NCBI GenBank assembly: GCA_964645755.1
Contig: CAZYBT010000001.1
Span: 25,307-89,306, forward strand
Source: an uncultured Rhizobium sp.
GTDB taxonomy: Bacteria; Bacteroidota; Bacteroidia; NS11-12g; UBA955
DNA: 64,000 nt
Direction: 5' to 3'
Part shown: positions 1 to 64,000 of the stretch, piece by piece
Position numbering within the stretch: the stretch's first letter is position 1
Layout of the letters: each line of letters begins with the position of its first letter
The notes under the pieces: model-generated
What the model was told of the DNA's origin: nothing
What the model saw: the letters and a program-made list of their open reading frames with translations, nothing else
Databases searched by the model: none
Program-made: the position numbers and the translations under genes

Positions 1-841
1 AAAAAAGATTTTGATCTTGAGATTCTAATCCTTGAGTGGCATCGATTACCAGAACCACAACATCTGCATTTTCAAGAGCGCGAAGTGAGCGCATTACTGA
101 ATAAAATTCAATATTTTCGTTTACTTTGCTTTTTCTACGTATTCCAGCGGTATCTACGAGAATGACTTCTTTGCCATAAGCTTTATAGATTGTATCGAGA
201 GAGTCTCGGGTTGTGCCTGCGATATCGGTAACAATGTTCCGTTCTTCGCCCATGAGTGAATTTATCAGGGAACTTTTACCCACATTGGGTCTGCCTACAA
301 TGGCAATTCTTGGCAAATCAAGAACATGGTCATCAAGTGGTTGTTCGTCTTTTAAGTATTCTACAACTGAGTCGAGAAGTTCACCTGTACCTGAACCATT
401 TGCCGATGAAATTTCATATAAAGTATCAAAACCTAAAGTGTAGAATGTGGAAGTTTCTAAACGAAGTTTATCGTTATCAACTTTGTTCACACAAAGCAAA
501 ACAGGTTTTTTGGAACGGCGTAGAATTTTGGCAAATTCTTCGTCGAGGGGATTTACATCTGTTTGAACATCAACCACAAACACAATTACTGAAGCTTCTT
601 CAATTGCAATGTGAACTTGTTCACGAATGGCGGTTTCGAATACATCGGACGACTGTGGAACAAATCCACCTGTATCAATAACTGTAAACTCAATTCCGTT
701 CCAATCGCTTCGGCCATAGTGACGATCTCTGGTTACTCCGCTAAAATCGTCTACGATGGCTTTTCTTTCGCCGGTAAGTCGATTAAACAAGGTACTTTTT
801 CCAACATTTGGTCGTCCAACAATGGCAACAATTCTACTCAT
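1..841 (-). CDS. der: Ribosome-associated GTPase Der (EngA), N-terminal ~280 aa with both G-domains. The C-terminus lies beyond the window start.
   Basis: Reverse-strand translation from the ATG at 839-841 gives MSRIVAIVGRPNVGKSTLFNRL...DTGG... followed by a second GRPNVGKSSLIN...DTAGIRRK. This is the double P-loop/G3 pattern typical of Der. It is not in the ORF track because the frame runs off the window edge. Confidence 0.85.
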   Translation of the reverse strand, partial: MSRIVAIVGRPNVGKSTLFNRLTGERKAIVDDFSGVTRDRHYGRSDWNGIEFTVIDTGGFVPQSSDVFETAIREQVHIAIEEASVIVFVVDVQTDVNPLDEEFAKILRRSKKPVLLCVNKVDNDKLRLETSTFYTLGFDTLYEISSANGSGTGELLDSVVEYLKDEQPLDDHVLDLPRIAIVGRPNVGKSSLINSLMGEERNIVTDIAGTTRDSLDTIYKAYGKEVILVDTAGIRRKSKVNENIEFYSVMRSLRALENADVVVLVIDATQGLESQDQNLF

Positions 842-1039
842 AACTGCAAAGATAAGGCAATCCTGCGAGTTTTAGGGTAGTAATCGAGGAGAACCTCTTA
901 AAACAAGATCAAAATTAGGTAATGATGAAAAGAGTGTTTGATTTTGAGGGACAATTCTTCACTTGTTTGAGAGATATGATATTTTCTTATGTTTTTTAAG
1001 TGGTTAATATGTCTAAACATAAGGTCAGTGGCGGAAATG

Positions 1040-1252
1040 CGGTAAAATAGGTGGCATGAAATTTGTATTTTTGCGAGGTACTTAAATCTATCAAATTATT
1101 TTTTCCTTTTTGAGAGGGAATTATTTAGATTAAAACTTTAACTATTAATTAGTTACAAAAACTTTTGTGTAACTGAAGTGGCGAAGCTTTGAAGAAAAAT
1201 AACTCTACAAGTCACGAAAATTCATCAAAAAAGTAGTTAATTTGTTTCAAAA
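1040..1252 (+). promoter_or_regulatory. Putative promoter/leader region for the polysaccharide locus. A Bacteroidota-type -7-like element TAATTTG lies at about 1237-1243.
   Basis: About 370-bp AT-rich gap between the divergent der gene and the first locus gene. A TAnnTTTG-like element sits just upstream of the GTG start. Not verifiable without transcript data. Confidence 0.25.
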
Positions 1253-2032
1253 GTGAAGATTTTCAATCATATAGTCGTTATAACAATTGCAACAATTGTT
1301 TTGTTTGCATCTTGTGGTGTGAGCAAAGATCTGGTATATTTAAAAGGAATATCAGATACATCTGCAATTGACTCTGTTTTTACGAGGCCTTTAACCATTA
1401 AATCAGGCGATCAATTATCCATTTCTTTGTCGAGTTTGAACTCTGAAGCAGATGCCATCATCAACCAATCAAATTCTGGTGGTGGGGCGTCAAATTCAGT
1501 GAGTTATTCAGGGGCCAATGTAGTGGGATATTTTGTGAGTGAAAATGGCACCATCAATATGCCGCGACTGGGTTCTATTTATGTAGAAGGAAAGACGCAC
1601 AACGAGTTGAAAGACATGTTGCAGGTAATGTTGGAACCATACACAAAGAATCCTATTGTAAATGTGCGACTTCTAAACTATCAAATTACGGTATTAGGAG
1701 AAGTAACTAGACCTGGTCAAATTACAATTACTACACCCCAAGCAGATATTTTGCAGGTTATTGGTTTGGCTGGAGATATAACTCCTTATGGAAAGCGAGA
1801 CAATATTTTATTGATTCGCAAAGACGGCAACAACAGAATTGTGAAGCGACTAAATCTAACAGATCCAAAGTTGTTTAAAAGTCCATTTTTCCAACTTCAA
1901 CCTGGAGATTTTATATACGTTGAACCGAATAAAACTAAATTAAATTCAACAAGTTTAGGATTTCAAATTTGGCCATTGGTAACGAGCGGATTGTCGTTAT
2001 TGGTTGTGATGTTATCCATATTTACAAGATAA
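1253..2032 (+). CDS. Polysaccharide export outer-membrane lipoprotein (Wza/BexD-like, SLBB domain).
   Basis: Lipoprotein-type signal (…LFASCGVSKD). Size and composition fit the short Bacteroidota Wza-like exporters. It is immediately followed by a Wzc-like gene. GTG start. Confidence 0.7.
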   Translation: MKIFNHIVVITIATIVLFASCGVSKDLVYLKGISDTSAIDSVFTRPLTIKSGDQLSISLSSLNSEADAIINQSNSGGGASNSVSYSGANVVGYFVSENGTINMPRLGSIYVEGKTHNELKDMLQVMLEPYTKNPIVNVRLLNYQITVLGEVTRPGQITITTPQADILQVIGLAGDITPYGKRDNILLIRKDGNNRIVKRLNLTDPKLFKSPFFQLQPGDFIYVEPNKTKLNSTSLGFQIWPLVTSGLSLLVVMLSIFTR

Positions 2033-2033
2033 A

Positions 2034-4433
2034 ATGAGCGACAAATTAGACTCTATTAAACAACCGAATCCAACAAAAAATGATCCATTTGACTTAATCA
2101 AAAGGATCATTTTTGCATATTGGCCGGTTTATGCAATTTCGATTATATTGTCGTTGATTATTGCAAAAAATATCATCAAGTATACAGCTCCTAATTACGA
2201 AATTTATGCTAAGGTTTTGATTAAAGATGAAGATGGGAATTCAGCAGGCAAAGACATTTTAAAGGAAATGGACTTGTTTTCGAAACAAAAATCCATTGAC
2301 AACGAAATAGAAATTGTAGGTTCGAGGTTGGTTGCCAAACAAGTTGCAAAGAATTTAAAAACATATGTTAAAATATATGGCAAGGGTAAAGTTCAAACTG
2401 TATTGCAAGATTTCACATTCCCAATAAAATTTGAGTCATTATTGTTAGATTCAATGCCTACATCGAAGGAATTGGAAATGTCGATCATTAAAGGCAAAAA
2501 TCCGAAGGTGAAAATTGATGGAAAGATTTACAATCCTGTAAATCAATTGATAACAATCAGGAAATTAAAATTCTATTTGCGCATTGATTCAAGCAGGTTG
2601 AATAGCACACAATTAGAAAATTACACATTGCAGTTTAATTCGATTGAAAGTGAAATTAATTCATTATTGGCCTCATTGATTGTGAGTTCAACGGGTCGAA
2701 AAACTACAATCATGGGTCTGCGTTTTAAAACAGAGAATATTGTTTTAGGAAGAGATATTTTGAATGAGTTTATTCGAGTTTACACTTCAAATGCAGTTGA
2801 TGAAAAGCGCGAGATTGCTCAATACACTTTGAATTTCATCAATGATCGATTAAAATTATTGAGTGATGAGTTAGCGAGTGTTGAAAAGAATATTGAAAAC
2901 TTTAAAGAGGAGACAGGATTGATGAACATTAGTTCACAAGCAGAGAGTTATTTAGAGGTTGTACGTAATACAGATTTAGAGATTTCAAAAGCAAAAATAC
3001 AATTATCTATTCTCGATAATATCGAAAATTATATAAATGGCAAAGGAACAAATCCTGGTGCAGCACCATCGTTAATGGGATTTGAAGAACCGCTTATGGT
3101 TTCATTATTAAATAATTTATATGATCTTGAGTTCGAACTAAATAAATTAGCAAAAGTCTCTGGTTCAAAAGATGAGAAATACAATGCAATATTTGATGAA
3201 ATACAAAATTTAAAATTGAGTATCAAAGAAAATATTCAAAGTACACGTCGTAATTTAAACACCAAAATAAAGCAGCTGAATATTGAACTCGACAAAAACA
3301 AGGTTCAATTTAAAGGGCTGCCAAAAAACGAAAGAATATTGGTAGATATTAGCAGACAACAAAATGTAAAAAATGAAATTTATACATATCTTCTTGAAAA
3401 ACGTGAAGAATCTGCAATTTCATATGCATCAACAGTTTCTGATATACGTGTTATTGAATGGGCCTATGGTGGTACATTAATTTCTCCAAAGTCAAATCTC
3501 ATTTATGGACAATGGTTTACTTATGGTTTATTTATTCCACTTTTTTTCTTTGCTTTCAGAATTTTGCTGAACCCAAAGGTTTTGGTGAAGAAGGATATAA
3601 CTGATTTTACTAAGGTTCCAATTGTAGCAGAATTGATATTCGATAAAGAAAAGAGAAAATTTGTAATCGGGGCAAAAGATAGGAGTTTTTTGAGTGAAAC
3701 ATTACGAAGCATTCGAACAAAACTTTCATATTACAAATTTGCATCGGAAACAAAGGTCATCATGGTAACCTCTTCGATTCCGAATGAGGGAAAGAGTTTT
3801 TTAACGCTAAATTTAGGATTATCATACAGTTTATCAGGAAAAAAAGTGTTGTTGATTGGTGCTGATTTGCGTAAACCAGTTTTGCACAAAGCCTTTGAAA
3901 TTTCTGGAAGTAAAGGCTTGTCGAACTATTTGGCGAAATCTTTAAAATTGGAGGATGTGATTATCAAAACCAATTTTGAAAATGTATCTATTATACCAAG
4001 TGGTCCTGTACCACCGAATCCCTCCGAACTAATTGATGGAGATGCTTTTGATGAGTTGTTGGTGGAGTTAAAGAAAGATTTCGACATCATTATCATTGAT
4101 ACACCGCCGTTGGGTTTGGTTACAGACGCTTTGATTATAGCACCAAAAACGGATATCCAAATTTTTATGGTTCGTCAAGATGTAACTCCGAAAGAAGCGA
4201 TTGCAAATATTATTGACAAACACACAATTCACGACAATTTCAAGCAGCCAATGATTATCTTCAACGGCATTAAAGCAAAAGGGATATGGACAGGTAAGAA
4301 ATACGGCAACTCGTATTATGGATATGGCTATGGTTATGGGTATGGCTATGGCTATGGTGCTTATGGTTATTATGGTTCTCGCAATAAAACCGGTTATGCA
4401 TTTGTTTTGAAAAACTTACTTCGTAGAAAATGA
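2034..4433 (+). CDS. wzc: Wzc-type polysaccharide co-polymerase with a C-terminal BY-kinase (chain-length determinant plus tyrosine autokinase). It ends in an unusually long (YG)n tyrosine cluster.
   Basis: N-terminal TM segment, a long coiled-coil periplasmic region, a second TM segment, Walker A (SSIPNEGKSFLTLNLG), Walker B-like (DIIIIDTPP), and the C-terminal tail KYGNSYYGYGYGYGYGYGYGAYGYYGS. Confidence 0.85.
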   Translation: MSDKLDSIKQPNPTKNDPFDLIKRIIFAYWPVYAISIILSLIIAKNIIKYTAPNYEIYAKVLIKDEDGNSAGKDILKEMDLFSKQKSIDNEIEIVGSRLVAKQVAKNLKTYVKIYGKGKVQTVLQDFTFPIKFESLLLDSMPTSKELEMSIIKGKNPKVKIDGKIYNPVNQLITIRKLKFYLRIDSSRLNSTQLENYTLQFNSIESEINSLLASLIVSSTGRKTTIMGLRFKTENIVLGRDILNEFIRVYTSNAVDEKREIAQYTLNFINDRLKLLSDELASVEKNIENFKEETGLMNISSQAESYLEVVRNTDLEISKAKIQLSILDNIENYINGKGTNPGAAPSLMGFEEPLMVSLLNNLYDLEFELNKLAKVSGSKDEKYNAIFDEIQNLKLSIKENIQSTRRNLNTKIKQLNIELDKNKVQFKGLPKNERILVDISRQQNVKNEIYTYLLEKREESAISYASTVSDIRVIEWAYGGTLISPKSNLIYGQWFTYGLFIPLFFFAFRILLNPKVLVKKDITDFTKVPIVAELIFDKEKRKFVIGAKDRSFLSETLRSIRTKLSYYKFASETKVIMVTSSIPNEGKSFLTLNLGLSYSLSGKKVLLIGADLRKPVLHKAFEISGSKGLSNYLAKSLKLEDVIIKTNFENVSIIPSGPVPPNPSELIDGDAFDELLVELKKDFDIIIIDTPPLGLVTDALIIAPKTDIQIFMVRQDVTPKEAIANIIDKHTIHDNFKQPMIIFNGIKAKGIWTGKKYGNSYYGYGYGYGYGYGYGAYGYYGSRNKTGYAFVLKNLLRRK
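4312..4378 (+). repeat. Imperfect hexanucleotide (TATGGN)n microsatellite encoding the (Tyr-Gly)n tail of Wzc.
   Basis: tatggatatggctatggttatgggtatggctatggctatggtgcttatggttattatgg. Confidence 0.8.
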
Positions 4434-5692
4434 TACAAAACCTTATTATGAAAAGGGGCAATATTCAATTGACCCTAATTTTCTCTTTTTTCTCTGTTTT
4501 TTTTGCATTCAAATCTGGAATCATTTTGTATATCGATTCATACGGTTACATCGATAACCATATTGTTAGGTCGGCCATTTATCCTCTTTTCCTAGATTTA
4601 TTAAGTGATCAAAAAAATTTCAGTGTCGCCATTTTCGTTCAAATGGCGCTCACCGTATTTGCCTTAGTTTATTTTGCGAAAACAAGGAAGTTTATTTTCG
4701 AAAATCATCTTATTTATTTTGGCTATATTGTTTTCAGTTGCATCATCATTGCAAATTTTTCGAATGCGGTTATTTCTGAGGCATTGGCAATTCCCATTTT
4801 TATATTATTTCTATCTAAATTCTTGGAGATAATTGACAGTAGTGAAAGATTGTCTATCAAGAATTTTATTGTGCTGATTGTTTTTGTAACAGTGCTGATA
4901 TCCATTCGAAATCAGTTTATTTTTTTAATACCAACTTTGGCAGTTTGGTTGTTTTTATCTAAAACACCAAAAAAATGGCTTTATACATTAGCGTTACTCA
5001 TTCCATTATTGCTCAATACTTTGGTTGACAGGTATTATCATTTAGTAAAACACAATCATTTTATTGCCACACCTTATACAGGAATGCAAATTTTGCCTTC
5101 AGTATTGTTTCAATCTAATCTGTCGGATTCGGTAATTTTTGAGGATAAACAAGAACGAAAGGATTTCGTTTTTTTAAAAACGCAACTTTTAAATAAGTAT
5201 ATTGACCATCAGAAGATGGATACTCTATTGGGCAATAGTCCGCAATATTTGTATACATTGTATTTTGATGTAATTGCGCATCGAACCATCAAGCCTTACT
5301 TTCTGGACCAACTTAAAAGTCTCAATCTTAACGATCAATATGTGCAACTTGATCAGAAAGGAAAACACATGTTTTTTTTATTATTCAAAAGAAACATCAA
5401 ACAAAATATTGTTTTTTACTTCAATCTACTCAGACTTAACGGATACAACAATTGGTTGATTTTCATAATGTCGGTTTTCGTGTTGATATTTTCATTGATA
5501 CAATACTTCAAAAAAAGAGACATTATTTTTCTTCTTGTTTTTATTGCTTTGTTTGCATTATTGTTAAATCAATCGCTTGTAACCATCGTAAATATTATTG
5601 GCTACAGATATGTGGTTTATAATTATATATTTATTTTTTATCTATTACTTTTAGTACTTCACACCACACTTCAAAAATCAAAAATTAATTAA
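4430..5692 (+). CDS. Polytopic integral membrane protein, 10+ predicted TM segments. It may be a Wzy/O-antigen-ligase-like or EpsG-like polymerase. Family not resolved.
   Basis: Very hydrophobic, F/I/L-rich sequence. Translationally coupled to wzc (ATGA overlap at 4430-4433). No soluble catalytic motifs seen. Confidence 0.5.
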   Translation: MIQNLIMKRGNIQLTLIFSFFSVFFAFKSGIILYIDSYGYIDNHIVRSAIYPLFLDLLSDQKNFSVAIFVQMALTVFALVYFAKTRKFIFENHLIYFGYIVFSCIIIANFSNAVISEALAIPIFILFLSKFLEIIDSSERLSIKNFIVLIVFVTVLISIRNQFIFLIPTLAVWLFLSKTPKKWLYTLALLIPLLLNTLVDRYYHLVKHNHFIATPYTGMQILPSVLFQSNLSDSVIFEDKQERKDFVFLKTQLLNKYIDHQKMDTLLGNSPQYLYTLYFDVIAHRTIKPYFLDQLKSLNLNDQYVQLDQKGKHMFFLLFKRNIKQNIVFYFNLLRLNGYNNWLIFIMSVFVLIFSLIQYFKKRDIIFLLVFIALFALLLNQSLVTIVNIIGYRYVVYNYIFIFYLLLLVLHTTLQKSKIN

Positions 5693-6466
5693 ATGAAAGT
5701 CGTTTTATTGGCCGGCGGATTGGGAACTAGATTATCTGAGGAAACAGATACCAAGCCAAAACCTATGGTTGAAATAGGAGGGAAGCCCATCTTATGGCAC
5801 ATCATGAAGATTTACAGTCAGTATGGCTTTAATGAATTCATTGTTTGTTTAGGTTACAAGGGATATGTGATTAAAGAGTATTTTGCAAATTACTTCAGAC
5901 ATCAATCCGATCTTACCATAGATTTGAAAAATAATACAACAGAAATTCATAATTCGACCGCCGAACCATGGAAAATTTCTTTGATTGATACAGGTGTCAA
6001 TACAATGACAGGTGGGAGAATCAAAAGAATTCAACCATACATTGGAAATGAACCCTTTTTACTGACATATGGAGATGGTGTGAGTGACGTTAACTTAAAA
6101 GAGTTGGTGGAATTTCACAAACAAAGTGGTAAATTATTGACTGTTACATCAATACAACCTACTGGAAGATTTGGTTCTTTGGAAATTGATGATAACAACA
6201 GTGTTCAAAAATTTGTTGAGAAACCTAAAGGTGATGGCGCATGGATCAATGCTGGTTTTTTTGTTTGTGAGCCTAAAATATTCGATTTTATCAATGGAGA
6301 TGATACCATCTTTGAAAAAGATCCGTTGGAAAAAATTGCAGAGATGAATGAGTTGAAAGCTTTTAAGCATGATGGGTTTTGGAAACCTATGGATAGTTTG
6401 AGAGACAAATACGAATTAGAAAATTTGTGGCAATCAAATAAAGCTCCATGGAAGACTTGGAAATAA
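5693..6466 (+). CDS. rfbF: Glucose-1-phosphate cytidylyltransferase (CDP-glucose pyrophosphorylase).
   Basis: N-terminus MKVVLLAGGLGTRLSEETDTKPKPMVEIGGKPILWHIMKIYSQYG matches the RfbF/DdhA signature. Length 257 aa. Confidence 0.9.
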   Translation: MKVVLLAGGLGTRLSEETDTKPKPMVEIGGKPILWHIMKIYSQYGFNEFIVCLGYKGYVIKEYFANYFRHQSDLTIDLKNNTTEIHNSTAEPWKISLIDTGVNTMTGGRIKRIQPYIGNEPFLLTYGDGVSDVNLKELVEFHKQSGKLLTVTSIQPTGRFGSLEIDDNNSVQKFVEKPKGDGAWINAGFFVCEPKIFDFINGDDTIFEKDPLEKIAEMNELKAFKHDGFWKPMDSLRDKYELENLWQSNKAPWKTWK

Positions 6467-7524
6467 ATCCGATTTTAAAACAATTTAAGAATAAAAAAGT
6501 CTTCATTACTGGGCACACAGGGTTTAAAGGAGCTTGGTTTTCCCAATTGCTATTACAGGTTGGAGCAATTGTGAAAGGATTTTCTCTACCTCCAAATACT
6601 GAACCCAGTTTATTTCATTTACTCGGTCATCATCAAAAGTTTGAGAGTGTTTTTGCCAACATCAATCATTTTGAAGAAATCGAAAATCATATTTTATCAT
6701 TTCAGCCCGATGTGATTTTTCATTTGGCTGCTCAGCCTTTGGTGAGGTATTCATATCATCACACCATTGAAACTTTTCAAACAAATGTTCTTGGAACCGC
6801 AAACTTGTTAGAAGCGTGCAAAAAATTAAATAAATCTTGCGCGGTAGTTTGCATCACTACAGATAAAGTTTATCGCAACAAAGAAGAACATTATGCTTAT
6901 AACGAGTTAGATTCTTTAGGGGGACATGATCCATATTCTGCAAGTAAAGCGGCTGCAGAACTCATCATAGATTCCTACAGAAAGTCGTTTTTCTATGATG
7001 GACAAATCCAGGTTGCAAGTGCTAGGGCAGGAAATGTAATTGGTGGGGGAGATTGGTCTGAAGATCGTTTGATACCAGATTTGGTAAGGTCAATATCCCT
7101 CAAGCAAAAAATGAAGATGAGGAATCCGTTTGCAGTGCGTCCATGGCAACATGTCTTGGACCCAATTATGGGCTATATGACTTTAGCCGTTAAAATGATG
7201 GACGTTCCACATACATACACAAGTGCATGGAATTTTGGACCTAAAAATGGGGAGGAGAAAACAGTTTCTGAGGTAGCGAATATCTTTTATCGAACATTTG
7301 GAATGGAAGCAGAAATTGATATTGAGCCGGACCAAATTTTGCATGAGGCTAATTTATTGATGTTAGACATTAGTAAGTCTCAAAAGCAATTGTTATGGGA
7401 TCCAAAGTGGAACACTGAGAGGGCAATTAAAGAGACAGCCCTGTGGTATAGTGAATTGGATTCTTCGAATGCAGAACAAATAACAAATCTAAATATTTAT
7501 TCTTTTTTCTCTAATGAGCTTTAA
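6448..7524 (+). CDS. rfbG: CDP-glucose 4,6-dehydratase.
   Basis: VFITGHTGFKGAWFSQLL Rossmann start. Extended SDR with a YxxxK region (YSASKAAAE). 358 aa, as for RfbG/DdhB. Sits directly after rfbF. Confidence 0.85.
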   Translation: MEDLEINPILKQFKNKKVFITGHTGFKGAWFSQLLLQVGAIVKGFSLPPNTEPSLFHLLGHHQKFESVFANINHFEEIENHILSFQPDVIFHLAAQPLVRYSYHHTIETFQTNVLGTANLLEACKKLNKSCAVVCITTDKVYRNKEEHYAYNELDSLGGHDPYSASKAAAELIIDSYRKSFFYDGQIQVASARAGNVIGGGDWSEDRLIPDLVRSISLKQKMKMRNPFAVRPWQHVLDPIMGYMTLAVKMMDVPHTYTSAWNFGPKNGEEKTVSEVANIFYRTFGMEAEIDIEPDQILHEANLLMLDISKSQKQLLWDPKWNTERAIKETALWYSELDSSNAEQITNLNIYSFFSNEL

Positions 7525-8830
7525 TTATAAAAACATTCAATCTGAAGATTTAAAAACTAAATTATCAGAAATTATAACGGCAAATATCCATCAGAATATT
7601 GTGCCGGGTGAAAATTATATTCCTGTAACAGGGAAAGTATTAGATGTTGACGATATATTGCATGGAGTAGATGCTACACTTGATGCATGGCTAACTACGG
7701 GCCGATATGCAAAAGATTTCGAAAAAGATTTTGCTTCATATTTTGGCAGTAAGGCGTCGGTATTGGTGAATTCAGGGTCATCTGCAAATTTGGTGGCATT
7801 TTACACTCTCACTAGTCCAAAGTTGGGAGAACGAGCAATTAAACCTGGAGATGAGGTCATAACAGTAGCGGCGGGTTTCCCAACAACGATCAACCCAATG
7901 ATACAATTTGGGTGTGTACCTGTTTTTTTGGATGTACACATTCCCACTTACAACATTGATGTTACATTATTGGAAGAGGCAGTAACTTCTAAAACCAAAG
8001 CAATTATGATTGCTCATGCATTGGGTAATCCATTTAATTTAGCTGTTGTAAAAGCAGTGGCTGAAAAATATAATCTTTGGTTAATTGAAGATGATTGCGA
8101 TTCATTAGGGGCTACATACAATGGTCAAAAGACGGGAACATTTGGGGATTTGGCAACTGTTTCTTTTTACCCGGCACACCATATTACAATGGGAGAAGGA
8201 GGGGCGGTTTTAGTGAATAACATTAAATTATTGAGACCGGCATGGAGCTTTAGAGATTGGGGGAGAGACTGTTATTGTGAACCTGGAAAAGACAATACTT
8301 GTGGTAAGCGATTCGATTGGCAATTGGGTGAGTTGCCATGCGGTTATGATCATAAATATACCTATAGTCATATTGGATTTAATTTGAAGGTAACGGACAC
8401 ACAGGCTGCAATAGGATTAAATCAATTACGCAAGGCAGATCAATTTGTTGCGAAAAGGAGGGAAAATCATCGGATACTAAATTCTATGATGAAGGAATTA
8501 GAGGAGTATTTTATTTTACCTGAGGCAACGGTTAACTCTGACCCATCTTGGTTCGGTTATATGTTGACTGTGCGTTCAGATTGTAAATTTAATCGAAATG
8601 AACTGGTTCAATATTTGGAATCGAAGAAAATAGGAACTCGATTATTTTTTGGAGGGAATATGTTGAAACAGCCGGCTTACACAAATGTTGATCACAGAAT
8701 AGTAGGCAACTTAACAAACTGTGATTTGGTGATGAACCAATCATTTTGGTTAGGAGTATGGCCGGGTTTGAGTGAAATGCATTTCGAATACATGGTAAAC
8801 ACTATTAAAGGGTTTATAAAGAGTAATTAA
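7514..8830 (+). CDS. rfbH: CDP-6-deoxy-D-xylo-4-hexulose 3-dehydrase (E1), DegT/DnrJ/EryC1 fold, PMP/[2Fe-2S] type.
   Basis: 438 aa (RfbH/DdhC is about 437 aa). Aminotransferase-like fold (…SGSSANLVAF…), but located directly after ddhA/ddhB as in Salmonella and Yersinia dideoxyhexose clusters. Confidence 0.8.
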   Translation: MSFNYKNIQSEDLKTKLSEIITANIHQNIVPGENYIPVTGKVLDVDDILHGVDATLDAWLTTGRYAKDFEKDFASYFGSKASVLVNSGSSANLVAFYTLTSPKLGERAIKPGDEVITVAAGFPTTINPMIQFGCVPVFLDVHIPTYNIDVTLLEEAVTSKTKAIMIAHALGNPFNLAVVKAVAEKYNLWLIEDDCDSLGATYNGQKTGTFGDLATVSFYPAHHITMGEGGAVLVNNIKLLRPAWSFRDWGRDCYCEPGKDNTCGKRFDWQLGELPCGYDHKYTYSHIGFNLKVTDTQAAIGLNQLRKADQFVAKRRENHRILNSMMKELEEYFILPEATVNSDPSWFGYMLTVRSDCKFNRNELVQYLESKKIGTRLFFGGNMLKQPAYTNVDHRIVGNLTNCDLVMNQSFWLGVWPGLSEMHFEYMVNTIKGFIKSN

Positions 8831-9385
8831 GTGGCAGGGAAAATTGAATTCGAAAAAACTCCTATTGACGGGTTAACTGTTATTCATAATTTTCAAGCTA
8901 ACGACAATAGAGGATATTTTGTAAAAACGTTTAACAAATTGCTATTTGAAGAAAACGAAATTCACTTTTGTCCAGTTGAATCATATTTTTCAAATTCTAA
9001 TAAGAATGTTATTCGGGGAATGCACTTTCAAAATCCGCCGCATGATCATCAGAAATTGGTTTATGTGGCTTGTGGTTCTATATTAGATGTGGTGGTTGAT
9101 CTAAGGCCAAATTCATCGACGTACCGACAGTCTTTTTCGATTGAACTTTCAGAAAAAAATTGTATGTCTATTTTTATACCTAAAGGAATGGCCCACGGAT
9201 TTTTGTCATTGTCTGATAATTCAGTGGCAGTGTATAATGTATCAACGATATATGATATGAAATCTGACAATGGCATTAAATATGATTCGTTTGGTTTTGA
9301 TTGGGGAATTGAAAATCCAATAATTTCCGATAGAGATAAAAATTTTATTTCAATGGACGAATTTTGTACCAACAATTTATTTTGA
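8831..9385 (+). CDS. RmlC-like cupin sugar-nucleotide 3,5/5-epimerase (AscE-like).
   Basis: 184 aa. GLTVIHNFQANDNRGYFVKTF… resembles the N-terminus of dTDP-4-dehydrorhamnose 3,5-epimerase-family proteins. Embedded in a CDP-sugar operon. Confidence 0.65.
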   Translation: MAGKIEFEKTPIDGLTVIHNFQANDNRGYFVKTFNKLLFEENEIHFCPVESYFSNSNKNVIRGMHFQNPPHDHQKLVYVACGSILDVVVDLRPNSSTYRQSFSIELSEKNCMSIFIPKGMAHGFLSLSDNSVAVYNVSTIYDMKSDNGIKYDSFGFDWGIENPIISDRDKNFISMDEFCTNNLF

Positions 9386-9386
9386 T

Positions 9387-10286
9387 TTGCAAAAAATAGC
9401 AATTACAGGAGGAACTGGATTTGTAGGATCTAATCTTACAAATTGGTTTTTAATTTCGGGTTACGAAGTTCACCTAATTTTAAGAGAGAACAGTGATTTA
9501 AGCAAAGTTGATACTTCAAATAAAGGGTTGAAAGTTTTTTTCTATAAAAATAACATCGATGAATTACAAGCTTTTTTGATGTCTAACAAACCAAGTTGTG
9601 TGATACATTTGGCATCAAGATTTATTGCAGAACACGAATCACACCAAATTGATGAATTGATTCAAAGTAATATATTATTTGGTTGTCAGCTGCTAGAAGC
9701 AATGCATAGAGCGGGGATTAAATGTTTTATTAATACAGGAACTTCTTGGCAACATTTCCAGAATTCCTCATTCAATCCGGTGAGTTTATATGCAGCCACA
9801 AAACAATCCTATGAAGCATTGATTGATTACTATGTAAGAGCTGAGAATTTTAAAGTAATCACATTAAAGTTATTTGATACATATGGTGAAAATGATGAGA
9901 GGCCAAAACTCATCAACTTGCTTTATCAATTTGCAAAAAATAGAAGTGAACTGAGTTTAACTCCTGGTGATCAAAAAATGAATCTTGTTCATATCACTGA
10001 TGTATGTTGTGCATATTCAAAAGCTTTGGATTTGGTATTGAATAAAAGAAAATCTTGCCATTTAAAATATAAGGTTGCTAGTCCAAATGCTTATTCTATA
10101 AAAGAGATCATAATACTCTTTGAATCATTGTCAGGAATGAAGATCAATGTTGTATGGGGTGGTAAACCATATAGAAAAAGGGAAGTAATGGAGCCTTGGA
10201 ATGGTGGAGTTTTGCTTCCAAATTGGTCTGCGAAAATAACTTTACATGAGGGGCTATTACGTTATATTACGAAACACAACCCATGA
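9387..10286 (+). CDS. NAD(P)-dependent epimerase/dehydratase-family SDR. Likely a CDP-4-keto-dideoxyhexose reductase (CDP-abequose/paratose/ascarylose synthase-like).
   Basis: ITGGTGFVGSNL Rossmann motif. 299 aa, the same size as RfbJ/RfbS. YxxxK present (YAATKQSYE). Confidence 0.7.
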   Translation: MQKIAITGGTGFVGSNLTNWFLISGYEVHLILRENSDLSKVDTSNKGLKVFFYKNNIDELQAFLMSNKPSCVIHLASRFIAEHESHQIDELIQSNILFGCQLLEAMHRAGIKCFINTGTSWQHFQNSSFNPVSLYAATKQSYEALIDYYVRAENFKVITLKLFDTYGENDERPKLINLLYQFAKNRSELSLTPGDQKMNLVHITDVCCAYSKALDLVLNKRKSCHLKYKVASPNAYSIKEIIILFESLSGMKINVVWGGKPYRKREVMEPWNGGVLLPNWSAKITLHEGLLRYITKHNP

Positions 10287-11203
10287 GTAAAATAACCATT
10301 TGCATACCTGTTTATGAAAGGTATAATTATTTTGAAACAGCGATACAATCTGCTTTAAATCAAACAGTTAAATGTGAAATTTTGGTTTCTGACAATGCTT
10401 CCTCGCATTATAAATTTAGAGATTATTGTGAGTTAAATAATATTCAATATTCTCGAAACGAAAATAATCTTGGTGTATTTGCAAATTGGAATAAATGCAT
10501 TGAGTTAGCAAGAACTGAATTTGCAATTATTCTTTCTGATGACGATATCTTAAAACCAACATATGTTGAAGAGTTCATTCAAGCTTTAAGCGAATTCCCG
10601 GATATTGATTTATATTACACGAATTTCGATATATATGATTTCGGATTAAAAAAATTACTATCACACAATCATAATATTCCATTTGGTTACTATGAAAATA
10701 ATCTGGAGGTTCTGAAATATGGGGCTGATTTTGGTTTGTCATTTCCAATTTTTACTTCTGCAATTAAAAGGGCTAAGTTTGACGGATTTCAAGAAAAATT
10801 TCATTCATGCTCAGATTGGATTTGGATGTATTCCGAGGTTCGAAAAATTAATCTTTATGGAAACAATCAAATTTTGGTAACTCGGGGAAATCATGATAAC
10901 AATGATTCCAAAAATAGCGAAACTTCAGTGAGGGCACTCATTGGTATGTCATATATATATGGTTTTAGGTTGAGAGAGATATTTAGAAATAATGATTATT
11001 TAAAAAATAAAAGTATATTAAAGGCATACAGTGTTATTATTAATTTGTTTGCGTATAATGAAAATGCTAAAATTGAATATATTTTAGAGAATCAATATAA
11101 TATTTACGGTGATATGGTGCAGAAAAATTATTTTATAAAATTTGTACCAAAAGTAATGTTGAGGTTAATCTACAAACTGTTTTTTAGACGTTATTTTGGA
11201 TAA
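10283..11203 (+). CDS. Family 2 glycosyltransferase.
   Basis: ITICIPVYERYNYFETAIQSALNQT…ILVSDNAS…DDD signature of GT-A/GT2 enzymes. Confidence 0.75.
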   Translation: MSKITICIPVYERYNYFETAIQSALNQTVKCEILVSDNASSHYKFRDYCELNNIQYSRNENNLGVFANWNKCIELARTEFAIILSDDDILKPTYVEEFIQALSEFPDIDLYYTNFDIYDFGLKKLLSHNHNIPFGYYENNLEVLKYGADFGLSFPIFTSAIKRAKFDGFQEKFHSCSDWIWMYSEVRKINLYGNNQILVTRGNHDNNDSKNSETSVRALIGMSYIYGFRLREIFRNNDYLKNKSILKAYSVIINLFAYNENAKIEYILENQYNIYGDMVQKNYFIKFVPKVMLRLIYKLFFRRYFG

Positions 11204-12497
11204 AAATTCAATTTTCAAGCAGCAAGTGTTTTGGTCATTGATTATCCGTGGTGGTGGTATAATGATCACATTGATTCAGGTGCCGCTTTTATTGGATATT
11301 ATGCAACAAGAGAAATATGGGGTATGGTTGACTTTACTAAATGTTGTAAATTGGATCTCTGTTTTTGATTTGGGAATAACAAATGGTTTAAGAAACAAGC
11401 TTTCTGAACTTTACATTAACCAAAATCAGAATGATGCAAGGAAGTACATATTCAATGTTTTTTCATTTTTATTTTTATTTTTCTTATTGATTTTCATAAT
11501 TTTTAAATTATTTGAAACACAATTGAATTTTCAGAGTCTATTCAATACGAAAAAAATTTCTGAGAACCAACTTTCTAATATTTTCAACATCGTTTTTAGT
11601 GGTATTATTTTTAGATTTATTTTTCAAATACCGGTGGTTTTAGAAACAGCTAAAGGATATACTCATGTTTCAAATGCATTGTTACTCACAGGTAATATTT
11701 TAGGCATTATTTTCTTGTATATTAGAAGTGTTTTATCGTCTGAAATGATTGAATTAAGTACAGTTGGTTTTTCTGTAGTATGGATTCCCAATATTCTTTA
11801 TTTAATATACTTTTTATGGTTTATTTTCCATGATAATCGTATTTTTATGCCAAGATGGAGTGAGTTTGATTTGCCATTTATCAAACCACTGATGAAAATT
11901 AGTTTTCATTTCTTTCTAATTCAATTAACTGCATTGATCATTTTCGCGAGTATTCCATTTATTCTATCGCAACTTTTAAATCCATCTCATGCAACTGAGT
12001 ACAATTTGGCGAACAGTATTTTCAATATCCCCTTACTTGTAATGGGTGTATTGTGCAATCCAATTACTCCCTTAGTAACTCAAGCATTTGTTCAATCCGA
12101 CAAAAAATGGTTAAGGCAAATTTTAAGAAAATTCAATTTCTATGCCTTAATACTCATCTCAATTACATGGATTTTGTTCTTATTTTCGCAATCGATCTAT
12201 GGCCTTTGGATTGGCAATAAAGTTTCAATAAATGGAGGTTTAGTATTTTGGATTGCGATTTATACATCGGTCAATTTATTTTTGCAGCCTTACACCAATA
12301 TTTACAACGGAATTGGTAAACTTGGCGTTGTTGCTTTTTTGTCGCCTATAGGTGTATGCATTTTTTTATTTTCTGCTTACTATTTAACAAATTTTTTTAA
12401 TAATTCGACAGGGGTTGTAATGGGGTTAATTTTATCATCTTTAATTGGATTAATTTACATCCCTGTAAAAGTGTTCAAGGAAATTCGAAATTTGTAA
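11196..12497 (+). CDS. wzx: Wzx-type oligosaccharide-unit flippase (MOP superfamily polysaccharide biosynthesis protein).
   Basis: 433 aa with about 12 TM segments. N-terminal amphipathic stretch with conserved G/N/R residues typical of PST-family flippases. Located between GT genes. Confidence 0.7.
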   Translation: MDKNSIFKQQVFWSLIIRGGGIMITLIQVPLLLDIMQQEKYGVWLTLLNVVNWISVFDLGITNGLRNKLSELYINQNQNDARKYIFNVFSFLFLFFLLIFIIFKLFETQLNFQSLFNTKKISENQLSNIFNIVFSGIIFRFIFQIPVVLETAKGYTHVSNALLLTGNILGIIFLYIRSVLSSEMIELSTVGFSVVWIPNILYLIYFLWFIFHDNRIFMPRWSEFDLPFIKPLMKISFHFFLIQLTALIIFASIPFILSQLLNPSHATEYNLANSIFNIPLLVMGVLCNPITPLVTQAFVQSDKKWLRQILRKFNFYALILISITWILFLFSQSIYGLWIGNKVSINGGLVFWIAIYTSVNLFLQPYTNIYNGIGKLGVVAFLSPIGVCIFLFSAYYLTNFFNNSTGVVMGLILSSLIGLIYIPVKVFKEIRNL

Positions 12498-13897
12498 TGA
12501 ACAATCTAGACATTAATAATTTATATTTTGTTGCATGGATTTCGACGTTTATTCAATTGCTGACCTTGGTGATGCAATTTGTAAAATATGGGTATAAATC
12601 TTTGTTACATCCGGGATTCTGGTTTGTAACCGTTTGGATTGGTAGTTTTTTATCTTTTATTCTTTATTTAAACATTGGATTTACGTTTATAATTTTTAAT
12701 CCTGAGGATGTAATAGAATTGATGGTATATGTTGATTTTACTTCCATTTGTCTTTTGTTTTTTGGTTGGTTTAAATCCGCTAAAATTAAAGATCATCAAA
12801 TGAATTTTAAATTTGTAATTGAAGAAAAACTCCTTAAATATTTGAGCATTATTTTGTTTTCAGTTGTACTGATTAACTGGTATAAAAGTGGATCAGACAT
12901 CGTTAGTAATAGAGCCGCCGGAAGTGCTGAAATGCTGAAAAATCAGAAAATGGTGTCTCAAATTGGGGTTGCCACATTATTATTCAATATTGCGAAGTCA
13001 GCAAATCTCGTATTGCTTACGTATACCTCTTTTAAAATCACAAAAGCCATTGTTGAGAAAAGTTTTGAGAAGATTAAATTTTATTACTATTTGCCAACGC
13101 TTACTATGATTTTAGGCACAGTGGTTTCCGGCGGTAGGGCGGGAGTAATTTATGCTTTGATTTACTTTTCAACGGGTCTATTTATTGCATTATCGACCAT
13201 GAAAAACGGTCAGTTGTATTTATTAAAAAGAATGAGCGGTTTTATGGCAATTGCATTAGTTGGATTTTCATTGTATTCTACATTGATAAATCAATTAAGA
13301 GCAGAAAGTACAGATTATGATCCTTCATTTGAGAAATGGAAAGATTATCCTGCCTTGGTACCTATCTCGGGAATTGTACAATATCTTACAGACCATTATC
13401 CCGGATATCAACTCAGAAAAGAAGACAGTGTAACGCCTGAACTGGAAATGGGTGAGAAAACATTTTCATTTATATTGTTTTTCAATATTCCATTTATTTC
13501 GCAATTGTACAATGCTCCTATTGGTCTTGCGAGTTACTACGGATTTAAACTGCCAGAAGCGGTTGAATTGGGTGCCAGAGGTCTGGAATGGGAAAATACC
13601 ACCGCCACTATTTTTCTGAATGTTTATGATGATTTTGGTTATTATGGTACCTTCATCGCAATCTTCGTCTTTTGTTTTCTTACCGAATTTGTTTTTACAA
13701 GATTTGTTCTTGCCGATAATGATAATTATCTTATTTCAATGTTCCCTTTTGCAATATTTTTATACCTTTGGACGCAATCTATTTTCTCTCATCATACAGT
13801 AGGAAGTTGGATGGGTACACTTTTTTATCAATATTTAATTTTAGATATTCTCAATTATTTATTTACACCTAGAATCTTGACTACCAAAATAGAATGA
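12497..13897 (+). CDS. wzy: Wzy-like O-unit polymerase (polytopic membrane protein).
   Basis: 466 aa, more than 10 TM segments with one larger hydrophilic loop (about residues 270-330). Follows wzx with a 1-nt overlap. Confidence 0.55.
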   Translation: MNNLDINNLYFVAWISTFIQLLTLVMQFVKYGYKSLLHPGFWFVTVWIGSFLSFILYLNIGFTFIIFNPEDVIELMVYVDFTSICLLFFGWFKSAKIKDHQMNFKFVIEEKLLKYLSIILFSVVLINWYKSGSDIVSNRAAGSAEMLKNQKMVSQIGVATLLFNIAKSANLVLLTYTSFKITKAIVEKSFEKIKFYYYLPTLTMILGTVVSGGRAGVIYALIYFSTGLFIALSTMKNGQLYLLKRMSGFMAIALVGFSLYSTLINQLRAESTDYDPSFEKWKDYPALVPISGIVQYLTDHYPGYQLRKEDSVTPELEMGEKTFSFILFFNIPFISQLYNAPIGLASYYGFKLPEAVELGARGLEWENTTATIFLNVYDDFGYYGTFIAIFVFCFLTEFVFTRFVLADNDNYLISMFPFAIFLYLWTQSIFSHHTVGSWMGTLFYQYLILDILNYLFTPRILTTKIE

Positions 13898-15156
13898 GAA
13901 TACTCTGGTTTACAAATACCCCTTGCGGTGCAATTGGTTATCTAAATCAAAGCCATGCAAGCGGTGGTTGGATGTTATCGCTTGAAAAATTGGTGAATCA
14001 GAGTTGTGAATTGCATGTTGCATTTTATCATCACCAAAAAATGGATTCTTTCTTTTATCAAAATACTTGGTATCACCCTATTTTTATTCCTCAAAATACA
14101 TTCCAAAGGTTGGTTAAACTCTTAAAAAAGAAGTTTTTATCGATTAAAAGTGTTGAATATTTGATCGACGTTATTGATAATGTTCAGCCCAATTTGATAC
14201 ATATTCATGGAAGTGAAAATGATTTTGTTAGGGTCATTGATCGAACAAATATTCCAGTTGTTTTGTCCATACAAGGTATCGCATCATCGGTTTATGCAGC
14301 TTTTAATGGAGGTTTTTCATCAGAAGTTTTGAAAAAAGTTAAAAACAGAAATATTTTATACCATTTATTTGGAATAGGTTTTTTTGAAAAAATGAATATT
14401 GACTTGTATGAGAGATCACTCATTGAAAATCAATATTTGAGTGAAATTAAATATTTCTTCGGCAGAACTCATTGGGATTTTTCTGTGAGCAGGGTTTTTG
14501 CCCCAAATTCTGAATATTTTAAGTTGAATGAAGTTTTGAGGGATTCATTTTATGAAGTTAACCCCAAAAGCAATTATGATATTGGTGATACTTTGAAGTT
14601 GTTTTCAATTTGCTCTAATACACCAAATAAAGGTTTGGATGTCATTATTGGCTGTGTGAATCAATTAAATAAATTGGGAATAAGGCATGAATGGAAATTG
14701 GCTGGGTTATCAAAGAATGACGAAATTGTGCTTTTATCATTAAATAAATTTGGAATTCAAAAGTTACCAGATTCACTTAAATTTATTGGATTTTGTGATG
14801 AGCAGAGTTTACAATCTGAAATAGTTGACGCAGACATTTTTGTATTCACTTCCTATATCGAGAATAGTCCGAATAGTTTAAGCGAAGCGATGATATTAGG
14901 ATTGCCCTGTGTGGCTTCGAATGTTGGTGGTGTTGCATCAATGATAAGTCAAAATCACTCAGGATTATTATTTGCAGCAGGTGACTATTTTATGTTAACT
15001 GGATCTATTTTATCTTTATTAGAATCACAAAAACTAAGAAATAATATTGGAACTCAGGCTAGATTATCTGCTTTGAAATTTCATGATAAAGACATGATTA
15101 TTGAACAGTTGTTTTCTTCATATAAACAAATATTAAATAGAACACGGAATGATTAA
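13894..15156 (+). CDS. GT-B fold glycosyltransferase (GT4-like).
   Basis: C-terminal EX7E-type region …SPNSLSEAMILGLPCVASNVGGVASMISQNHSGLLF. Confidence 0.7.
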   Translation: MRILWFTNTPCGAIGYLNQSHASGGWMLSLEKLVNQSCELHVAFYHHQKMDSFFYQNTWYHPIFIPQNTFQRLVKLLKKKFLSIKSVEYLIDVIDNVQPNLIHIHGSENDFVRVIDRTNIPVVLSIQGIASSVYAAFNGGFSSEVLKKVKNRNILYHLFGIGFFEKMNIDLYERSLIENQYLSEIKYFFGRTHWDFSVSRVFAPNSEYFKLNEVLRDSFYEVNPKSNYDIGDTLKLFSICSNTPNKGLDVIIGCVNQLNKLGIRHEWKLAGLSKNDEIVLLSLNKFGIQKLPDSLKFIGFCDEQSLQSEIVDADIFVFTSYIENSPNSLSEAMILGLPCVASNVGGVASMISQNHSGLLFAAGDYFMLTGSILSLLESQKLRNNIGTQARLSALKFHDKDMIIEQLFSSYKQILNRTRND

Positions 15157-15742
15157 CAGGATAATCAATCACATCAACTTCCGAAGATTACAATGGATCA
15201 AGATATGTTGTACTTTTTTCATTTACATTTTAAATCAGTTGAAGCAAATAAAAATGTTGAATGGAAATCAGTTTTATGGGTATACAAAATTTCATAAGGA
15301 ACAGCATTCTGATATTGATATTGGGAGCAATAATGTTTTTCGATCAAGTAGGTTCTCAAACCTTATTGGAATTAATCGACCCTGCATAATATCGACTTTG
15401 AATCCAAACGCAAAGTTGAAAATTGGAAATAATTGTGGTCTCAGCGGAACAGTGATCAATTGTTTTCATCATGTTTCTATTGGAAATGATGTGATGATTG
15501 GTGCAAATAGTTTGATTATGGATGGAGATTGGCATTTGGAAGATCCAAGAGCTGGTGATTCAAAATCAATCATATTAGAGGATAATGTTTGGATTGGTGA
15601 GGGTGTAAAGGTTCTAAAAGGCGTGAGAATCGGGCGAAACAGTGTAATTGGTGCAGGAAGCATTGTAACAAAAGATATTCCTCATAATGTATTCGCTGCT
15701 GGTAATCCTTGTAAAGTATTAAAGAATTTAAATGAGTCATAG
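15149..15742 (+). CDS. Left-handed beta-helix (hexapeptide-repeat) O-acetyltransferase, WbbJ/maltose-acetyltransferase-like.
   Basis: Repeating [LIV]GxxxxI hexapeptides: IGANSLIMDGD…VWIGEGVKVLKGVRIGRNSVIGAGSIVTKDIP. Confidence 0.75.
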   Translation: MINRIINHINFRRLQWIKICCTFFIYILNQLKQIKMLNGNQFYGYTKFHKEQHSDIDIGSNNVFRSSRFSNLIGINRPCIISTLNPNAKLKIGNNCGLSGTVINCFHHVSIGNDVMIGANSLIMDGDWHLEDPRAGDSKSIILEDNVWIGEGVKVLKGVRIGRNSVIGAGSIVTKDIPHNVFAAGNPCKVLKNLNES

Positions 15743-16931
15743 AAAAGGGGTGATTTTTCTACATGAAGGTACATTCCCTGACGGATATGCAATGGCATTT
15801 CGATTGAGAATGTACACTGAGATGTTGGAGAATGATTTTGATGTTAAGGTACTTGTGCCACGTTTACCAAAGTCAAATGATAATTCAAAGAAATATCAAT
15901 TGTTTACGCTTTGGAATAGAAATGTCTCTTCAAATATTTTAGTCAGGAAGTTATCTTATTACATTCAAGATTTAAAGTGGACGTACTTTTTATATCAAAA
16001 CAGAAGTCAATTCGATGTGATATTTGTGGCAGCAATGTCGATTTTTCCATTGCTCGTGATTACACTTTTTGCAAAACTTTTTTCCAAGAGATTAATTTTG
16101 GAATTAAATGAATTTCCTTATTCTAGCCAAGGTGGTAATTTTATTGATGACCTAAATGGTTATAAAAGGTACAGGAGATTTTTAACGGAAAATTTAATTT
16201 ATAAAAATTGTTTTGGGGTAATTTCTATTTCGCCCAAATTAACTCAATACATCAAAAAATTAGTGCCAAATATTAGAGTGGTTGAAATTCCAATTCTGTG
16301 TGATGTTCAGTATTTTAATTCTTTAGATAGTATAGAATCAGCTCAACCTCACAAACAAAAATACACCGTTCATGCAAGTAATTTAAGTGAATACAAGGAT
16401 GGATTTAGTACCAATTTGAAGGCAATTGGAAAATTTAATCTCGAACAAGTAAAAGAAGATGATAAAATTCATCTTTACATTACATTAGATGGAATACCTC
16501 CGCTTTTATCTCATTCAATAAATCAAATTTTAACAACTTACGACCTCCATTCTTTTGTTCATTTTATTGGTTATCAAGATGATATAAGTTTATTTAATTT
16601 GTACAAAAATGCCGCATTTCTCATCATCAACAAACCAATAAATCTTCAGAATGATTACAATTTCCCAACTAAATTATCTGAATATTTATATTTTTCAAAA
16701 GCATTATTGGTTTCTACAAACAATGCGATGGATCAGTTTCTAGAAGATTCTCAAAATTGTTTGAAGTTTGAATCTAATAACGACCAAGATTTATTAAATC
16801 TCATCAAAAAATTGCTATCTAATCAGATTCAAATGAATGGGTTGAATTTTAATGCGAGAAATACGGTAACTCAACATTTTGACTTTCGTATGAATGCCGC
16901 AAAATTAAATCTCTTCTTTCGTAACGCGTGA
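15732..16931 (+). CDS. Probable GT-B glycosyltransferase.
   Basis: 399 aa, C-terminal E…E region (FPTKLSEYLYFSKALLVSTNNAMDQFLED). Family assignment weak. Confidence 0.5.
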   Translation: MSHRKGVIFLHEGTFPDGYAMAFRLRMYTEMLENDFDVKVLVPRLPKSNDNSKKYQLFTLWNRNVSSNILVRKLSYYIQDLKWTYFLYQNRSQFDVIFVAAMSIFPLLVITLFAKLFSKRLILELNEFPYSSQGGNFIDDLNGYKRYRRFLTENLIYKNCFGVISISPKLTQYIKKLVPNIRVVEIPILCDVQYFNSLDSIESAQPHKQKYTVHASNLSEYKDGFSTNLKAIGKFNLEQVKEDDKIHLYITLDGIPPLLSHSINQILTTYDLHSFVHFIGYQDDISLFNLYKNAAFLIINKPINLQNDYNFPTKLSEYLYFSKALLVSTNNAMDQFLEDSQNCLKFESNNDQDLLNLIKKLLSNQIQMNGLNFNARNTVTQHFDFRMNAAKLNLFFRNA

Positions 16932-18034
16932 AAAAATATATTTTAAATACGATTAAAAATTTTGGTCCCAAGGTTCACTCTAAGATCGTCATTTTTGAAT
17001 CCGATGATTGGGGCTCGTTTAGAATTCCCAATAATAGTGCTTATCAAGCTCTTGAAGCAAAAGGAGTTCAATTAAAATTTCCGGGTTCAGATCAATACAA
17101 TCTTTATGATAATTTGGAGAGCACCCATGATCTCGAACTGTTATTTGAATTACTCACTTCGCATAAAGATCATCTAAACAATCCTGTTACTTTCACTCCA
17201 CTCTCGTTGGTGGCTAATCCAGATTTTAAAAAAATAAAAGAATCTGGTTACCAACATTATTTTTCCCTTAATCTGAAAGAATCATTTGACCATTATAACA
17301 AGGGTAATGTGCTTGATTTATATTTTAAAGGAATTTCAGAAGGAATTTTTCTTCCTCAATTTCATGGAAGGGAACATCTAAATGTAGCAGTTTGGATGAG
17401 AGCCTTGCAAAATAATATTGGTGATTCTAGAATAGCGTTTGAACAAGAGGTATGGGGACAAATCAACACGCATCCTAATCATATTTTTTATCAAGCGGCA
17501 TTCGATTTAGAATACCCCGGAGATATAACTTCACAAAAGGAGATCATTCAAAATGGTTTAGAATTGTTTAAAAGCACATTTGGATATAAAGCCGAATATT
17601 TTGTCCCTCCAAATGGACCAATGAACAATCAATTGTTACCAATATTGGCTCATTGTGGAATCAAATTAATTTCATCTGATACAATACAATTAGAGGTTTT
17701 GGGAAATGGTAAGACCTCTAAACATTTTCGATATATGGGAATGAAGAACAAGTTTGGACAGAGATTTATTAAGCGAAATTGCTTTTTTGAGCCTTCTGGA
17801 AGAGATAAAGATTGGGTTGATTCGTGTTTGAGGGACATTGAGTTAGCATTTAGATATGGTAAACCTGCTGTGATTAGTACGCATAGGGTAAATTATGTGG
17901 GTGATCGAAATGCCGACAATCGAGATTTTGGTTTAAAACAATTGGATAAACTCATAAAATTGATGCTTCTAAAATGGCCAGATATTGAGTTTACGAATAC
18001 GCCTAAATTATTTGATTATTTCGATAAAAATTGA
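16928..18034 (+). CDS. Divergent polysaccharide-deacetylase-like (CE4-like) protein, paralog A.
   Basis: Motifs FESDDWG (CE4 motif-1-like D-D) and QFHGREHLN (motif-2-like H-x3-H). 368 aa, cytoplasmic-looking with no signal peptide. Confidence 0.5.
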   Translation: MKKYILNTIKNFGPKVHSKIVIFESDDWGSFRIPNNSAYQALEAKGVQLKFPGSDQYNLYDNLESTHDLELLFELLTSHKDHLNNPVTFTPLSLVANPDFKKIKESGYQHYFSLNLKESFDHYNKGNVLDLYFKGISEGIFLPQFHGREHLNVAVWMRALQNNIGDSRIAFEQEVWGQINTHPNHIFYQAAFDLEYPGDITSQKEIIQNGLELFKSTFGYKAEYFVPPNGPMNNQLLPILAHCGIKLISSDTIQLEVLGNGKTSKHFRYMGMKNKFGQRFIKRNCFFEPSGRDKDWVDSCLRDIELAFRYGKPAVISTHRVNYVGDRNADNRDFGLKQLDKLIKLMLLKWPDIEFTNTPKLFDYFDKN

Positions 18035-19140
18035 AATTAATAAATAAACTTAAACAAAATTTAATTTCGATTCCTGGTACAAAGGTTAATCGAAAATTGG
18101 TAATTTTTGAGTCAGACGATTGGGGAGCAGAGAGAATTCCAGACAAATCAACGAAAGACGAACTGCTTCGTTTGGGATTGATGGATAAAAAAAACAAATT
18201 TAATTTAATCGATACTTTAGAAAGCTCTGATGATTTGATTTCACTGTATGATTTGTTGTCTAAATATAAAGATCGCAATGGTAGAACGCCTGTTATTACA
18301 ACCAATTTTTTAACGGCGAATCCGGATTTTGAACAAATTAAACGCAGTGAATTTCAAGAATATCATTACGAATCTATTGAAAAAACCTATGAAAAAAAAG
18401 CTGATAATCAGAGTGTTTTGAACTTAATTTTAGAGGGAAAACAATCTGGATTAATAAGGCCTCAATTTCATGGTAGAGAACATATTCATGTTACCCAATG
18501 GATGAGAAGGTTGAATATTGATGATTCAGTATCCCGAAAATCATTTGATTTTGGTGTTTTTTGCTTAGATGATAATGGTGGTGGACATCGTGAAAATTTA
18601 ATGGCCGCATTTGATTATCAAACTGAATCTGAGGTTGATTTAATGAATGATATTTTCATATCTGGCTATCAACAGTTCGAAAAGATTTTTGGATATAAAT
18701 CAAAATCAATGATTGCTCCATGTTACGTTTGGGGAAATAACATTGAAAAAGTTTCGAGTGATTTGGGGGTCAATTTCATTCAAGGTATATTCAATCAATA
18801 TATTCCAACATTGGGTGATGAAAAGTATCATTTAACATGGCATTTTTTGGGTGATAAAAATAAATTTGGTCAGCGCTATCTGGTGCGGAATGCATTTTTT
18901 GAAGTATTTGAAAACGATCAAATGGATTATGTAGATACATGTTTAAAGCGAATTGAAATTGCATTTAGATGGGGAAAACCTGCTATCATTGGAACGCACA
19001 GAATTAATTTTGTTGGTGGACTCGATGAAAAAAATAGAATGAATTTCCATAAGAAATTAGAAGAATTAATAAAAAAAATGTTACAAAAATGGCCGGATTT
19101 AGAATTTATTTCTACCGACCAATTAGAAAATTATCTTTGA
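18031..19140 (+). CDS. Divergent polysaccharide-deacetylase-like (CE4-like) protein, paralog B.
   Basis: Same motifs (FESDDWGAERIP; QFHGREHIHV). Collinear with the upstream paralog at roughly 35-40% identity. 369 aa. Confidence 0.5.
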   Translation: MKLINKLKQNLISIPGTKVNRKLVIFESDDWGAERIPDKSTKDELLRLGLMDKKNKFNLIDTLESSDDLISLYDLLSKYKDRNGRTPVITTNFLTANPDFEQIKRSEFQEYHYESIEKTYEKKADNQSVLNLILEGKQSGLIRPQFHGREHIHVTQWMRRLNIDDSVSRKSFDFGVFCLDDNGGGHRENLMAAFDYQTESEVDLMNDIFISGYQQFEKIFGYKSKSMIAPCYVWGNNIEKVSSDLGVNFIQGIFNQYIPTLGDEKYHLTWHFLGDKNKFGQRYLVRNAFFEVFENDQMDYVDTCLKRIEIAFRWGKPAIIGTHRINFVGGLDEKNRMNFHKKLEELIKKMLQKWPDLEFISTDQLENYL

Positions 19141-20246
19141 TGGCTTTTGAAAATAAACACATTTTAGACTTACAACCTTATAAGGTGGCAAGTCACAAAA
19201 TTTGGGAAGTAGCATCTTCCGAACGTGCTGAAGTACTGAAACTTGATTGGAATGAAGCAACCGTGCCACCAAGTCCTATGGTGCAAAAACGGATATTAGA
19301 ACTTGTAAGCGGTCCAAATTTCTATAATTTATACCCAGCAACGCATAGTGAAGTATTGCATGAAAAACTCTGCAATTATGCCCAGGTTAAAAAGGAAAAT
19401 CTCCAGTATTTCCCGAGCTCTGATGCTTTGCATGAGTATATAGCAACAGTATTCTTAAGCGAGAAAGATACAGTATTGTTATTAGGTCCAACTTATGATA
19501 ATTTTAGATTAACTTGTGAATCACACGGAGCCAAAACAGAATATTTTAATTATTCGGAAACCTTTGAGTTAAATGTAGAATTTTTTGAGAATAAAATAGA
19601 AAATATTCACCCTAAATTGGTATACATCTGTAATCCAAATAACCCCACAGGAAATTTAATTTCAACGGATTATATCGAAAGCCTGTTACTGAAATTTCCA
19701 AATGTGCTTTTCCTTATAGATGAAGCCTACACAGAGTTTAGCGGTCATTCGGTGAAGGATTTTGCCCATCAGTTTTCGAATTTATTGATCACACGAACTT
19801 TGTCGAAGGCTTTTGCTTTGGCAAATTTTAGAATTGGATATCTCATTTCGTCGGAAGAAATTATACGCAATATCTCAAAAATTCGCAATCCTAAGAATTT
19901 CACTACATTTTCGCAGGAGGCTACAATTGCTGCATTATCGGATGTTGAATATATGCAAAACTATGTTGAGGAAGTAAAAACTGCAAAAGCAAAATTTATC
20001 GATTTTCTTTCTAAAAATGGCCAGAGAATTATTCCTTTCAACGGACACGGAAATTTTATTTTAATTAAGTTTGAATCTGATGAAATTAAAAATAAATTCA
20101 TTGAATTTATGGAGTTCAATAATATTTTCTTGAGAAATTTAACTCATAGTTCTTTGCTAAATAAATGCCTCAGGATCACAATTGGTAATGTAAAACAAAT
20201 GCAATTTGTACAAGATAAAATTACTGAATTTTGGCAGAAAAATTGA
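19140..20246 (+). CDS. Class-II PLP aminotransferase of the histidinol-phosphate aminotransferase (HisC/CobD) family. Predicted sugar-decoration precursor aminotransferase (Cj1437-like).
   Basis: Start at the ATGA overlap (19140). LDLQPYKV…LKLDWNEATVPPSP…YP…; the Lys region is …LITRTLSKAFALANFRIGY (SKxF/GxR motif of HisC-like enzymes). Confidence 0.7.
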   Translation: MAFENKHILDLQPYKVASHKIWEVASSERAEVLKLDWNEATVPPSPMVQKRILELVSGPNFYNLYPATHSEVLHEKLCNYAQVKKENLQYFPSSDALHEYIATVFLSEKDTVLLLGPTYDNFRLTCESHGAKTEYFNYSETFELNVEFFENKIENIHPKLVYICNPNNPTGNLISTDYIESLLLKFPNVLFLIDEAYTEFSGHSVKDFAHQFSNLLITRTLSKAFALANFRIGYLISSEEIIRNISKIRNPKNFTTFSQEATIAALSDVEYMQNYVEEVKTAKAKFIDFLSKNGQRIIPFNGHGNFILIKFESDEIKNKFIEFMEFNNIFLRNLTHSSLLNKCLRITIGNVKQMQFVQDKITEFWQKN

Positions 20247-20908
20247 ATCAAAATATTGTAATTTTTGATTTCTGTGAAACATTGGTCAATTTTCAAACTG
20301 CAGATGCCTACGTTGATTTTGTTCGGAGAAAATTGAACCATCCCAGAATGAAATTTCTTGAATGGATTTTGACATTTTTAATCAAGACAAAAATTATTTT
20401 GATTTTATATAAACTGTTTCCATATCATTCTATTGAGAAAAGAATAAAATTATATCAATTAAAAGGTTTCAGTAAAACTCAATTGATTGAATTTGCAGAA
20501 CAGTTCTATTTACAAAGAATCAAACCCAATACAATTGATCCAGTTTTGCACTTAATGCGTAATTATCAGTTGAATAATGATGTGATTTATATTGTTTCGG
20601 GTGGATATTCAATTTATCTAGATTTCTTTTGTAACGAATTTAACATCCCTCATTTATTTTCAACAAAAATTGAATTTCAAAACAATATTTGTACAGGGAA
20701 AATAAAAGGATTAGATTGCCTTTATCATCATAAAATAAAATTGTTGGTGGATAAAGGAATTGAAAATGGACAAGGAATTGTTTGTTATACTGATAGTATT
20801 ACGGATTTGCCTTTGTTAGATTTTTGTGAAACTGGTATTGTTATTTCGAAAAACTTTGAACAGGCTTGGGCAAAAAAATACGGGTTTAAACAGTTGATTT
20901 GGAGTTAA
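20231..20908 (+). CDS. HAD-superfamily phosphatase (phosphoserine-phosphatase-like subfamily IB).
   Basis: N-terminal HAD motif I variant IVIFDFCETLV. Downstream SGG and C-terminal D residues (YTDSITDLPLLD). Confidence 0.6.
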   Translation: MAEKLNQNIVIFDFCETLVNFQTADAYVDFVRRKLNHPRMKFLEWILTFLIKTKIILILYKLFPYHSIEKRIKLYQLKGFSKTQLIEFAEQFYLQRIKPNTIDPVLHLMRNYQLNNDVIYIVSGGYSIYLDFFCNEFNIPHLFSTKIEFQNNICTGKIKGLDCLYHHKIKLLVDKGIENGQGIVCYTDSITDLPLLDFCETGIVISKNFEQAWAKKYGFKQLIWS

Positions 20909-21846
20909 TGAAGCGTTTTTTTTCTAATTTAAAATATACAGGTAGAGTTGGTTTTTATTTATTTTTATTTATTGTAAAAATTTATAAATTATGCGTAAAT
21001 TATATTTGGCCGGATAAATATTATTTGAAGAAAAAATTTAAATTCTATCATGGGTATGATTTGGATTGGAATAATCTGAAATCATTGAATGAGAAAATGC
21101 AATATTTCAAAATTTATGATCGAAACCCGAAATATGTCAATCTCTCAGATAAGTATAAAGCGAGAGATTTTTTCGAGAATGAGTTTGGAGCTAATTATTT
21201 AATTCCTTTGATCATGCAAACTCAAAATGTTGAAGATTTGAGGCCGGACAATTTGCCCGATTATCCAGTAATAGTGAAAGCAAATCATGATTCTGGAAAT
21301 TTTAGAATTATTCGAAATAAAGATGAGTTTGACTTTAAAAAATTGCAAGTAGATGCAAAATTTTGGATGAGCATGAACTATTATTGGGAAGATCGTGAAT
21401 GGCCATATAAACATGTTGAACCGAGAATAGTGGTTGAAAAATTGCTTTTGACTCAAGAGGGTAAAATTCCGAATGATTATAAATTGAATTGTTTTAACGG
21501 AAAGGTTGAATTTGTTTATGTTTCGGTTGATAGAGAAGGTATAAACAAACGGAACATATATAGCCGTTCATGGGAGCCCTTAAATTTCACTTGGAATAAA
21601 AAATATTACGATCATTCAACTCTTCGTGGCCCTGAAATAGATCCCCCTGAAACATTTCCATTAATGCTTGAATTTGCTGAGAAAATTGCGAAGGACTATC
21701 AATATGTGAGGGTTGATTTTTATGATGTTGATGGGAAATTGTATTTTGGTGAAATTACACAATATCACGGTGGAGGATTCGATCAAATGCTTCCTCGAGA
21801 GTGGGATTACAAGTTTGGAGAAATGATCAATGTGGAAAGAATATGA
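20899..21846 (+). CDS. TupA-like ATP-grasp amidoligase.
   Basis: 315 aa. VIVKANHDSGN…EPRIVVEKLL…PNDYKLNCFNGKVEFVYVSVDR…NIYSRSWEPL… matches the characteristic TupA-like ATP-grasp layout (D-Y-K-x-x-C-F-N-G). Confidence 0.7.
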   Translation: MELMKRFFSNLKYTGRVGFYLFLFIVKIYKLCVNYIWPDKYYLKKKFKFYHGYDLDWNNLKSLNEKMQYFKIYDRNPKYVNLSDKYKARDFFENEFGANYLIPLIMQTQNVEDLRPDNLPDYPVIVKANHDSGNFRIIRNKDEFDFKKLQVDAKFWMSMNYYWEDREWPYKHVEPRIVVEKLLLTQEGKIPNDYKLNCFNGKVEFVYVSVDREGINKRNIYSRSWEPLNFTWNKKYYDHSTLRGPEIDPPETFPLMLEFAEKIAKDYQYVRVDFYDVDGKLYFGEITQYHGGGFDQMLPREWDYKFGEMINVERI

Positions 21847-22709
21847 CGAGTAATTCCTCACTTGTGAGTGTTTTAATGCCTGTTTTCAATGGTATTGAAA
21901 CTATTGAATTAGCAATTAAGTCGCTGCTATTACAGACATATGAAAATTGGGAATTGATTATTGTAAATGATGGTTCAACCGATGGTACAAAATTGTATTT
22001 AGATAATTTAATTCTCACCGATGCGCGGTTCAAAGTTATTCATTTGGCAAAAAACATGGGGCGGGGTTATGCTCGAAATCAGTGCTTAGAAAATGCAAAA
22101 GGAGAATTTGTTGCATTCTTAGATTCTGATGATTTGTATATGCCCACTAAATTGCAAAAGCAGGTGGAATTTCTCGAGAATAATCAGGAAATTAGTTTGG
22201 TAGGTTGTGGTGTTGGTATTTTGGATGATTTGTCGCAAGTAAACTATGTTCGAGGCAATAAGAACGAAGTTTTTTTTCATGTAAATTATCAAAATTTAAA
22301 TTTTGTTGCTCCCTCTGTGATGTTTAAGAGATTTTTGGATCCAAATTTGAGATACAATCAAAAGTTAGATATTATGGAAGATGTGGATTTCTTCAATCGG
22401 TATCTGCTAAACAGGAAATACACAAACATCTCAGAAGTTCTTTACATTTACTCTGAAATTGGACTGATTTCAAAATCTAAATTACTGAAATACTCATTGC
22501 ATACTGTAAAATATTATTGGATTTTTTTAAAAACAGATTTTAAATTGTTGTCAAAATTCTTTTTATCAATCATCAATCTCTTGTCAAAATTGATACTTGT
22601 ACCAATTTTAGGTGTTGATTTTTTTCTAATACGCAGAAGTAGAAATATTGAATCAAATGTAAAGTTAGATTTGGAGAATTTCGTGAAATTAATAAAAGTG
22701 AAAGATTGA
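21843..22709 (+). CDS. Family 2 glycosyltransferase.
   Basis: VSVLMPVFNGIETIELAIKSLLLQTYENWELIIVNDGSTDGT…FLDSDD (DxD). Start taken at the ATG overlapping the upstream stop. Confidence 0.8.
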   Translation: MTSNSSLVSVLMPVFNGIETIELAIKSLLLQTYENWELIIVNDGSTDGTKLYLDNLILTDARFKVIHLAKNMGRGYARNQCLENAKGEFVAFLDSDDLYMPTKLQKQVEFLENNQEISLVGCGVGILDDLSQVNYVRGNKNEVFFHVNYQNLNFVAPSVMFKRFLDPNLRYNQKLDIMEDVDFFNRYLLNRKYTNISEVLYIYSEIGLISKSKLLKYSLHTVKYYWIFLKTDFKLLSKFFLSIINLLSKLILVPILGVDFFLIRRSRNIESNVKLDLENFVKLIKVKD

Positions 22710-23791
22710 AAATAGTATTTGTAACAACATCTTTTTTAGTTGGTGGTCTCGAAAGATCTAGTGCTAACATTTCTAATTATTTATGCAATTTACCAGGTGT
22801 TCAATTAACTGTAGTTACTCAATATAAATTCAAACATTTTTATCATATTGATGAGAAAATAAGAGTAGTCGAACCTGAATTCAAAAAAGATGGTGTTGCA
22901 AAATTATTGTACTATTTGAAAGTAGTTTTTTTCTTCAGAAAGCAATTTATTTTAGAAAAGCCAGATGTAATTCTCAGTTTTGGTGAACACTGTAATTTCC
23001 AAACGCTTTTGGCGGGAGTTTTTTTAAATATTCCAATTATTGTATCTGACAGAGCAAGTCCTGAATTAGAAATTGCATTTCCAACAAATATATTTAGGAA
23101 GCTCACTTATCCTTTAGCAAGTGGATTTATTGCACAAACGGATAGAATGAAACAGTCATTGATTCAGAAATTTGGAATTAAAGCCCCAATAAATGTTATA
23201 CCAAATGCCATCCGTCAGGTTAAACTTTATCCTGACATTCAAAGAAAAAATCAAATCATTGCTGTTGGTAGAATACATCCCATTAAGCAGTTTGATTTGT
23301 TAATTGAAGCGTTTGAAGCCGCAGACACAAAAGATTGGGAATTATTGATTATTGGGGAAGGGGTTGATTCTCATAAAATTGAACGGCGAATTTTAAACAG
23401 TATCAAATCAGATTTTATACATTTAGAAGCCAAGACACTAAACTTAGATCAGAAGTTCGCAGAATCTAAAGTTTTTGCATTAACGAGTGTGAGTGAAGGT
23501 TTTCCAAATTCTTTGTGTGAAGCGATGGCTGCAGGTTTGATTTGTGTCAGTTTTGATATTGTTGCAGGCCCGCGTGAGATTATCAATCATGGAGTCAATG
23601 GTATTTTATTACCACCTAAAAGCACTCACGCTCTTAAAGAAAGCTTCAATAATATCATTGAAAATGAAAGCAAGTATGCTATGATGTCACAGAATGCTTT
23701 AAAAATCAGTGAGGAACTTACAATTGACAAAATTGGCGATCAATATTTGCAGTTTTTAATTTCTCAGTCAAAGTCGGCTAATGCGAGATAA
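22706..23791 (+). CDS. GT4-family glycosyltransferase.
   Basis: …SVSEGFPNSLCEAMAAGLICVSFDIVAGPREIINHGVNGILLP (EX7E region). Confidence 0.75.
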   Translation: MKIVFVTTSFLVGGLERSSANISNYLCNLPGVQLTVVTQYKFKHFYHIDEKIRVVEPEFKKDGVAKLLYYLKVVFFFRKQFILEKPDVILSFGEHCNFQTLLAGVFLNIPIIVSDRASPELEIAFPTNIFRKLTYPLASGFIAQTDRMKQSLIQKFGIKAPINVIPNAIRQVKLYPDIQRKNQIIAVGRIHPIKQFDLLIEAFEAADTKDWELLIIGEGVDSHKIERRILNSIKSDFIHLEAKTLNLDQKFAESKVFALTSVSEGFPNSLCEAMAAGLICVSFDIVAGPREIINHGVNGILLPPKSTHALKESFNNIIENESKYAMMSQNALKISEELTIDKIGDQYLQFLISQSKSANAR

Positions 23792-24950
23792 ACGTATTCT
23801 TATTATTTCGGTTTTCGGTAAAGTCAGAGAAGAAAGCAATGACCGGGTAAACAATCTTTATGATTTTTCTCCTTTTAAATCAAAGAAAATTGTGACCACA
23901 AATTTTAGTCATCATAACAAAGCTAAAAGGGTGGGTCCCGACATAAGAAATGTAGACTACATTGAGGTACCTGAATATCGTAAAAACCTAAGCTTTAACC
24001 GAATATGGTCGCATTGGGTATTTGCTTTCAGGTTGTATTTTTATTTGAGGGACATTCAAGAAAAACCAGATGTTATTTATTGTGTGCTTCCAACGCCAAC
24101 TTCAGGATTAATAGCTGGTTGGTACGCAAAAAAGCATAAAATTACTTTTGTGACCGATATCATCGATGTGTGGCCCGATGGTTTGTTTCCTATAAATTCG
24201 GTATTCAATAAACTCAAATGGATTTTCAAACCATGGGAAATACTGTCTGCGAAAGTTTATAGAATGTCGGATTTTATCTGTGCTGCAAATAGAAGTTATG
24301 CTTCAATAGCAAGAAGGTATGTAACAGATATTCCTGTAAAACATTTTTATCTTGGCACAAGTTTTGATAATGAAAATAGTCAAACCATTTTAAATCCGAT
24401 TTCAAAACCATTGGACGAGATTTGGATAGGATATGGTGGTAATTTAGGACATCTTTACGATTTTGATCTCATGATAAATGGAACTCTGGAGGCGATGCAA
24501 AGCACACAAATGAAAGTAAGGTTTATACTTGTGGGTGGGGGTGTTTTGGAAGATGAACTCAGACAAAAATTAACAAAAGTAAATGACCTTCCATATCTTA
24601 TCACTGGTAATGTTGGCTATCAAGAATTCATGCAATATTTAGAAAAGTGTGACATATGTCTCAATTTATTTAAAGCAAATGCACTTATTTCGATGAGCTA
24701 CAAACTTTATGATTATTTTGCTTGTAAATCATTTGTAATGAATAATTTAACAGGAGATGCGGACGAAATAATTAATGAGTTTGCTGTTGGTTTGAATGTG
24801 AATAACGAAAATTTCAGCCAAAAATTAACCGAAGCAATGATTTATTTACCAACTTTTCAAAAAGAAAAACATGAAAAATTTGAAAAAGTTTATCGCGTAT
24901 TAGATAGAAAAAAAATTATACAATCAATCTACCAATTTATACAGAAATGA
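23781..24950 (+). CDS. Probable GT-B glycosyltransferase (WbuB-like).
   Basis: 389 aa. N-terminal …ILIISVFGK… and C-terminal …YKLYDYFACKSFVMNN… regions are consistent with GT4-like enzymes. Weak. Confidence 0.5.
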   Translation: MRDKRILIISVFGKVREESNDRVNNLYDFSPFKSKKIVTTNFSHHNKAKRVGPDIRNVDYIEVPEYRKNLSFNRIWSHWVFAFRLYFYLRDIQEKPDVIYCVLPTPTSGLIAGWYAKKHKITFVTDIIDVWPDGLFPINSVFNKLKWIFKPWEILSAKVYRMSDFICAANRSYASIARRYVTDIPVKHFYLGTSFDNENSQTILNPISKPLDEIWIGYGGNLGHLYDFDLMINGTLEAMQSTQMKVRFILVGGGVLEDELRQKLTKVNDLPYLITGNVGYQEFMQYLEKCDICLNLFKANALISMSYKLYDYFACKSFVMNNLTGDADEIINEFAVGLNVNNENFSQKLTEAMIYLPTFQKEKHEKFEKVYRVLDRKKIIQSIYQFIQK

Positions 24951-25585
24951 AAACCATTAAATTTGACTCTCAAAAATTAAACTTTAAAGCTAGATTCGAA
25001 CAATTTTTGAATCTGGGTCTTCTCGAAAATTTAAATCTTGAAATTGAGGTTTTAAAACGTGAAAATGATCAAAAAACACCAATTCACACCGTGTATTACG
25101 AATGGGCGAGAACTGAAGAATTTCAAAATTTGTACGTTGAACTATTAAGAGATTATGTAAAGCCATTATATGACGGAGAGGAAATTGTTTATCAGAAAAT
25201 TCCAACTTTTAGGGTTGCATTTCCAAACAATATTGCTGTAGGAGAATTCCATAAAGATAAGGCCTATAGAGATTTATCTTGGGCAGAACAAGTGAAAGAA
25301 GATAACTTTTTTTTACCTTTCACAGATGCCTTCGATACCAATACAATTTGGGTTGAATCTGAAGAAGACAAGGGCGATTTTGCACCAATGAATTGTGAAT
25401 ATGGAAATACTATTCAATGGAATGGTAGTAATTTAACTCATGGTAACAAGATCAATGAAACTGGAAAAGCGCGCGTGAGTGTTGATTTTAGAGTCATTAG
25501 AATGTCGAACTACACCCCAAGCACCAAAGGTTCAATTAATATGAATGTTGGATTTGCCATTGGTGGTTATTACGATGTAATTTAA
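24947..25585 (+). CDS. Hypothetical soluble protein of unknown function within the polysaccharide locus.
   Basis: 212 aa ORF coupled (ATGA) to the flanking GT gene. No motifs I can assign. Confidence 0.4.
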   Translation: MKTIKFDSQKLNFKARFEQFLNLGLLENLNLEIEVLKRENDQKTPIHTVYYEWARTEEFQNLYVELLRDYVKPLYDGEEIVYQKIPTFRVAFPNNIAVGEFHKDKAYRDLSWAEQVKEDNFFLPFTDAFDTNTIWVESEEDKGDFAPMNCEYGNTIQWNGSNLTHGNKINETGKARVSVDFRVIRMSNYTPSTKGSINMNVGFAIGGYYDVI

Positions 25586-25595
25586 ACTGATTGAA

Positions 25596-26198
25596 TTGAT
25601 TTATTTAGTTTTTAAAACTTTCTTTGATTTTCTTTTTGCACTTTTGCTTTTGATTTGCTCAACTCCCGTTTGGCTATGGCTGTTGTTCAAGTTTAAATTT
25701 GATCTGAATAAAATTATTTTTTTTCAACCACGTCCAGGTAAAAATGGAAAGATTTTCAATTTAATTAAATTCAAAACAATGACAGATGAAACGGATGAAA
25801 ATGGAAACTTGCTTCCTGATAAGTATAGGTTGACAAAGTTTGGTAAATTTTTAAGATCCTCTTCATTTGATGAACTCCCACAGATGATCAACGTTTTAAA
25901 AGGTGATATGAGTCTTATTGGCCCGCGTCCATTATTGGTTTCGTATTTGCCTCTCTATAACGAAAGACAAATGAAACGTCACAACGTAAAACCTGGAATT
26001 ACCGGTTGGGCCCAAATTAATGGGCGTAATGAACTCACTTGGGCAGATAAATTTGAACAAGACGTATTTTATGTTGAGAATATTTCATTAAAATTGGACC
26101 TAATTATCTTTTGGAAAACAATTGTGAATGTAATGAATCGACAAGGAATCAGCGGAGAGGGAACAGAAACGATGACACCATTTAAAGGAAATAATTGA
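25596..26198 (+). CDS. Small PglC/WbaP-C-terminal-type phosphoglycosyltransferase (initiating undecaprenyl-phosphate sugar-1-phosphate transferase).
   Basis: Single N-terminal TM segment, then …FNLIKFKTM…KFGKFLRSSSFDELPQMINVLKGDMSLIGPRPLL, the bacterial sugar transferase signature. Confidence 0.85.
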   Translation: MIYLVFKTFFDFLFALLLLICSTPVWLWLLFKFKFDLNKIIFFQPRPGKNGKIFNLIKFKTMTDETDENGNLLPDKYRLTKFGKFLRSSSFDELPQMINVLKGDMSLIGPRPLLVSYLPLYNERQMKRHNVKPGITGWAQINGRNELTWADKFEQDVFYVENISLKLDLIIFWKTIVNVMNRQGISGEGTETMTPFKGNN

Positions 26199-26199
26199 C

Positions 26200-26844
26200 A
26201 TGAAACCAATCATTATATACGGAGCCGGCGGTTTTGGAAAAGAAATTGCTTGTTTGATTAATGAAATCAACGAAATTGAACCAAAATGGGAGATCCAAGG
26301 ATTTTTAGATGATGGTTTGCCCGTTGGAACCGAAATTAAGTACGGAAAAGTTCTAGGAGGTATCGATTTTATCAATCAATATGAAACTGAAATTGCAGTC
26401 GTGTTCTCCATTGCAAATGCTCTAATTTTAGAAAAAGTGGTTTCTAAAATTACCAATACTAAAGTTTATTTCCCTAACATTATATCACCTGGCGTAAAGT
26501 TTTATGATAGTCCTTCCTTTAACATTGGAAGAGGGAATGTAATCTCGAACGGGTGCAGATTTAGTTGTGATGTATTGGTTGGTGACTTTAACTTATTCAA
26601 TGGCTTTGTTGCTGTTGGTCATGATGTTACACTTGGTAATTTTAATATTTTTAGTCCTTCTTCTCGTTTATCAGGTGGGGTCCAAGTGGGACACAAAAAT
26701 TTTTTTGGGGTTAATTCTATCGTACTTCAAGGCATTACAATTGGCAATGAAACCAAAATTGGTGTCATGAGTGTATTGATGAAAGATACAAAAGATGGAT
26801 ATTTGTACTTTGGTAATCCAGCCAGGAAATTAACAGAGCAATGA
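26200..26844 (+). CDS. PglD/NeuD/WeeI-family sugar N-acyltransferase (N-terminal Rossmann-like domain plus left-handed beta-helix).
   Basis: MKPIIIYGAGGFGKEIA N-terminus characteristic of PglD/NeuD. C-terminal hexapeptide repeats (VGHDVTLGNFNIF…GVNSIVLQGITIGNETKIG). Confidence 0.75.
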   Translation: MKPIIIYGAGGFGKEIACLINEINEIEPKWEIQGFLDDGLPVGTEIKYGKVLGGIDFINQYETEIAVVFSIANALILEKVVSKITNTKVYFPNIISPGVKFYDSPSFNIGRGNVISNGCRFSCDVLVGDFNLFNGFVAVGHDVTLGNFNIFSPSSRLSGGVQVGHKNFFGVNSIVLQGITIGNETKIGVMSVLMKDTKDGYLYFGNPARKLTEQ

Positions 26845-27911
26845 GTTTTTTAAATATTCCAAATGTTTCTATTACGGGAATTGCGTCTAGTGTCCCTCCT
26901 GAAAAAATAGAGAATTTAACTTCTCCAATTTTCGATTGTGAAGAGGATGCTACTCGATTTATCGAAACTACTGGAATTTTAAGAAGAAGGGTTGTGGGAA
27001 AATCAAATGTTTGTACTTCAGATTTGTGCATCGATGCTGCAGAAAAATTGATTGCAACTAAACATTGGCACAAAGAAGATATTGATTGTTTGATTTTTGT
27101 AACTCAAACACCAGATTACATTTTACCTGCAACCTCCTGCATTATTCAAGACAGGTTAGGATTGTCAAAAGAATGCTATTCCATTGATATTTCACTGGGC
27201 TGTTCAGGTTGGGTCTATGGACTATCTGTTATTGGTTCATTGATGCAAGGTGGTATGTTTAAAAAGGGACTACTTTTGGCTGGAGATACAACCACTGTTT
27301 CTAAATCTTCAAAAGATAAGAGTACCTTCCCTTTGTTTGGTGATGCGGGGACTGCAACGGCTTTAGAATACAACGAAAATTCAGCGGGTATGAAGTTCCA
27401 TTTTGGAACGGATGGATCAGGATTTGAATCAATCATGATTCGAGATGGTGGATTTAGACACCCGTTTTCGGCAGAATCTTTGGTTGAAAAGGAGTTTGCT
27501 GGTGGAATTATTCGCAACGAATTGCAAAGCATTTTAAATGGTGCCAATGTATTTACTTTTGGCATTGGACGTGCTCCAAAATCAGTGAAAGCGCTTATAG
27601 AGAAATTTGGTATTCAACTAGAAGAAGTAGATTTTGCTGTTTTTCATCAAGCAAACAAAATGATGAATGAAAAAATTCGAAACAAGTTAAGTCTACCCGA
27701 AGAGAAAGTGCCGTATTCAATCTCCGATTTTGGAAATACTTCTTCAGCCTCAATACCATTAACAATGAATTTAAAATTATTGGAAAAACTGAAATCCCAA
27801 AAAAATAAGATCATTGCTTGTGGCTTTGGTGTGGGATTATCTTGGGGTACTGTATACTTTGAAACTGAAAATATTGATTGTCCTGAAATTCAGGAATATA
27901 AATTAAACTAA
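26841..27911 (+). CDS. 3-oxoacyl-ACP synthase III-like condensing enzyme (KASIII/FabH family), copy 1.
   Basis: FabH-like topology: …LIFVTQTPDY…SLGCSGWVYGLSV (active-site Cys)…FHQANKMMNEKI…FGNTSSASIPL…CGFGVGLSWG. Confidence 0.8.
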   Translation: MSFLNIPNVSITGIASSVPPEKIENLTSPIFDCEEDATRFIETTGILRRRVVGKSNVCTSDLCIDAAEKLIATKHWHKEDIDCLIFVTQTPDYILPATSCIIQDRLGLSKECYSIDISLGCSGWVYGLSVIGSLMQGGMFKKGLLLAGDTTTVSKSSKDKSTFPLFGDAGTATALEYNENSAGMKFHFGTDGSGFESIMIRDGGFRHPFSAESLVEKEFAGGIIRNELQSILNGANVFTFGIGRAPKSVKALIEKFGIQLEEVDFAVFHQANKMMNEKIRNKLSLPEEKVPYSISDFGNTSSASIPLTMNLKLLEKLKSQKNKIIACGFGVGLSWGTVYFETENIDCPEIQEYKLN

Positions 27912-27913
27912 CT

Positions 27914-28141
27914 ATGGAAGAGAACTTTATTAAACTTTTTAGAGAAACTTTAGAAATTGAAGATCGAGAAATATCTGTAAATGATGCATTTAGAGATTTT
28001 CCTGAATGGGATTCATTGGCATTGCTTTCTGTGATTGCAATGATTGATGATGAGTATGATATAATCATTGAAGGAAATGATTTTGCCAAATTAAAAACTG
28101 TTGGCGAACTCATTGATACAATTAAAAAAATGCAAGCTTAA
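27914..28141 (+). CDS. Acyl carrier protein (dedicated).
   Basis: 75 aa, four-helix pattern, phosphopantetheine-attachment motif …DFPEWDSLALLSVIAMI. Confidence 0.8.
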   Translation: MEENFIKLFRETLEIEDREISVNDAFRDFPEWDSLALLSVIAMIDDEYDIIIEGNDFAKLKTVGELIDTIKKMQA

Positions 28142-29201
28142 TTTGGCAATTCTAAGATTTAATGGCGTTGGAATTACGGCACTTGCAGGTGCTGTACCGA
28201 AAAACGTGATTAAAAATTTAGAATATACAGATCATTTTAATCGCAACGACGTTCAAGAAATTGTTGAAAAAACAGGCATCTATGAACGAAGGTTTGCTCC
28301 TAAAGGTATGTGTGCGAGTGATTTGTGTTTTGCCGCTGCAGAACGCGTGATTTCAGACAATCATATTGACAAATCTGAAATTGATTTATTGGTGTTTATT
28401 TCTCAAACCCCAGATTATCGAATGCCGGCAACGTCAATATTGCTTCAAAACCGGTTGGGTTTGTCGAAGCATACAATGGCCTTTGATATCAACTTGGGTT
28501 GTTCCGCTTTTGTTTACGGATTATCAGTTGTTTTTTCACTCATGGAAAGGAGTAATTTCAAGAGAGCTTTATTACTTGACGGTGAAACACGATCAAGGAT
28601 ATATCATCCAAAGGATAGAAAAACGGCTTTTTTATTTGGGGACGGAGGCGTGGCAGCAATAATTGAACGAGATCAAAAATTTGGCCAGAGTATTTTCTCT
28701 TTGGGTAGTGATGGTTCAAAATCCGATTTGATTTCAATGAAATCTGGTGGTTACAGATACGAAACGAATCTAGATAGTTTAACAGAGAATGTCATTGATG
28801 AACATGGAAATGTATCAACAGACAATCACGGAAGAATGGATGGAGGTGAGGTTTTTAATTTTGTGTTGAAGGAAATTCCAACAAACATCAAAGAAATTCT
28901 TCTTGAATCAGGATTGGAACAGTCGCAAATAGATTATTTTATTTTTCATCAAGCCAATCAATTTATGAACGGTTATTTACAAAAGAAATTCAAAATTGAA
29001 GATTCTAAGTTTCCATTGTCTATTGGTAAATTCGGCAACACCTCATCGGTTTCCATACCGCTGACAATGGTGAGTGAATTGAGTGATAAAATGCAAAACT
29101 CAAAAAAGATATTGCTGTGCGGATTTGGAGTTGGCATGAGTTGGGCGAGCGCGATTTTAAAAACAGATAACCTTAAAATTTCTAATTTAATTGAAATATG
29201 A
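28101..29201 (+). CDS. KASIII/FabH-family condensing enzyme, copy 2. The exact start is uncertain: TTG at 28101 or TTG near 28146.
   Basis: …LVFISQTPDYRMPATS…NLGCSAFVYGLSV…FHQANQFMNGYL…FGNTSSVSIPL…CGFGVGMSWA. About 30% identical to copy 1. Confidence 0.75.
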   Translation: MANSLIQLKKCKLNLAILRFNGVGITALAGAVPKNVIKNLEYTDHFNRNDVQEIVEKTGIYERRFAPKGMCASDLCFAAAERVISDNHIDKSEIDLLVFISQTPDYRMPATSILLQNRLGLSKHTMAFDINLGCSAFVYGLSVVFSLMERSNFKRALLLDGETRSRIYHPKDRKTAFLFGDGGVAAIIERDQKFGQSIFSLGSDGSKSDLISMKSGGYRYETNLDSLTENVIDEHGNVSTDNHGRMDGGEVFNFVLKEIPTNIKEILLESGLEQSQIDYFIFHQANQFMNGYLQKKFKIEDSKFPLSIGKFGNTSSVSIPLTMVSELSDKMQNSKKILLCGFGVGMSWASAILKTDNLKISNLIEI

Positions 29202-29962
29202 GCAACCCTTTTGACTTAACGGGTAAAAGAATATTGGTTACAGGAGCCTCTTCGGGAATTGGTAGGTCTGTGGCCATAGAATGCAGTAAACTTGGAGCAG
29301 AATTGGTTTTGATGGGCAGAGATGAAGGTAGATTAATTGAAACATTGAATTTATTGAACCCCGGCAAGAATCATATATATGTTGCTGCTGATTTCGAGGG
29401 TGGTGTAGATTTAGAAAAACTCACGAATATCATTCAAGGAGGAAATAAATTAAGTGGCTTGGTAAATTGTGCAGGTGTAACTTCAACTTTGCCAATTAAA
29501 AGTATTCAAAAAAATAGATTACAAAGTACTTTTGATGTTAATGTTTTTGGAGCCTTTGAAATGGCGAAATGGTTTACCAAAAAATCAATTGTAGATGCAA
29601 ACGGGGGTAGTATTATTTTCATTGCTTCAATAATGGGTCAAATGGGAGAGGTTGGAAAAACACTATATTCAATGTCCAAAGGTGCATTAATTTCTGGAAG
29701 TCGTTCTATGGCTTTGGAGTTGGCTTCAAAAAACATCCGTGTTAATTGCATTTCTCCTGGTGTTGTCTTAACTCCCATGGTAGAGAATGGAGTATATGCT
29801 AAAGATGTCGCATTGTTTGATCAAGTAAAGCAAAAACATCCACTTGGAATTGGCGAAGCGATTGATGTTGCCAACGCTGTCGTTTTTTTATTATCGGGTG
29901 CAGCAAAATGGATTACAGGAACAAATTTGATCGTAGATGGTGGCTACACCGCAGGTAAATAG
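29198..29962 (+). CDS. Short-chain dehydrogenase, 3-oxoacyl-ACP reductase (FabG)-like.
   Basis: ILVTGASSGIGRSVA (TGxxxGxG). …ASIMGQMGEVGKTLYSMSKGAL (S…YxxxK catalytic motif). Confidence 0.8.
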   Translation: MSNPFDLTGKRILVTGASSGIGRSVAIECSKLGAELVLMGRDEGRLIETLNLLNPGKNHIYVAADFEGGVDLEKLTNIIQGGNKLSGLVNCAGVTSTLPIKSIQKNRLQSTFDVNVFGAFEMAKWFTKKSIVDANGGSIIFIASIMGQMGEVGKTLYSMSKGALISGSRSMALELASKNIRVNCISPGVVLTPMVENGVYAKDVALFDQVKQKHPLGIGEAIDVANAVVFLLSGAAKWITGTNLIVDGGYTAGK

Positions 29963-30200
29963 GGTTTTTGTGATAAAATGTTATACGTTTAACACAAAAT
30001 TAGTATCATTCAAGTTTTCTTAACATACGGGTTTTGTTTAATTTTGTAAGCACAAATTTAGAATCAAGAGAACTACAAATTATTTTTGGCAAGGTTCTTG
30101 ATTAAGTCAAATCAAACAATGAAAAACTTAACAGCAAAAATCATCATTGAAACAACATCAATTAATTTTGATGTGATTTTTGCAATTCTTAGAAATTCTT

Positions 30201-31406
30201 ATGACACTCAAAAATATCTTAAAAAATAAACTTAATCTAAAATCAATAGAGCTCGAATCAGAAGTTGGAAATACATCTTCTGAGAGAATTTGGTTATCAT
30301 CACCGCACATGAGCGGACATGAACAAAAGTACATTGCTGAAGCATTTGCCACAAATTGGATTGCCCCGTTGGGTTCAAATGTAGATGGATTTGAAAATGA
30401 TGTTTGTGAATACACAGGTGCTCAACACGGTGCGGCTTTGTCTTCTGGAACCGCAGCAATTCACCTCGCATTAAAGCTTTGTGGTGTGGGCCAAGATGAT
30501 TATGTAATTTGTCAGAGTTTCACTTTTGTTGCTACTGCAAATGCAATTGTTTATGAAAAAGCCATTCCAATTTTTGTAGATTCAGAGCCCGATACTTGGG
30601 GAATGGACCCCAAATTGATGGAAAAAGCAATTTTACATTGTATTTCTTTAGAGAAAAAACCAAAGGCGATTATCCCAGTTCACTTATATGGCATGCCTGT
30701 TAAGATGGATGAAATCATGGAAATTGCGAACAAGTATAAGATTCCAGTCATTGAAGATGCTGCTGAAGCACTTGGTTCAACAATCAATGGTAAACAATGC
30801 GGAACCTTTGGTGACTATGGCGTTATAAGTTTTAATGGCAACAAGATTATCACAACATCTGGTGGTGGAATGTTGTTGTCAAATACTAAAGAAAAAATAG
30901 AAAAAGCGAGATTTTTATCTACCCAAGCTCGTGATGTTGCTCCACACTACCAACATAGTGAAGTAGGATATAACTATCGAATGAGTAATGTTTTAGCGGG
31001 AATTGGACGTGGGCAAATGGAAGTCATTCAAGACAGAGTGAATCAGCGCAGATATAATTTTGAATTATACAAAAAAGAACTATCGGGTATTCCGGGAATT
31101 TCTTTTTTGGAGGAACTCGATGGATTTAAAAGTAATAGATGGTTGACAATTATCATTGTAGATTCGAAGTTAACAAATGGTGTTACCAATGAAGACTTAA
31201 GAATTGCTTTAGATTCAGAAAATATTGAATCAAGACCACTTTGGAAACCAATGCACATGCAACCACTATTTGAAAAGCAACCTTACTTCGGAAACGGAGT
31301 GGCGATGAAGTTATTCAAAACTGGACTTTGTTTACCAAGTGGAAGCAATTTGAAAGAATCAGATTTAATGAGAGTTGTTAAAGCCATTAAATCGCAGTTT
31401 AAATAA
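30201..31406 (+). CDS. DegT/DnrJ/EryC1/PglE-type PLP sugar aminotransferase (nucleotide-4-keto-6-deoxy-sugar 4-aminotransferase).
   Basis: …LSSPHMSGHEQKYIAEAFATNWIAPLG…IEDAAEALGSTINGKQCGTFGDYGVISFNGNKIITT (Schiff-base Lys region). Confidence 0.8.
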   Translation: MTLKNILKNKLNLKSIELESEVGNTSSERIWLSSPHMSGHEQKYIAEAFATNWIAPLGSNVDGFENDVCEYTGAQHGAALSSGTAAIHLALKLCGVGQDDYVICQSFTFVATANAIVYEKAIPIFVDSEPDTWGMDPKLMEKAILHCISLEKKPKAIIPVHLYGMPVKMDEIMEIANKYKIPVIEDAAEALGSTINGKQCGTFGDYGVISFNGNKIITTSGGGMLLSNTKEKIEKARFLSTQARDVAPHYQHSEVGYNYRMSNVLAGIGRGQMEVIQDRVNQRRYNFELYKKELSGIPGISFLEELDGFKSNRWLTIIIVDSKLTNGVTNEDLRIALDSENIESRPLWKPMHMQPLFEKQPYFGNGVAMKLFKTGLCLPSGSNLKESDLMRVVKAIKSQFK

Positions 31407-31465
31407 TTTTCTTTTCTACTGTATCAGCAGTAGATTTGCAGTTCCTATATCAATAGGAATCTTCA

Positions 31466-32899
31466 ATGTCAGTTAAAAGTAAAAGTGTTATCGTAATTGG
31501 TGCTGGTCCAGCGGGTTTAACAGCCGCCTATGAATTAGCAAAGAAAGGAGCCAATGTTACGGTGGTTGAGTCCACCTTGGCAGTTGGAGGTATGGCCAGA
31601 AGTTTTGAACTCTTTGGTCAAATCGTTGATTGTGGTCCTCATAGATTCTTTTCAAGTGATAAAATTGTGAACGATTTGTTCCATGAGGTAGTGCAAGATG
31701 ATTATACTTTGGTAAATCGTTTAACACGTATCTATTACAAGAATAAGTTCTTTGACTATCCTTTGAAATTGGGTAATGTACTCAAAAATTTGTCCCCAAT
31801 TGAAATCATTGGAATCCTTTGGAGCTATGCAGTGGTTCGAATTTCAGGCAAAAAGAATCTTGAAACTTTTGAAGATTGGGTTACAGATAAATTTGGTAAA
31901 AAATTATTTCAAATGTTTTTCAAAACGTATTCTGAAAAATTATGGGGAATAAGATGTGATCAAATTGATTCAGATTGGGCTGCTCAAAGAATTAAAAAGC
32001 TATCTCTTTATGAAGCTGTAAAAGCCGCGATTTTTGGCAACAAGGGCAATAAACATAAAACATTAGTTGATCAATTTGCCTACCCTAAAAATGGTACTGG
32101 AGAAGTTTATGAGAAAATGGCAAATGCCATTCAAAACATGGGAGGAACAATCCTATTTCATAAAAAAATAGCAAAAATTAATGTAGATAACCAAAAGATG
32201 ATTACTTCCATAGTAGATTCTGATGGACTAGAATACAAAGCCGACCATTATATTTCAACCATGCCTTTAACCTTATTGCTTCAAGGTATGTCTCAAATAG
32301 ACCAAAATGTATTGGAAATTTCTAAGAAATTGTACTTTAGAAACACAACCTTGGTTTACTTAGAAATTGATACAGACAAACTTTTCCCAGATAATTGGAT
32401 TTATGTTCATTCACCGGAAGTAAAACATGGTAGAATTACAAATTTTAGAAACTGGTGTCCTTCAATCAATAAAGATAAAAAGACAACAATTTTATGTCTA
32501 GAATTTTGGAGTTTCGACCATGAAGAGCTTTGGAATTATTCAGATGAGCAACTGAATCAACTCGCGGCCACTGAAATCCGAAAATTGAATCTGATCAATG
32601 CTGAATCAAAGATTTTGAATCAGTCTGTAATGCGTATTCCTAAATGTTATCCGGTATATGAAACAGGATATATGGATTATTTACAGCCTGTGATAGACTA
32701 CCTAAAAGGATTTCACAATTTGCATCCAATTGGTCGTTATGGTTCATTCAAATACAACAATCAGGATCATTCAATTTTGATGGGAATTCTCATTGCTCGA
32801 CAACTCGATTCAGGAAAGGATCAAAAGCTATGGGATATCAATACAGACTCTGATTACCAAGAAGAAACAGAAATTAATTTAACTGGTTATAACGTCTAA
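31466..32899 (+). CDS. NAD(P)/FAD-dependent oxidoreductase (amine-oxidase/protoporphyrinogen-oxidase-like fold). Last gene before the terminator.
   Basis: N-terminal dinucleotide fold VIVIGAGPAGLTAAYELAKKGANVTVVES…VGGMARSF. Confidence 0.55.
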   Translation: MSVKSKSVIVIGAGPAGLTAAYELAKKGANVTVVESTLAVGGMARSFELFGQIVDCGPHRFFSSDKIVNDLFHEVVQDDYTLVNRLTRIYYKNKFFDYPLKLGNVLKNLSPIEIIGILWSYAVVRISGKKNLETFEDWVTDKFGKKLFQMFFKTYSEKLWGIRCDQIDSDWAAQRIKKLSLYEAVKAAIFGNKGNKHKTLVDQFAYPKNGTGEVYEKMANAIQNMGGTILFHKKIAKINVDNQKMITSIVDSDGLEYKADHYISTMPLTLLLQGMSQIDQNVLEISKKLYFRNTTLVYLEIDTDKLFPDNWIYVHSPEVKHGRITNFRNWCPSINKDKKTTILCLEFWSFDHEELWNYSDEQLNQLAATEIRKLNLINAESKILNQSVMRIPKCYPVYETGYMDYLQPVIDYLKGFHNLHPIGRYGSFKYNNQDHSILMGILIARQLDSGKDQKLWDINTDSDYQEETEINLTGYNV

Positions 32900-32920
32900 A
32901 CGAGTAATAAAGAATTTTAA

Positions 32921-32949
32921 AGCCTCCATTTTTGGAGGCTTTTTTTTTG
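32921..32949 (+). terminator. Rho-independent terminator closing the polysaccharide locus.
   Basis: agcctcca-tttt-tggaggct perfect 8-bp stem followed by a T9 run. Confidence 0.8.
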
Positions 32950-32986
32950 ATGGTTCTCGCTGAAATTAAATTAACTTTGTCAACTC

Positions 32987-33484
32987 ATGCAAATTTCACT
33001 CATCGCTGCAATTGGTCAGAATTTTGAACTCGGAGCCAATAATGATTTGCTTTGGCACCTTCCGATAGATTTTAAGTGGTTTATTCAACACACCAAAGGC
33101 AAGCCAGTGCTTATGGGTAGAAAAACCATGGAAAGTCTTGGTAAGCCTCTAAAAAACAGATTGAATTTAGTTCTAAGCCGTTCAAACCCAAATTTAGTTG
33201 AAGGTTTTCATTTAGTTTCAAACATTACAGAGGCCATTGATAAAGTAAACGAAGAGAGTTATGATGAACTTATGATCATTGGTGGTGCCCAAATTTATGA
33301 GCAAACAATTGATGTTTGCGATCGATTAATTATTACCCATGTTGCTGCTAATTTTTCTCAAGCAGAAACATTTTTTCCAAAGGTAAATTTCCAAGATTGG
33401 AATTGTGTTTTTTCTGAAAAACATCAAGCCGATGAGCAACATGCTTATCCATTTGAATTCTGCATATACGAGAAATACGTTTAA
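32987..33484 (+). CDS. folA: Dihydrofolate reductase.
   Basis: MQISLIAAIGQNFELGANNDLLWHLPIDFKWFIQHTKGKPVLMGRKTMESLGKPL…LSR, the classical DHFR signature. 165 aa. Confidence 0.9.
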   Translation: MQISLIAAIGQNFELGANNDLLWHLPIDFKWFIQHTKGKPVLMGRKTMESLGKPLKNRLNLVLSRSNPNLVEGFHLVSNITEAIDKVNEESYDELMIIGGAQIYEQTIDVCDRLIITHVAANFSQAETFFPKVNFQDWNCVFSEKHQADEQHAYPFEFCIYEKYV

Positions 33485-34882
33485 GTGAAATATGGGAAAT
33501 TCATATTAATTCTCTTTTTTCTTTTCTTGAATGAGGGATATTTGGTTTCGCAGTCAATTGTCCCTCAAAATATAAAATATGATTCAATTTCAACCGTAAA
33601 AGTAAAGGGTTTAAAGCGAACAAAATTAGTGACTATTCATCGGGAATTGAATTATATAGAGGGTGTTAAACTTTTTGTAAATGATTCACTGATAAATCGA
33701 TGGGAATTAAGATTGAGCTCATTAAATTTATTTACGGATGTAAATGTTTTCAGAAAAAATGATACCTTACACATAGAAGTTACTGAAGAGTTTTATTATT
33801 GGTTAAATCCTGTTGGAGGGTTTGCCGACCGGAATTTTCACAATTGGTTGCTCAATCCTAAATTGAGTCGGTTGTACTTTGGCGGAGACTTTTTGTTTTA
33901 CAATTTATTTGGATTGAATCACACATGCACAATGACATTAGTTGGTGGTTTTAATCAACAAGTAGGATTAGGATATGAATGGCCGAATTCTAAGTTTGGA
34001 AAGGGGTGGTTGGGAAAGGTCAAATTTTTATATTCTAGAAACCATGAAATATGGTTAAAAACCGAAAATAACCAAGTTGTATTTTATCAAATAGAGCCAG
34101 ACTATGCGCAGCAGGTAACAGCGATATCTGCTAAGTTTTCAAAAAAGTTAAGCTATGAAAGTAGTTTTGAAATAGGCGAATCTGTGGATTTTTATCGGAT
34201 TGATCCATCTGTTTATTTTTTAAATAAAGACTACTTATTGGGAGGTAATGAGTTAACAATGAATACGTTAAGTTGTGGATATGCCTTTGATTCTCGAAAT
34301 CAACGTCATTATCCTACCGATGGTACTGAGTTAAAATTGGGCATTGATTTTCAACATTTAATTTCCAATAATCGTTCAGTAAGAAACATAAACTCTTTTA
34401 ATGCTAAATTGAGAAAGTTCATTCCATTGGGAAAATTTATTTCTTTGGGAATGGCGTTGGCATCGCAATATAGATTCGGGAACTTGAATTATTTGATGAG
34501 TCGCCAATTGGGATATGGTGGAGAATATGTGCGTGGTTATGAACAGTATGTGCTTGATGGCGCTGGTTTTGTAGTTGCGAAATTTTCTTTAAGAGCAAAG
34601 TTATTTGATCAAAAAATTAAAGTAAGAACATTTTCAAAAGCTGTGAATTACGAAAATGCTCCGTTGGCAGTGTGGTTGACTGTTTTTAGTGATAATGGTA
34701 AAGTGATTTCGCCATACATGAATCAATCATTTTTGGGGAACTCACTGCAAAAGGAATACTTAAAATCTTTAGGTTTTGGCATTGATATTTTGGCTTATTA
34801 CGATCTATTGACTAGATTTGATGTGACAAGAAATCATTTTGGCAATTGGATATTTAACTTATCATTCAAACATGCCATTTAA
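33485..34882 (+). CDS. Outer-membrane beta-barrel protein with an N-terminal POTRA-like domain (BamA/TamA/surface-antigen family).
   Basis: Signal peptide. A POTRA-like region (ISTVKVKGLKRTKLVTIHRELNYIEGVKL). A C-terminal half with alternating aromatic beta-strand pattern rich in Y/F/G/N. Confidence 0.55.
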   Translation: MKYGKFILILFFLFLNEGYLVSQSIVPQNIKYDSISTVKVKGLKRTKLVTIHRELNYIEGVKLFVNDSLINRWELRLSSLNLFTDVNVFRKNDTLHIEVTEEFYYWLNPVGGFADRNFHNWLLNPKLSRLYFGGDFLFYNLFGLNHTCTMTLVGGFNQQVGLGYEWPNSKFGKGWLGKVKFLYSRNHEIWLKTENNQVVFYQIEPDYAQQVTAISAKFSKKLSYESSFEIGESVDFYRIDPSVYFLNKDYLLGGNELTMNTLSCGYAFDSRNQRHYPTDGTELKLGIDFQHLISNNRSVRNINSFNAKLRKFIPLGKFISLGMALASQYRFGNLNYLMSRQLGYGGEYVRGYEQYVLDGAGFVVAKFSLRAKLFDQKIKVRTFSKAVNYENAPLAVWLTVFSDNGKVISPYMNQSFLGNSLQKEYLKSLGFGIDILAYYDLLTRFDVTRNHFGNWIFNLSFKHAI

Positions 34883-34885
34883 TCT

Positions 34886-35773
34886 ATGAAAATTGGAGTT
34901 TATGCAAAATCAGTTCGTGATCCAAAGCATCGTGATGCTCTGGCGAATTTGATATTGATATTACACAAAAGAGGACATCAAGTTTTTTGTCCGCCTTCGC
35001 TTGAAGATTTTATTTACATGCAAGTATCCAATACAATTGTGCCCCATGTATTTGATTATTTTACAGCCGATTCAGCCTCTATTGATGTATTGATAAGTGT
35101 GGGTGGCGATGGAACAATTTTGGATACTTTACAATTTGTACGCGACAGTAAAATTCCGGTATTGTCGATCAATACTGGTCGTTTAGGTTTTCTAGCTGGT
35201 GTGGCAACTGATGAAATAGAATTTGCAATTGATGAATTAGAAAAGGGAAATTATCTACTAGAGTCTAGAAGCTTATTGCATATGGATTCAAATGAAGAAA
35301 TCTTTGATTTCAATTTTGGTTTGAACGATTTTGTAATTCATAAAAAAGAGACTTCAAGTATGATTGTGGTGCATACCTATTTGAATGGAGAGTTTTTGAA
35401 TAGTTATTGGAGTGATGGACTTATTGTTTCTACTCCCACCGGTTCAACTGGATATTCTTTGAGTTGTGGTGGCCCCATTATTTTTCCTAAAAGCGATAGT
35501 TTTGTCATTACTCCAATTGCGCCCCATAACTTGAATGTGAGGCCTGTTGTTGTAAGCGATGATGTAGTTATTTCATTTGAAATAGAAGGTAGAGCGAGTA
35601 GTTACCTGGCAAGTTTGGACGCTAGATCGCAGAGTATAACCGGTGATGTGAATATGGCTGTTAAAAAGGCAAGTTTTCCTTTGATTTTAATGCGATTGAC
35701 CAATGTCAATTTCATGGATACGTTGAGAAGTAAATTGAATTGGGGATTTGATAAACGGACTGAAGTTGAATGA
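34886..35773 (+). CDS. nadK: NAD+ kinase.
   Basis: GGDGT motif (VLISVGGDGTILDTLQFV). Downstream NxGxLGFL and …TPTGSTGYSLSCGGPII motifs of NadK/PpnK. Confidence 0.9.
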   Translation: MKIGVYAKSVRDPKHRDALANLILILHKRGHQVFCPPSLEDFIYMQVSNTIVPHVFDYFTADSASIDVLISVGGDGTILDTLQFVRDSKIPVLSINTGRLGFLAGVATDEIEFAIDELEKGNYLLESRSLLHMDSNEEIFDFNFGLNDFVIHKKETSSMIVVHTYLNGEFLNSYWSDGLIVSTPTGSTGYSLSCGGPIIFPKSDSFVITPIAPHNLNVRPVVVSDDVVISFEIEGRASSYLASLDARSQSITGDVNMAVKKASFPLILMRLTNVNFMDTLRSKLNWGFDKRTEVE

Positions 35774-36885
35774 AAAAATACCTAGCTTTAATCATTTTTG
35801 CCCATTTTTCTGCATCGTTTGCTCAGGTACCTTCCTTCAATAGTGCTGTTCGTCTTGATGTCGCAACTTGGAATATTGAATGGTTTGGAGACCCATCAAA
35901 CGGTCCCTCAAATGAAACTACCCAGCTGAATAATGCTGTTCAACTCATTAAGGGAATGGACGTTGATATCATGTCGTTATGTGAAATAAGCGATTCAGTT
36001 TATTGGAAAAAATTACTCAATGCATTGCCCGAATATGCTGGGGTCATCAGTACTTGGAATCAAACGCAAAAAACAGCTCTGATATTCAAGAAGAATCAAT
36101 TTGCTTGCTTATACTCCAAGCATGTTTTATCGCAATATGATTCTGACTTTGCAAGTGGTAGATTGCCTCTTGAAGTGTCCCTCCAAAGAAATTTAAATGG
36201 AAAGTTAGATACACTTTTTGTTTGGGTCATTCATTTAAAGGCAAACATTGGTACAACAACTCAAAAATCGGAATCATATAATAAAAGATATAATGCGAGT
36301 GTTTATCTCAAAAATTATGTGAATCAATATTTTAGAAACAGAAAGGGTTTGATTATGGGGGACTGGAACGATGATTTTGACAAAAGTATTTTCAATAACA
36401 ATACAAGTCCGTTTGTGAATTGGCGCGATGACGCATCTTATTTGGTACCGTCGTATCAATTGAGCCTGAAGGGTCAAAGAACTACAGCATCCTATTCTGA
36501 CGCCATTGATCATATTGCAGTAACACCTGGATTAAAATCATTTTGGGTTAAAGATTCGGTTCAGGCCTTTTATGCAAATGCATATATTGGGAGTTTTTCT
36601 TCCAATACAAGCGATCATTTTCCTGTTTTTACACGTTTTTACGATCAAGTAAATGCACAGACGAATGCGACGACAGATTTTGAGGTTGAAAAGGTATTTT
36701 TCAATGGTCAATATTGGGAGGGAACAGAAAACGCATTAAATCAGAATATCAATGTATATTCAATGCTTGGCAAACTAATTTATTCTGGCAAATTATCAGC
36801 ATTTTTACCTCCAAGGGGATTATTGTTTGTGATTTCCAACTCAAATGGTTCAAATTTATTTAAAGGTAGCTGGTTGAGTTACTAA
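35770..36885 (+). CDS. Secreted endonuclease/exonuclease/phosphatase (EEP)-family protein with a T9SS C-terminal sorting domain.
   Basis: Signal peptide. EEP motifs (…DVDIMSLCEI…; GDWNDDF; SDHFPV). The C-terminus INVYSMLGKLIYSGKL… resembles the T9SS CTD motif (xVYnLlGqlV). Confidence 0.65.
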   Translation: MKKYLALIIFAHFSASFAQVPSFNSAVRLDVATWNIEWFGDPSNGPSNETTQLNNAVQLIKGMDVDIMSLCEISDSVYWKKLLNALPEYAGVISTWNQTQKTALIFKKNQFACLYSKHVLSQYDSDFASGRLPLEVSLQRNLNGKLDTLFVWVIHLKANIGTTTQKSESYNKRYNASVYLKNYVNQYFRNRKGLIMGDWNDDFDKSIFNNNTSPFVNWRDDASYLVPSYQLSLKGQRTTASYSDAIDHIAVTPGLKSFWVKDSVQAFYANAYIGSFSSNTSDHFPVFTRFYDQVNAQTNATTDFEVEKVFFNGQYWEGTENALNQNINVYSMLGKLIYSGKLSAFLPPRGLLFVISNSNGSNLFKGSWLSY

Positions 36886-36927
36886 TTTTCTTGTTTTTCG
36901 TTCAAAAGTGTTATTTTTACACTTAGT

Positions 36928-39330
36928 ATGAGAAAATATGTATTTTCATTTCTAGTTTTTATCCAATATTTGAATTCATTGGGTGCTCAAAATCAATTTG
37001 CTCAAGATTTTTTCAAACCAATACAACTAGGCATCGGAGAAACAAAAATATGTTTGGGAGATTTTTTCCCGGGCGCAAGTATATTGAAAACCGACATAGA
37101 CCCCAACTCTGGTTATCGTGTGTTAAAACAAATTAAAGATACAGTATTTATTGTTTCATTGACTTCAAAGGTGAATCCAATGGCATTATTGAATGTCACA
37201 ATTAAAACAGCAGAATCTACGGTGAAATCCTATGTTTTGCCTTTAAAGAAAAATACCAAACAACAATTAAAATTCAAATTTCCTGACCTAAAGCATCAAT
37301 ATAAAACTGTTGCTATCAAGGGCACATTTAACTCTTGGAATCCTCAAAGTACAGTTTTAGCATTTGAAAATGGATTTTGGTATGGTGAAGTTTGGGCGTC
37401 TGAGGGTGTACATCAATATGTTTTTGTTTGCGATCAAAGTAAGGAATTACGCGATCCATTGAATTCAGATTCAGTGAGTAATGGAATGGGTGCTTATAAT
37501 TCTAAATTATCGATTGTTTCAAAGTTTATTTCCCTTAAAACTTTAGCCACAAATCAAGGTAAGAACAGTAAGATTTATTTAGAAACAAATATTTTGAATG
37601 GCGAAAAAGTTGATCAATTAAAAAATGTTCGGGTTATTGGATTGTATAACGACAATGTGATTTCTAAGATCATTTTGAATAAAAAGTTGAAGCATAAGTC
37701 AAATCGAATCGAAACATGCATCATTGAAATTGAGTTACCAGAGGAAGCGATGAATGGAAAGTTGGGTTATTTGAGATCTTGGGTCTATTTATCGGGGGAT
37801 AATGGGCTAAGCAATGATATTTTGGTTCCCTTTAAGAATGGTAAAAGGATTGTGGATGCTTCGCAGTTATCATTTAAAGATCCACGTACTTTGATTATTT
37901 ACAATCCAATGATTGACCGATTCAAGGATGGAAATAAAGAAAACAATCGCCCTTTGAACAGAGCCGATGTGAATCACAAGGTGGATTTTTGGGGAGGGGA
38001 CATCAAAGGAATCACTCAAAAAATTGAGGATGGGTATTTTAAGAAAATGAATATCAACACATTGTGGGTGTCTCCTGTGGTTAAGAACCCAGATGGTCCT
38101 TGGGGACAATGGAAATCTCCAAATACAAAATTCAGTGGTTATCATGGATATTGGCCAATTTCTTCTACTGAAACCGATACTCGGTTTTGCACTAAGTTAG
38201 AATTAGAGCAATTTATTCAAACAGCAGAAAAAAATGGAATCAACGTATTGTTAGATTACGTTGCGCATCATATTCATCAAGAACATCCACTTTACAAATC
38301 GCATCCAGATTGGTATACTTCATTGTATTTGCCAGATGGATCTAAGAATACGGAGCGCTGGGATGAGTACAGATTGACAACTTGGTTTGATGATTTTATG
38401 CCAACGTTTAATTTCTTTAAACCTGAGGTTGTTGAGGCAATGACAGATAGCGCGGTTTGGTGGATGCAAAATTATCCAATTTATGGTTTTAGACATGATG
38501 CTACCAAACATATACCGGATTTGTTTTGGCGTACGCTCACTAAAAAAATTAAAACCGAAGTTCTGATCCCTCAAAATAGGCCCGCTTATCAAATTGGTGA
38601 AACTTATGGTAGCCCTGAGTTAATTGGATCATATATTGGTTCTGATTTATTGGATGCTCAATTCGATTTTAACCTTTACGATGCGGCGGTGGCAACGTTT
38701 AAACAACCAAATTCCAATTGTCATAATCTTGCCGATATGATCAACGATAGCAAGAAGAATTATGGTTCTCATCACACCATGGGCAATATTACAGGCAATC
38801 AAGACAGGCCTAGATTTATTTCGTTGGCTGACGGAAGTTTAAAGGATGGTGAAAATTTTAAGCAGGTTGGTTGGGATCGAAACATTCAAATCAGTGATGA
38901 AACCGCATATAAAAGGTTACAAAATTTGGTTGCATTAATGGTTGCCGTTCCGGGCGTCCCAGTAATTTATTACGGTGACGAATTGGGATTTGCTGGGGCT
39001 AATGATCCAGATTGCCGCAGAATGATGCGATTTGTGAATGAAGGTACAGATTCTATTTCTTCTTTTGAAAAACTACATTTCGAAAAAATCACCTCGTTAT
39101 TATTGATGCGCAAAACAGAGATATGTTTGCAATATGGCGATTGTGAGGTTAAGTGTCTTTCTGATAACCTTTTGAAAATCGAGAGGAATTATTTTGGCAA
39201 AAAAATAGTATTTATTTTCAACACATCCAATCAAGCTGTGAATCTTGATTCGGAAATATTCGAAAAAGATAAAAATATGCCGATTATCAAGCAAATAGAC
39301 CCAGAAAGTTTTGTGTATTTTAAAAATTAA
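36928..39330 (+). CDS. GH13-family alpha-amylase-type glycoside hydrolase with N-terminal accessory domains. Secreted.
   Basis: GH13 conserved regions: …GYHGYW…, LLDYVAHH, GFRHDATKHIP, IGETYG, NQDRPRF. Confidence 0.8.
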   Translation: MRKYVFSFLVFIQYLNSLGAQNQFAQDFFKPIQLGIGETKICLGDFFPGASILKTDIDPNSGYRVLKQIKDTVFIVSLTSKVNPMALLNVTIKTAESTVKSYVLPLKKNTKQQLKFKFPDLKHQYKTVAIKGTFNSWNPQSTVLAFENGFWYGEVWASEGVHQYVFVCDQSKELRDPLNSDSVSNGMGAYNSKLSIVSKFISLKTLATNQGKNSKIYLETNILNGEKVDQLKNVRVIGLYNDNVISKIILNKKLKHKSNRIETCIIEIELPEEAMNGKLGYLRSWVYLSGDNGLSNDILVPFKNGKRIVDASQLSFKDPRTLIIYNPMIDRFKDGNKENNRPLNRADVNHKVDFWGGDIKGITQKIEDGYFKKMNINTLWVSPVVKNPDGPWGQWKSPNTKFSGYHGYWPISSTETDTRFCTKLELEQFIQTAEKNGINVLLDYVAHHIHQEHPLYKSHPDWYTSLYLPDGSKNTERWDEYRLTTWFDDFMPTFNFFKPEVVEAMTDSAVWWMQNYPIYGFRHDATKHIPDLFWRTLTKKIKTEVLIPQNRPAYQIGETYGSPELIGSYIGSDLLDAQFDFNLYDAAVATFKQPNSNCHNLADMINDSKKNYGSHHTMGNITGNQDRPRFISLADGSLKDGENFKQVGWDRNIQISDETAYKRLQNLVALMVAVPGVPVIYYGDELGFAGANDPDCRRMMRFVNEGTDSISSFEKLHFEKITSLLLMRKTEICLQYGDCEVKCLSDNLLKIERNYFGKKIVFIFNTSNQAVNLDSEIFEKDKNMPIIKQIDPESFVYFKN

Positions 39331-39332
39331 AT

Positions 39333-40583
39333 TTACACCAAAGTTACTACAGTAATTTCAGGGTAAATTCCCATTCTTCCTGGATAGCCCAAATATCCAA
39401 ACCCACGATTTACATATAAATGTTGATTGTTTTCAGTGTATAAATCCATCCATTCAGGATAAATGTATTTTGCTGGACTCCATCTATAAAATGCCGTATC
39501 TACACCAAATTGCAATCCGTGTGTGTGTCCTGCAAAACTAACTTTAATATCTGGTTTATGATCTAAAACTTGTTGACGCCAATGGGTTGGATCGTGACTC
39601 AAAAGCAATTTAACTGGAATGTCTTCCGTTCCTTTGTATGCTTTTTCTAAATTGCCATATTTCGGAAATTTACCCAGATTGCTCCAATTTTGGATACCCA
39701 AGATGGCAATTTTATCACCGTTTTTTTCAATAATTCTGTGTTCATCCATTAATAAATCCCAGCCAAGTGATTTGTGATGTTGTAGGATATCGTTGAAGTT
39801 TTTTTGCTTGGCTTCTTCTGATTCCCATATTACATAGTCGCCATAATCGTGATTACCAAGGGTTGAATAAACTCCCATAGGAGCTTTGATTTTATTGAAA
39901 ACATCAATCCATGGCTCGACTTCTTTGGACGTATCATTAACCAAATCACCAGTAAAAAAGACCATATCTGCGTTCTGTTGATTAATCAAATCAATACCTT
40001 TGATGACTGCTTCGCGGTTCCAAAAGCTACCTGAGTGAATATCAGAAATCTGAACAATTTTTAATCCTTTAAAAGCATCGGGTAAGCCATCAATTTTCAA
40101 TGTGCGTTTGCGTACAACATAATTATGCGCACCTTTAAATATCCCCCAAATTGCGGAACTAATAAACAAACCACCAAGGCCTAATCCAATGTAATGCAGG
40201 AATTTAAGTCGAGAAATCCCATGTTCTGTTGTTGTATTTTCTGTTGTTTTTGAGTTTATAGAATAGACGATAAAACGAATCAATCTTTGAATATCATCAA
40301 TCATTAAAAAGAGCACATACAACACTTTTGATATGAGAATAAACAACATGAAAGCACCTATGAACTTACCAATTTGAGAGGTAGGTTTTACAGCGATAAA
40401 TTTTCCAGCTGCAAACATCAAATAGATTAAAATATTATAACCCCAATATGTATATTTTACAATGTTATATTTTTTATGTGACGTTGTTTTGATTAAAAAT
40501 TTTAAACCTTGCCAAACATAAATGTCAAGAGAAATGAAAATAAGAAAGAAAACGTAGGGCCCGAATAGTTTACTTTTTAACAT
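39333..40583 (-). CDS. Membrane-anchored calcineurin-like metallophosphoesterase.
   Basis: N-terminal TM helices. MPP motifs GDLVND, GNHDYG, GHTHG. Confidence 0.8.
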   Translation of the reverse strand: MLKSKLFGPYVFFLIFISLDIYVWQGLKFLIKTTSHKKYNIVKYTYWGYNILIYLMFAAGKFIAVKPTSQIGKFIGAFMLFILISKVLYVLFLMIDDIQRLIRFIVYSINSKTTENTTTEHGISRLKFLHYIGLGLGGLFISSAIWGIFKGAHNYVVRKRTLKIDGLPDAFKGLKIVQISDIHSGSFWNREAVIKGIDLINQQNADMVFFTGDLVNDTSKEVEPWIDVFNKIKAPMGVYSTLGNHDYGDYVIWESEEAKQKNFNDILQHHKSLGWDLLMDEHRIIEKNGDKIAILGIQNWSNLGKFPKYGNLEKAYKGTEDIPVKLLLSHDPTHWRQQVLDHKPDIKVSFAGHTHGLQFGVDTAFYRWSPAKYIYPEWMDLYTENNQHLYVNRGFGYLGYPGRMGIYPEITVVTLV

Positions 40584-40674
40584 GAGTTTACAAAATTACA
40601 CCTTGAATGGATACAAGTTACAAGAACATCGTTAAAAGGTATAAAAACTCTGTTTAATTTCTTTTGTTCAATTT

Positions 40675-43600
40675 TTGATTAAATTTGAAAATATGCAAAA
40701 AAGTTTGAGTTTATTGTTTGCAATTTTTGCAAATATCACGTTGTTTGCTCAAGTTACAGTAGATGAATTACTTAAGAGTATTCCACTCAGAAATCTTGGC
40801 CCTGCAGCAATGAGTGGCAGAATTACCACCATAGCAGTTCCGCGTAATACGTCAACAGTAGATTATAAGAATACAATTTATTGCGGTGCGGCAAGTGGCG
40901 GAGTTTGGAAAAGTGAAAATGGCGGCATTTCATGGAAGCCAGTATTTGATGAAATGGATGTTCAAAGTATAGGCGCAATTGCAATTGATCCAACGAATGC
41001 CAATATTGTTTACGTAGGAACAGGTGAGGGAAATCCTCGAAATAGCCACAACAGTGGAAAAGGCATTTATAAAAGCTTTGATGCAGGAAAAACTTGGAAA
41101 TTTATTGGACTTGAAAATACCAAAACAATTCATCGAATTGTAATCAATCCTTCGAATCCAAGACAAATTTTTGTGGCTTCATTGGGTAGTATCTGGGGTA
41201 AAAACGACGATAGGGGTGTTTTTCGAAGCGATGATGCCGGCGAAACATGGAAAAAAGTATTGTTTGTAAATGCTACCACAGGCTGCGGTGAATTGATTAT
41301 AGATGAAAATCATCCAAACAAGTTGTTTGCTTGTATGTACGATTATGAGAGAAAACCTTATACTTTTCGAAGCGGGGGATCTGGAAGTGGAATCTTTGTT
41401 TCGCATGATTGGGGTACGACTTGGGAAAAATTAGGTGCTCAAAACGGTCTACCCAAAGGCGATATTGGTCGCTCCGGAATGGCAATTAGTTTGAGTCATC
41501 CAAATAAAATTTATGCTTTAGTAGAAACTGAAAAAAATACCTTGTTTAAAAGCTCTGACGGTGGTAAAAATTGGTCTAAAATGTCCCAAAATACCACTAT
41601 TGGAAACCGTCCGTTTTATTACGCAGAAATTTATGTAGATCCTACCAACGAAAATAGGGTTTACTCGATTTGGAGCCAAATTTCAAAAAGTGAAGATGGA
41701 GGAAAAAATTGGGACATTTTGGCGGATTGGGGACACATACATCCCGATCATCATGCGTTTTTTGTGCACCCTGATGATCCAAAGTACATCATTAATGGAA
41801 ATGATGGAGGTTTAAATATTTCTCATGATGGGGGACATACTTGGAGATTTGCTGAAAACATTCCAGTTGGTCAATTTTATCATGTGAATGTGGATCATGA
41901 TGTTCCATACCATGTGTATGGCGGTTTACAAGATAATGGCAGTTGGGTTGGTCCAGGATTTACGTTTAAATATGGCGGTATTCCAAATCATGAATGGCAA
42001 GAACTACTTTTTGGTGATGGATTTGATGTGGTTCCTCTTGAGAATAATTCAAATGAGGGATATGCGATGTATCAGGGAGGAAACGTTTATCATTATAACC
42101 TTAAAACTCAAAGAACAACTTTTATTAAGCCAACTCATCCTACCATCAAAAATCTAAGATTTAATTGGAATGCAGCTATTGCTTCAATTCCAGGTAGCCC
42201 AAACTCCCTTTATTTTGGAAGTCAGTTTTTACATGTAAGTCACAATAAGGGAATTAGTTGGGAAATTATTTCACCTGATTTGACTACAAACGACACATCT
42301 AAATTGCATCAAGAAAAAAGTGGTGGCATCACTATTGATGCAACAGGTGCTGAAAATTACTGTACCATCATTTCAATTGCTCCAAGTTTAAAGAATCCAT
42401 TGAATCGTATTCTCGTTGGGACCGATGATGGTAACATTCAGTTAACGGACAATGGTGGTAAAAATTGGCAGAATTTGACACCTAATATCATTGGTTTACC
42501 GCGAAATGCTTGGATTTCAATGATTGTTTTAGATACCAATTTGGTTACACAAAAGAACAGCAAAAATGGATTGATTTCGCAGGAGTTGAGAGAAGATATT
42601 TGGGTAGTGGCAAACAATTACCGTCAAAACGATTGGAAACCATACTTATTTAAGTCAATAGATGGTGGAAAGACTTGGCAAAATATGGTTACATCTACTG
42701 TTAAGGGACATTGTTTGTCGGTGGTTGTAGATCCAAAAAATCACAAATTGGTTTTTTTGGGCACAGATCAAGGTTTGTTTTATAGTTTAAATGGCGGAAT
42801 TACTTGGGAAAAATGGAAGAAGTTTCCTTCATGTCCGGTTCAAGATTTGAAAATCCAAGATTCAGAACATGATTTGGTGATTGGTACATTTGGTCGAGGC
42901 ATTTGGGTTGTAGATGATATTGGTGCTTTTTATCCGTTCGTAACTACACAATTTATGAAGAAACCATTGCAAGTTTTATCGTCCACTCATGGATATGTGG
43001 TTGATTACATACAGCCTGCGGGAATGCGATTTGGCGCCGATGCTGTTTGGAATGCACCGAATAAACCTTTTGGATGCAACTTGACGTTGGCGGTTAATTC
43101 AGAGAAAAAAAATAACGATTGGATCAAGCTAGATTTCGAAGGAAAGGTTTTTGATGCTTCTGGCAAGCAAATTAGATGTCACAAATTTTCATTTGATAGC
43201 TCTGGGGTGTATAGAATCCAATGGAGAATGATAGAGGATGGTTTTTATTTCCCGTCACATTCAACGCCCAAAAAAGATGAATCTTTACCTCCGGGAAGGT
43301 TGGTAAAACCCGGGAAATACAAATTGATTATCGCACAGAAAAATGTGAGTTTAGATAGTGTCATGGTTGAAGTTTTATATCCTAAGAATGATTTTGATGC
43401 AAATGATTACAACCAACAAACTGAAGCAATAGAGCAATTTAAGACTTTGGTGAAGTCTGGTTTTGATATTTTTGAGGGACTTAAACAGATGGAAAAATCC
43501 GTTATAAAATTAAGTGAAGAAGCTTGGGAAAATGATTCAATGACGGCTTTTTTCACTCGCAATAAATCAAAAATGCTAGATTCAATAAAAAATTATAAAT

Positions 43601-43866
43601 CACTCTTTATGTTAGCAGAAGATATTACTTACTATGAAGAATCGACGGTAAGATTGAATCATTTACTTGAGCAGGGGTATTCGTTTATTTTCCAAAGAAA
43701 TGAAATTGGTAAGAATGTTGAGAACTCTATAAAATTGATTGATAATGAATTAGCGCAAATCAGGAAAAGGGTGAATCATTTTATTGAAAGCGACTGGCTA
43801 AAGTTTGAATCAATGATTAAAAATTCCCGTATGAATCTGATTCCGAATATCAAAAAGTATGAGTAG
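40675..43866 (+). CDS. Secreted BNR/Asp-box repeat protein of the sortilin/VPS10 (GH74-like beta-propeller) type. 1063 aa.
   Basis: Repeated S-x-D-x-G-x-T-W motifs (SENGGISWK, SFDAGKTWK, SDDAGETWK, SHDWGTTWE, SSDGGKNWS, SEDGGKNWD, SHDGGHTWR, TDNGGKNWQ, SIDGGKTWQ, SLNGGITWE). Confidence 0.75.
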   Translation: MIKFENMQKSLSLLFAIFANITLFAQVTVDELLKSIPLRNLGPAAMSGRITTIAVPRNTSTVDYKNTIYCGAASGGVWKSENGGISWKPVFDEMDVQSIGAIAIDPTNANIVYVGTGEGNPRNSHNSGKGIYKSFDAGKTWKFIGLENTKTIHRIVINPSNPRQIFVASLGSIWGKNDDRGVFRSDDAGETWKKVLFVNATTGCGELIIDENHPNKLFACMYDYERKPYTFRSGGSGSGIFVSHDWGTTWEKLGAQNGLPKGDIGRSGMAISLSHPNKIYALVETEKNTLFKSSDGGKNWSKMSQNTTIGNRPFYYAEIYVDPTNENRVYSIWSQISKSEDGGKNWDILADWGHIHPDHHAFFVHPDDPKYIINGNDGGLNISHDGGHTWRFAENIPVGQFYHVNVDHDVPYHVYGGLQDNGSWVGPGFTFKYGGIPNHEWQELLFGDGFDVVPLENNSNEGYAMYQGGNVYHYNLKTQRTTFIKPTHPTIKNLRFNWNAAIASIPGSPNSLYFGSQFLHVSHNKGISWEIISPDLTTNDTSKLHQEKSGGITIDATGAENYCTIISIAPSLKNPLNRILVGTDDGNIQLTDNGGKNWQNLTPNIIGLPRNAWISMIVLDTNLVTQKNSKNGLISQELREDIWVVANNYRQNDWKPYLFKSIDGGKTWQNMVTSTVKGHCLSVVVDPKNHKLVFLGTDQGLFYSLNGGITWEKWKKFPSCPVQDLKIQDSEHDLVIGTFGRGIWVVDDIGAFYPFVTTQFMKKPLQVLSSTHGYVVDYIQPAGMRFGADAVWNAPNKPFGCNLTLAVNSEKKNNDWIKLDFEGKVFDASGKQIRCHKFSFDSSGVYRIQWRMIEDGFYFPSHSTPKKDESLPPGRLVKPGKYKLIIAQKNVSLDSVMVEVLYPKNDFDANDYNQQTEAIEQFKTLVKSGFDIFEGLKQMEKSVIKLSEEAWENDSMTAFFTRNKSKMLDSIKNYKSLFMLAEDITYYEESTVRLNHLLEQGYSFIFQRNEIGKNVENSIKLIDNELAQIRKRVNHFIESDWLKFESMIKNSRMNLIPNIKKYE

Positions 43867-43966
43867 CGTCAAATATGAGAAATTGGTAGTTTGAAAAATG
43901 GTCTATTCTGTGGGAATTCCGATATATTGACTTAAATTTGAACTTGCATAAATCGCTTTATTTATC

Positions 43967-46900
43967 TTGAGGATTTTAAAATCAGCTTTACTCATTCTTT
44001 TATTGTTTGTGGCGAAAGGTTCTTTTTCGCAACAATTGATATTGGGACCTGGTATAACGCCTCTTTCTCCCGTTTACACGTTTTCTTCCCTTCGCTTGAA
44101 AGCTGCTGTGGTAAATTTATACAGGAGATTTGGAGTTTATGGAATGTGGGAATTGAGTCCGAATAACAGCTATGGTAGAGATGCAATAGGGATCAATTAT
44201 CAAGTAAACTGCGTTTTTAGAATATGGGCCGGCTTAGGTGTATTTGAAAAGGGTCTGATTAATCCGCAAGTTCCAGACAATATCATGAATGGATTAAGAA
44301 AAGAAATGGGTATGGGCTATGTTTCCAGAGAAGCTCCTATTCATTGGGAACTTGGATATTCATTTACACTTGGACCAACATTTAACTTTTTCTATGAAAT
44401 TCCGTTGGTAAAAAAAGATAGAAATGGTGATGGCAAATACACAAATATTGATAGAAGCATTCCATGTACCTTGGAATGGATGAGAAGGGATTCTACAATC
44501 GAAATTGTGTATGATACAATTTATGTGAACCCCAAACCAACCAAAGCTGTTTGTGAAGTGCCAATACCTATCGATAGCTTTAATCAAGACAATGCAACTA
44601 GTGCTGTATTTGATCTTCCAATGTATTATGAGAAAGATCAGAGTACATTAAGTGATTTTAGCAAAGAGAAAATAAAATATTATTTGGTAGAAATTTTAAA
44701 GAGCCGACCTGACTTAAGTGTAGAAATTGGTTCTCATACCCCGTGTAACAGTCGTAAAGAATACAATACTCAATTGACTCAGCGTCGTGCTGATACCATT
44801 AAAAATTACCTTGTTCGTGAGTTTGGTGCTTCCCCTGAAAGAATTTTAGCCAAAGGCTATGGAGAATCTAAGTTGGTGAATATGTGTAAATGTGAAGGAA
44901 GTGAAGTATATGGTTATACTCCATTTATTGACAGTGTAACTCAAAAGCAAATTATCAATTATGACCGCCAAGGAAATTACAAAGGGAGAATTTATTTAAA
45001 TTATAATAAATCTGAAATTTCAGTGATTAATGGAAAATTGTATGTGAAATGCGATAATTATCAAGAATTACAAAATGACAGGGTGACATTGAGATTCAAG
45101 AAAAAACTGTCGAGGTTTGCAAAACTCAAAGATAGCTGCCATATTTTCTCACCCGGTGATTCATTGATTAAAACAAAAGACTGTAAAGATAATTTTGAAC
45201 TTGGATCTATACCGTTCGATAAATTAACTGCTTCCACCGCTCTTGATGGAATATATGATTTACCGTTAGTTTATGAACAGAATAAAGTAACCAATGAGGT
45301 GGCGAGCTTTGAGTTTTTAGATTCTTTGGCCACTAAAATATTAATTCCAAATCCTAAATTGGTAGTAGAATTGGGGTCCCATACAGATTGCCGTCAAACT
45401 TCAGAATACAATAAAAATTTATCCCAAAAACGTGCAGATAGTGCTGTCGCATATTTGGTTAAAACATATAAAATTGATCCCAACAGAATTGATGCTCGTG
45501 GATATGGCGAAGCTAGATTAATCAACAGTTGTCAATGCGAAGGATCAGAAATAACCGGATATACACCATACATTGAAGGCATTACTCAAAGAATGGAGAT
45601 TGAGTTGGATGCGCGTGGCAAACAACTTCGATCCTATTATGTGCCCTATAATCAAAGAGAAATTAAGGTTATTGATGGTAATCCTTTTGTACCTTGTAAT
45701 GAGAAGCAACACCGGCAAAATAGGAGAACAACATTAAGGTTTGCTGAGAGATTTTCAGATTTGTGTATTGAGAAAGCCTATATTGCTCCGGATACCACTC
45801 CTCCGCCTCCAGACACTATACTACCAACCATGGAAATTGTAATGAAAGATGCAAACTCTATCGATAATTTCTCAATTGAGCGCGCATACGACGAGGTGTT
45901 TTTATTACCAGTATTCTATGATTTGGATAAAGCAATCATTCGTCCTGATGCTCAGCGAATATTAGATTCGTTCGCAATCAAAATTTTAAATAAATATCCT
46001 TTCCTCGTAACTGAATTAGGTTCTCATACCGATTGTCGTATGCCGTATGAATATAACGAAAAACTTGCACGTAGGCGTGCGGATTCGGCGGTGGCTTATC
46101 TGAGAAGGGTTTGGAATATTGGCCCAGATAGAATTGTGGCTGTAGGTTATGGAGAAACCCAATTGATGAATGATTGTCACTGTGAAGCTTCAGCAGTGGT
46201 TGACTATACCCCTTATATCAAAGGGAGAACGAAGAAAAAATTGGTAGAACTCGATGATGATGGTAACGTGAGTAGAACAATTTATTTGGATTATGATTCA
46301 ACTGAAATTGTATATTTTGATGGAGATCCTTATGTAAAATGTAATGAATTTCAACATCGTCAAAACCGAAGAACCACCGTTCGATTTACAAAAGATCCAT
46401 CCAAATTTGGGATTAAAATTGATTTAGAACGTGATAAAAATAATACCAATGAAGGTAATTCGAATACGTTTGCCAAAGGTCGTAAAGGGGGTAGAGGCTT
46501 CATTAAAGACAATGTTGAGGAATTCCATAAAAACGTGAAAGACATTTCTCAATTTGATATAAAAGAGGCTATGGATGTAGCGTATGTTCTCCCAATTTTC
46601 TATGATTTGGATAAGGCGGTTATAAGACCAGATGCCATCGCAACGTTAGACTCGTTTATGTCGCGCATTATGAATAAATATCCTCAGTTGGTGGCGGAAC
46701 TTGGTTCGCATACTGATTGCCGAATGCCATATGATTACAATGTATCATTGTCTAATCGAAGGGCTGATAGTGCTGTAGATTATCTGATTACGCGTGCAAA
46801 ACTCGATAAAAATAGGGTAGTAGCCGTTGGTTATGGTGAAACCCAACTCATCAATGATTGTAAATGTGAGGGATCTAAAGTTGAAGGTTTTACACCTTAT

Positions 46901-47137
46901 GTAGAAGGTACCACTAAGAAAATGCTGGTTGAATTGGATGATGATGGTAACGTGAGTAAAACCATTTACTTAGATTACGAACCATCTGAAATACAATATG
47001 TAGAAGGATCTCCGTATGTAAAATGTAATGAATTTCAGCATCGCCAAAATAGAAGGACAACTGTGCGTTTCGCAACCGATCCGAGAGAGTTTGGTGTTAC
47101 AATTGATCAGGATGTAGATAAAAACAATCGAAATTAA
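43967..47137 (+). CDS. Large secreted OmpA-family protein. Four tandem modules, each an OmpA-like peptidoglycan-binding domain plus a Cys-containing linker.
   Basis: TTG start. Signal peptide. Four times …ELGSHTDCR…YN..LS.RRADSAV.YL…GYGE..L…C.CEGS…V.C…HRQNRRTT.RF. Modules 3 and 4 are nearly identical. Confidence 0.8.
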   Translation: MRILKSALLILLLFVAKGSFSQQLILGPGITPLSPVYTFSSLRLKAAVVNLYRRFGVYGMWELSPNNSYGRDAIGINYQVNCVFRIWAGLGVFEKGLINPQVPDNIMNGLRKEMGMGYVSREAPIHWELGYSFTLGPTFNFFYEIPLVKKDRNGDGKYTNIDRSIPCTLEWMRRDSTIEIVYDTIYVNPKPTKAVCEVPIPIDSFNQDNATSAVFDLPMYYEKDQSTLSDFSKEKIKYYLVEILKSRPDLSVEIGSHTPCNSRKEYNTQLTQRRADTIKNYLVREFGASPERILAKGYGESKLVNMCKCEGSEVYGYTPFIDSVTQKQIINYDRQGNYKGRIYLNYNKSEISVINGKLYVKCDNYQELQNDRVTLRFKKKLSRFAKLKDSCHIFSPGDSLIKTKDCKDNFELGSIPFDKLTASTALDGIYDLPLVYEQNKVTNEVASFEFLDSLATKILIPNPKLVVELGSHTDCRQTSEYNKNLSQKRADSAVAYLVKTYKIDPNRIDARGYGEARLINSCQCEGSEITGYTPYIEGITQRMEIELDARGKQLRSYYVPYNQREIKVIDGNPFVPCNEKQHRQNRRTTLRFAERFSDLCIEKAYIAPDTTPPPPDTILPTMEIVMKDANSIDNFSIERAYDEVFLLPVFYDLDKAIIRPDAQRILDSFAIKILNKYPFLVTELGSHTDCRMPYEYNEKLARRRADSAVAYLRRVWNIGPDRIVAVGYGETQLMNDCHCEASAVVDYTPYIKGRTKKKLVELDDDGNVSRTIYLDYDSTEIVYFDGDPYVKCNEFQHRQNRRTTVRFTKDPSKFGIKIDLERDKNNTNEGNSNTFAKGRKGGRGFIKDNVEEFHKNVKDISQFDIKEAMDVAYVLPIFYDLDKAVIRPDAIATLDSFMSRIMNKYPQLVAELGSHTDCRMPYDYNVSLSNRRADSAVDYLITRAKLDKNRVVAVGYGETQLINDCKCEGSKVEGFTPYVEGTTKKMLVELDDDGNVSKTIYLDYEPSEIQYVEGSPYVKCNEFQHRQNRRTTVRFATDPREFGVTIDQDVDKNNRN

Positions 47138-47169
47138 CTGTAATACAATTTGTTAATCAATTAACAATC

Positions 47170-47204
47170 AAAAAAAATGCCTCCCATTGGGAGGCATTTT
47201 TTAT
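47170..47204. terminator. Bidirectional rho-independent terminator between the convergent OmpA-repeat gene and htpG.
   Basis: A7-atgcctccc-attg-ggaggcat-T6. Stem flanked by an A-run on one side and a T-run on the other. Confidence 0.8.
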
Positions 47205-47216
47205 CTAATGTTCTTT

Positions 47217-49052
47217 TTAAGCGATGAAATTTTTCGCCTTTTTAATGAATCTCTCTAAGGCTTCACCTTTCAATTGTTGTTTTTCTAACATTGCCAGATC
47301 AATACAAAATTGAATGGTGTCTTTTTGGTTTTCTTCAGATTGGTTAAGCACTTTTAATGCTAATTCATTGTTAGCATTGATAACCAACGATTGTTTTTTC
47401 AATCCCAAATCACCAAAAGGCATTGATTGACCCATTTTAGCATATTCATCCATTCTTCTTTCCCACTCGCTGCGGTGAATACTAATGAATTCTTGAGATG
47501 GGGGAAGGGATTCAATTTTGACATCAAATGCCAGTTCGTTAACAATTGATTTTACTGTATTTTGGATTGAATCAGACTGCTCCTGAGATAACACCGACTC
47601 AATTGTTACGTCTTTTTCAATAAGTTGGTCAATTGGGGCACCATCAACGCATCTAAATTTAACTTTCTCATATTTGCTTTCTGCAAATCCAGCAAAATGT
47701 ACATCAAGCGGACCATCTAAAATAACCACCTCGTAGCCCATGTCTTTTGCAGATTTTATACTCATATGTTGGGAATGGACATCTGTTGTATACAGCACAA
47801 CGGTTTCACCATGTTTATCTGTTTGGTTGATTTTACAATGCTCAATCCATTCTAGAATGGTTTGAAGCTTACCTTCAGTTGTTTTAACCAAACAAACATC
47901 CTTCATTCTCTCCGCGAACTTTTCGTCGCTCAACATTCCATATTTGGCAATTAAATCCAAATATTCCCACTTTGTTTCATAATCTGCGCGGTCGTTATTG
48001 TATAATTCTTGGAGTTTGTCGCTTACTTTCTTCGAAATATGTGCAGTGATTTTTTTCACATTTGAATCACTTTGAAGTGAACTTCTACTTACATTCAAAG
48101 GAATATCGGGAGAGTCAATTACCCCTTGTAGTAAAACCAAATACTCTGGTAAAACGTCTTTCACATCTTCCGTTACAAATACCTGGTTGCTATACAATTG
48201 AACCCGATCTCTTCTGTTGTCAAGTGCTTGGTTGACTTTTGGGAAAAACAAAACCCCAGTTAAGTTAAACGGATAATCGGTATTTATATGAATATGAAAT
48301 AACGGTGCTTCCTGCATTGGATAGAGTTCTTCATAAAACTTTTTGTAATCTTCAGCAGTTAATTCTGATGGCTTCTTTGTCCATATCGGATTGGGATTAT
48401 TCACTTGTTCACCATCAAATTCAATCGGAATTGGTAAGAAGCGACAATATTTCTTGAGAAGCTCTTTGATTTTCCAATTGGACAAATAGGTTTCAGCATC
48501 TTCATCGGTTAGGTGAAGAATAACGTCTGTTCCACGTTTTTTACGTTTTCCTTTATCGATGGTATAGGAAGTGGTGCCATCGCAATTCCATTCAACAGCT
48601 TCCGCACCTTTTTGAAAAGATTTAGTCACAATGGTTACGTTCTTTGAAACCATAAAAGCAGAATAAAATCCTAAACCAAAATGTCCAATCATTTGGTCTG
48701 GTTCTTTGTCTTTCCATTTTTCAACAAATTCTGTGGCCCCAGAAAATGCAAGTTGTGTGATATATTTTTCAACTTCATCTTCGGTCATACCAATACCATT
48801 GTCTGAAATGGTTATGGTTTTCTTTTTTTCATCTATGCTTACAGTAACTTTACAATCGTTGATATCGTCTTCAAACTCACCAACTCTGGATAGGGTTGAC
48901 AATTTTTTTGTTGCATCAACCGCATTACTCACCAATTCTCGTAAAAAGATTTCTTGATCTGTGTACAAGAATTTTTTAATGATTGGAAAAATGTTTTCTG
49001 ATTGTACTGAAATTTGTCCGGTTTTCATGTTTATCCCTAACGCAATCTTCAT
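47217..49052 (-). CDS. htpG: Molecular chaperone HtpG (Hsp90). The true start is probably the internal Met, about 8 codons downstream of the ORF start.
   Basis: …IFPIIKKFLYTDQEIFLRELVSNAVDA… (HATPase N-terminal signature)…GQFGLGFYSAFMV. Confidence 0.9.
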   Translation of the reverse strand: MKIALGINMKTGQISVQSENIFPIIKKFLYTDQEIFLRELVSNAVDATKKLSTLSRVGEFEDDINDCKVTVSIDEKKKTITISDNGIGMTEDEVEKYITQLAFSGATEFVEKWKDKEPDQMIGHFGLGFYSAFMVSKNVTIVTKSFQKGAEAVEWNCDGTTSYTIDKGKRKKRGTDVILHLTDEDAETYLSNWKIKELLKKYCRFLPIPIEFDGEQVNNPNPIWTKKPSELTAEDYKKFYEELYPMQEAPLFHIHINTDYPFNLTGVLFFPKVNQALDNRRDRVQLYSNQVFVTEDVKDVLPEYLVLLQGVIDSPDIPLNVSRSSLQSDSNVKKITAHISKKVSDKLQELYNNDRADYETKWEYLDLIAKYGMLSDEKFAERMKDVCLVKTTEGKLQTILEWIEHCKINQTDKHGETVVLYTTDVHSQHMSIKSAKDMGYEVVILDGPLDVHFAGFAESKYEKVKFRCVDGAPIDQLIEKDVTIESVLSQEQSDSIQNTVKSIVNELAFDVKIESLPPSQEFISIHRSEWERRMDEYAKMGQSMPFGDLGLKKQSLVINANNELALKVLNQSEENQKDTIQFCIDLAMLEKQQLKGEALERFIKKAKNFIA

Positions 49053-49143
49053 TCCATTCTCAGAAAAATGAAATTTTGTCAGTTAAATTGGGTTTCTCCT
49101 GAATATGTGACTGACAATTTGTATAAAATGCAAAACTTAAATA

Positions 49144-49662
49144 TTGTATTTTCCATTGTATTTTCGTATATTCATCAATATGTTTAAGCAATTGCAAGCA
49201 AAAGTATATTCAAAAGAAGCGGCAAGGCCAAAGCTTGAAAAATATTGCGCTTATCAAGAAAGAAGTCACAAACAAGTGTATGACAAGTGTAGGATGTTAG
49301 GGCTTTCAGAGGAGGAGGCTAATGAACTTTTGGTAGACTTAATTCGATCAAATTTTTTAAATGAAGAGAGATTTGCAAATGCCTATTTAAAAGGCAAGTT
49401 CAATATCAAGCAATGGGGGAAACAAAAAATAAATCAAGGGCTTAAATTGGCTGGGGTTCAACCTAAATTAATTCAAGAAAATCTTGATAAAATTGAAGAT
49501 GAAAAATATATTCAAACCATAGTAAAATTGGCCAACAAAAAGATGTCTACCATCAAAGGAGGTACCGAATTTGAGAGGAAAATTAAAGTAAAGCGATATT
49601 TATTGTCTAAGGGATATTCTGTGAATGAGATTCAGAGAGCTTTAAACCTCGAAGAAGTTTAA
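49144..49662 (+). CDS. recX: Regulatory protein RecX (start likely a few codons downstream).
   Basis: …KLEKYCAYQERSHKQVYDKCRMLGLSEEEANELLVDLIRSNFLNEERFANAYLKGKF…KINQGLKLAGV… is a typical RecX three-repeat helical pattern. Confidence 0.7.
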   Translation: MYFPLYFRIFINMFKQLQAKVYSKEAARPKLEKYCAYQERSHKQVYDKCRMLGLSEEEANELLVDLIRSNFLNEERFANAYLKGKFNIKQWGKQKINQGLKLAGVQPKLIQENLDKIEDEKYIQTIVKLANKKMSTIKGGTEFERKIKVKRYLLSKGYSVNEIQRALNLEEV

Positions 49663-50529
49663 TTATTTATGATTGTTGGAAGGATTCATTGACCATTCAT
49701 TCACTTTCATTAACACTTCGTAAGGTTCAAATACATTTTCTGATTTTTCAATTTTACCAGATAATTTTATCTCTCCTTTGAATCTGTGAATTTGGTTGTT
49801 GTTCGGATCAACTTGAATAAATGCAGTGATGGTTCCTTTTAAATCAACCAATTTAGTGGTTCCCATTACATTCACATAATCATTTACTTTTACGTCGCCT
49901 TTTACACCCAATCTACAAACTTCAACACCATATTCGTTCTTTTCCATTTTTTCAAATGTTAATTGAGTGGTTAACCTGCGGGTTAACGGAAAAGCGAATT
50001 GACTGTCTATCCAAATATCCCCAACATTGCGTGCTTTGTCGTTGTGTAAAAAGTAAGTACACTGAAAACTAGGTTCAATGATGTGTAGATTTCCATTTTC
50101 CATGGCATCCATGTAAATCTTTTTACCATCCCACTCTATAGACTCACCATTGTTGTTATAATTCGCTCTATAGGCATAAACCGTAAAATCTTCAATTGGG
50201 TTACCAAGGTCTTTAATCACGCCATCAGTCGATTTTATCCCAGATATTTCAGTAAAGGTAAATTCTATATGTTGTTTTCCTTTTTGATAATTTTCAGTAA
50301 CAGATTTATCTTGTCTATACCCCGGTTTTAGCACATATGCCTTACCAACAGAACGCATGTTTGTATAAACCTCCTTAGGAGTTGAGGCTGTTGTGGTATA
50401 GGTGGTTTTGATTCTTTGTTCTCTTTTAAATACCCCTTCTGGATAAAAGCCTGGCATTGGTTTCAGCTGTCCAAAACTGTTTAAAATGTTTCCTGTTAGA
50501 AGGATAATGAAGGTAAAAAGGTGTTTCAT
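49663..50529 (-). CDS. Secreted hypothetical protein (signal peptide, beta-rich). Paralog of the downstream gene.
   Basis: N-terminal signal peptide MKHLFTFIILLTGNILNSFGQ. Shares VGDxWxDS and C-terminal beta-rich regions with 50537-51340. Confidence 0.5.
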   Translation of the reverse strand: MKHLFTFIILLTGNILNSFGQLKPMPGFYPEGVFKREQRIKTTYTTTASTPKEVYTNMRSVGKAYVLKPGYRQDKSVTENYQKGKQHIEFTFTEISGIKSTDGVIKDLGNPIEDFTVYAYRANYNNNGESIEWDGKKIYMDAMENGNLHIIEPSFQCTYFLHNDKARNVGDIWIDSQFAFPLTRRLTTQLTFEKMEKNEYGVEVCRLGVKGDVKVNDYVNVMGTTKLVDLKGTITAFIQVDPNNNQIHRFKGEIKLSGKIEKSENVFEPYEVLMKVNEWSMNPSNNHK

Positions 50530-50536
50530 ACGTTAT

Positions 50537-51340
50537 TTAGTTTTTAATTAATTCGTCTTTAAAGGTTCCTTTGATTACAGTTGGAAATTCGTCGGTATTT
50601 ACAATCATGCGGCCCTCGAGCTTCATTTGTCCCTCCGATTTTACAATATAATTTGTCATAGGTTCAACATAAATTGTGCCAGAACTATTTCCAATTACAT
50701 TCGTTTGAAAAGAAACACCGTTTTGATCAAAATCATTGAGCATTTTGATGTCGCCCTGAAATGTCAGAACAAATAGGTTTCCTTCTTGTCTATCAAATTT
50801 GTATTGAATCACATAAGAATTTTGTTCATTTTCAACGTATGAACTGTCTGACCAGCTATCGCCAACTTTTTTAGAGGTAGTTACATTCAAAAAATGTGGG
50901 TTGGGTTTGCCTTTTTCGATTCTGCTCGTGATGGTTTGTTTTAATTGATTGAGCATTGCTTCGCTTGCGTTTACTGAATCAATAATACCGTGTTTATCAA
51001 CAAAAATAACAATTGGTTTATTGGCTTCGGGATTGTCTTTTATATCTTGTTTATTGCCCATGATTTCAACATATCCATCGTATTTTTTGTTAACGATTCG
51101 AATTTGTTGAGATGATGTGGGCTTTTCAATAATTTGTTCGTATTCCGAGGTAAAAACGGTATTCGTGAGCATGTCTTTGCCTTGAAAAAGAATTGTATTT
51201 TCTGTAGTTTGATGAGATTTACGAAGATTCTTTTTTGCCGAATAAAAGTTGTGCAAAGGCTCAATGGTTTGGGCGAAGATTTGTTCGCTGCCAAGTGTAA
51301 TCAATGCAAAAAAGACGATCAGTTTATTCATATGTAACAA
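50537..51340 (-). CDS. Secreted hypothetical protein, paralog of 49663-50529.
   Basis: Signal peptide MNKLIVFFALITLGSEQIFAQ. …KKVGDSWSDSSY…, compared with …RNVGDIWIDSQF… in the neighbour. Confidence 0.5.
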   Translation of the reverse strand: MLHMNKLIVFFALITLGSEQIFAQTIEPLHNFYSAKKNLRKSHQTTENTILFQGKDMLTNTVFTSEYEQIIEKPTSSQQIRIVNKKYDGYVEIMGNKQDIKDNPEANKPIVIFVDKHGIIDSVNASEAMLNQLKQTITSRIEKGKPNPHFLNVTTSKKVGDSWSDSSYVENEQNSYVIQYKFDRQEGNLFVLTFQGDIKMLNDFDQNGVSFQTNVIGNSSGTIYVEPMTNYIVKSEGQMKLEGRMIVNTDEFPTVIKGTFKDELIKN

Positions 51341-51409
51341 ATATAAAATATTGTGATTAAAAATTGCATTAAAATTGGTGGAATCACCACATTCTTCGTT
51401 GAATTGCAG

Positions 51410-52441
51410 TTATGGCATAAAAATCTGTTTATCCATATTTAACCATTCCAATGCTGAGGTTCCAAGGAGAATTTCTTGGGTTTTTAAATCAAATCCTGAA
51501 GTTTTAATTAATTCTCCCGGATTGTCTTCCCCCAAAGGAAAGGGATAGTCAGTGCCGAGGGTAACCCTATTGGCACCCACTAAATCAACAACAAATTGGA
51601 GCATTTTAGGGTCGTGTACCAAACTATCTAACCAAAACTGTCCTAAATATTTTTTAGGATTGTGGATGTTATCTACAGCAACCAAATCTGGACGGGCTTG
51701 CCAACCGTGTTCAATTCTTCCTATAGTAGCGGGGAAAGCACCTCCGCCATGAGCGAATGCAACCCTTAACTTGGGCAATCGTTCAAATATCCCTCCGAAA
51801 ATCATGCTACATATAGCAAGTGAGGTTTCTGCAGGCATTCCCACAAGCCAAGGCAGCCAATATTTGGGCATTTTGGTTTTTGCACTCCACCACCAGGGAT
51901 GAACAAAAAGCGCCATATCGAGATCTTGCATTGCTTCAAAAATTGGGAATAATGCGGGTTCGTTCAAATTCCAATCGTTTACATGTGAACCAATTTGAAT
52001 GCCTTTCAATCCAATCTCTTTACATCGTCTTAACTCTTTAATAGCCATTTCAGTATGCTGCATAGGTATGGTTCCAAGGCCTACAAATCTTTTTGGAAAT
52101 AAATGGCAAATTTCAGCGATGTGATCGTTCAGAAATTTAGAAATTTCAAGTGTATGTTTTGGCTCTGCCCAATAGCTAAACATCACCGGAATGGTGCTTA
52201 AAACCTGGACATCCACATGGTGATGTCCACACTCTTTTAAGCGCGCTTCTGCATCCCAACAATTGCTTTCGATTTCTCTGAAAAACTCTCCATCCATCAT
52301 CATGTTTGCGCAACACGGTTTGTGATGCTCCAATGTAATGAATTCTCCATACCCGAATTTTTCCTTCCATTGTGGTAAATTTTCTGGGATGATGTGGGTA
52401 TGAATATCTACGGTAAAGAAACGATTTTCAGCATGCAACAT
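51410..52441 (-). CDS. Amidohydrolase-2 family metal-dependent decarboxylase/hydrolase (ACMSD-like).
   Basis: VDIHTHIIP… N-terminal HxH. …HPWWW…, …AFAHGGGAFP… and …LGTDYPFPLG… are characteristic of aminocarboxymuconate-semialdehyde decarboxylase-like enzymes. Confidence 0.7.
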   Translation of the reverse strand: MLHAENRFFTVDIHTHIIPENLPQWKEKFGYGEFITLEHHKPCCANMMMDGEFFREIESNCWDAEARLKECGHHHVDVQVLSTIPVMFSYWAEPKHTLEISKFLNDHIAEICHLFPKRFVGLGTIPMQHTEMAIKELRRCKEIGLKGIQIGSHVNDWNLNEPALFPIFEAMQDLDMALFVHPWWWSAKTKMPKYWLPWLVGMPAETSLAICSMIFGGIFERLPKLRVAFAHGGGAFPATIGRIEHGWQARPDLVAVDNIHNPKKYLGQFWLDSLVHDPKMLQFVVDLVGANRVTLGTDYPFPLGEDNPGELIKTSGFDLKTQEILLGTSALEWLNMDKQIFMP

Positions 52442-52539
52442 GCTACAAAAATAGCCCCAATCACCATATGAAACGAATTATTTATTTGCACCGAATGAAA
52501 AAACAATGATAAAAATGTCCTTTTTTTGAAGGTTCATTT

Positions 52540-53841
52540 ATGTCTGATCGTAAAATTGATTTTTGGGGAGCAACGAGTATGGTGGTTGCCAATATGGTGG
52601 GAACAGGCGTGTTTACAAGCCTTGGTTATCAATTATTTGATATTCATTCTGGATTTTCAATCATCATGATTTGGGTTGTTGGGGGACTTTTGGCGTTGCT
52701 TGGGGCGTTCTGTTATGCTGAGATAGCAAGCCGATTACCCCAAGATGGCGGTGAGTTCTTTTTTCTTTCAAAAATTTACCACCCATCTTTGGGCTATATG
52801 GCGGGATTTGTGAGTTCTACAGTAGGCTTTGCCGCGCCTGTGGCAGGTGCAGCACTTGCATTGGGTGCTTATGTAAATGGGGTCTGGGGGGGACTCAATG
52901 AGAAATATATTGCGGCTACCGTTGTGGTGGCCATTTCACTCATCCATTTATACAGTATGAAGCTCGGATTGCTGTTTCAAAAAGTGTCGACCCTTGCGAA
53001 AGTATTGATTATTACTTTGTTTGTTATTTCAGGATTAATCATTGCACCCAATGATATTTCTTTTTTGCCTTTGGCGGGCTCTTGGGGAGAAATTTTCAAT
53101 GACTTTTCATTTACTCCGGCATTCGCAATAAGTTTGATTTTTGTATCTTTTGCTTACAGTGGATGGAATGCGAGTGCATACATTGCCGGTAGTATTCAAA
53201 ATCCTCAAAAAAACCTCTCCAGAAGTATTTTATTAGGTACCGCATTGGTCATTTTATTGTATGTGCTTTTAAATGCGGTATTTCTGATGTCGTCGCCGAT
53301 GGAAAACCTGGTAGGTAATAAAGAGGTAGGATTGATTGCTGCGAAGTCGCTTTTGGGAGAGTCTTTAGGAAATCTAATGGGAGCCATTATTAGTTTATTA
53401 TTGGTGTCTACAATTAGTTCGATGGTTTTTACTGGTCCAAGAGTGATGAAATCGATGTTTCAAGAAATCAAACAGTTGCGCATTATAAGTGTTGTCAGTG
53501 GCGATGGTACACCTCGAAACGCGATTTTGGTTCAGTGTTTATTGAGTTTAATATTCTTATTTACGCTTAATTTTGAATCGCTCATATATTACACATCATT
53601 TACATTGTCGTTGTTCACATTGCTCACCGTTTCTGGTCTTTTTGTTTTGAGGATAAAACATGGAAAGCCTGATGGTTACAAAGCATGGGGATACCCAATA
53701 TCTCCAATCCTTTTTGTGTTGATGACAGCAGGTGTGGCGTATTATTTTATCATTGATAAACCACTAGAAAGCTTGCTAGGATTAAGTACAGCGTTGTTGG
53801 GTTTTATTTTTTACTTTGTTTTTGCAAAAAGAGAAGGTTAA
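52540..53841 (+). CDS. APC-family amino-acid permease.
   Basis: …IDFWGATSMVVANMVGTGVFTSLG… consensus. 12 TM segments. Confidence 0.75.
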   Translation: MSDRKIDFWGATSMVVANMVGTGVFTSLGYQLFDIHSGFSIIMIWVVGGLLALLGAFCYAEIASRLPQDGGEFFFLSKIYHPSLGYMAGFVSSTVGFAAPVAGAALALGAYVNGVWGGLNEKYIAATVVVAISLIHLYSMKLGLLFQKVSTLAKVLIITLFVISGLIIAPNDISFLPLAGSWGEIFNDFSFTPAFAISLIFVSFAYSGWNASAYIAGSIQNPQKNLSRSILLGTALVILLYVLLNAVFLMSSPMENLVGNKEVGLIAAKSLLGESLGNLMGAIISLLLVSTISSMVFTGPRVMKSMFQEIKQLRIISVVSGDGTPRNAILVQCLLSLIFLFTLNFESLIYYTSFTLSLFTLLTVSGLFVLRIKHGKPDGYKAWGYPISPILFVLMTAGVAYYFIIDKPLESLLGLSTALLGFIFYFVFAKREG

Positions 53842-55199
53842 ATCTTTTGCACTTTTGCGGATTCAATTCTCAGTGTGAGAATAGCAGCGCAGAGTAGCAA
53901 ACACCCACCACACATAACACCATAAATTTGGTTGTTGTGTAGGATATTTTTCATAAAGTCTCCAAAGAAAAGGGCAGCAATAATTTCAGGAATAACAATG
54001 AAAAAATTAAAAATTCCCATGTAAACTCCAATTTTATTTTCGGGTAAACAACCACTGAGCATTGCATATGGCATTGAAAGAATGCTGGACCAGGCGATTC
54101 CAACCGCGGCCATAATTCCATAGAGCCCGAGCACACTATCTTTGTCGATGAATTGAATCGAAAGGAGCCCCATTCCACCTATAATTAGGCACATCATGTG
54201 AGTGAATTTATTGCCAATTTTAGCGGCAATGAAAGGAATGAGAAAAGCGAAGAGAAATGTGATAATGTTTTGGAATGAATAGGTAAGGCCAGCGAATTCA
54301 GTACCACGAGTGTACATCAATTTGGTTTGATCCACAATTGAAATCCAATCTTTTACTACAATTTGAGAGGAAGCATCGGCAGATCCACCATAAATGAAAT
54401 TACCTACAGCGGGTGTGTAATAGAACCACATTAAAAATAACCCGGGCCAAGTTAAAAATTGAACGAGTGCTAGTTGCTTCATTCTTTTTGGCATGTTAAA
54501 AATGGCTTGAGAAATTTCTTTAACACCTTCAACAATTCCGCCTTTTTTGTGTTTTAGGGCCTCAATTTCTTCTGGTGTTGGTGGATATTCTTTTGTGGTA
54601 AAAACAGTATAGAGTACAAATGTAATAAATGCGGCGGCTCCAATATAAAAACTGATTTTTACGTTATAAGGTATTTCACCGTTGGCAGCAACATTATTCA
54701 CATTGAACCAATGCGTTAAAATCCATGGTAACGAACTCGCCACTACACTTCCAAGTCCAATGAATAAACTTTGCATTGCAAAACCTTTAGTTCTTTGGTT
54801 TTCAGGTAACTTATCTGCAACAAATGCCCTAAAAGGTTCCATTGAAATATTGATAGAGGAATCTAAAATCCACAGCAAACCTGCGGCCATCCAAAGGCTT
54901 GGTGAATTTGGCATCAGGATTAGTGCAATTGAACTTAAAATAGCACCTACTAAAAAGTAAGGCCTTCTTCGCCCTAAAATAGGATGCCATGTTTTGTCGC
55001 TCAAATACCCAATGATAGGTTGTACCAAAAGTCCGGTCAGCGGAGCAGCCAGCCATAGAAATGGCAATTTATCTGGTTCTGCACCCAAATATTCATAGAT
55101 TGAACTCATGTTGGCCATTTGTAAGGCCCATCCAAATTGAATGCCCATGAAGCCAATGCTCATGTTTATGATTTGGGAAATCGACAAATTGGGTTTCAT
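53838..55199 (-). CDS. MFS transporter of the GPH/SLC45 sugar:cation symporter type.
   Basis: …GFMGIQFGWALQMANMSSIYEYLGA…PLTGLLVQPIIGYLSDKTWHPILGRRRPYFL… closely resembles the SLC45/sucrose-transporter-like N-terminus. Confidence 0.7.
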   Translation of the reverse strand: MKPNLSISQIINMSIGFMGIQFGWALQMANMSSIYEYLGAEPDKLPFLWLAAPLTGLLVQPIIGYLSDKTWHPILGRRRPYFLVGAILSSIALILMPNSPSLWMAAGLLWILDSSINISMEPFRAFVADKLPENQRTKGFAMQSLFIGLGSVVASSLPWILTHWFNVNNVAANGEIPYNVKISFYIGAAAFITFVLYTVFTTKEYPPTPEEIEALKHKKGGIVEGVKEISQAIFNMPKRMKQLALVQFLTWPGLFLMWFYYTPAVGNFIYGGSADASSQIVVKDWISIVDQTKLMYTRGTEFAGLTYSFQNIITFLFAFLIPFIAAKIGNKFTHMMCLIIGGMGLLSIQFIDKDSVLGLYGIMAAVGIAWSSILSMPYAMLSGCLPENKIGVYMGIFNFFIVIPEIIAALFFGDFMKNILHNNQIYGVMCGGCLLLCAAILTLRIESAKVQKI

Positions 55200-55206
55200 T
55201 TTTGAA

Positions 55207-56595
55207 TTAATTTTGAGTTGTGAATACTACAAAGCCAAATGAGGGAAGAATAAATTCACCATCTTTGATTTCGTATTTGCTGGAAACGTAAATATTTTTT
55301 TCGTTAGGTGTGTAATTTCCAATACTTTTAAATGATTGAGTGCCTTCTGAAAAGTTCGCAACAACCAAAACTGATTTACCATCTAAGGTTCTTTCAAAAG
55401 CCAACAATGACGACAAGTCTTCTGAGGTATTTAATTGAATAAATGTTGTAGGCGCACCATATGAGCCATTGGCCAACGCAGGTTGTGAGTGTTTCAGCGC
55501 GTTCATTTTTCTGTACCAACCATACAAACTTGTATCGCCCCATTGAATTGCATCCTTTTCAAAAAATTGCAAACGTTTTTTATTATTGGCTTCCTCACCG
55601 CTGTAAATCAATGGGAACGATTGAGGAAGTGTATAATTCAAAACACTAAAAAGCTGCCATTTATTGCCATATTTTTCATTTACAGTACCATTCCAAGAGT
55701 TTTCATCATGATTGGTTAAAAAGCTCATTCTATAGACGTCGGAAGGAGTTTCTTTATAGGTTTCTTGAATGTGTTTTTGGAGTTCTTTATATGTTTTTTT
55801 ACCTTGTGCAATTTCAGCCGACAATCCATGTAAGCTCCAATTGTAATTTGCATTGAATGCGTTTGTGTAAAATTCTTTTGGATTTGGATTGATGTCTTTT
55901 TGAGTTTCCATTTCAGCCAACATGAATACTGGTTTGATAGTTTGGAGTTCCTTTCGAGCCTGAGCCCAAAAGTCGGCAGGCACTAAGAATGCAACATCGC
56001 ATCTAAATCCATCAATGTCACATTCTGTAACCCAATATTTCATGGCTTCAATCATTTCTTTGCGCAAATCGGTATTCTTGTAATTCAATTTCGCAACATC
56101 AGACCAATCGTATTGTGTGATGATTTTCCCACTGCTGTCTTTTTCATAATATTCAGGGTGTTCAGTAATCCATTGATGATCCCAAGCAGTGTGATTGGCA
56201 ACCCAATCAATGATAACTTTTTGCCCCAATGAATGCGCTGTTTTTACCATGTTTTTGAAGTCAGTTAATGTTCCAAATTCAGGGTTAACGGTAACATAGT
56301 TTTTCACAGAGTAATAACTCCCAAGCGATCCTTTTCTATTTTTTACACCAATTGGATTAATGGGCATCATCCATAATATATCGGCACCAAGTTCTTTGAT
56401 TCTGGGTATGTCTTTGGTTACAGCATTGAATGTACCTTCTATTGAATGTTGACGAATGTTTACCTCGTAAATAACCGATTGCTTGCTCCATTCGGGAGCT
56501 GTTAAATTGGCATTTAATTTTTCATCGGTAGATTTACAACCAAATAAAGCAAAACATGTTAGTCCCGCTATGGCAAAATATTGAAATGGTTTCAT
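55207..56595 (-). CDS. GH13 alpha-amylase-family lipoprotein.
   Basis: Lipobox …FALFGCKS. GH13 motifs DWVANH, GFRCDVAF, LAEMET and FLTNHDE. Confidence 0.8.
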   Translation of the reverse strand: MKPFQYFAIAGLTCFALFGCKSTDEKLNANLTAPEWSKQSVIYEVNIRQHSIEGTFNAVTKDIPRIKELGADILWMMPINPIGVKNRKGSLGSYYSVKNYVTVNPEFGTLTDFKNMVKTAHSLGQKVIIDWVANHTAWDHQWITEHPEYYEKDSSGKIITQYDWSDVAKLNYKNTDLRKEMIEAMKYWVTECDIDGFRCDVAFLVPADFWAQARKELQTIKPVFMLAEMETQKDINPNPKEFYTNAFNANYNWSLHGLSAEIAQGKKTYKELQKHIQETYKETPSDVYRMSFLTNHDENSWNGTVNEKYGNKWQLFSVLNYTLPQSFPLIYSGEEANNKKRLQFFEKDAIQWGDTSLYGWYRKMNALKHSQPALANGSYGAPTTFIQLNTSEDLSSLLAFERTLDGKSVLVVANFSEGTQSFKSIGNYTPNEKNIYVSSKYEIKDGEFILPSFGFVVFTTQN

Positions 56596-56737
56596 GGTGT
56601 CAGTTTTACACTAAGTATTGTTTTGCAAGATAGCAATTTCAAAATATATCCCAAAAATTATTTGCAAATTCCGCAAAAAAAGAGCAGTATTCATTGGATT
56701 GAAATAATATGTAACGACTTGCCCGTATCTTTGCAAA

Positions 56738-57202
56738 GTGGAACTAAATCAACTTATCAAATCAGTTGAAGATGCCATTGTTGCAATGGGATTGTCAAAA
56801 GAAGAATCGATGGCCGATGAACAAGGGCAGTGGATTCTACTTAAAAATGAAATGCCAATATACATAGACGCATGGCAAGATCAAGAGTCGACACCTTGGA
56901 ATTATTTTATATTTGAATCAGATAGAACTGTTTTTCAAATTACTGTTCCATTTTGTTACGGACCAACCCTTAAGCGTTCTGAGTTTCTCGAAGAGTTATT
57001 GATTGTAAATTTGAATTTGCATTTGGGTAAATTTTCATACAATTCTCGCGACAATGTGGTGGTATTGAGTTATCGAATTCCAGGTACAGCTTTTCATGCA
57101 CAGAGTTTAGCGCCTACAATTGATGCACTCGCGTACTATGCTGAAATGGCATATCATGTGCTTAAAGATGAATTTAATCTTAGGAGGGTTGTAGAAGGAT
57201 AA
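56738..57202 (+). CDS. YbjN-like (putative sensory-transduction-regulator / T3SS-chaperone-like fold) cytoplasmic protein.
   Basis: 154 aa, acidic. …WILLKNEMPIYIDAW…FQITVPF… resembles the YbjN-domain pattern. Low-certainty family call. GTG start. Confidence 0.4.
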   Translation: MELNQLIKSVEDAIVAMGLSKEESMADEQGQWILLKNEMPIYIDAWQDQESTPWNYFIFESDRTVFQITVPFCYGPTLKRSEFLEELLIVNLNLHLGKFSYNSRDNVVVLSYRIPGTAFHAQSLAPTIDALAYYAEMAYHVLKDEFNLRRVVEG

Positions 57203-57204
57203 AA

Positions 57205-57945
57205 TTGAATTATTATTGCATCATGAAAAATTATTTCTACATTCTTTTGTTAATTGTAACAGTTACATCTTGCTCGCAAAACAACAGTCAAAACTCATAT
57301 AAAAAAGCATACGACTTGGCGCAAAAGTCTGGAGATCACGTTGCAAGCAGTCAAATTTTACTGCAGTGGGTGGCCAATGATTCAACTATTTCAAAATGGG
57401 CGTATGATAGTTTGGCGTTCTTTCATTATTACTATGCTGCCAATCCAGCAACAGTTAGAAATCCTTCGGTAGCAATGTTTTATGTAGATAAGGGATTATC
57501 GGTGAATGATCAAAGTGAATTTTTGAAGGACATCAAAGGAAAGTTATTACTTGAGCAGGGAAAAGATACTTTATCGTATGAAATGTTTGAATCTCTTTGG
57601 AAATCAACTAAAAATTATTCTTACTACTGGGATATGGCGTTCATCGAAACTGCGAGAGGAAGGCTTGATGTGGTTGATAAAATGATACAGGAAGTATTGA
57701 ATGCTCCGGATAATCTCACCAAAAAAGTGAAGATGGAACATTTGCAAGCACAGGTGATTGAAGAGGTTCCAGCAAAAGCAGCCTTTCTTTATTTGAATGC
57801 TTTACTCCAAAACAGTCGAAGAGATATGATGGGTTCAGCAGAATCAATTAAGGCCTCGCTACAAATCGCACCAAAATTTTATGCAGCTCAAAGATTTATT
57901 GTAGACATGCAACGTGCTGCTTCTCAAGCTCAGGGGAATCGTTAA
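57205..57945 (+). CDS. Hypothetical helical lipoprotein.
   Basis: Lipobox …VTVTSCSQN. Alpha-helical composition. TPR-like family not demonstrable. Confidence 0.45.
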   Translation: MNYYCIMKNYFYILLLIVTVTSCSQNNSQNSYKKAYDLAQKSGDHVASSQILLQWVANDSTISKWAYDSLAFFHYYYAANPATVRNPSVAMFYVDKGLSVNDQSEFLKDIKGKLLLEQGKDTLSYEMFESLWKSTKNYSYYWDMAFIETARGRLDVVDKMIQEVLNAPDNLTKKVKMEHLQAQVIEEVPAKAAFLYLNALLQNSRRDMMGSAESIKASLQIAPKFYAAQRFIVDMQRAASQAQGNR

Positions 57946-59057
57946 TAGAAGAGTTGATCGATTTTAAAGGTTGCAGAAACCAATTTATGATCACTTGGTA
58001 CATTGGATCTGCTGTTGTATTTAACACATGACATGGGATCTGAATACAAAATATAATCAATTCTGAAACTTGGAAAAGGTCCTTTATATGTCCTTTCCAA
58101 CCCTCTACCACATTTTACAAAAGCATCTCCTAAATTGTCGCAAACTTTTCGATAAGTGTAACTCACTGGCACGTCGTTGAAGTCACCCACTACAATTTTA
58201 GGGATTTTACATTCTTTTAACACGTTGGTGAGTATGTCTGTTTGCTCGGCTCTTTTTTCGTAAGCGAGCTTCATACGCGTGATTAAACCGTCAGTTTTCT
58301 CTTTGTCGATTTCCTTGTTTGAGTTCACCTTTTCAATGGTTTTGTAATCTGACTTATTGAATCTAAATGATTGTAAATGAACATTATAAACGCGTATGGT
58401 TTTTTCAGAATTCATTTCTGACGATGGCATTTTTATATCAACCCACATTGCCATATTGCCAGTATTTTCTCCAAATGAAATGCGGTTCCATTTTTCGATT
58501 CTGTGTTTCGATAATATCATCATACCATAAGGGCGATTTTCGTTCAATTTATAAACCACACCATAAGGATAATTGCAATGTTTTTTCATTCTTTGAATGA
58601 GTGACATCATGGTTTCATTTCGTGCGTATACTTCTTGAAGGCAAATAATGTCAGCATTCTCGGTTCGAATCATTTGTAAAACAGAATCTTGTTGCCAACC
58701 AATCGTGAAAATTCCAAATAAATTGGCATTGTAGGTGACAACTTTACACAAATCTTGTGGGCGGGATTGAAAATCTGGTTTTGAGTTCCATTGGAAATAC
58801 AGACTCATTTGTCCTAAATTAAATAGAAAAAAGGCCGCCGGAATTAAACTTTTCCATTTTAACTGTATTAACCAGTAAACGAGAAAGCAGAAATTGAATA
58901 AGAACAATATTGGAAATGCAAGTCCAATTAATGGTAAAAAACTGTTGATTTGGGGAGAAAAAGATGCAACTTGACCTGAAAACATTAGAAGCAATCCAAT
59001 AACAATGGTTACCGGAAAGACAATAAAATTGAATATTTTGACCAGTGTTTTGATCAT
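57942..59057 (-). CDS. Membrane-anchored endonuclease/exonuclease/phosphatase-family protein.
   Basis: N-terminal TM segments, then …DIICLQEV… and the C-terminal SDH motif of EEP enzymes. Confidence 0.7.
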   Translation of the reverse strand: MIKTLVKIFNFIVFPVTIVIGLLLMFSGQVASFSPQINSFLPLIGLAFPILFLFNFCFLVYWLIQLKWKSLIPAAFFLFNLGQMSLYFQWNSKPDFQSRPQDLCKVVTYNANLFGIFTIGWQQDSVLQMIRTENADIICLQEVYARNETMMSLIQRMKKHCNYPYGVVYKLNENRPYGMMILSKHRIEKWNRISFGENTGNMAMWVDIKMPSSEMNSEKTIRVYNVHLQSFRFNKSDYKTIEKVNSNKEIDKEKTDGLITRMKLAYEKRAEQTDILTNVLKECKIPKIVVGDFNDVPVSYTYRKVCDNLGDAFVKCGRGLERTYKGPFPSFRIDYILYSDPMSCVKYNSRSNVPSDHKLVSATFKIDQLFY

Positions 59058-59867
59058 TTACTTTTTGCTTGCAGTAAATAATTTTTCTTTTTCTATTGAA
59101 CTCAAACTATCGTAACCACTCGCGCTAATTTTATCTAGGATAGCATCAATTTCGTCTTGTGAAACCTTATGCCCCTGGTTGATATTGACTTTTGCACTTC
59201 TTTTGGGTTTGGATTTTTTAGATGAAAAATTCATTTTAGGGAAGTTCCAAAGACCTTTAATTTCAGTTACATAAGCCAAGCCCAATAGGTAACCACCTAC
59301 ATGCGCCACATTTCCCCCGAAATTTGAGTAAAATAGGATTCCCATAATATCAAAAAATATTTTGAGGTAAACAATCCAGCGCAATTCAATTTCAACAATT
59401 CCGAGTAGGAAAACTCTGTAGTGAGGTGTAAATATGGCAGTTGCAATTAAAATTGCAGCTATTCCTCCAGAAGCTCCAACCAATGGCATTTCTAAATTTA
59501 AAATTGTTGCAGCAATTTTATACAAAATTGCTCCAGAGATCCCTCCAAAGAAAAACAAGCGAAGTATGTGTTTAGAGCCAATTAAATCTTCGAGAATGGT
59601 TCCAATGAAGTAGAGCCAAAGCATGTTTCCGAGCAAATGCATGAATCCGGCATGCAAGAACATGTATGTGACGTAGTTATAAAATGATAAAAGGAAAGGT
59701 GATTGTGGATTGAATGAAAAGACATTGAAAATGGCCTCTCCAACAGGGAAAAATCCAATAATTAAGAAGAAAAAATAAACAAGCACATTGGTCCAAATCA
59801 GATTTACAACCAACGAATTCGAGGGACTGAAAGGTTTATTTGTAAATGTAACAGGTTTATTAAACAT
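59058..59867 (-). CDS. Rhomboid-family intramembrane serine protease.
   Basis: …HAGFMHLLGNMLWL… and the GASGGIAAIL catalytic GxSG motif. C-terminal cytoplasmic tail. Confidence 0.8.
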   Translation of the reverse strand: MFNKPVTFTNKPFSPSNSLVVNLIWTNVLVYFFFLIIGFFPVGEAIFNVFSFNPQSPFLLSFYNYVTYMFLHAGFMHLLGNMLWLYFIGTILEDLIGSKHILRLFFFGGISGAILYKIAATILNLEMPLVGASGGIAAILIATAIFTPHYRVFLLGIVEIELRWIVYLKIFFDIMGILFYSNFGGNVAHVGGYLLGLAYVTEIKGLWNFPKMNFSSKKSKPKRSAKVNINQGHKVSQDEIDAILDKISASGYDSLSSIEKEKLFTASKK

Positions 59868-59870
59868 GAT

Positions 59871-60521
59871 CTATTTCCAATTTTTTTGCCATATTTTAAT
59901 GATAATAAAACCAAATAATGCGCCCCCAATATGTGCAAAATGAGCGATATTATCAGATGCCATATCTAGGAATCCAAGCACTACATCTAAACCAACGATT
60001 ATGGGAATCAAATATTTTGCTTTGATTGGATAAGGAATAAACAAAAAAATCATTGTTTCGTTTGGATACAGCACCCCAAAGGCTGTCATTACGCCATACA
60101 ATGCTCCGCTAGCTCCGAGCATTGCGGGATATGGAATATTTAAGTTTAATGCTCTCCCGGGAAATAAATAACCAGTTTCATTGTAAATCATTAAACCCAT
60201 ATATGAAAAATGGAGCAGAACAGCACCCAACCCACTCAAAAAAAACAATTGTAAAAACTTTTTAGTTCCTAATCTATACTCTACCACCATTCCGAATGAA
60301 AAAAGTGCAAACGCATTAAATAGTATGTGTCCAAGTCCCCCATGACAAAAAATATGGGTCACCAATTGCCAAATTCTAAAATTAGCGCTATCGGGATAAT
60401 ACAAGTACCAGGTAGATGGATCGATTCCAATATTGGGTAAAGCATACTGGGCCATAGCACCCAAACCCATTACAATGAGGATGTTTTTTAAACCTGTGGG
60501 TAAATTTTGGAGCTGAATCAT
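59871..60521 (-). CDS. Rhomboid-family intramembrane serine protease (second copy).
   Basis: …HGGLGHILFNAFALF…GASGALYGVM…HIGGALFG. Confidence 0.8.
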   Translation of the reverse strand: MIQLQNLPTGLKNILIVMGLGAMAQYALPNIGIDPSTWYLYYPDSANFRIWQLVTHIFCHGGLGHILFNAFALFSFGMVVEYRLGTKKFLQLFFLSGLGAVLLHFSYMGLMIYNETGYLFPGRALNLNIPYPAMLGASGALYGVMTAFGVLYPNETMIFLFIPYPIKAKYLIPIIVGLDVVLGFLDMASDNIAHFAHIGGALFGFIIIKIWQKNWK

Positions 60522-62383
60522 AAATTTCTGTTTTTCTTGAAAAGGTCGAATATTGTTTCTGCGGTAAGCTTCACGAAAACCAATTTTCCATCAAATGTAA
60601 ACTGAGGATTGTTTAATGCAAATAATTCTTTGATTAAAAACTTTACTTCTTCGTTCGAAATGGTATTTTGGGTGAATTTAATGCTTTGTCGCGACATACT
60701 TGCAGCTAAGCTCTGGTGCTTTGAGAGTTTTACATCACCTTGGGTATTGAGATAATCTTCAATGATTTGCTCAACGAGTTTTTGTTCATCGCAAGATGAA
60801 ATTTGCGCGGGGAGTCCATTGATTAAAATTGAATTCCCACCGAAATGTCCTAAATCAAATCCCAAATGCTTGAGTTCGTCTAAAATTTCCAAAGCAACGG
60901 CTAAATGTGAAGGACTTAATTCGACATTACGTGGAAAAAGGAGCTGTTGTGTTGCCCCTTTCATATTTTCCAATTGATTGTGAAATTGGTGAAATAATGT
61001 TTGTTGTTGTGCCAAACGTTTATCTACAATATACAAATTTCCTTCGATATTTGCAACCACATAACGATCGGCCAAATTGAAAGATCCTAAAATTGCAAGA
61101 TCATTTGATTGTTTATCAATGATTTGATGTTGTTGTGTTGGTTGTATTTCCGGTTCAAAATTCTGTGGATTGAATTGTGGTTCAACCGATCCTAGAATTT
61201 TTTGCCAGTCTTGATTTGCGTTTCTATCGTAGGGTTTCCGATCTTGGTTGAAAGGATTATAGCGGGAATCTTGCTTTTCTGTTGAAGGTTGTTCAATTTT
61301 AGACCAATTGGTGTATGCTCCTGGCACTTGAGGAGTTTGGCTGAGCCACTGATTGATGTTTTCAAGTCCTAAAATTTCGGAATCTGGCTGCACAACAAAA
61401 GTACCTAAAGCTTTCCTTGCCGTTGCTTTTATGAGGTTGTAAATATGTTTTTCATCTTCAAATTTGACTTCTGTTTTGGTTGGATGTATGTTCACATCCA
61501 CTTTTTCTGGTGCAACATTCAAAAATAGAGTATAGGTAGGAAAACTATCGGATTCAATAAGTCCTTCATAAGCGGCCATAACGGCATGGTGGAAATAGGG
61601 GCTTTTGATAAAGCGATCATTGACAAAAAAATACTGATCACCACGGGTTTTTTTAGATATAGCAGGGGAACCTACGAATCCATTAATTTCAACGATGTCT
61701 GTAACTTCTTGAATTTCAAGAAATTCTTTGTTGTCTTTTTTACCAAGTACATCAGCTAATCTTTCGAGAATGGGCTTTGGTGTCCAATTAAATATTTCAC
61801 TATTATTGTTAAAAAGGATGAAATGGATCTGAGGATTGGCCATCGCCTGACGTTGAAATTCTTCAAAAATATGTTTAGTTTCAACGGAAATAGATTTGAG
61901 AAAATTTCTTCTAACGGGAATATTGAAGAATAGGTTTTTGATGGCAATAGTGGTACCGTTGGCTGCTGCTTCGAGTCGTTGCTCTATGACTTCACTTCCT
62001 TCAATTCTGATATAGGTAGCAACTTCATCTACTTCTCGTTTGGTTTTCATTTCAACTTGGGCAACTGCCGCAATCGAAGCCAGAGCTTCACCCCTAAAAC
62101 CGTATGTATGGAGGGAAAAGAGATCTTCAGCCTTTCTGATTTTAGAGGTGGCATGCCTTTCCCAGCACATGCGGGCATCGGTTTCACTCATGCCTTTACC
62201 GTTGTCAATCACTTGCATGAGAGTGCTACCTCCATCTTTGATGAGCAATTTTATTTGAGTTGCTCCAGCATCAATGCTGTTTTCAATCAATTCTTTCACT
62301 GCATTGGCAGGACGCTGAACAACCTCACCGGCAGCAATTTGATTCGCAACAGCATCAGACAATAATTTTATGACATCAGACAT
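60518..62383 (-). CDS. mutL: DNA mismatch repair protein MutL.
   Basis: MSDVIKLLSDAVANQIAAGEVVQRPANAVKELIENSIDAGAT…IDNGKGM, the GHKL ATPase signature of MutL. Confidence 0.92.
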   Translation of the reverse strand: MSDVIKLLSDAVANQIAAGEVVQRPANAVKELIENSIDAGATQIKLLIKDGGSTLMQVIDNGKGMSETDARMCWERHATSKIRKAEDLFSLHTYGFRGEALASIAAVAQVEMKTKREVDEVATYIRIEGSEVIEQRLEAAANGTTIAIKNLFFNIPVRRNFLKSISVETKHIFEEFQRQAMANPQIHFILFNNNSEIFNWTPKPILERLADVLGKKDNKEFLEIQEVTDIVEINGFVGSPAISKKTRGDQYFFVNDRFIKSPYFHHAVMAAYEGLIESDSFPTYTLFLNVAPEKVDVNIHPTKTEVKFEDEKHIYNLIKATARKALGTFVVQPDSEILGLENINQWLSQTPQVPGAYTNWSKIEQPSTEKQDSRYNPFNQDRKPYDRNANQDWQKILGSVEPQFNPQNFEPEIQPTQQHQIIDKQSNDLAILGSFNLADRYVVANIEGNLYIVDKRLAQQQTLFHQFHNQLENMKGATQQLLFPRNVELSPSHLAVALEILDELKHLGFDLGHFGGNSILINGLPAQISSCDEQKLVEQIIEDYLNTQGDVKLSKHQSLAASMSRQSIKFTQNTISNEEVKFLIKELFALNNPQFTFDGKLVFVKLTAETIFDLFKKNRNL

Positions 62384-62407
62384 TGCTTTATCTCCTAAAA
62401 TATTCGT

Positions 62408-63256
62408 TTAGTTTTTTTGGTAAACCAAAACACCCCATTCTTGGTGTGTATTTCTTGAAATAGAAGTCAGATTTTTAGACAAGCAAATGTCATTTACCAT
62501 GTCTAAATCCGATAATTGCAAACCGCTAATTAAAATAAATCCTTGATGATCAAGAACTTTCAAATAAGCATCTAGGTCGGCCAAAATAATTTCTCTGTGG
62601 ATATTGGCTAAAATGACATCGAAATGTTGATTCGGATAGTTCACCAAAGTGTGTGCAGTGCCCAAAAGCATCACAGTTTTCTCACAATGGTTAACAACTA
62701 AATTATCATTGGCATTATCAACCACCCAATCATCGATTTCAATGCCTACTACATCGGCTGCTCCAATTTTTTCGGCAACAATTCCTAAGATTCCGGTACC
62801 GGCCCCCATATCGAGTACTTTCGAATGTTGAATCTTTGCTTCTAATTTTAGCATTTCTTGAATCATCAATCGAGTGGTAGAATGATGTCCAGTTCCAAAA
62901 CTCATTCTTGGTTCGATTGTGATCACAATTCCTTCATTTACTGCAGGATGAAAAGGGGCACGAATGTGCACATTTTCAATTTGAAGGGGCTCAAAAAAGT
63001 TCTTTTCCCATAGTTCATTCCAATTTTGTTTTTCTTGAGTTTCCCAATTAAATTGAGTGCAAAATGGAAGAATAATTTCTTCAACCTCCTTTTTTTGTTC
63101 TTCCGTGAAATCTTCAACTTTAGCGTGAGCAACAATCTCTGTGCCCTCAGTATTGAAGTAGTTAAAAGGAAATTCGCTAATTAAAGCAACTACGATTTCC
63201 TTAATTTCTTCATCTGAAGAATTTGGAAAGATGGTTATTGAGAGAAAATCGGCCAT
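62408..63256 (-). CDS. prmA: Ribosomal protein L11 methyltransferase.
   Basis: …VLDMGAGTGILGIVAEKIGA…VGIEIDDWVV… SAM-MTase motif I within the PrmA-type layout. 282 aa. Confidence 0.8.
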   Translation of the reverse strand: MADFLSITIFPNSSDEEIKEIVVALISEFPFNYFNTEGTEIVAHAKVEDFTEEQKKEVEEIILPFCTQFNWETQEKQNWNELWEKNFFEPLQIENVHIRAPFHPAVNEGIVITIEPRMSFGTGHHSTTRLMIQEMLKLEAKIQHSKVLDMGAGTGILGIVAEKIGAADVVGIEIDDWVVDNANDNLVVNHCEKTVMLLGTAHTLVNYPNQHFDVILANIHREIILADLDAYLKVLDHQGFILISGLQLSDLDMVNDICLSKNLTSISRNTHQEWGVLVYQKN

Positions 63257-63257
63257 T

Positions 63258-63947
63258 TTACTTTTTTACTGCAGATTGTAAGTTGCACTCATTAAATTCC
63301 GCATTGTAGCCAATGTTGAACGGCAATTTAGCAGGTTTTTTGAGCGCATATTCTACTTTCATATCTCTCTGAACCCTTGAATAAAAAAGTTGAATGGTTC
63401 GGGTATATTGACCCAACAGGGTAACTTCAAATCCGGTAGATTTCAAGATAGCATAGGGAACTCCGCTATCGTCTTGTAGGATTCGTTTACTATTTTTGGT
63501 CATGATGCCCCTAATTTTAGAGAAATAACTATTGTGCATCAAATAACTTGCAGCCTTGAAAAAAGATACAATTTGTTTTCGGCTGTTCAAATAATGATAG
63601 ATGCCAGCACTTTTTGATCCAGTAGATAATCCCTTGTCGCTCAAATCACCAGAAATGTAAATGAGCTCTTTGGTAGATCCAGAACCATCTTTGGATTTAA
63701 AACCAATCCGAATGGCCATTTTTTTATGATTGCGCGCACCCAATTCTACTTCATTGATTGTTTTGCCGTTAGCATCAATATCAAAAGCTTTGATATATTC
63801 TATTTGATAACCAAACTTTGCCATGTAATAAAGGCATGTATGAATGGTTCCATTCAAATAACCTTTGGTAAAATCTACTTCCATGCTCAATGTTCTAAAG
63901 AAACCGAGTTTGTGAGGAAAGTATAAAGCTTGTTCAAGATTGGTCAA
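63258..63947 (-). CDS. Hypothetical protein. Start and N-terminus uncertain; may extend toward the window end.
   Basis: Long ORF immediately upstream of prmA on the same strand. No recognisable motifs. Confidence 0.35.
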   Translation of the reverse strand: MTNLEQALYFPHKLGFFRTLSMEVDFTKGYLNGTIHTCLYYMAKFGYQIEYIKAFDIDANGKTINEVELGARNHKKMAIRIGFKSKDGSGSTKELIYISGDLSDKGLSTGSKSAGIYHYLNSRKQIVSFFKAASYLMHNSYFSKIRGIMTKNSKRILQDDSGVPYAILKSTGFEVTLLGQYTRTIQLFYSRVQRDMKVEYALKKPAKLPFNIGYNAEFNECNLQSAVKK

Positions 63948-64000
63948 ATACCTTTCTAATTTTACAGGATTGGCCGTATCAATGTCAAATAAGTAACCGG

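Follow-up and report, generated by a model that had tools for sequence, protein, structure and literature searches.

The closest described systems to the locus analyzed here are those of Campylobacter jejuni, in which functions have been reported for Cj1435, Cj1436, Cj1437, and the C-terminal domain of Cj1438 (Cj1438C), and serinol and ethanolamine are known as a pair (PMC11800397; PMC11800379). The HS:19 equivalents are HS19.10, HS19.11C, and HS19.09 (PMC13276843; PMC10919079), and the only characterized acceptors, those of C. jejuni HS:2 and HS:19, are GlcA residues (PMC11800397; PMC13276843). [quoted passage not shown] A first-pass annotation of the DNA studied here knew of no characterization of the serinol-amide module outside Campylobacter, and the searchable literature indeed describes the pathway for C. 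jejuni only. Here we describe three genes within a 64-kb window (the whole stretch of DNA that was analyzed) that, judging from their sequences, probably form a serinol amidation module for a sugar carboxylate, orthologous to Cj1437, Cj1435, and Cj1438C. The mechanism is not new; the trio is a predicted module of known chemistry.

The three genes lie on the plus strand and encode a HisC-like, fold type I PLP aminotransferase of the Cj1437 type (AT, 19140..20246, 368 aa), a HAD-IB hydrolase of the Cj1435 type (HAD, 20231..20908, 225 aa), and a stand-alone TupA-like ATP-grasp related to Cj1438C (GRASP, 20908..21846, 312 aa). The first-pass annotation had placed three genes at 19140-21846, and open reading frames were found at those positions on that strand; the same genes are called publicly on identical contigs, and with strong domain matches AT, HAD, and GRASP are confirmed as real genes rather than chance ORFs. 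The annotation had also described shared ATGA or ATG-TGA junctions. The overlaps themselves stand, but their form differs: AT shares a TGATG with the upstream gene U2 (19138-19142), HAD starts at TTG 20231 or TTG 20243 and overlaps the AT stop codon (TGA 20244-20246), HAD and GRASP share a TAATG (20906-20910), and the sole true ATGA joins GRASP to the next gene, a GT2 glycosyltransferase (21843-21846). Because the trio overlaps both its U2 and its GT2 neighbor, it is not a self-contained three-gene unit but a section of a longer series of genes that overlap one another, extending from approximately 10283 to 25585. No terminator-like sites were found on the plus strand between 15000 and 26000. 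The polysaccharide cluster, a Bacteroidota-type locus that spans 1253-31406 from Wza to an aminotransferase gene, is of the Wza/Wzc/Wzx/Wzy type and has an initiating phosphoglycosyl transferase, and in an identical contig the housekeeping genes der and rlmN lie directly upstream of it.

AT matches Pfam Aminotran_1_2 (E 3e-49), and its best-scoring NCBIfam model is hisC (TIGR01141). Its score of 251.2 bits is nearly equal to that of a Campylobacter orthologue from the Cj1437 position (246 bits), and both fall under the equivalog cut-off of 276.55 by about the same margin. AT is 43-46% identical (275-277 bits) to Campylobacter and Helicobacter enzymes of the Cj1437 position, that is, the gene between the Cj1438-like and Cj1435-like genes, these being synteny-assigned orthologues (L005, L006, L007, L013, and L043) that stand in for the NCTC 11168 Cj1437 itself; identity to solved HisC proteins (3ffh, 3hdo, 1fg3) is 29-30% (130-133 bits). 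AT is predicted from these relationships to use dihydroxyacetone phosphate and L-glutamate in the synthesis of (S)-serinol phosphate.

AT nevertheless has the same fold as HisC, the LSKAF lysine motif, and counterparts of all four E. coli HisC residues D85, Y110, R322, and R335, the last two as arginines. These conserved residues do not exclude HisC-like binding by AT, and public pipelines call AT homologues histidinol-phosphate aminotransferase or transaminase. Such features, together with the amino acid attachment generally predicted for the TupA-like family, would fit an account in which GRASP, in line with proposals for TupA, WemR, and many O-antigen amidoligases, links a free amino acid to the polysaccharide, while AT and HAD are unrelated or have a supply role and AT is possibly a genuine HisC. 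We consider this account highly improbable. AT scores below the hisC cut-off, its gene sits in a polysaccharide operon rather than among histidine-biosynthesis genes, and both the phosphatase and the distribution of the cassette argue in the same direction.

The phosphatase matches PF12710 (E 1e-17) and the HAD-IB subfamily model TIGR01488 (55.7 bits, over a cut-off of 45), and aligns with Cj1435 over its full length at 28% identity (E 2e-21). The two proteins have in common the N-terminus FDFCETLxNFQTxDxY, which contains an unusual motif I (FDFCETL, with Cys at Asp+2) followed by NFQT. FDFCETL is present in all homologues found, including 5/5 cassette HADs that were located independently of the motif, and the occurrence of this Cj1435-specific motif I in HAD counts against a free amino acid as the GRASP substrate. 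By homology, HAD is predicted to strip the phosphate off the serinol-phosphate amide after ligation.

GRASP matches PF14305 (ATPgrasp_TupA) with an E-value of 5.7e-47 and 160.7 bits (cut-off 25), covering profile positions 1-240 of 241. The proposed kinship with Cj1438C was borne out by BLASTP (31% identity, E 3e-34) and by profile-profile comparison with hhalign (probability 100%, E 5.5e-51, 271 columns). Because Cj1438C (31%, 115-128 bits) is no closer to GRASP than are other paralogues of the TupA-like family in the retrieved loci (33-36%, 135-171 bits), it is solely the gene context that points to a particular amine and acceptor. GRASP can also be compared with the TupA/WemR-type amidoligases of teichuronopeptide and O-antigen loci, with which it shares PF14305 membership and, in general terms, a predicted role in forming amides on an acidic surface polymer with ATP. 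For those enzymes, however, the proposed substituents are amino acids or peptides, and no PLP enzyme and phosphatase are linked to them; the linkage of AT and HAD to GRASP implies a phosphorylated amino-alcohol donor. GRASP is predicted to couple a sugar carboxylate with serinol phosphate at the expense of ATP.

Species-representative genomes were scanned, yielding 34 loci outside Campylobacterota. A PLP enzyme, a HAD, and an ATP-grasp occur together in 27 of these, 23 with AT, HAD, and GRASP and 4 with a decarboxylase, HAD, and GRASP, and 4/4 sampled close GRASP homologues have the same upstream genes. Carriers include Bacteroidota such as Parabacteroides goldsteinii from the human gut, Prevotellaceae, and rumen Bacteroidales, and further Flavobacterium, Chitinophagaceae, Gastranaerophilales, and some Gammaproteobacteria. 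Linkage of AT, HAD, and the ATP-grasp extends over at least five lineages, and in one Gastranaerophilales MAG AT and HAD are fused in a single 634-aa ORF, which argues against AT and HAD being unrelated to the ligase. The homology of all three proteins and their linkage across phyla thus uphold the initial proposal that the trio is the C. jejuni serinol-amide enzyme set.

In four Flavobacteriaceae loci (L029, L031-L033) the AT slot is occupied by a Cj1436-type decarboxylase, 51-58% identical to Cj1436-position enzymes. This swap can be understood only with the PLP enzyme as the source of the amine, a further point against a free amino acid. The L-serine-phosphate decarboxylase of the Cj1436 type (the ethanolamine-phosphate branch) shares the PLP fold family and slot of AT, but AT is only 24-27% identical to the decarboxylase clade, and that clade is absent from the window: tblastn with two decarboxylase-clade queries returned only a weak cross-match to AT (24%, E 4e-11), and Pfam scans of the window agreed. 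Because the window contains only the AT type and no Cj1436-type decarboxylase, serinol is favored over ethanolamine as the predicted product of this cassette, and the decarboxylase variants in the same slot provide independent support for this argument. The first-pass annotation, which had reported no such decarboxylase and had preferred a serinol-type decoration, was correct on the former and is strengthened on the latter.

The substrate of AT could nonetheless be shifted, its identity to the Campylobacterota enzymes being 43-46%. The same three steps might then begin with transamination of another keto-phosphate and end in an amino alcohol other than serinol. The HisC/CobD family covers enzymes for several phospho-amines (NCBIfam list), and amine diversity does exist, as in the Bacteroidales locus L028, where a third, unrelated PLP enzyme lies beside another TupA-like ATP-grasp. 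However, the AT clade of the cassette is coherent across phyla (37-60% identity) and holds the same position as Cj1437, and the sole alternative enzyme in that slot is of the Cj1436 type, mirroring the C. jejuni serinol/ethanolamine pair. A different amino alcohol therefore seems unlikely to us.

As to the acceptor, the first-pass annotation had noted that the window lacks a UDP-glucose 6-dehydrogenase, and our search found neither ugd nor another nucleotide-sugar dehydrogenase in the 64-kb window; immediately upstream of the cluster there is no ugd either. Most Bacteroidota cassette loci likewise have no UDP-glucose dehydrogenase within 8 kb, and the cassettes of Flavobacteriia and Chitinophagia show tight coupling to ArnD/CE4-like proteins, which Campylobacter lacks. 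These observations would suit a pathway in which serinol phosphate is made but the acceptor is something other than a Ugd-derived hexuronic acid, such as an N-acetylated aminouronic acid, a nonulosonic or ulosonic acid, or an acidic non-sugar substituent. Against this stand the GlcA residues that are the only characterized acceptors, and the UDP-glucose 6-dehydrogenase genes that neighbor the cassette in three loci of Campylobacter, in two gammaproteobacterial MAGs, and in P. goldsteinii, in the last directly before the trio. Moreover, no pyruvyl-transferase or nonulosonate synthase domains were seen in the cluster, and ugd is commonly encoded apart from the cluster that uses its product. We have little confidence in such an acceptor.

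The ArnD/CE4-like proteins correspond here to U1 (16928-18034) and U2 (18031-19140), plus-strand paralogues of a family without annotation, which are treated as context rather than as demonstrated members of the module. Neither matches a Pfam or NCBIfam family except for a weak GH57 match, and the best fold matches to an AlphaFold2 model of the family (pLDDT 93.5) are ArnD, CE4 deacetylases, and GH57. In loci of Flavobacterium, Chitinophagaceae, and Rikenellaceae the family lies upstream of the cassette, and it occurs also in 3/3 sampled clusters without the cassette. It is conceivable, though improbable, that in Flavobacteriia and Chitinophagia the trio and the coupled ArnD/CE4-like proteins (16928-19140) form a four- to five-gene unit that acts on a lipid-linked intermediate, with an acidic acceptor that is perhaps not Ugd-derived GlcA; if true, the resulting decoration chemistry would be one that is not known from Campylobacter. 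On the other side of the trio, and likewise context, is the plus-strand GT2 gene (21843..22709; PF00535, E 1e-35), whose best NCBIfam match, TuaG, is confined to the N-terminal half (120 bits, cut-off 400). By analogy with the GT2 domain fused in Cj1438, its product may attach the sugar that follows. Most related loci have no similar GT2 behind the ATP-grasp, and the pairing is not conserved.

Returning to serinol amidation of a uronic acid, we hypothesize a pathway whose substrates, step order, and acceptor are taken over from homologues. In the first step, AT would transfer the amino group of glutamate to dihydroxyacetone phosphate, yielding (S)-serinol phosphate. The donor of the uronic acid (probably UDP-GlcA) would be the product of a dehydrogenase whose gene lies outside the cluster, and the uronic acid would already be in the growing repeat unit before GRASP acts. 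GRASP would then use ATP to activate the C6 carboxylate of the uronic acid and join the serinol phosphate amine to it; because the cluster is Wzx/Wzy-type, the substrate would most likely be an undecaprenyl-diphosphate-linked oligosaccharide at the cytoplasmic membrane face. Finally, HAD would remove the phosphate to leave a neutral serinol amide, and the next glycosyltransferase could follow.

If this is correct, the amidation of sugar acids with serinol or ethanolamine is the work of a portable cassette rather than a Campylobacter peculiarity, and the PLP enzyme in the slot predicts the amino alcohol, a transaminase indicating serinol and a decarboxylase ethanolamine. A charge-neutralizing decoration could then be read straight from the genome, a recurrent database name (histidinol-phosphate aminotransferase or transaminase) could be corrected, and cultured organisms would be on hand for testing the chemistry.

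Compared with Cj1437, Cj1438C, and Cj1435 of C. jejuni NCTC 11168 (HS:2) and with their HS:19 equivalents, the locus has the same three enzyme families within a surface-polysaccharide locus. The gene order differs, being AT-HAD-GRASP in the window and GRASP-AT-(decarboxylase)-HAD in C. jejuni, and the cluster lacks the ugd and Cj1436 decarboxylase genes. GRASP is without the approximately 35-residue insertion found in the Cj1438C group, and stands alone with a separate GT2 gene downstream, whereas in Cj1438 and HS19.11 the ATP-grasp is fused behind a GT2 domain. Coupling to ArnD/CE4-like proteins in Flavobacteriia and Chitinophagia likewise sets the cassette apart from that of Campylobacter. 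Finally, the C. jejuni capsule depends on an ABC transporter (Kps), and because the present cluster is instead of the Wza/Wzc/Wzx/Wzy type, the acceptor should be a lipid-linked intermediate rather than the growing polymer.

Three plus-strand open reading frames fill positions 19140-21846 of the window: AT, a 368-residue fold-type-I aminotransferase (19140-20246; Pfam Aminotran_1_2, E 3e-49), HAD, a 225-residue HAD-IB hydrolase that starts at 20231 or 20243 and ends at 20908, and an ATP-grasp protein (20908-21846). The first-pass annotation had described these genes as translationally coupled through shared ATGA/ATG-TGA junctions. The coupling holds, but the ATGA does not, as the junction sequences are TGATG, a TTG start over a TGA stop, and TAATG, and the sole ATGA joins the ATP-grasp gene to the next GT2 gene. 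Coupling reaches beyond the trio to neighbours on either side, and no terminator-like site was found on the plus strand between 15000 and 26000.

The trio lies inside a single polysaccharide cluster (approximately 1253-31406) that opens with Wza- and Wzc-like export proteins and continues with a CDP-hexose pathway of the RfbF/RfbG/RfbH type, which also includes an RmlC-like epimerase and a reductase. A Wzx flippase, a probable polymerase, six glycosyltransferases, and one acetyltransferase come next, followed by two paralogous unannotated proteins (U1 and U2) and then the trio. Beyond it, an initiating phosphoglycosyl transferase (25596-26198) and a NeuD/PglD-like acyltransferase precede two FabH-like enzymes, which are accompanied by an ACP and a ketoreductase; a LegC-like aminotransferase comes last. 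Within the CDP-hexose branch (5693-10286), RfbF, RfbG, and RfbH score above their NCBIfam cut-offs and the epimerase and reductase follow, so that the branch looks complete and points to a 3,6-dideoxyhexose as a component of this polysaccharide. The grouping of the acyltransferase, FabH-like enzymes, ACP, ketoreductase, and LegC-like aminotransferase beside the initiating transferase (26200-31406) resembles a biosynthetic unit for an N-(hydroxyacyl) diamino sugar. Three very large NCBI assemblies (GCA_013582305.1, GCA_013572825.1, and GCA_013566075.1) have contigs with sequence identical to the window; two of the contig names bear serial numbers above one million, which indicates a mixed or host-associated assembly and not the genome of an isolate. 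Bacteroidota MAGs supply the closest homologues.

In Campylobacter jejuni, Cj1437 makes (S)-serinol phosphate by transamination of dihydroxyacetone phosphate, Cj1436 forms ethanolamine phosphate by decarboxylating L-serine phosphate, and Cj1435 removes the phosphate (PMC11800397, PMC11800379); equivalents of these enzymes are present in serotype HS:19 (PMC13276843, PMC10919079). Using Cj1438 and Cj1435 sequences taken from the supplements of later papers, we found that the window ATP-grasp is related to the C-terminal domain of Cj1438, as had been proposed (31% identity, E 3e-34), and profile-profile comparison of the two groups gave a probability of 100% (E 5.5e-51, 271 columns). HAD aligns with Cj1435 over its full length (28% identity, E 2e-21), and both proteins open with FDFCETLxNFQTxDxY. 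The FDFCETL portion, motif I, carries a cysteine two positions after the nucleophilic aspartate, where HAD enzymes usually have an aspartate, and this variant occurs in Cj1435 and in each cassette HAD examined.

The top NCBIfam model for the aminotransferase is hisC, but its score of 251 bits does not reach the curated threshold of 276.55; the Campylobacter orthologue likewise scores slightly below it (246 bits). AT is 43-46% identical (~275 bits) to the enzymes that occupy the Cj1437 position by synteny, which stand in for NCTC 11168 Cj1437 itself, vs 29-30% (~130 bits) to three HisC proteins of solved structure. Orthology of AT to Cj1437 is thus indicated indirectly, through synteny. Separating HisC from Cj1437-type enzymes by single residues did not succeed: at the positions matching E. 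coli HisC Y55, D85, Y110, K214, R322, and R335, AT conserves every residue, and these six positions do not discriminate.

To determine how widely the cassette occurs, one genome per species was scanned with a HAD/Cj1435 alignment, yielding 49 loci. Campylobacter and Helicobacter loci have the order Cj1438-like gene, aminotransferase, sometimes a second PLP enzyme, and Cj1435-like gene, in agreement with the numbering Cj1438-1437-1436-1435. Outside Campylobacterota, 23 of the 34 loci hold AT, HAD, and ATP-grasp genes within 3.5 kb, almost always in the order of the window, and four hold a different PLP enzyme with HAD and ATP-grasp; most of the rest run off the end of a contig. Among the carriers are Flavobacterium, Chitinophagaceae, Bacteroidales, Prevotellaceae, Paludibacteraceae, Rikenellaceae, Gastranaerophilales, and two gammaproteobacterial MAGs. 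Sampling from the ATP-grasp side gave the same upstream genes for all four close homologues, and the neighbouring HADs again carry FDFCETL, a motif that had played no part in their selection. In one Gastranaerophilales rumen MAG (L035, 6750-8651), AT and HAD form a single 634-residue open reading frame, which could be a real fusion or an assembly frameshift; in a second Gastranaerophilales genome (L040) they are distinct, overlapping genes. A Bacteroidales MAG locus (L028, 925-9559) encodes three TupA-like ATP-grasp proteins, one adjoining a PLP enzyme of a third kind, neither Cj1437-like nor Cj1436-like, which suggests that a single polysaccharide carries several kinds of amide decoration.

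The PLP enzymes of these loci split cleanly into two groups. Four related loci (L029 and L031-L033) have, in the aminotransferase slot, an enzyme that shares 51-58% identity with the Cj1436-position enzymes of Campylobacterota and only 23-26% with the AT group. The cassette therefore comes in two forms, one with a transaminase and one with a decarboxylase. The window holds the transaminase form only, with no homologue of the Cj1436-like decarboxylase found within the 64 kb, as the first-pass annotation had reported. Together, the transaminase-only window and the two-form cassette support its prediction of a serinol-type over an ethanolamine decoration in this organism.

Similarity of the ATP-grasp itself does not reveal the amine, since its identity to the Cj1438 C-terminal domain is not above that to other TupA-like paralogues, and its specificity therefore rests on gene context. 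A search against PDB sequences returned zero matches even at E 1. An N-terminal membrane anchor was also considered and is not supported, with only 6 of 119 homologues attaining a mean of 1.6 on the Kyte-Doolittle scale across 17 residues.

No nucleotide-sugar 6-dehydrogenase was found in the 64 kb, first with a strict motif pattern and then with a looser pattern and tblastn using two Ugd proteins, in line with the earlier reading that UDP-glucose 6-dehydrogenase is absent from the window. On an identical contig, der and rlmN lie directly upstream of Wza, so the cluster does not reach a ugd, and we infer that the gene supplying the precursor must be located in another part of the genome. Among the fetched loci, only three Campylobacter loci and two gammaproteobacterial MAGs have a Ugd within 8 kb. 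An AT homologue (53% identity) named [quoted passage not shown] at NCBI is directly preceded by a TuaD-like UDP-glucose 6-dehydrogenase and followed by HAD and ATP-grasp, an order that leaves uronic acid as the most likely acceptor for the window cassette. On a P. goldsteinii-type contig (L061, 7618-12003) with the order UDP-glucose dehydrogenase, AT, HAD, and ATP-grasp, a 99-residue open reading frame straight after the ATP-grasp matches the C-terminal dehydrogenase domain only, an arrangement that would fit insertion of the trio beside or into a dehydrogenase gene.

Directly upstream of AT, U1 (16928-18034) and U2 (18031-19140) are 38% identical members of a large family that public sources name only "hypothetical protein." The structure model, predicted with confidence (pLDDT 93.5), is a barrel with ArnD, CE4 polysaccharide deacetylases, and GH57 enzymes as top fold matches, at modest TM-scores of 0.4-0.5. 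Invariant ESDDWG and HGREH motifs and a later His-Arg resemble CE4 metal and catalytic motifs and look like a putative metal-dependent deacetylase site. Members of this family stand just before the cassette in many loci of Flavobacterium and Chitinophagaceae, and the family is common in Bacteroidota polysaccharide clusters, frequently as two copies. As a required part of the module it was rejected: it occurs in all three sampled clusters without the cassette and is missing from Bacteroidales, gammaproteobacterial, and Campylobacterota cassettes. We treat U1 and U2 as neighbours.

The searchable literature describes the serinol/ethanolamine amidation pathway for C. jejuni alone, as the first-pass annotation had surmised, though the primary enzyme papers may mention homologues elsewhere; a literature search for genes behind serinol amides in other organisms (e.g., E. 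coli O143 and marine bacteria) found nothing usable. The proposed mechanism is already known, and the function of cassettes outside Campylobacter is predicted; the novelty lies in adding this locus to the group and in how widely the cassette is distributed. The window locus is of the Wzx/Wzy type, whereas the Campylobacter capsule is of the ABC-transporter type, and the transaminase and decarboxylase forms of the cassette correspond to the two branches of C. jejuni.

Follow-up and report, generated by a model that had tools for sequence, protein, structure and literature searches.

Seven co-directional genes lie at 25596-31406 on the forward strand of the window, by which the whole stretch of 64,000 nucleotides that was analysed is meant. 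They stand at the end of a Bacteroidota surface-polysaccharide locus and most likely constitute a cassette for a hydroxyacylated amino sugar. Open reading frames and domain searches returned the gene content and order given in the original prediction, namely a PglC-like phosphoglycosyltransferase (PGT), a PglD/NeuD-family acyltransferase (AT), a KASIII-like condensing enzyme (KS), an acyl carrier protein (ACP), a second KASIII, an SDR ketoreductase (KR) and, after a gap of 238 bp, a PglE-like aminotransferase (Table 1). The surrounding locus is of the Wzx/Wzy type, with wza/wzc at 1253-4433, glycosyltransferases and a flippase, and genes for a CDP-3,6-dideoxyhexose are found elsewhere in it. 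Start and stop codons overlap by 4 nt at the AT/KS1 and KS2/KR junctions and the remaining junctions of the tight cluster are gaps of 1-2 nt; as the cassette genes overlap or abut in this way, a single operon is suggested. The order is not a product of chance, since it recurs identically in many species-level genomes. On sequence alignment or motif inspection, the expected catalytic residues are intact in every part of the cassette.

Table 1. Positions and predicted products of the cassette genes and of the features downstream of them.
Feature	Position	Strand	Description
PglC-like small monotopic phosphoglycosyltransferase	25596..26198	+	200 aa, TTG start
PglD/NeuD-family left-handed beta-helix N-acyltransferase	26200..26844	+	214 aa; PglD_N and Hexapep
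KASIII-like condensing enzyme 1	26841..27911	+	356 aa; ACP_syn_III and ACP_syn_III_C
Dedicated acyl carrier protein	27914..28141	+	75 aa; PP-binding, E 7e-9
KASIII-like condensing enzyme 2	28143..29201	+	352 aa from TTG 28143
Classical SDR ketoreductase, FabG-like	29198..29962	+	254 aa; adh_short_C2, E 2e-49; KR domain
Intergenic gap, ketoreductase/aminotransferase	29963..30200		238 bp
PglE-like PLP-dependent sugar 4-aminotransferase	30201..31406	+	401 aa from ATG 30201
FAD/NAD(P)-dependent oxidoreductase	31466..32899	+	477 aa; NF005548, 547 bits; Amino_oxidase domain
Terminator-like hairpin	32919..32942	+	10-bp stem, then T run; closes the unit

The PGT matches Bac_transf (E 3e-58) over positions 1-178 of the 179 in the profile, and its best solved relative is PglC (8e37/8g1n; E 6.5e-67, residues 6-200). 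Asp92-Glu93 of the DELPQ motif are present, and the enzyme is predicted to transfer an acylated amino-sugar-1-phosphate to undecaprenyl phosphate. The public gene call shortens this protein to 139 aa. The open reading frame listed for the aminotransferase spans 30180-31406; the ATG at 30201, which is that of the public gene call, is most likely the start and yields the intergenic distance that had been reported previously, and the alignment with PglE begins at residue 29. The aminotransferase matches DegT_DnrJ_EryC1 (E 6e-97), scores 404 bits against the TIGR04181 LegC family (cutoff 420), has Campylobacter jejuni PglE (1o61/4ztc) as its best solved relative (E 1e-106) and contains Lys215 in an NGNK motif.

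The AT reaches 142.6 bits against TIGR03570 (NeuD/PglB/VioB), which is under the cutoff of 160.8. The solved structures that match the AT best are those of WeeI (4m9c; E 1e-21, full length), PerB, VioB and the acetyltransferase domain of PglB, the closest of these, WeeI, being a UDP-4-amino-sugar N-acetyltransferase. His141 aligns with the PerB residue that is mutated in 4eaa/4eab and is invariant in 14 homologues. No ACP-docking feature or extra docking domain was identified in the AT, which resembles an ordinary PglD-type enzyme of 214 aa. The AT is predicted to acylate the 4-amino group of a UDP-sugar with the chain carried by the cassette ACP, and hydroxyacyl-ACP rather than acetyl-CoA is the predicted donor because the AT subfamily is divergent and is tied genetically to the ACP, KS and KR genes.

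Both KASIII copies carry the anticipated catalytic Cys, in CSGWV and CSAFV motifs, and alignment to Escherichia coli FabH showed the Cys-His-Asn triad, whose examination had been proposed, to be complete in each. Cys121/His269/Asn299 of KASIII-1 align with C112/H244/N274 of FabH, and the triad of KASIII-2 is Cys120/His269/Asn299 (352-aa numbering). It is kept in 32/32 orthologues of KASIII-1 from related loci and in 27 of the 28 of KASIII-2, the last having an alignment gap at Asn274; among 110 KASIII homologues from these loci, the single exception is a gap at the Asn column. The two copies are 40% identical. The open reading frame listed for KASIII-2 runs from 28101 to 29201, whereas its homologues begin with MALL/MADL at 28143, so that the TTG at this position, one base past the ACP stop, is most likely the start; the protein exceeds the cutoff of NF006829 (256 bits versus 249). 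Among solved structures, both copies are closest to 4efi (Burkholderia xenovorans) and 3gwa (B. pseudomallei), with E values of 6e-63 and 8e-61, respectively, for KASIII-1. An insertion that follows the FabH 'loop' region has a full counterpart in the alignment with 3gwa and a shorter, partly gapped one in that with 4efi. These structures are uninformative on primer choice, since they are structural-genomics entries under generic KASIII names for which the database output gives no function. Trp32 and Arg36 of FabH, which contact CoA, are conserved in neither copy.

The cassette ACP scores under every housekeeping AcpP cutoff and has Ser34 in a DSL motif. The KR, with TGASSGIG at 15-22 and Ser144, Tyr157 and Lys161 present, is the predicted 3-oxoacyl-ACP reductase for the cassette. 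Together with the KRs of two related loci (L006 and L007) and the first KR of Imperialibacter, it makes up a minority lineage, whereas the main lineage comprises 29 loci. Most cassettes of the same architecture have a KR to which it is only ∼40% identical, so that the reduction pattern or stereochemistry may differ.

The gap before the aminotransferase gave no Rfam match above noise; it has an RNA-fold z of -2.5 and an inverted repeat around 30062-30103, is only partly conserved in L006 and L007, and is possibly an internal promoter or a regulatory hairpin. Downstream of the aminotransferase, the FAD oxidoreductase is a possible last gene of the transcription unit, and its membership of the pathway is uncertain. 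The hairpin that follows has by far the longest stem of three terminator-like sites in 24800-33100, the other site on the forward strand having 5 pairs.

As the original prediction had stated, no PglF/CapD-type 4,6-dehydratase is present in the window: Pfam scans of the remaining open reading frames revealed none, and a tblastn search with the PglF-like protein of a related locus matched only a CDP-glucose 4,6-dehydratase, at 25% identity. Neither PglF nor FabD nor AcpS was found in the window, in ∼4 kb of left flank taken from a sister assembly or in 10 kb of right flank. In related loci, a 650-aa Polysacc_synt_2 (PglF-type) dehydratase follows the aminotransferase.

The linkage of these genes was assessed in 63 species-level genomes with an AT homologue (48-84% identity) and at least 6 kb of downstream sequence. 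All 63 have a KASIII within 7 kb downstream of the AT homologue; over the same distance a KR occurs in 61 and an ACP was detectable in 59. The commonest architecture is PGT-AT-KS-ACP-KS-KR(-AmT), where AmT is the aminotransferase, and a PglC-like gene ends no more than 300 bp upstream of the AT homologue in 44 of 71 loci.

This kind of cassette is already known. The earlier remark that its genetic basis is poorly defined no longer holds, as the 3,5-dihydroxyhexanoyl substituent of Qui2NAc4N in the Flavobacterium psychrophilum O-antigen was attributed in 2019 to wfpB-G, pglE and pglF, by matching structure to genes rather than by enzymology (Cisar, Bush & Wiens, 2019; PMC6519341); the window provides a further example. 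In that assignment wfpB is a PglC homologue, wfpC and wfpE are KASIII genes, wfpD encodes the ACP, wfpF the KR and wfpG a PglD homologue. The acylated sugar was determined chemically and lies at the reducing end of the repeat, and strains without wfpC-G are antigenically different (PMC6519341). The assignment now serves in-silico serotyping (FlavoTyper preprint, 2026). No enzyme assay for any member of this type of cassette was found in the literature searched.

Common to the two organisms are a 200-aa PglC-like PGT, two different KASIII enzymes, an ACP of 75-76 aa, one KR, a PglD-family AT of 214-216 aa and PglE, as well as the proposed logic, in which acyl-ACP would acylate UDP-Qui2NAc4N and the acylated sugar would be the first residue. 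However, F. psychrophilum has pglF, which the window locus lacks, and the rest of its locus contains rml and fnl genes instead of those for a CDP-3,6-dideoxyhexose. One KS is of 356 aa in the window and 333 aa in F. psychrophilum (WfpC), the KR is of 254 versus 242 aa (WfpF), and WfpG is reported to be 34% identical to PglD, whereas the window AT matches PglD weakly (E 6e-7). Compared by reported lengths and identities rather than by sequence, the two cassettes may be analogous sets of genes and not orthologues.

Other systems resemble parts of the cassette. With respect to the C. jejuni Pgl system, which makes UDP-diNAcBac through PglF, PglE, PglD and PglC, the PGT is closely related to PglC and the aminotransferase to PglE, in both cases over the full length, and the AT shares the two-domain layout and catalytic His of PglD; however, it represents a divergent subfamily under the TIGR03570 cutoff that is linked to ACP, KS and KR genes in a locus without PglF. 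In Vibrio cholerae O1, the rfbK-O genes of the O-antigen locus provide the tetronate N-acyl group of perosamine. As is predicted for the window, a private ACP and a hexapeptide-repeat transferase attach a short hydroxy acid to the amino group of a 4-amino-4,6-dideoxy sugar, but an AMP-binding ligase and LuxC/LuxE-like enzymes are used rather than KASIII condensation, an architecture resembling that of some related loci (Bacteroides luti, L063) and not that of the window. LpxA and LpxD of lipid A synthesis demonstrate that the left-handed beta-helix fold can use an (R)-3-hydroxyacyl-ACP donor and a UDP-sugar acceptor; these are weaker matches to the AT, with similarity limited to the hexapeptide repeats, and unlike the AT they belong to another subfamily, use long-chain donors and have extra C-terminal helical domains.

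The cassette is probably an 'R-group' module in which 3,5-dihydroxyhexanoyl-ACP is made, the AT transfers the acyl group to a 4-amino sugar and the PGT loads this sugar first. The intact catalytic residues, the linkage in 63 genomes and the F. psychrophilum parts list support the functional reading proposed originally, in which the ACP, two KASIII enzymes and the KR feed a PglD-family N-acyltransferase. UDP-GlcNAc would be converted by a PglF-type dehydratase, whose gene would lie elsewhere in the genome, to the UDP-4-keto-6-deoxy sugar, from which the aminotransferase, to judge from its close match to PglE, would form UDP-2-acetamido-4-amino-2,4,6-trideoxyhexose. The private ACP would be phosphopantetheinylated and then loaded with malonate by housekeeping FabD, neither of the enzymes for these two steps being encoded in the window. 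One KASIII would join an acetyl primer to malonyl-ACP and the KR would reduce the 3-oxo group to give 3-hydroxybutanoyl-ACP; the second KASIII would add another C2 unit, and a further reduction would give 3,5-dihydroxyhexanoyl-ACP. These steps are proposed by analogy with F. psychrophilum, in which the same set of parts occurs with a product proven chemically, and both hydroxyls would be kept because the block contains no dehydratase or enoyl reductase. The AT would then take the acyl chain from the ACP and attach it, instead of acetyl, to the 4-amino group, a step suggested by its strict linkage to the KS, ACP and KR genes, and the PGT would load the acylated sugar-1-phosphate onto undecaprenyl phosphate, where this sugar would begin the repeat unit. 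The nature of the product (dihydroxylated C6 or hydroxylated C4, and its stereochemistry) and the direct use of acyl-ACP are inferred, here as in the literature.

The usual primers of KASIII enzymes are acyl-CoAs. That a KASIII should extend a 3-hydroxybutanoyl thioester is thus hypothetical and unproven, which counts against the explanation preferred here. The unconserved Trp32 and Arg36 positions, the minority-lineage KR, the ordinary appearance of the AT, the failure to find PglF, FabD and AcpS in the window and the flanks covered, and the differences from the Wfp proteins count against it too. The same pathway might instead stop at 3-hydroxybutanoyl (C4), the other KASIII being redundant, loading the primer or preferring a different one. 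In many related loci an ACP and a KR are accompanied by just one KS (AT-ACP-KR-KS and AT-ACP-KS-KR, for example), so that a working cassette needs no more than one; in addition, N-3-hydroxybutanoyl amino sugars are commoner than dihydroxyhexanoyl ones, and V. cholerae O100 has both groups. Nevertheless, this outcome is considered unlikely, as neither copy has lost any residue of the triad and each belongs to a conserved orthologous group of its own across more than 25 species, and F. psychrophilum, the one organism in which a cassette of two KS and one KR can be set beside a known structure, makes the C6 dihydroxy acyl group.

It is rather unlikely that the pathway delivers some other short acyl group, such as a 3-oxo-5-hydroxy or 5-oxo-3-hydroxy form, another stereoisomer or a product processed further by housekeeping FabZ/FabI or the neighbouring FAD oxidoreductase. 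The minority lineage of the KR, which in Imperialibacter is paired with a second KR, the position of the FAD oxidoreductase within the same terminator-bounded unit and the 29 architectures with extra tailoring genes among related loci, which make product diversity the rule, point in this direction. However, the block has no dehydratase, enoyl reductase or second KR, and the FAD oxidoreductase is no general companion of the cassette: it adjoins the aminotransferase in L006 and L007 (81-87% identity), and the only other locus with it is L011, where a 34% identical relative occurs. Finally, in size and fold signature the AT resembles acetyl-CoA users, its best solved relatives are acetyltransferases and it has no identifiable ACP-docking feature, but it is very improbable that it is an ordinary acetyl-CoA-dependent PglD making diNAcBac beside KS-ACP-KS-KR genes for an unrelated product (an O-acyl substituent, a lipid or a small polyketide), since in all 63 genomes its clade has adjacent KS genes, even where the gene order is reshuffled, no other candidate for offloading the ACP exists among the open reading frames of the window, and several related loci have a second, more PglD-like AT (30-36% identical to that of the window) adjoining the aminotransferase, which suggests separate acetyl and acyl functions.

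With the parts list linked to such a sugar since 2019, the remaining value of the locus lies partly in a cassette family that is widespread and modular, and partly in a PglD-family enzyme for which acyl-ACP is the predicted donor.

The original prediction described a phosphoglycosyltransferase (PGT), a PglD/NeuD-family acyltransferase (AT), a first KASIII (KS1), an acyl carrier protein (ACP), a second KASIII (KS2), a ketoreductase (KR) and a PglE-like aminotransferase (AmT), in this order, and both the gene set and the order were borne out by ORF calls and family scans. The seven closely spaced genes lie on the + strand at 25596–31406 (see table) and form the end of a ∼30 kb Wza/Wzc/flippase/glycosyltransferase locus beginning at 1253. 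The junctions are gaps of 1–2 nt or overlaps of 4 nt, with PGT ending 1 nt before AT, and this spacing is typical of one operon. PGT is cut to 139 aa in the public gene call; when it is started at TTG 25596, the protein regains the complete N-terminal membrane helix of a PglC-like enzyme (25596–25778). The start of KS2 was placed directly after the ACP stop because its homologues have 351–352 aa and the first residues MALL or MADL; the longest KS2 ORF runs 41 nt into ACP (28101–28142). For AmT, the ATG used in the public gene call is the most plausible start, and with this start the predicted gap of 238 bp before the gene (29963–30200) is also confirmed.

Features of the cassette and of its surroundings (window positions)
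Feature	Position	Strand	Description
CDP-sugar genes	5693–10286		glucose-1-phosphate cytidylyltransferase, CDP-glucose 4,6-dehydratase, RfbH (E1; 698 bits), RmlC-like epimerase, reductase
Three-gene module	19089–21846		hisC-like class I/II aminotransferase, HAD-IB phosphatase, TupA-like ATP-grasp enzyme
ORF 5' of PGT	24947–25585		212 aa
PGT	from 25596	+	Bac_transf phosphoglycosyltransferase, 200 aa
AT		+	PglD_N plus hexapeptide acyltransferase, 214 aa
KS1		+	KASIII, 356 aa
ACP		+	PP-binding, 75 aa
KS2	from TTG 28143	+	second KASIII, 352 aa
KR	29198–29962	+	classical SDR, 254 aa
Inverted repeat	∼30062–30103		AATCAAGAGAAC ... GGTTCTTGATT
AmT	from ATG 30201, after gap	+	DegT-family aminotransferase
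Oxidoreductase	31466–32942 (including hairpin)		FAD/NAD(P) oxidoreductase, NF005548, 547 bits
Hairpin	32919–32942		terminator-like

Downstream, AmT is followed by the FAD/NAD(P) oxidoreductase, by the hairpin, which has the longest stem in the region, and by housekeeping genes (DHFR, Omp85 and NAD kinase). The oxidoreductase is also the neighbour of AmT in L006 and L007, two of the related loci fetched for their AT homologue (L numbers), and may belong to the cassette unit. Directly 5' of PGT, the 212-aa ORF matches nothing in Pfam and resembles TIGR04324 (`sporadic carbohydrate cluster 2OG-Fe(II) oxygenase') only weakly and over part of its length; a copy that is 92% identical occupies the equivalent position in L006. 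The gap between KR and AmT contains an inverted repeat and is only partially conserved in L006. A riboswitch or sRNA at this site was rejected, as Rfam gave no match above noise and the RNA-fold z-score was only −2.5. Promoter scans with sigma-70 and Bacteroidetes-type (TTTG...TAnnTTTG) patterns gave counts that were not above chance. Elsewhere in the polysaccharide locus, the three genes at 19089–21846 stand together as a module that looks like one making an amine or amino alcohol and amide-linking the product to an acidic sugar. In addition, Wzy_C (O-antigen ligase/polymerase-like) and Wzz-like genes were observed ∼8–10 kb to the right of the window on the same contig (L087, 293–2809), indicating a second envelope-glycan region nearby.

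The acyl-forming part of the cassette comprises a private ACP, two different KASIII enzymes and one KR, and includes neither a dehydratase nor an enoyl reductase. On alignment with Escherichia coli FabH, the Cys-His-Asn triad was found to be intact in both condensing enzymes (C121/H269/N299 in KS1; C120/H269/N299 in KS2, 352-aa numbering), which are 40% identical to each other. The triad is also kept in all but one of 110 KASIII homologues from the related loci, the exception being an alignment gap in the Asn274 column. Because the triad is retained in both copies, it is unlikely that either acts as a CerJ/ChlB6-like acyltransferase. Against the 249-bit cutoff of the KASIII model NF006829, KS2 scores above (256.3 bits) and KS1 below (225.0 bits). 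Trp32, Arg36 and Arg151 are CoA contacts of FabH; the corresponding residues are Arg, Thr and Lys in KS1 and Glu, Lys and Arg in KS2. Since Trp32 and Arg36 are kept in neither enzyme, the primer and carrier preference may differ from that of FabH. The DSL serine of ACP is Ser34, and KR has a TGASSGIG motif with Ser144, Tyr157 and Lys161; comparison of KR with solved structures gave no match at E 1e-45. KR groups with only six others, namely those of L006 and L007 and the first of the two KRs in four Imperialibacter loci (L030, L031, L038 and L040), and lies outside the 29-member KR lineage found in most cassettes of the same gene order. This minority position suggests that the reduction pattern or stereochemistry may differ.

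AT contains PglD_N (E 2e-10) and Hexapep (E 6.5e-7) domains and can be aligned from end to end with WeeI (4m9c), the UDP-4-amino-sugar N-acetyltransferase of Acinetobacter baumannii. Its His141 is aligned with His141 of PerB, the residue mutated in entries 4eaa and 4eab, and is invariant in an alignment of 14 diverse homologues. The score against TIGR03570 is 142.6 bits, below the cutoff of 160.8, which places AT in a divergent subfamily. The linkage of AT to KASIII, ACP and KR genes argues for acyl-ACP rather than acetyl-CoA as the predicted donor; no tested precedent for the direct use of acyl-ACP by a PglD-type enzyme was found in the literature. A second PglD-family gene stands beside AmT in five related loci, L012 (∼12282), L030 (∼12954), L048 (∼15201), L049 (∼14568) and L058 (∼15169). 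These genes are 30–36% identical to AT of the window, and such pairs point to distinct enzymes for acetyl and for acyl transfer within a single locus.

PGT matches PglC along its whole length (E 6.5e-67); it is a single-domain protein of ∼200 aa that has a membrane helix at the N terminus and carries the Asp-Glu dyad. The closest characterized relative of AmT is PglE of Campylobacter jejuni (E 1e-106); the protein has the DegT fold, with Lys215 in NGNK as the PLP lysine. It scores 404.3 bits against TIGR04181 (cutoff 420), and its sequence is compatible with either a gluco or a galacto 4-amino product. The absence of a PglF/CapD-type dehydratase from the window, noted in the original prediction, was upheld by tblastn and Pfam scans. 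When the PglF-type protein of a related locus was used as the query against the window, the only match was the CDP-glucose 4,6-dehydratase (25% identity), and no Polysacc_synt_2 domain was found by Pfam scans of the other window ORFs. Neither flank yielded a PglF, in ∼4 kb to the left of the window taken from a sister assembly or in 10 kb to its right. In the related loci of Flavobacterium paronense (L032), L072, Ferruginibacter (L008) and F. aciduliphilum (L010), a 650-aa Polysacc_synt_2 protein directly follows AmT. The dehydratase thus normally accompanies the cassette and, as the window locus has none, must be encoded elsewhere.

Two other sugar pathways were considered. The CDP-sugar genes of the locus were ruled out as the source of the acceptor because they specify a 3,6-dideoxyhexose route without an amino sugar; a reductase of the E3 kind (ddhD/ascD-type) was not observed at any position in the window. 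A legionaminic or pseudaminic acid pathway, raised by a LegC-family match, was likewise ruled out, since the locus has no NeuB-, NeuC- or NeuA-type genes. As the CDP route lacks an amino group and nonulosonic acid synthase genes are absent, the product of AmT is the only plausible amino sugar for AT.

The main evidence that the ACP system supplies AT with its acyl group comes from the relatives of AT. More than 1,600 were found at E ≤ 1e-10 in the protein collection, the top 120 being at least 54% identical. A profile scan with one genome per species gave 372 coding matches, from which the best 80 loci were fetched (48–84% identity). By record title, these best 80 are mostly from Bacteroidota (Flavobacterium, Ferruginibacter, Imperialibacter, Cecembia, Bacteroides, Parabacteroides, Alistipes, Prevotella and Muribaculum), with a few from Chlorobi and Opitutales MAGs. 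Neighbours were counted by tblastn with the window proteins in the 63 loci that extend 6 kb or more 3' of AT. Within 7 kb of AT, KASIII was present in all 63, an SDR in 61 and a detectable ACP in 59; the four loci without an ACP match are in a class with ACPs of only 26–34% identity, which readily escape detection. A PglC-like gene ends at most 300 bp 5' of AT in 44 of 71 loci, and a PglE-like gene lies inside the fetched flank in 36 of 80. Gene order is variable, with 29 distinct arrangements; the commonest is PGT-AT-KS-ACP-KS-KR-AmT, that of the window, and some loci instead contain a single KS, a second KR or additional modules (AMP-binding ligase, GNAT, second ACP, LuxE-LuxC fusion, metallo-beta-lactamase-fold protein and DUF218). 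Cultured species with differing architectures include Flavobacterium paronense, F. aciduliphilum, Ferruginibacter paludis, Cecembia lonarensis, Bacteroides oleiciplenus and B. luti. It is this invariable linkage, kept despite rearrangement, that points to ACP as the source of the acyl group. Extra acyl modules after AT were observed in L063 (11717–15625), L069 (9759–14834) and L079 (10676–12141), comprising the AMP-binding ligase, LuxE-LuxC fusion, GNAT, second ACP and metallo-beta-lactamase-fold protein. The ligase, LuxCE and ACP set of such loci is reminiscent of the tetronate genes of Vibrio cholerae O1.

A cassette of this kind has been described in the O-antigen R-group locus of Flavobacterium psychrophilum (Cisar, Bush & Wiens, 2019; PMC6519341). 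It consists of wfpB (a PglC homologue, 200 aa), wfpC and wfpE (KASIII, 333 and 350 aa, with 33% mutual identity), wfpD (ACP, 76 aa), wfpF (KR, 242 aa) and wfpG (a PglD homologue, 216 aa), together with pglE and pglF. A type II FAS-like route to the 3,5-dihydroxyhexanoyl group of Qui2NAc4NR was proposed, in which WfpG moves the acyl group from ACP to UDP-Qui2NAc4N, Qui2NAc4N being the first residue of the repeat (PMC6519341). Strains of F. psychrophilum in which other PglD homologues replace wfpC–G are antigenically different. In a 2026 preprint the wfp genes serve as markers for serotyping, and additional ACP/KASIII sets are described. V. cholerae O100 and Litorimonas taeanensis carry the same acyl sugar. 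Both cassettes have a PglC-like PGT beside the acyl genes, a private ACP with two different KASIII enzymes and one KR, a PglD-family AT within the block, and pglE. However, pglF is present in the F. psychrophilum cluster and absent from the window and its flanks, one KS and KR differ in length from their Wfp counterparts (from the lengths and reported identities in Table S1), and WfpG is reportedly closer to PglD than AT of the window appears to be. No F. psychrophilum sequences were among the best 80 of the 372 loci or the best 120 protein matches of AT and KS2; L080, from a MAG labelled F. psychrophilum, has no adjacent PGT and was not treated as the fish pathogen. No enzymological test of any such cassette was found in the literature searched.

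The window is thus a further example of a kind of cassette with a function that has already been proposed. The mechanism in the original prediction is sound as an interpretation and is supported here; its novelty does not stand, as it was published in 2019 (PMC6519341). The general mechanism, transfer of an ACP-derived short hydroxyacyl group to a bacillosamine-type priming sugar, is considered likely, and the specific assignment of the product as 3,5-dihydroxyhexanoyl is tentative, falling slightly short of an even chance. A wider reading, which we regard as evenly balanced, is that AT represents a large unnamed clade of the PglD family that draws directly on a dedicated ACP, not on CoA, for its acyl group, and that combines with exchangeable KASIII, KR, ligase, GNAT and LuxCE modules into a widespread modular `glycan N-acylation' system. 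Such a system would extend across Bacteroidota, including gut Bacteroides, Parabacteroides, Alistipes, Prevotella and Muribaculum, and also into Chlorobi and Opitutales, and the gene architecture would specify the N-acyl chemistry of the sugar that primes capsules and O-antigens. The window would then be a variant with two KSs and one KR in which the KR lineage has been swapped, and the swapped lineage may specify a stereoisomer not yet seen.

The gain from the window itself is small, one more uncultured example of the proposed function, and the wider interest lies in how large and modular the acyltransferase–ACP family is. In bacillosamine-type sugars the N-acyl groups are dominant epitopes, and the R-group genes alter the antigenicity of F. 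psychrophilum LPS and now serve as serotyping markers. If the mechanism is true, AT would be the first PglD-family enzyme to use acyl-ACP, and the cassette would provide a compact route to 3,5-dihydroxy acids with KASIII as its only kind of condensing enzyme. Furthermore, in hundreds of species of Bacteroidota, including gut commensals, genome sequence could then reveal how the priming sugar is acylated.
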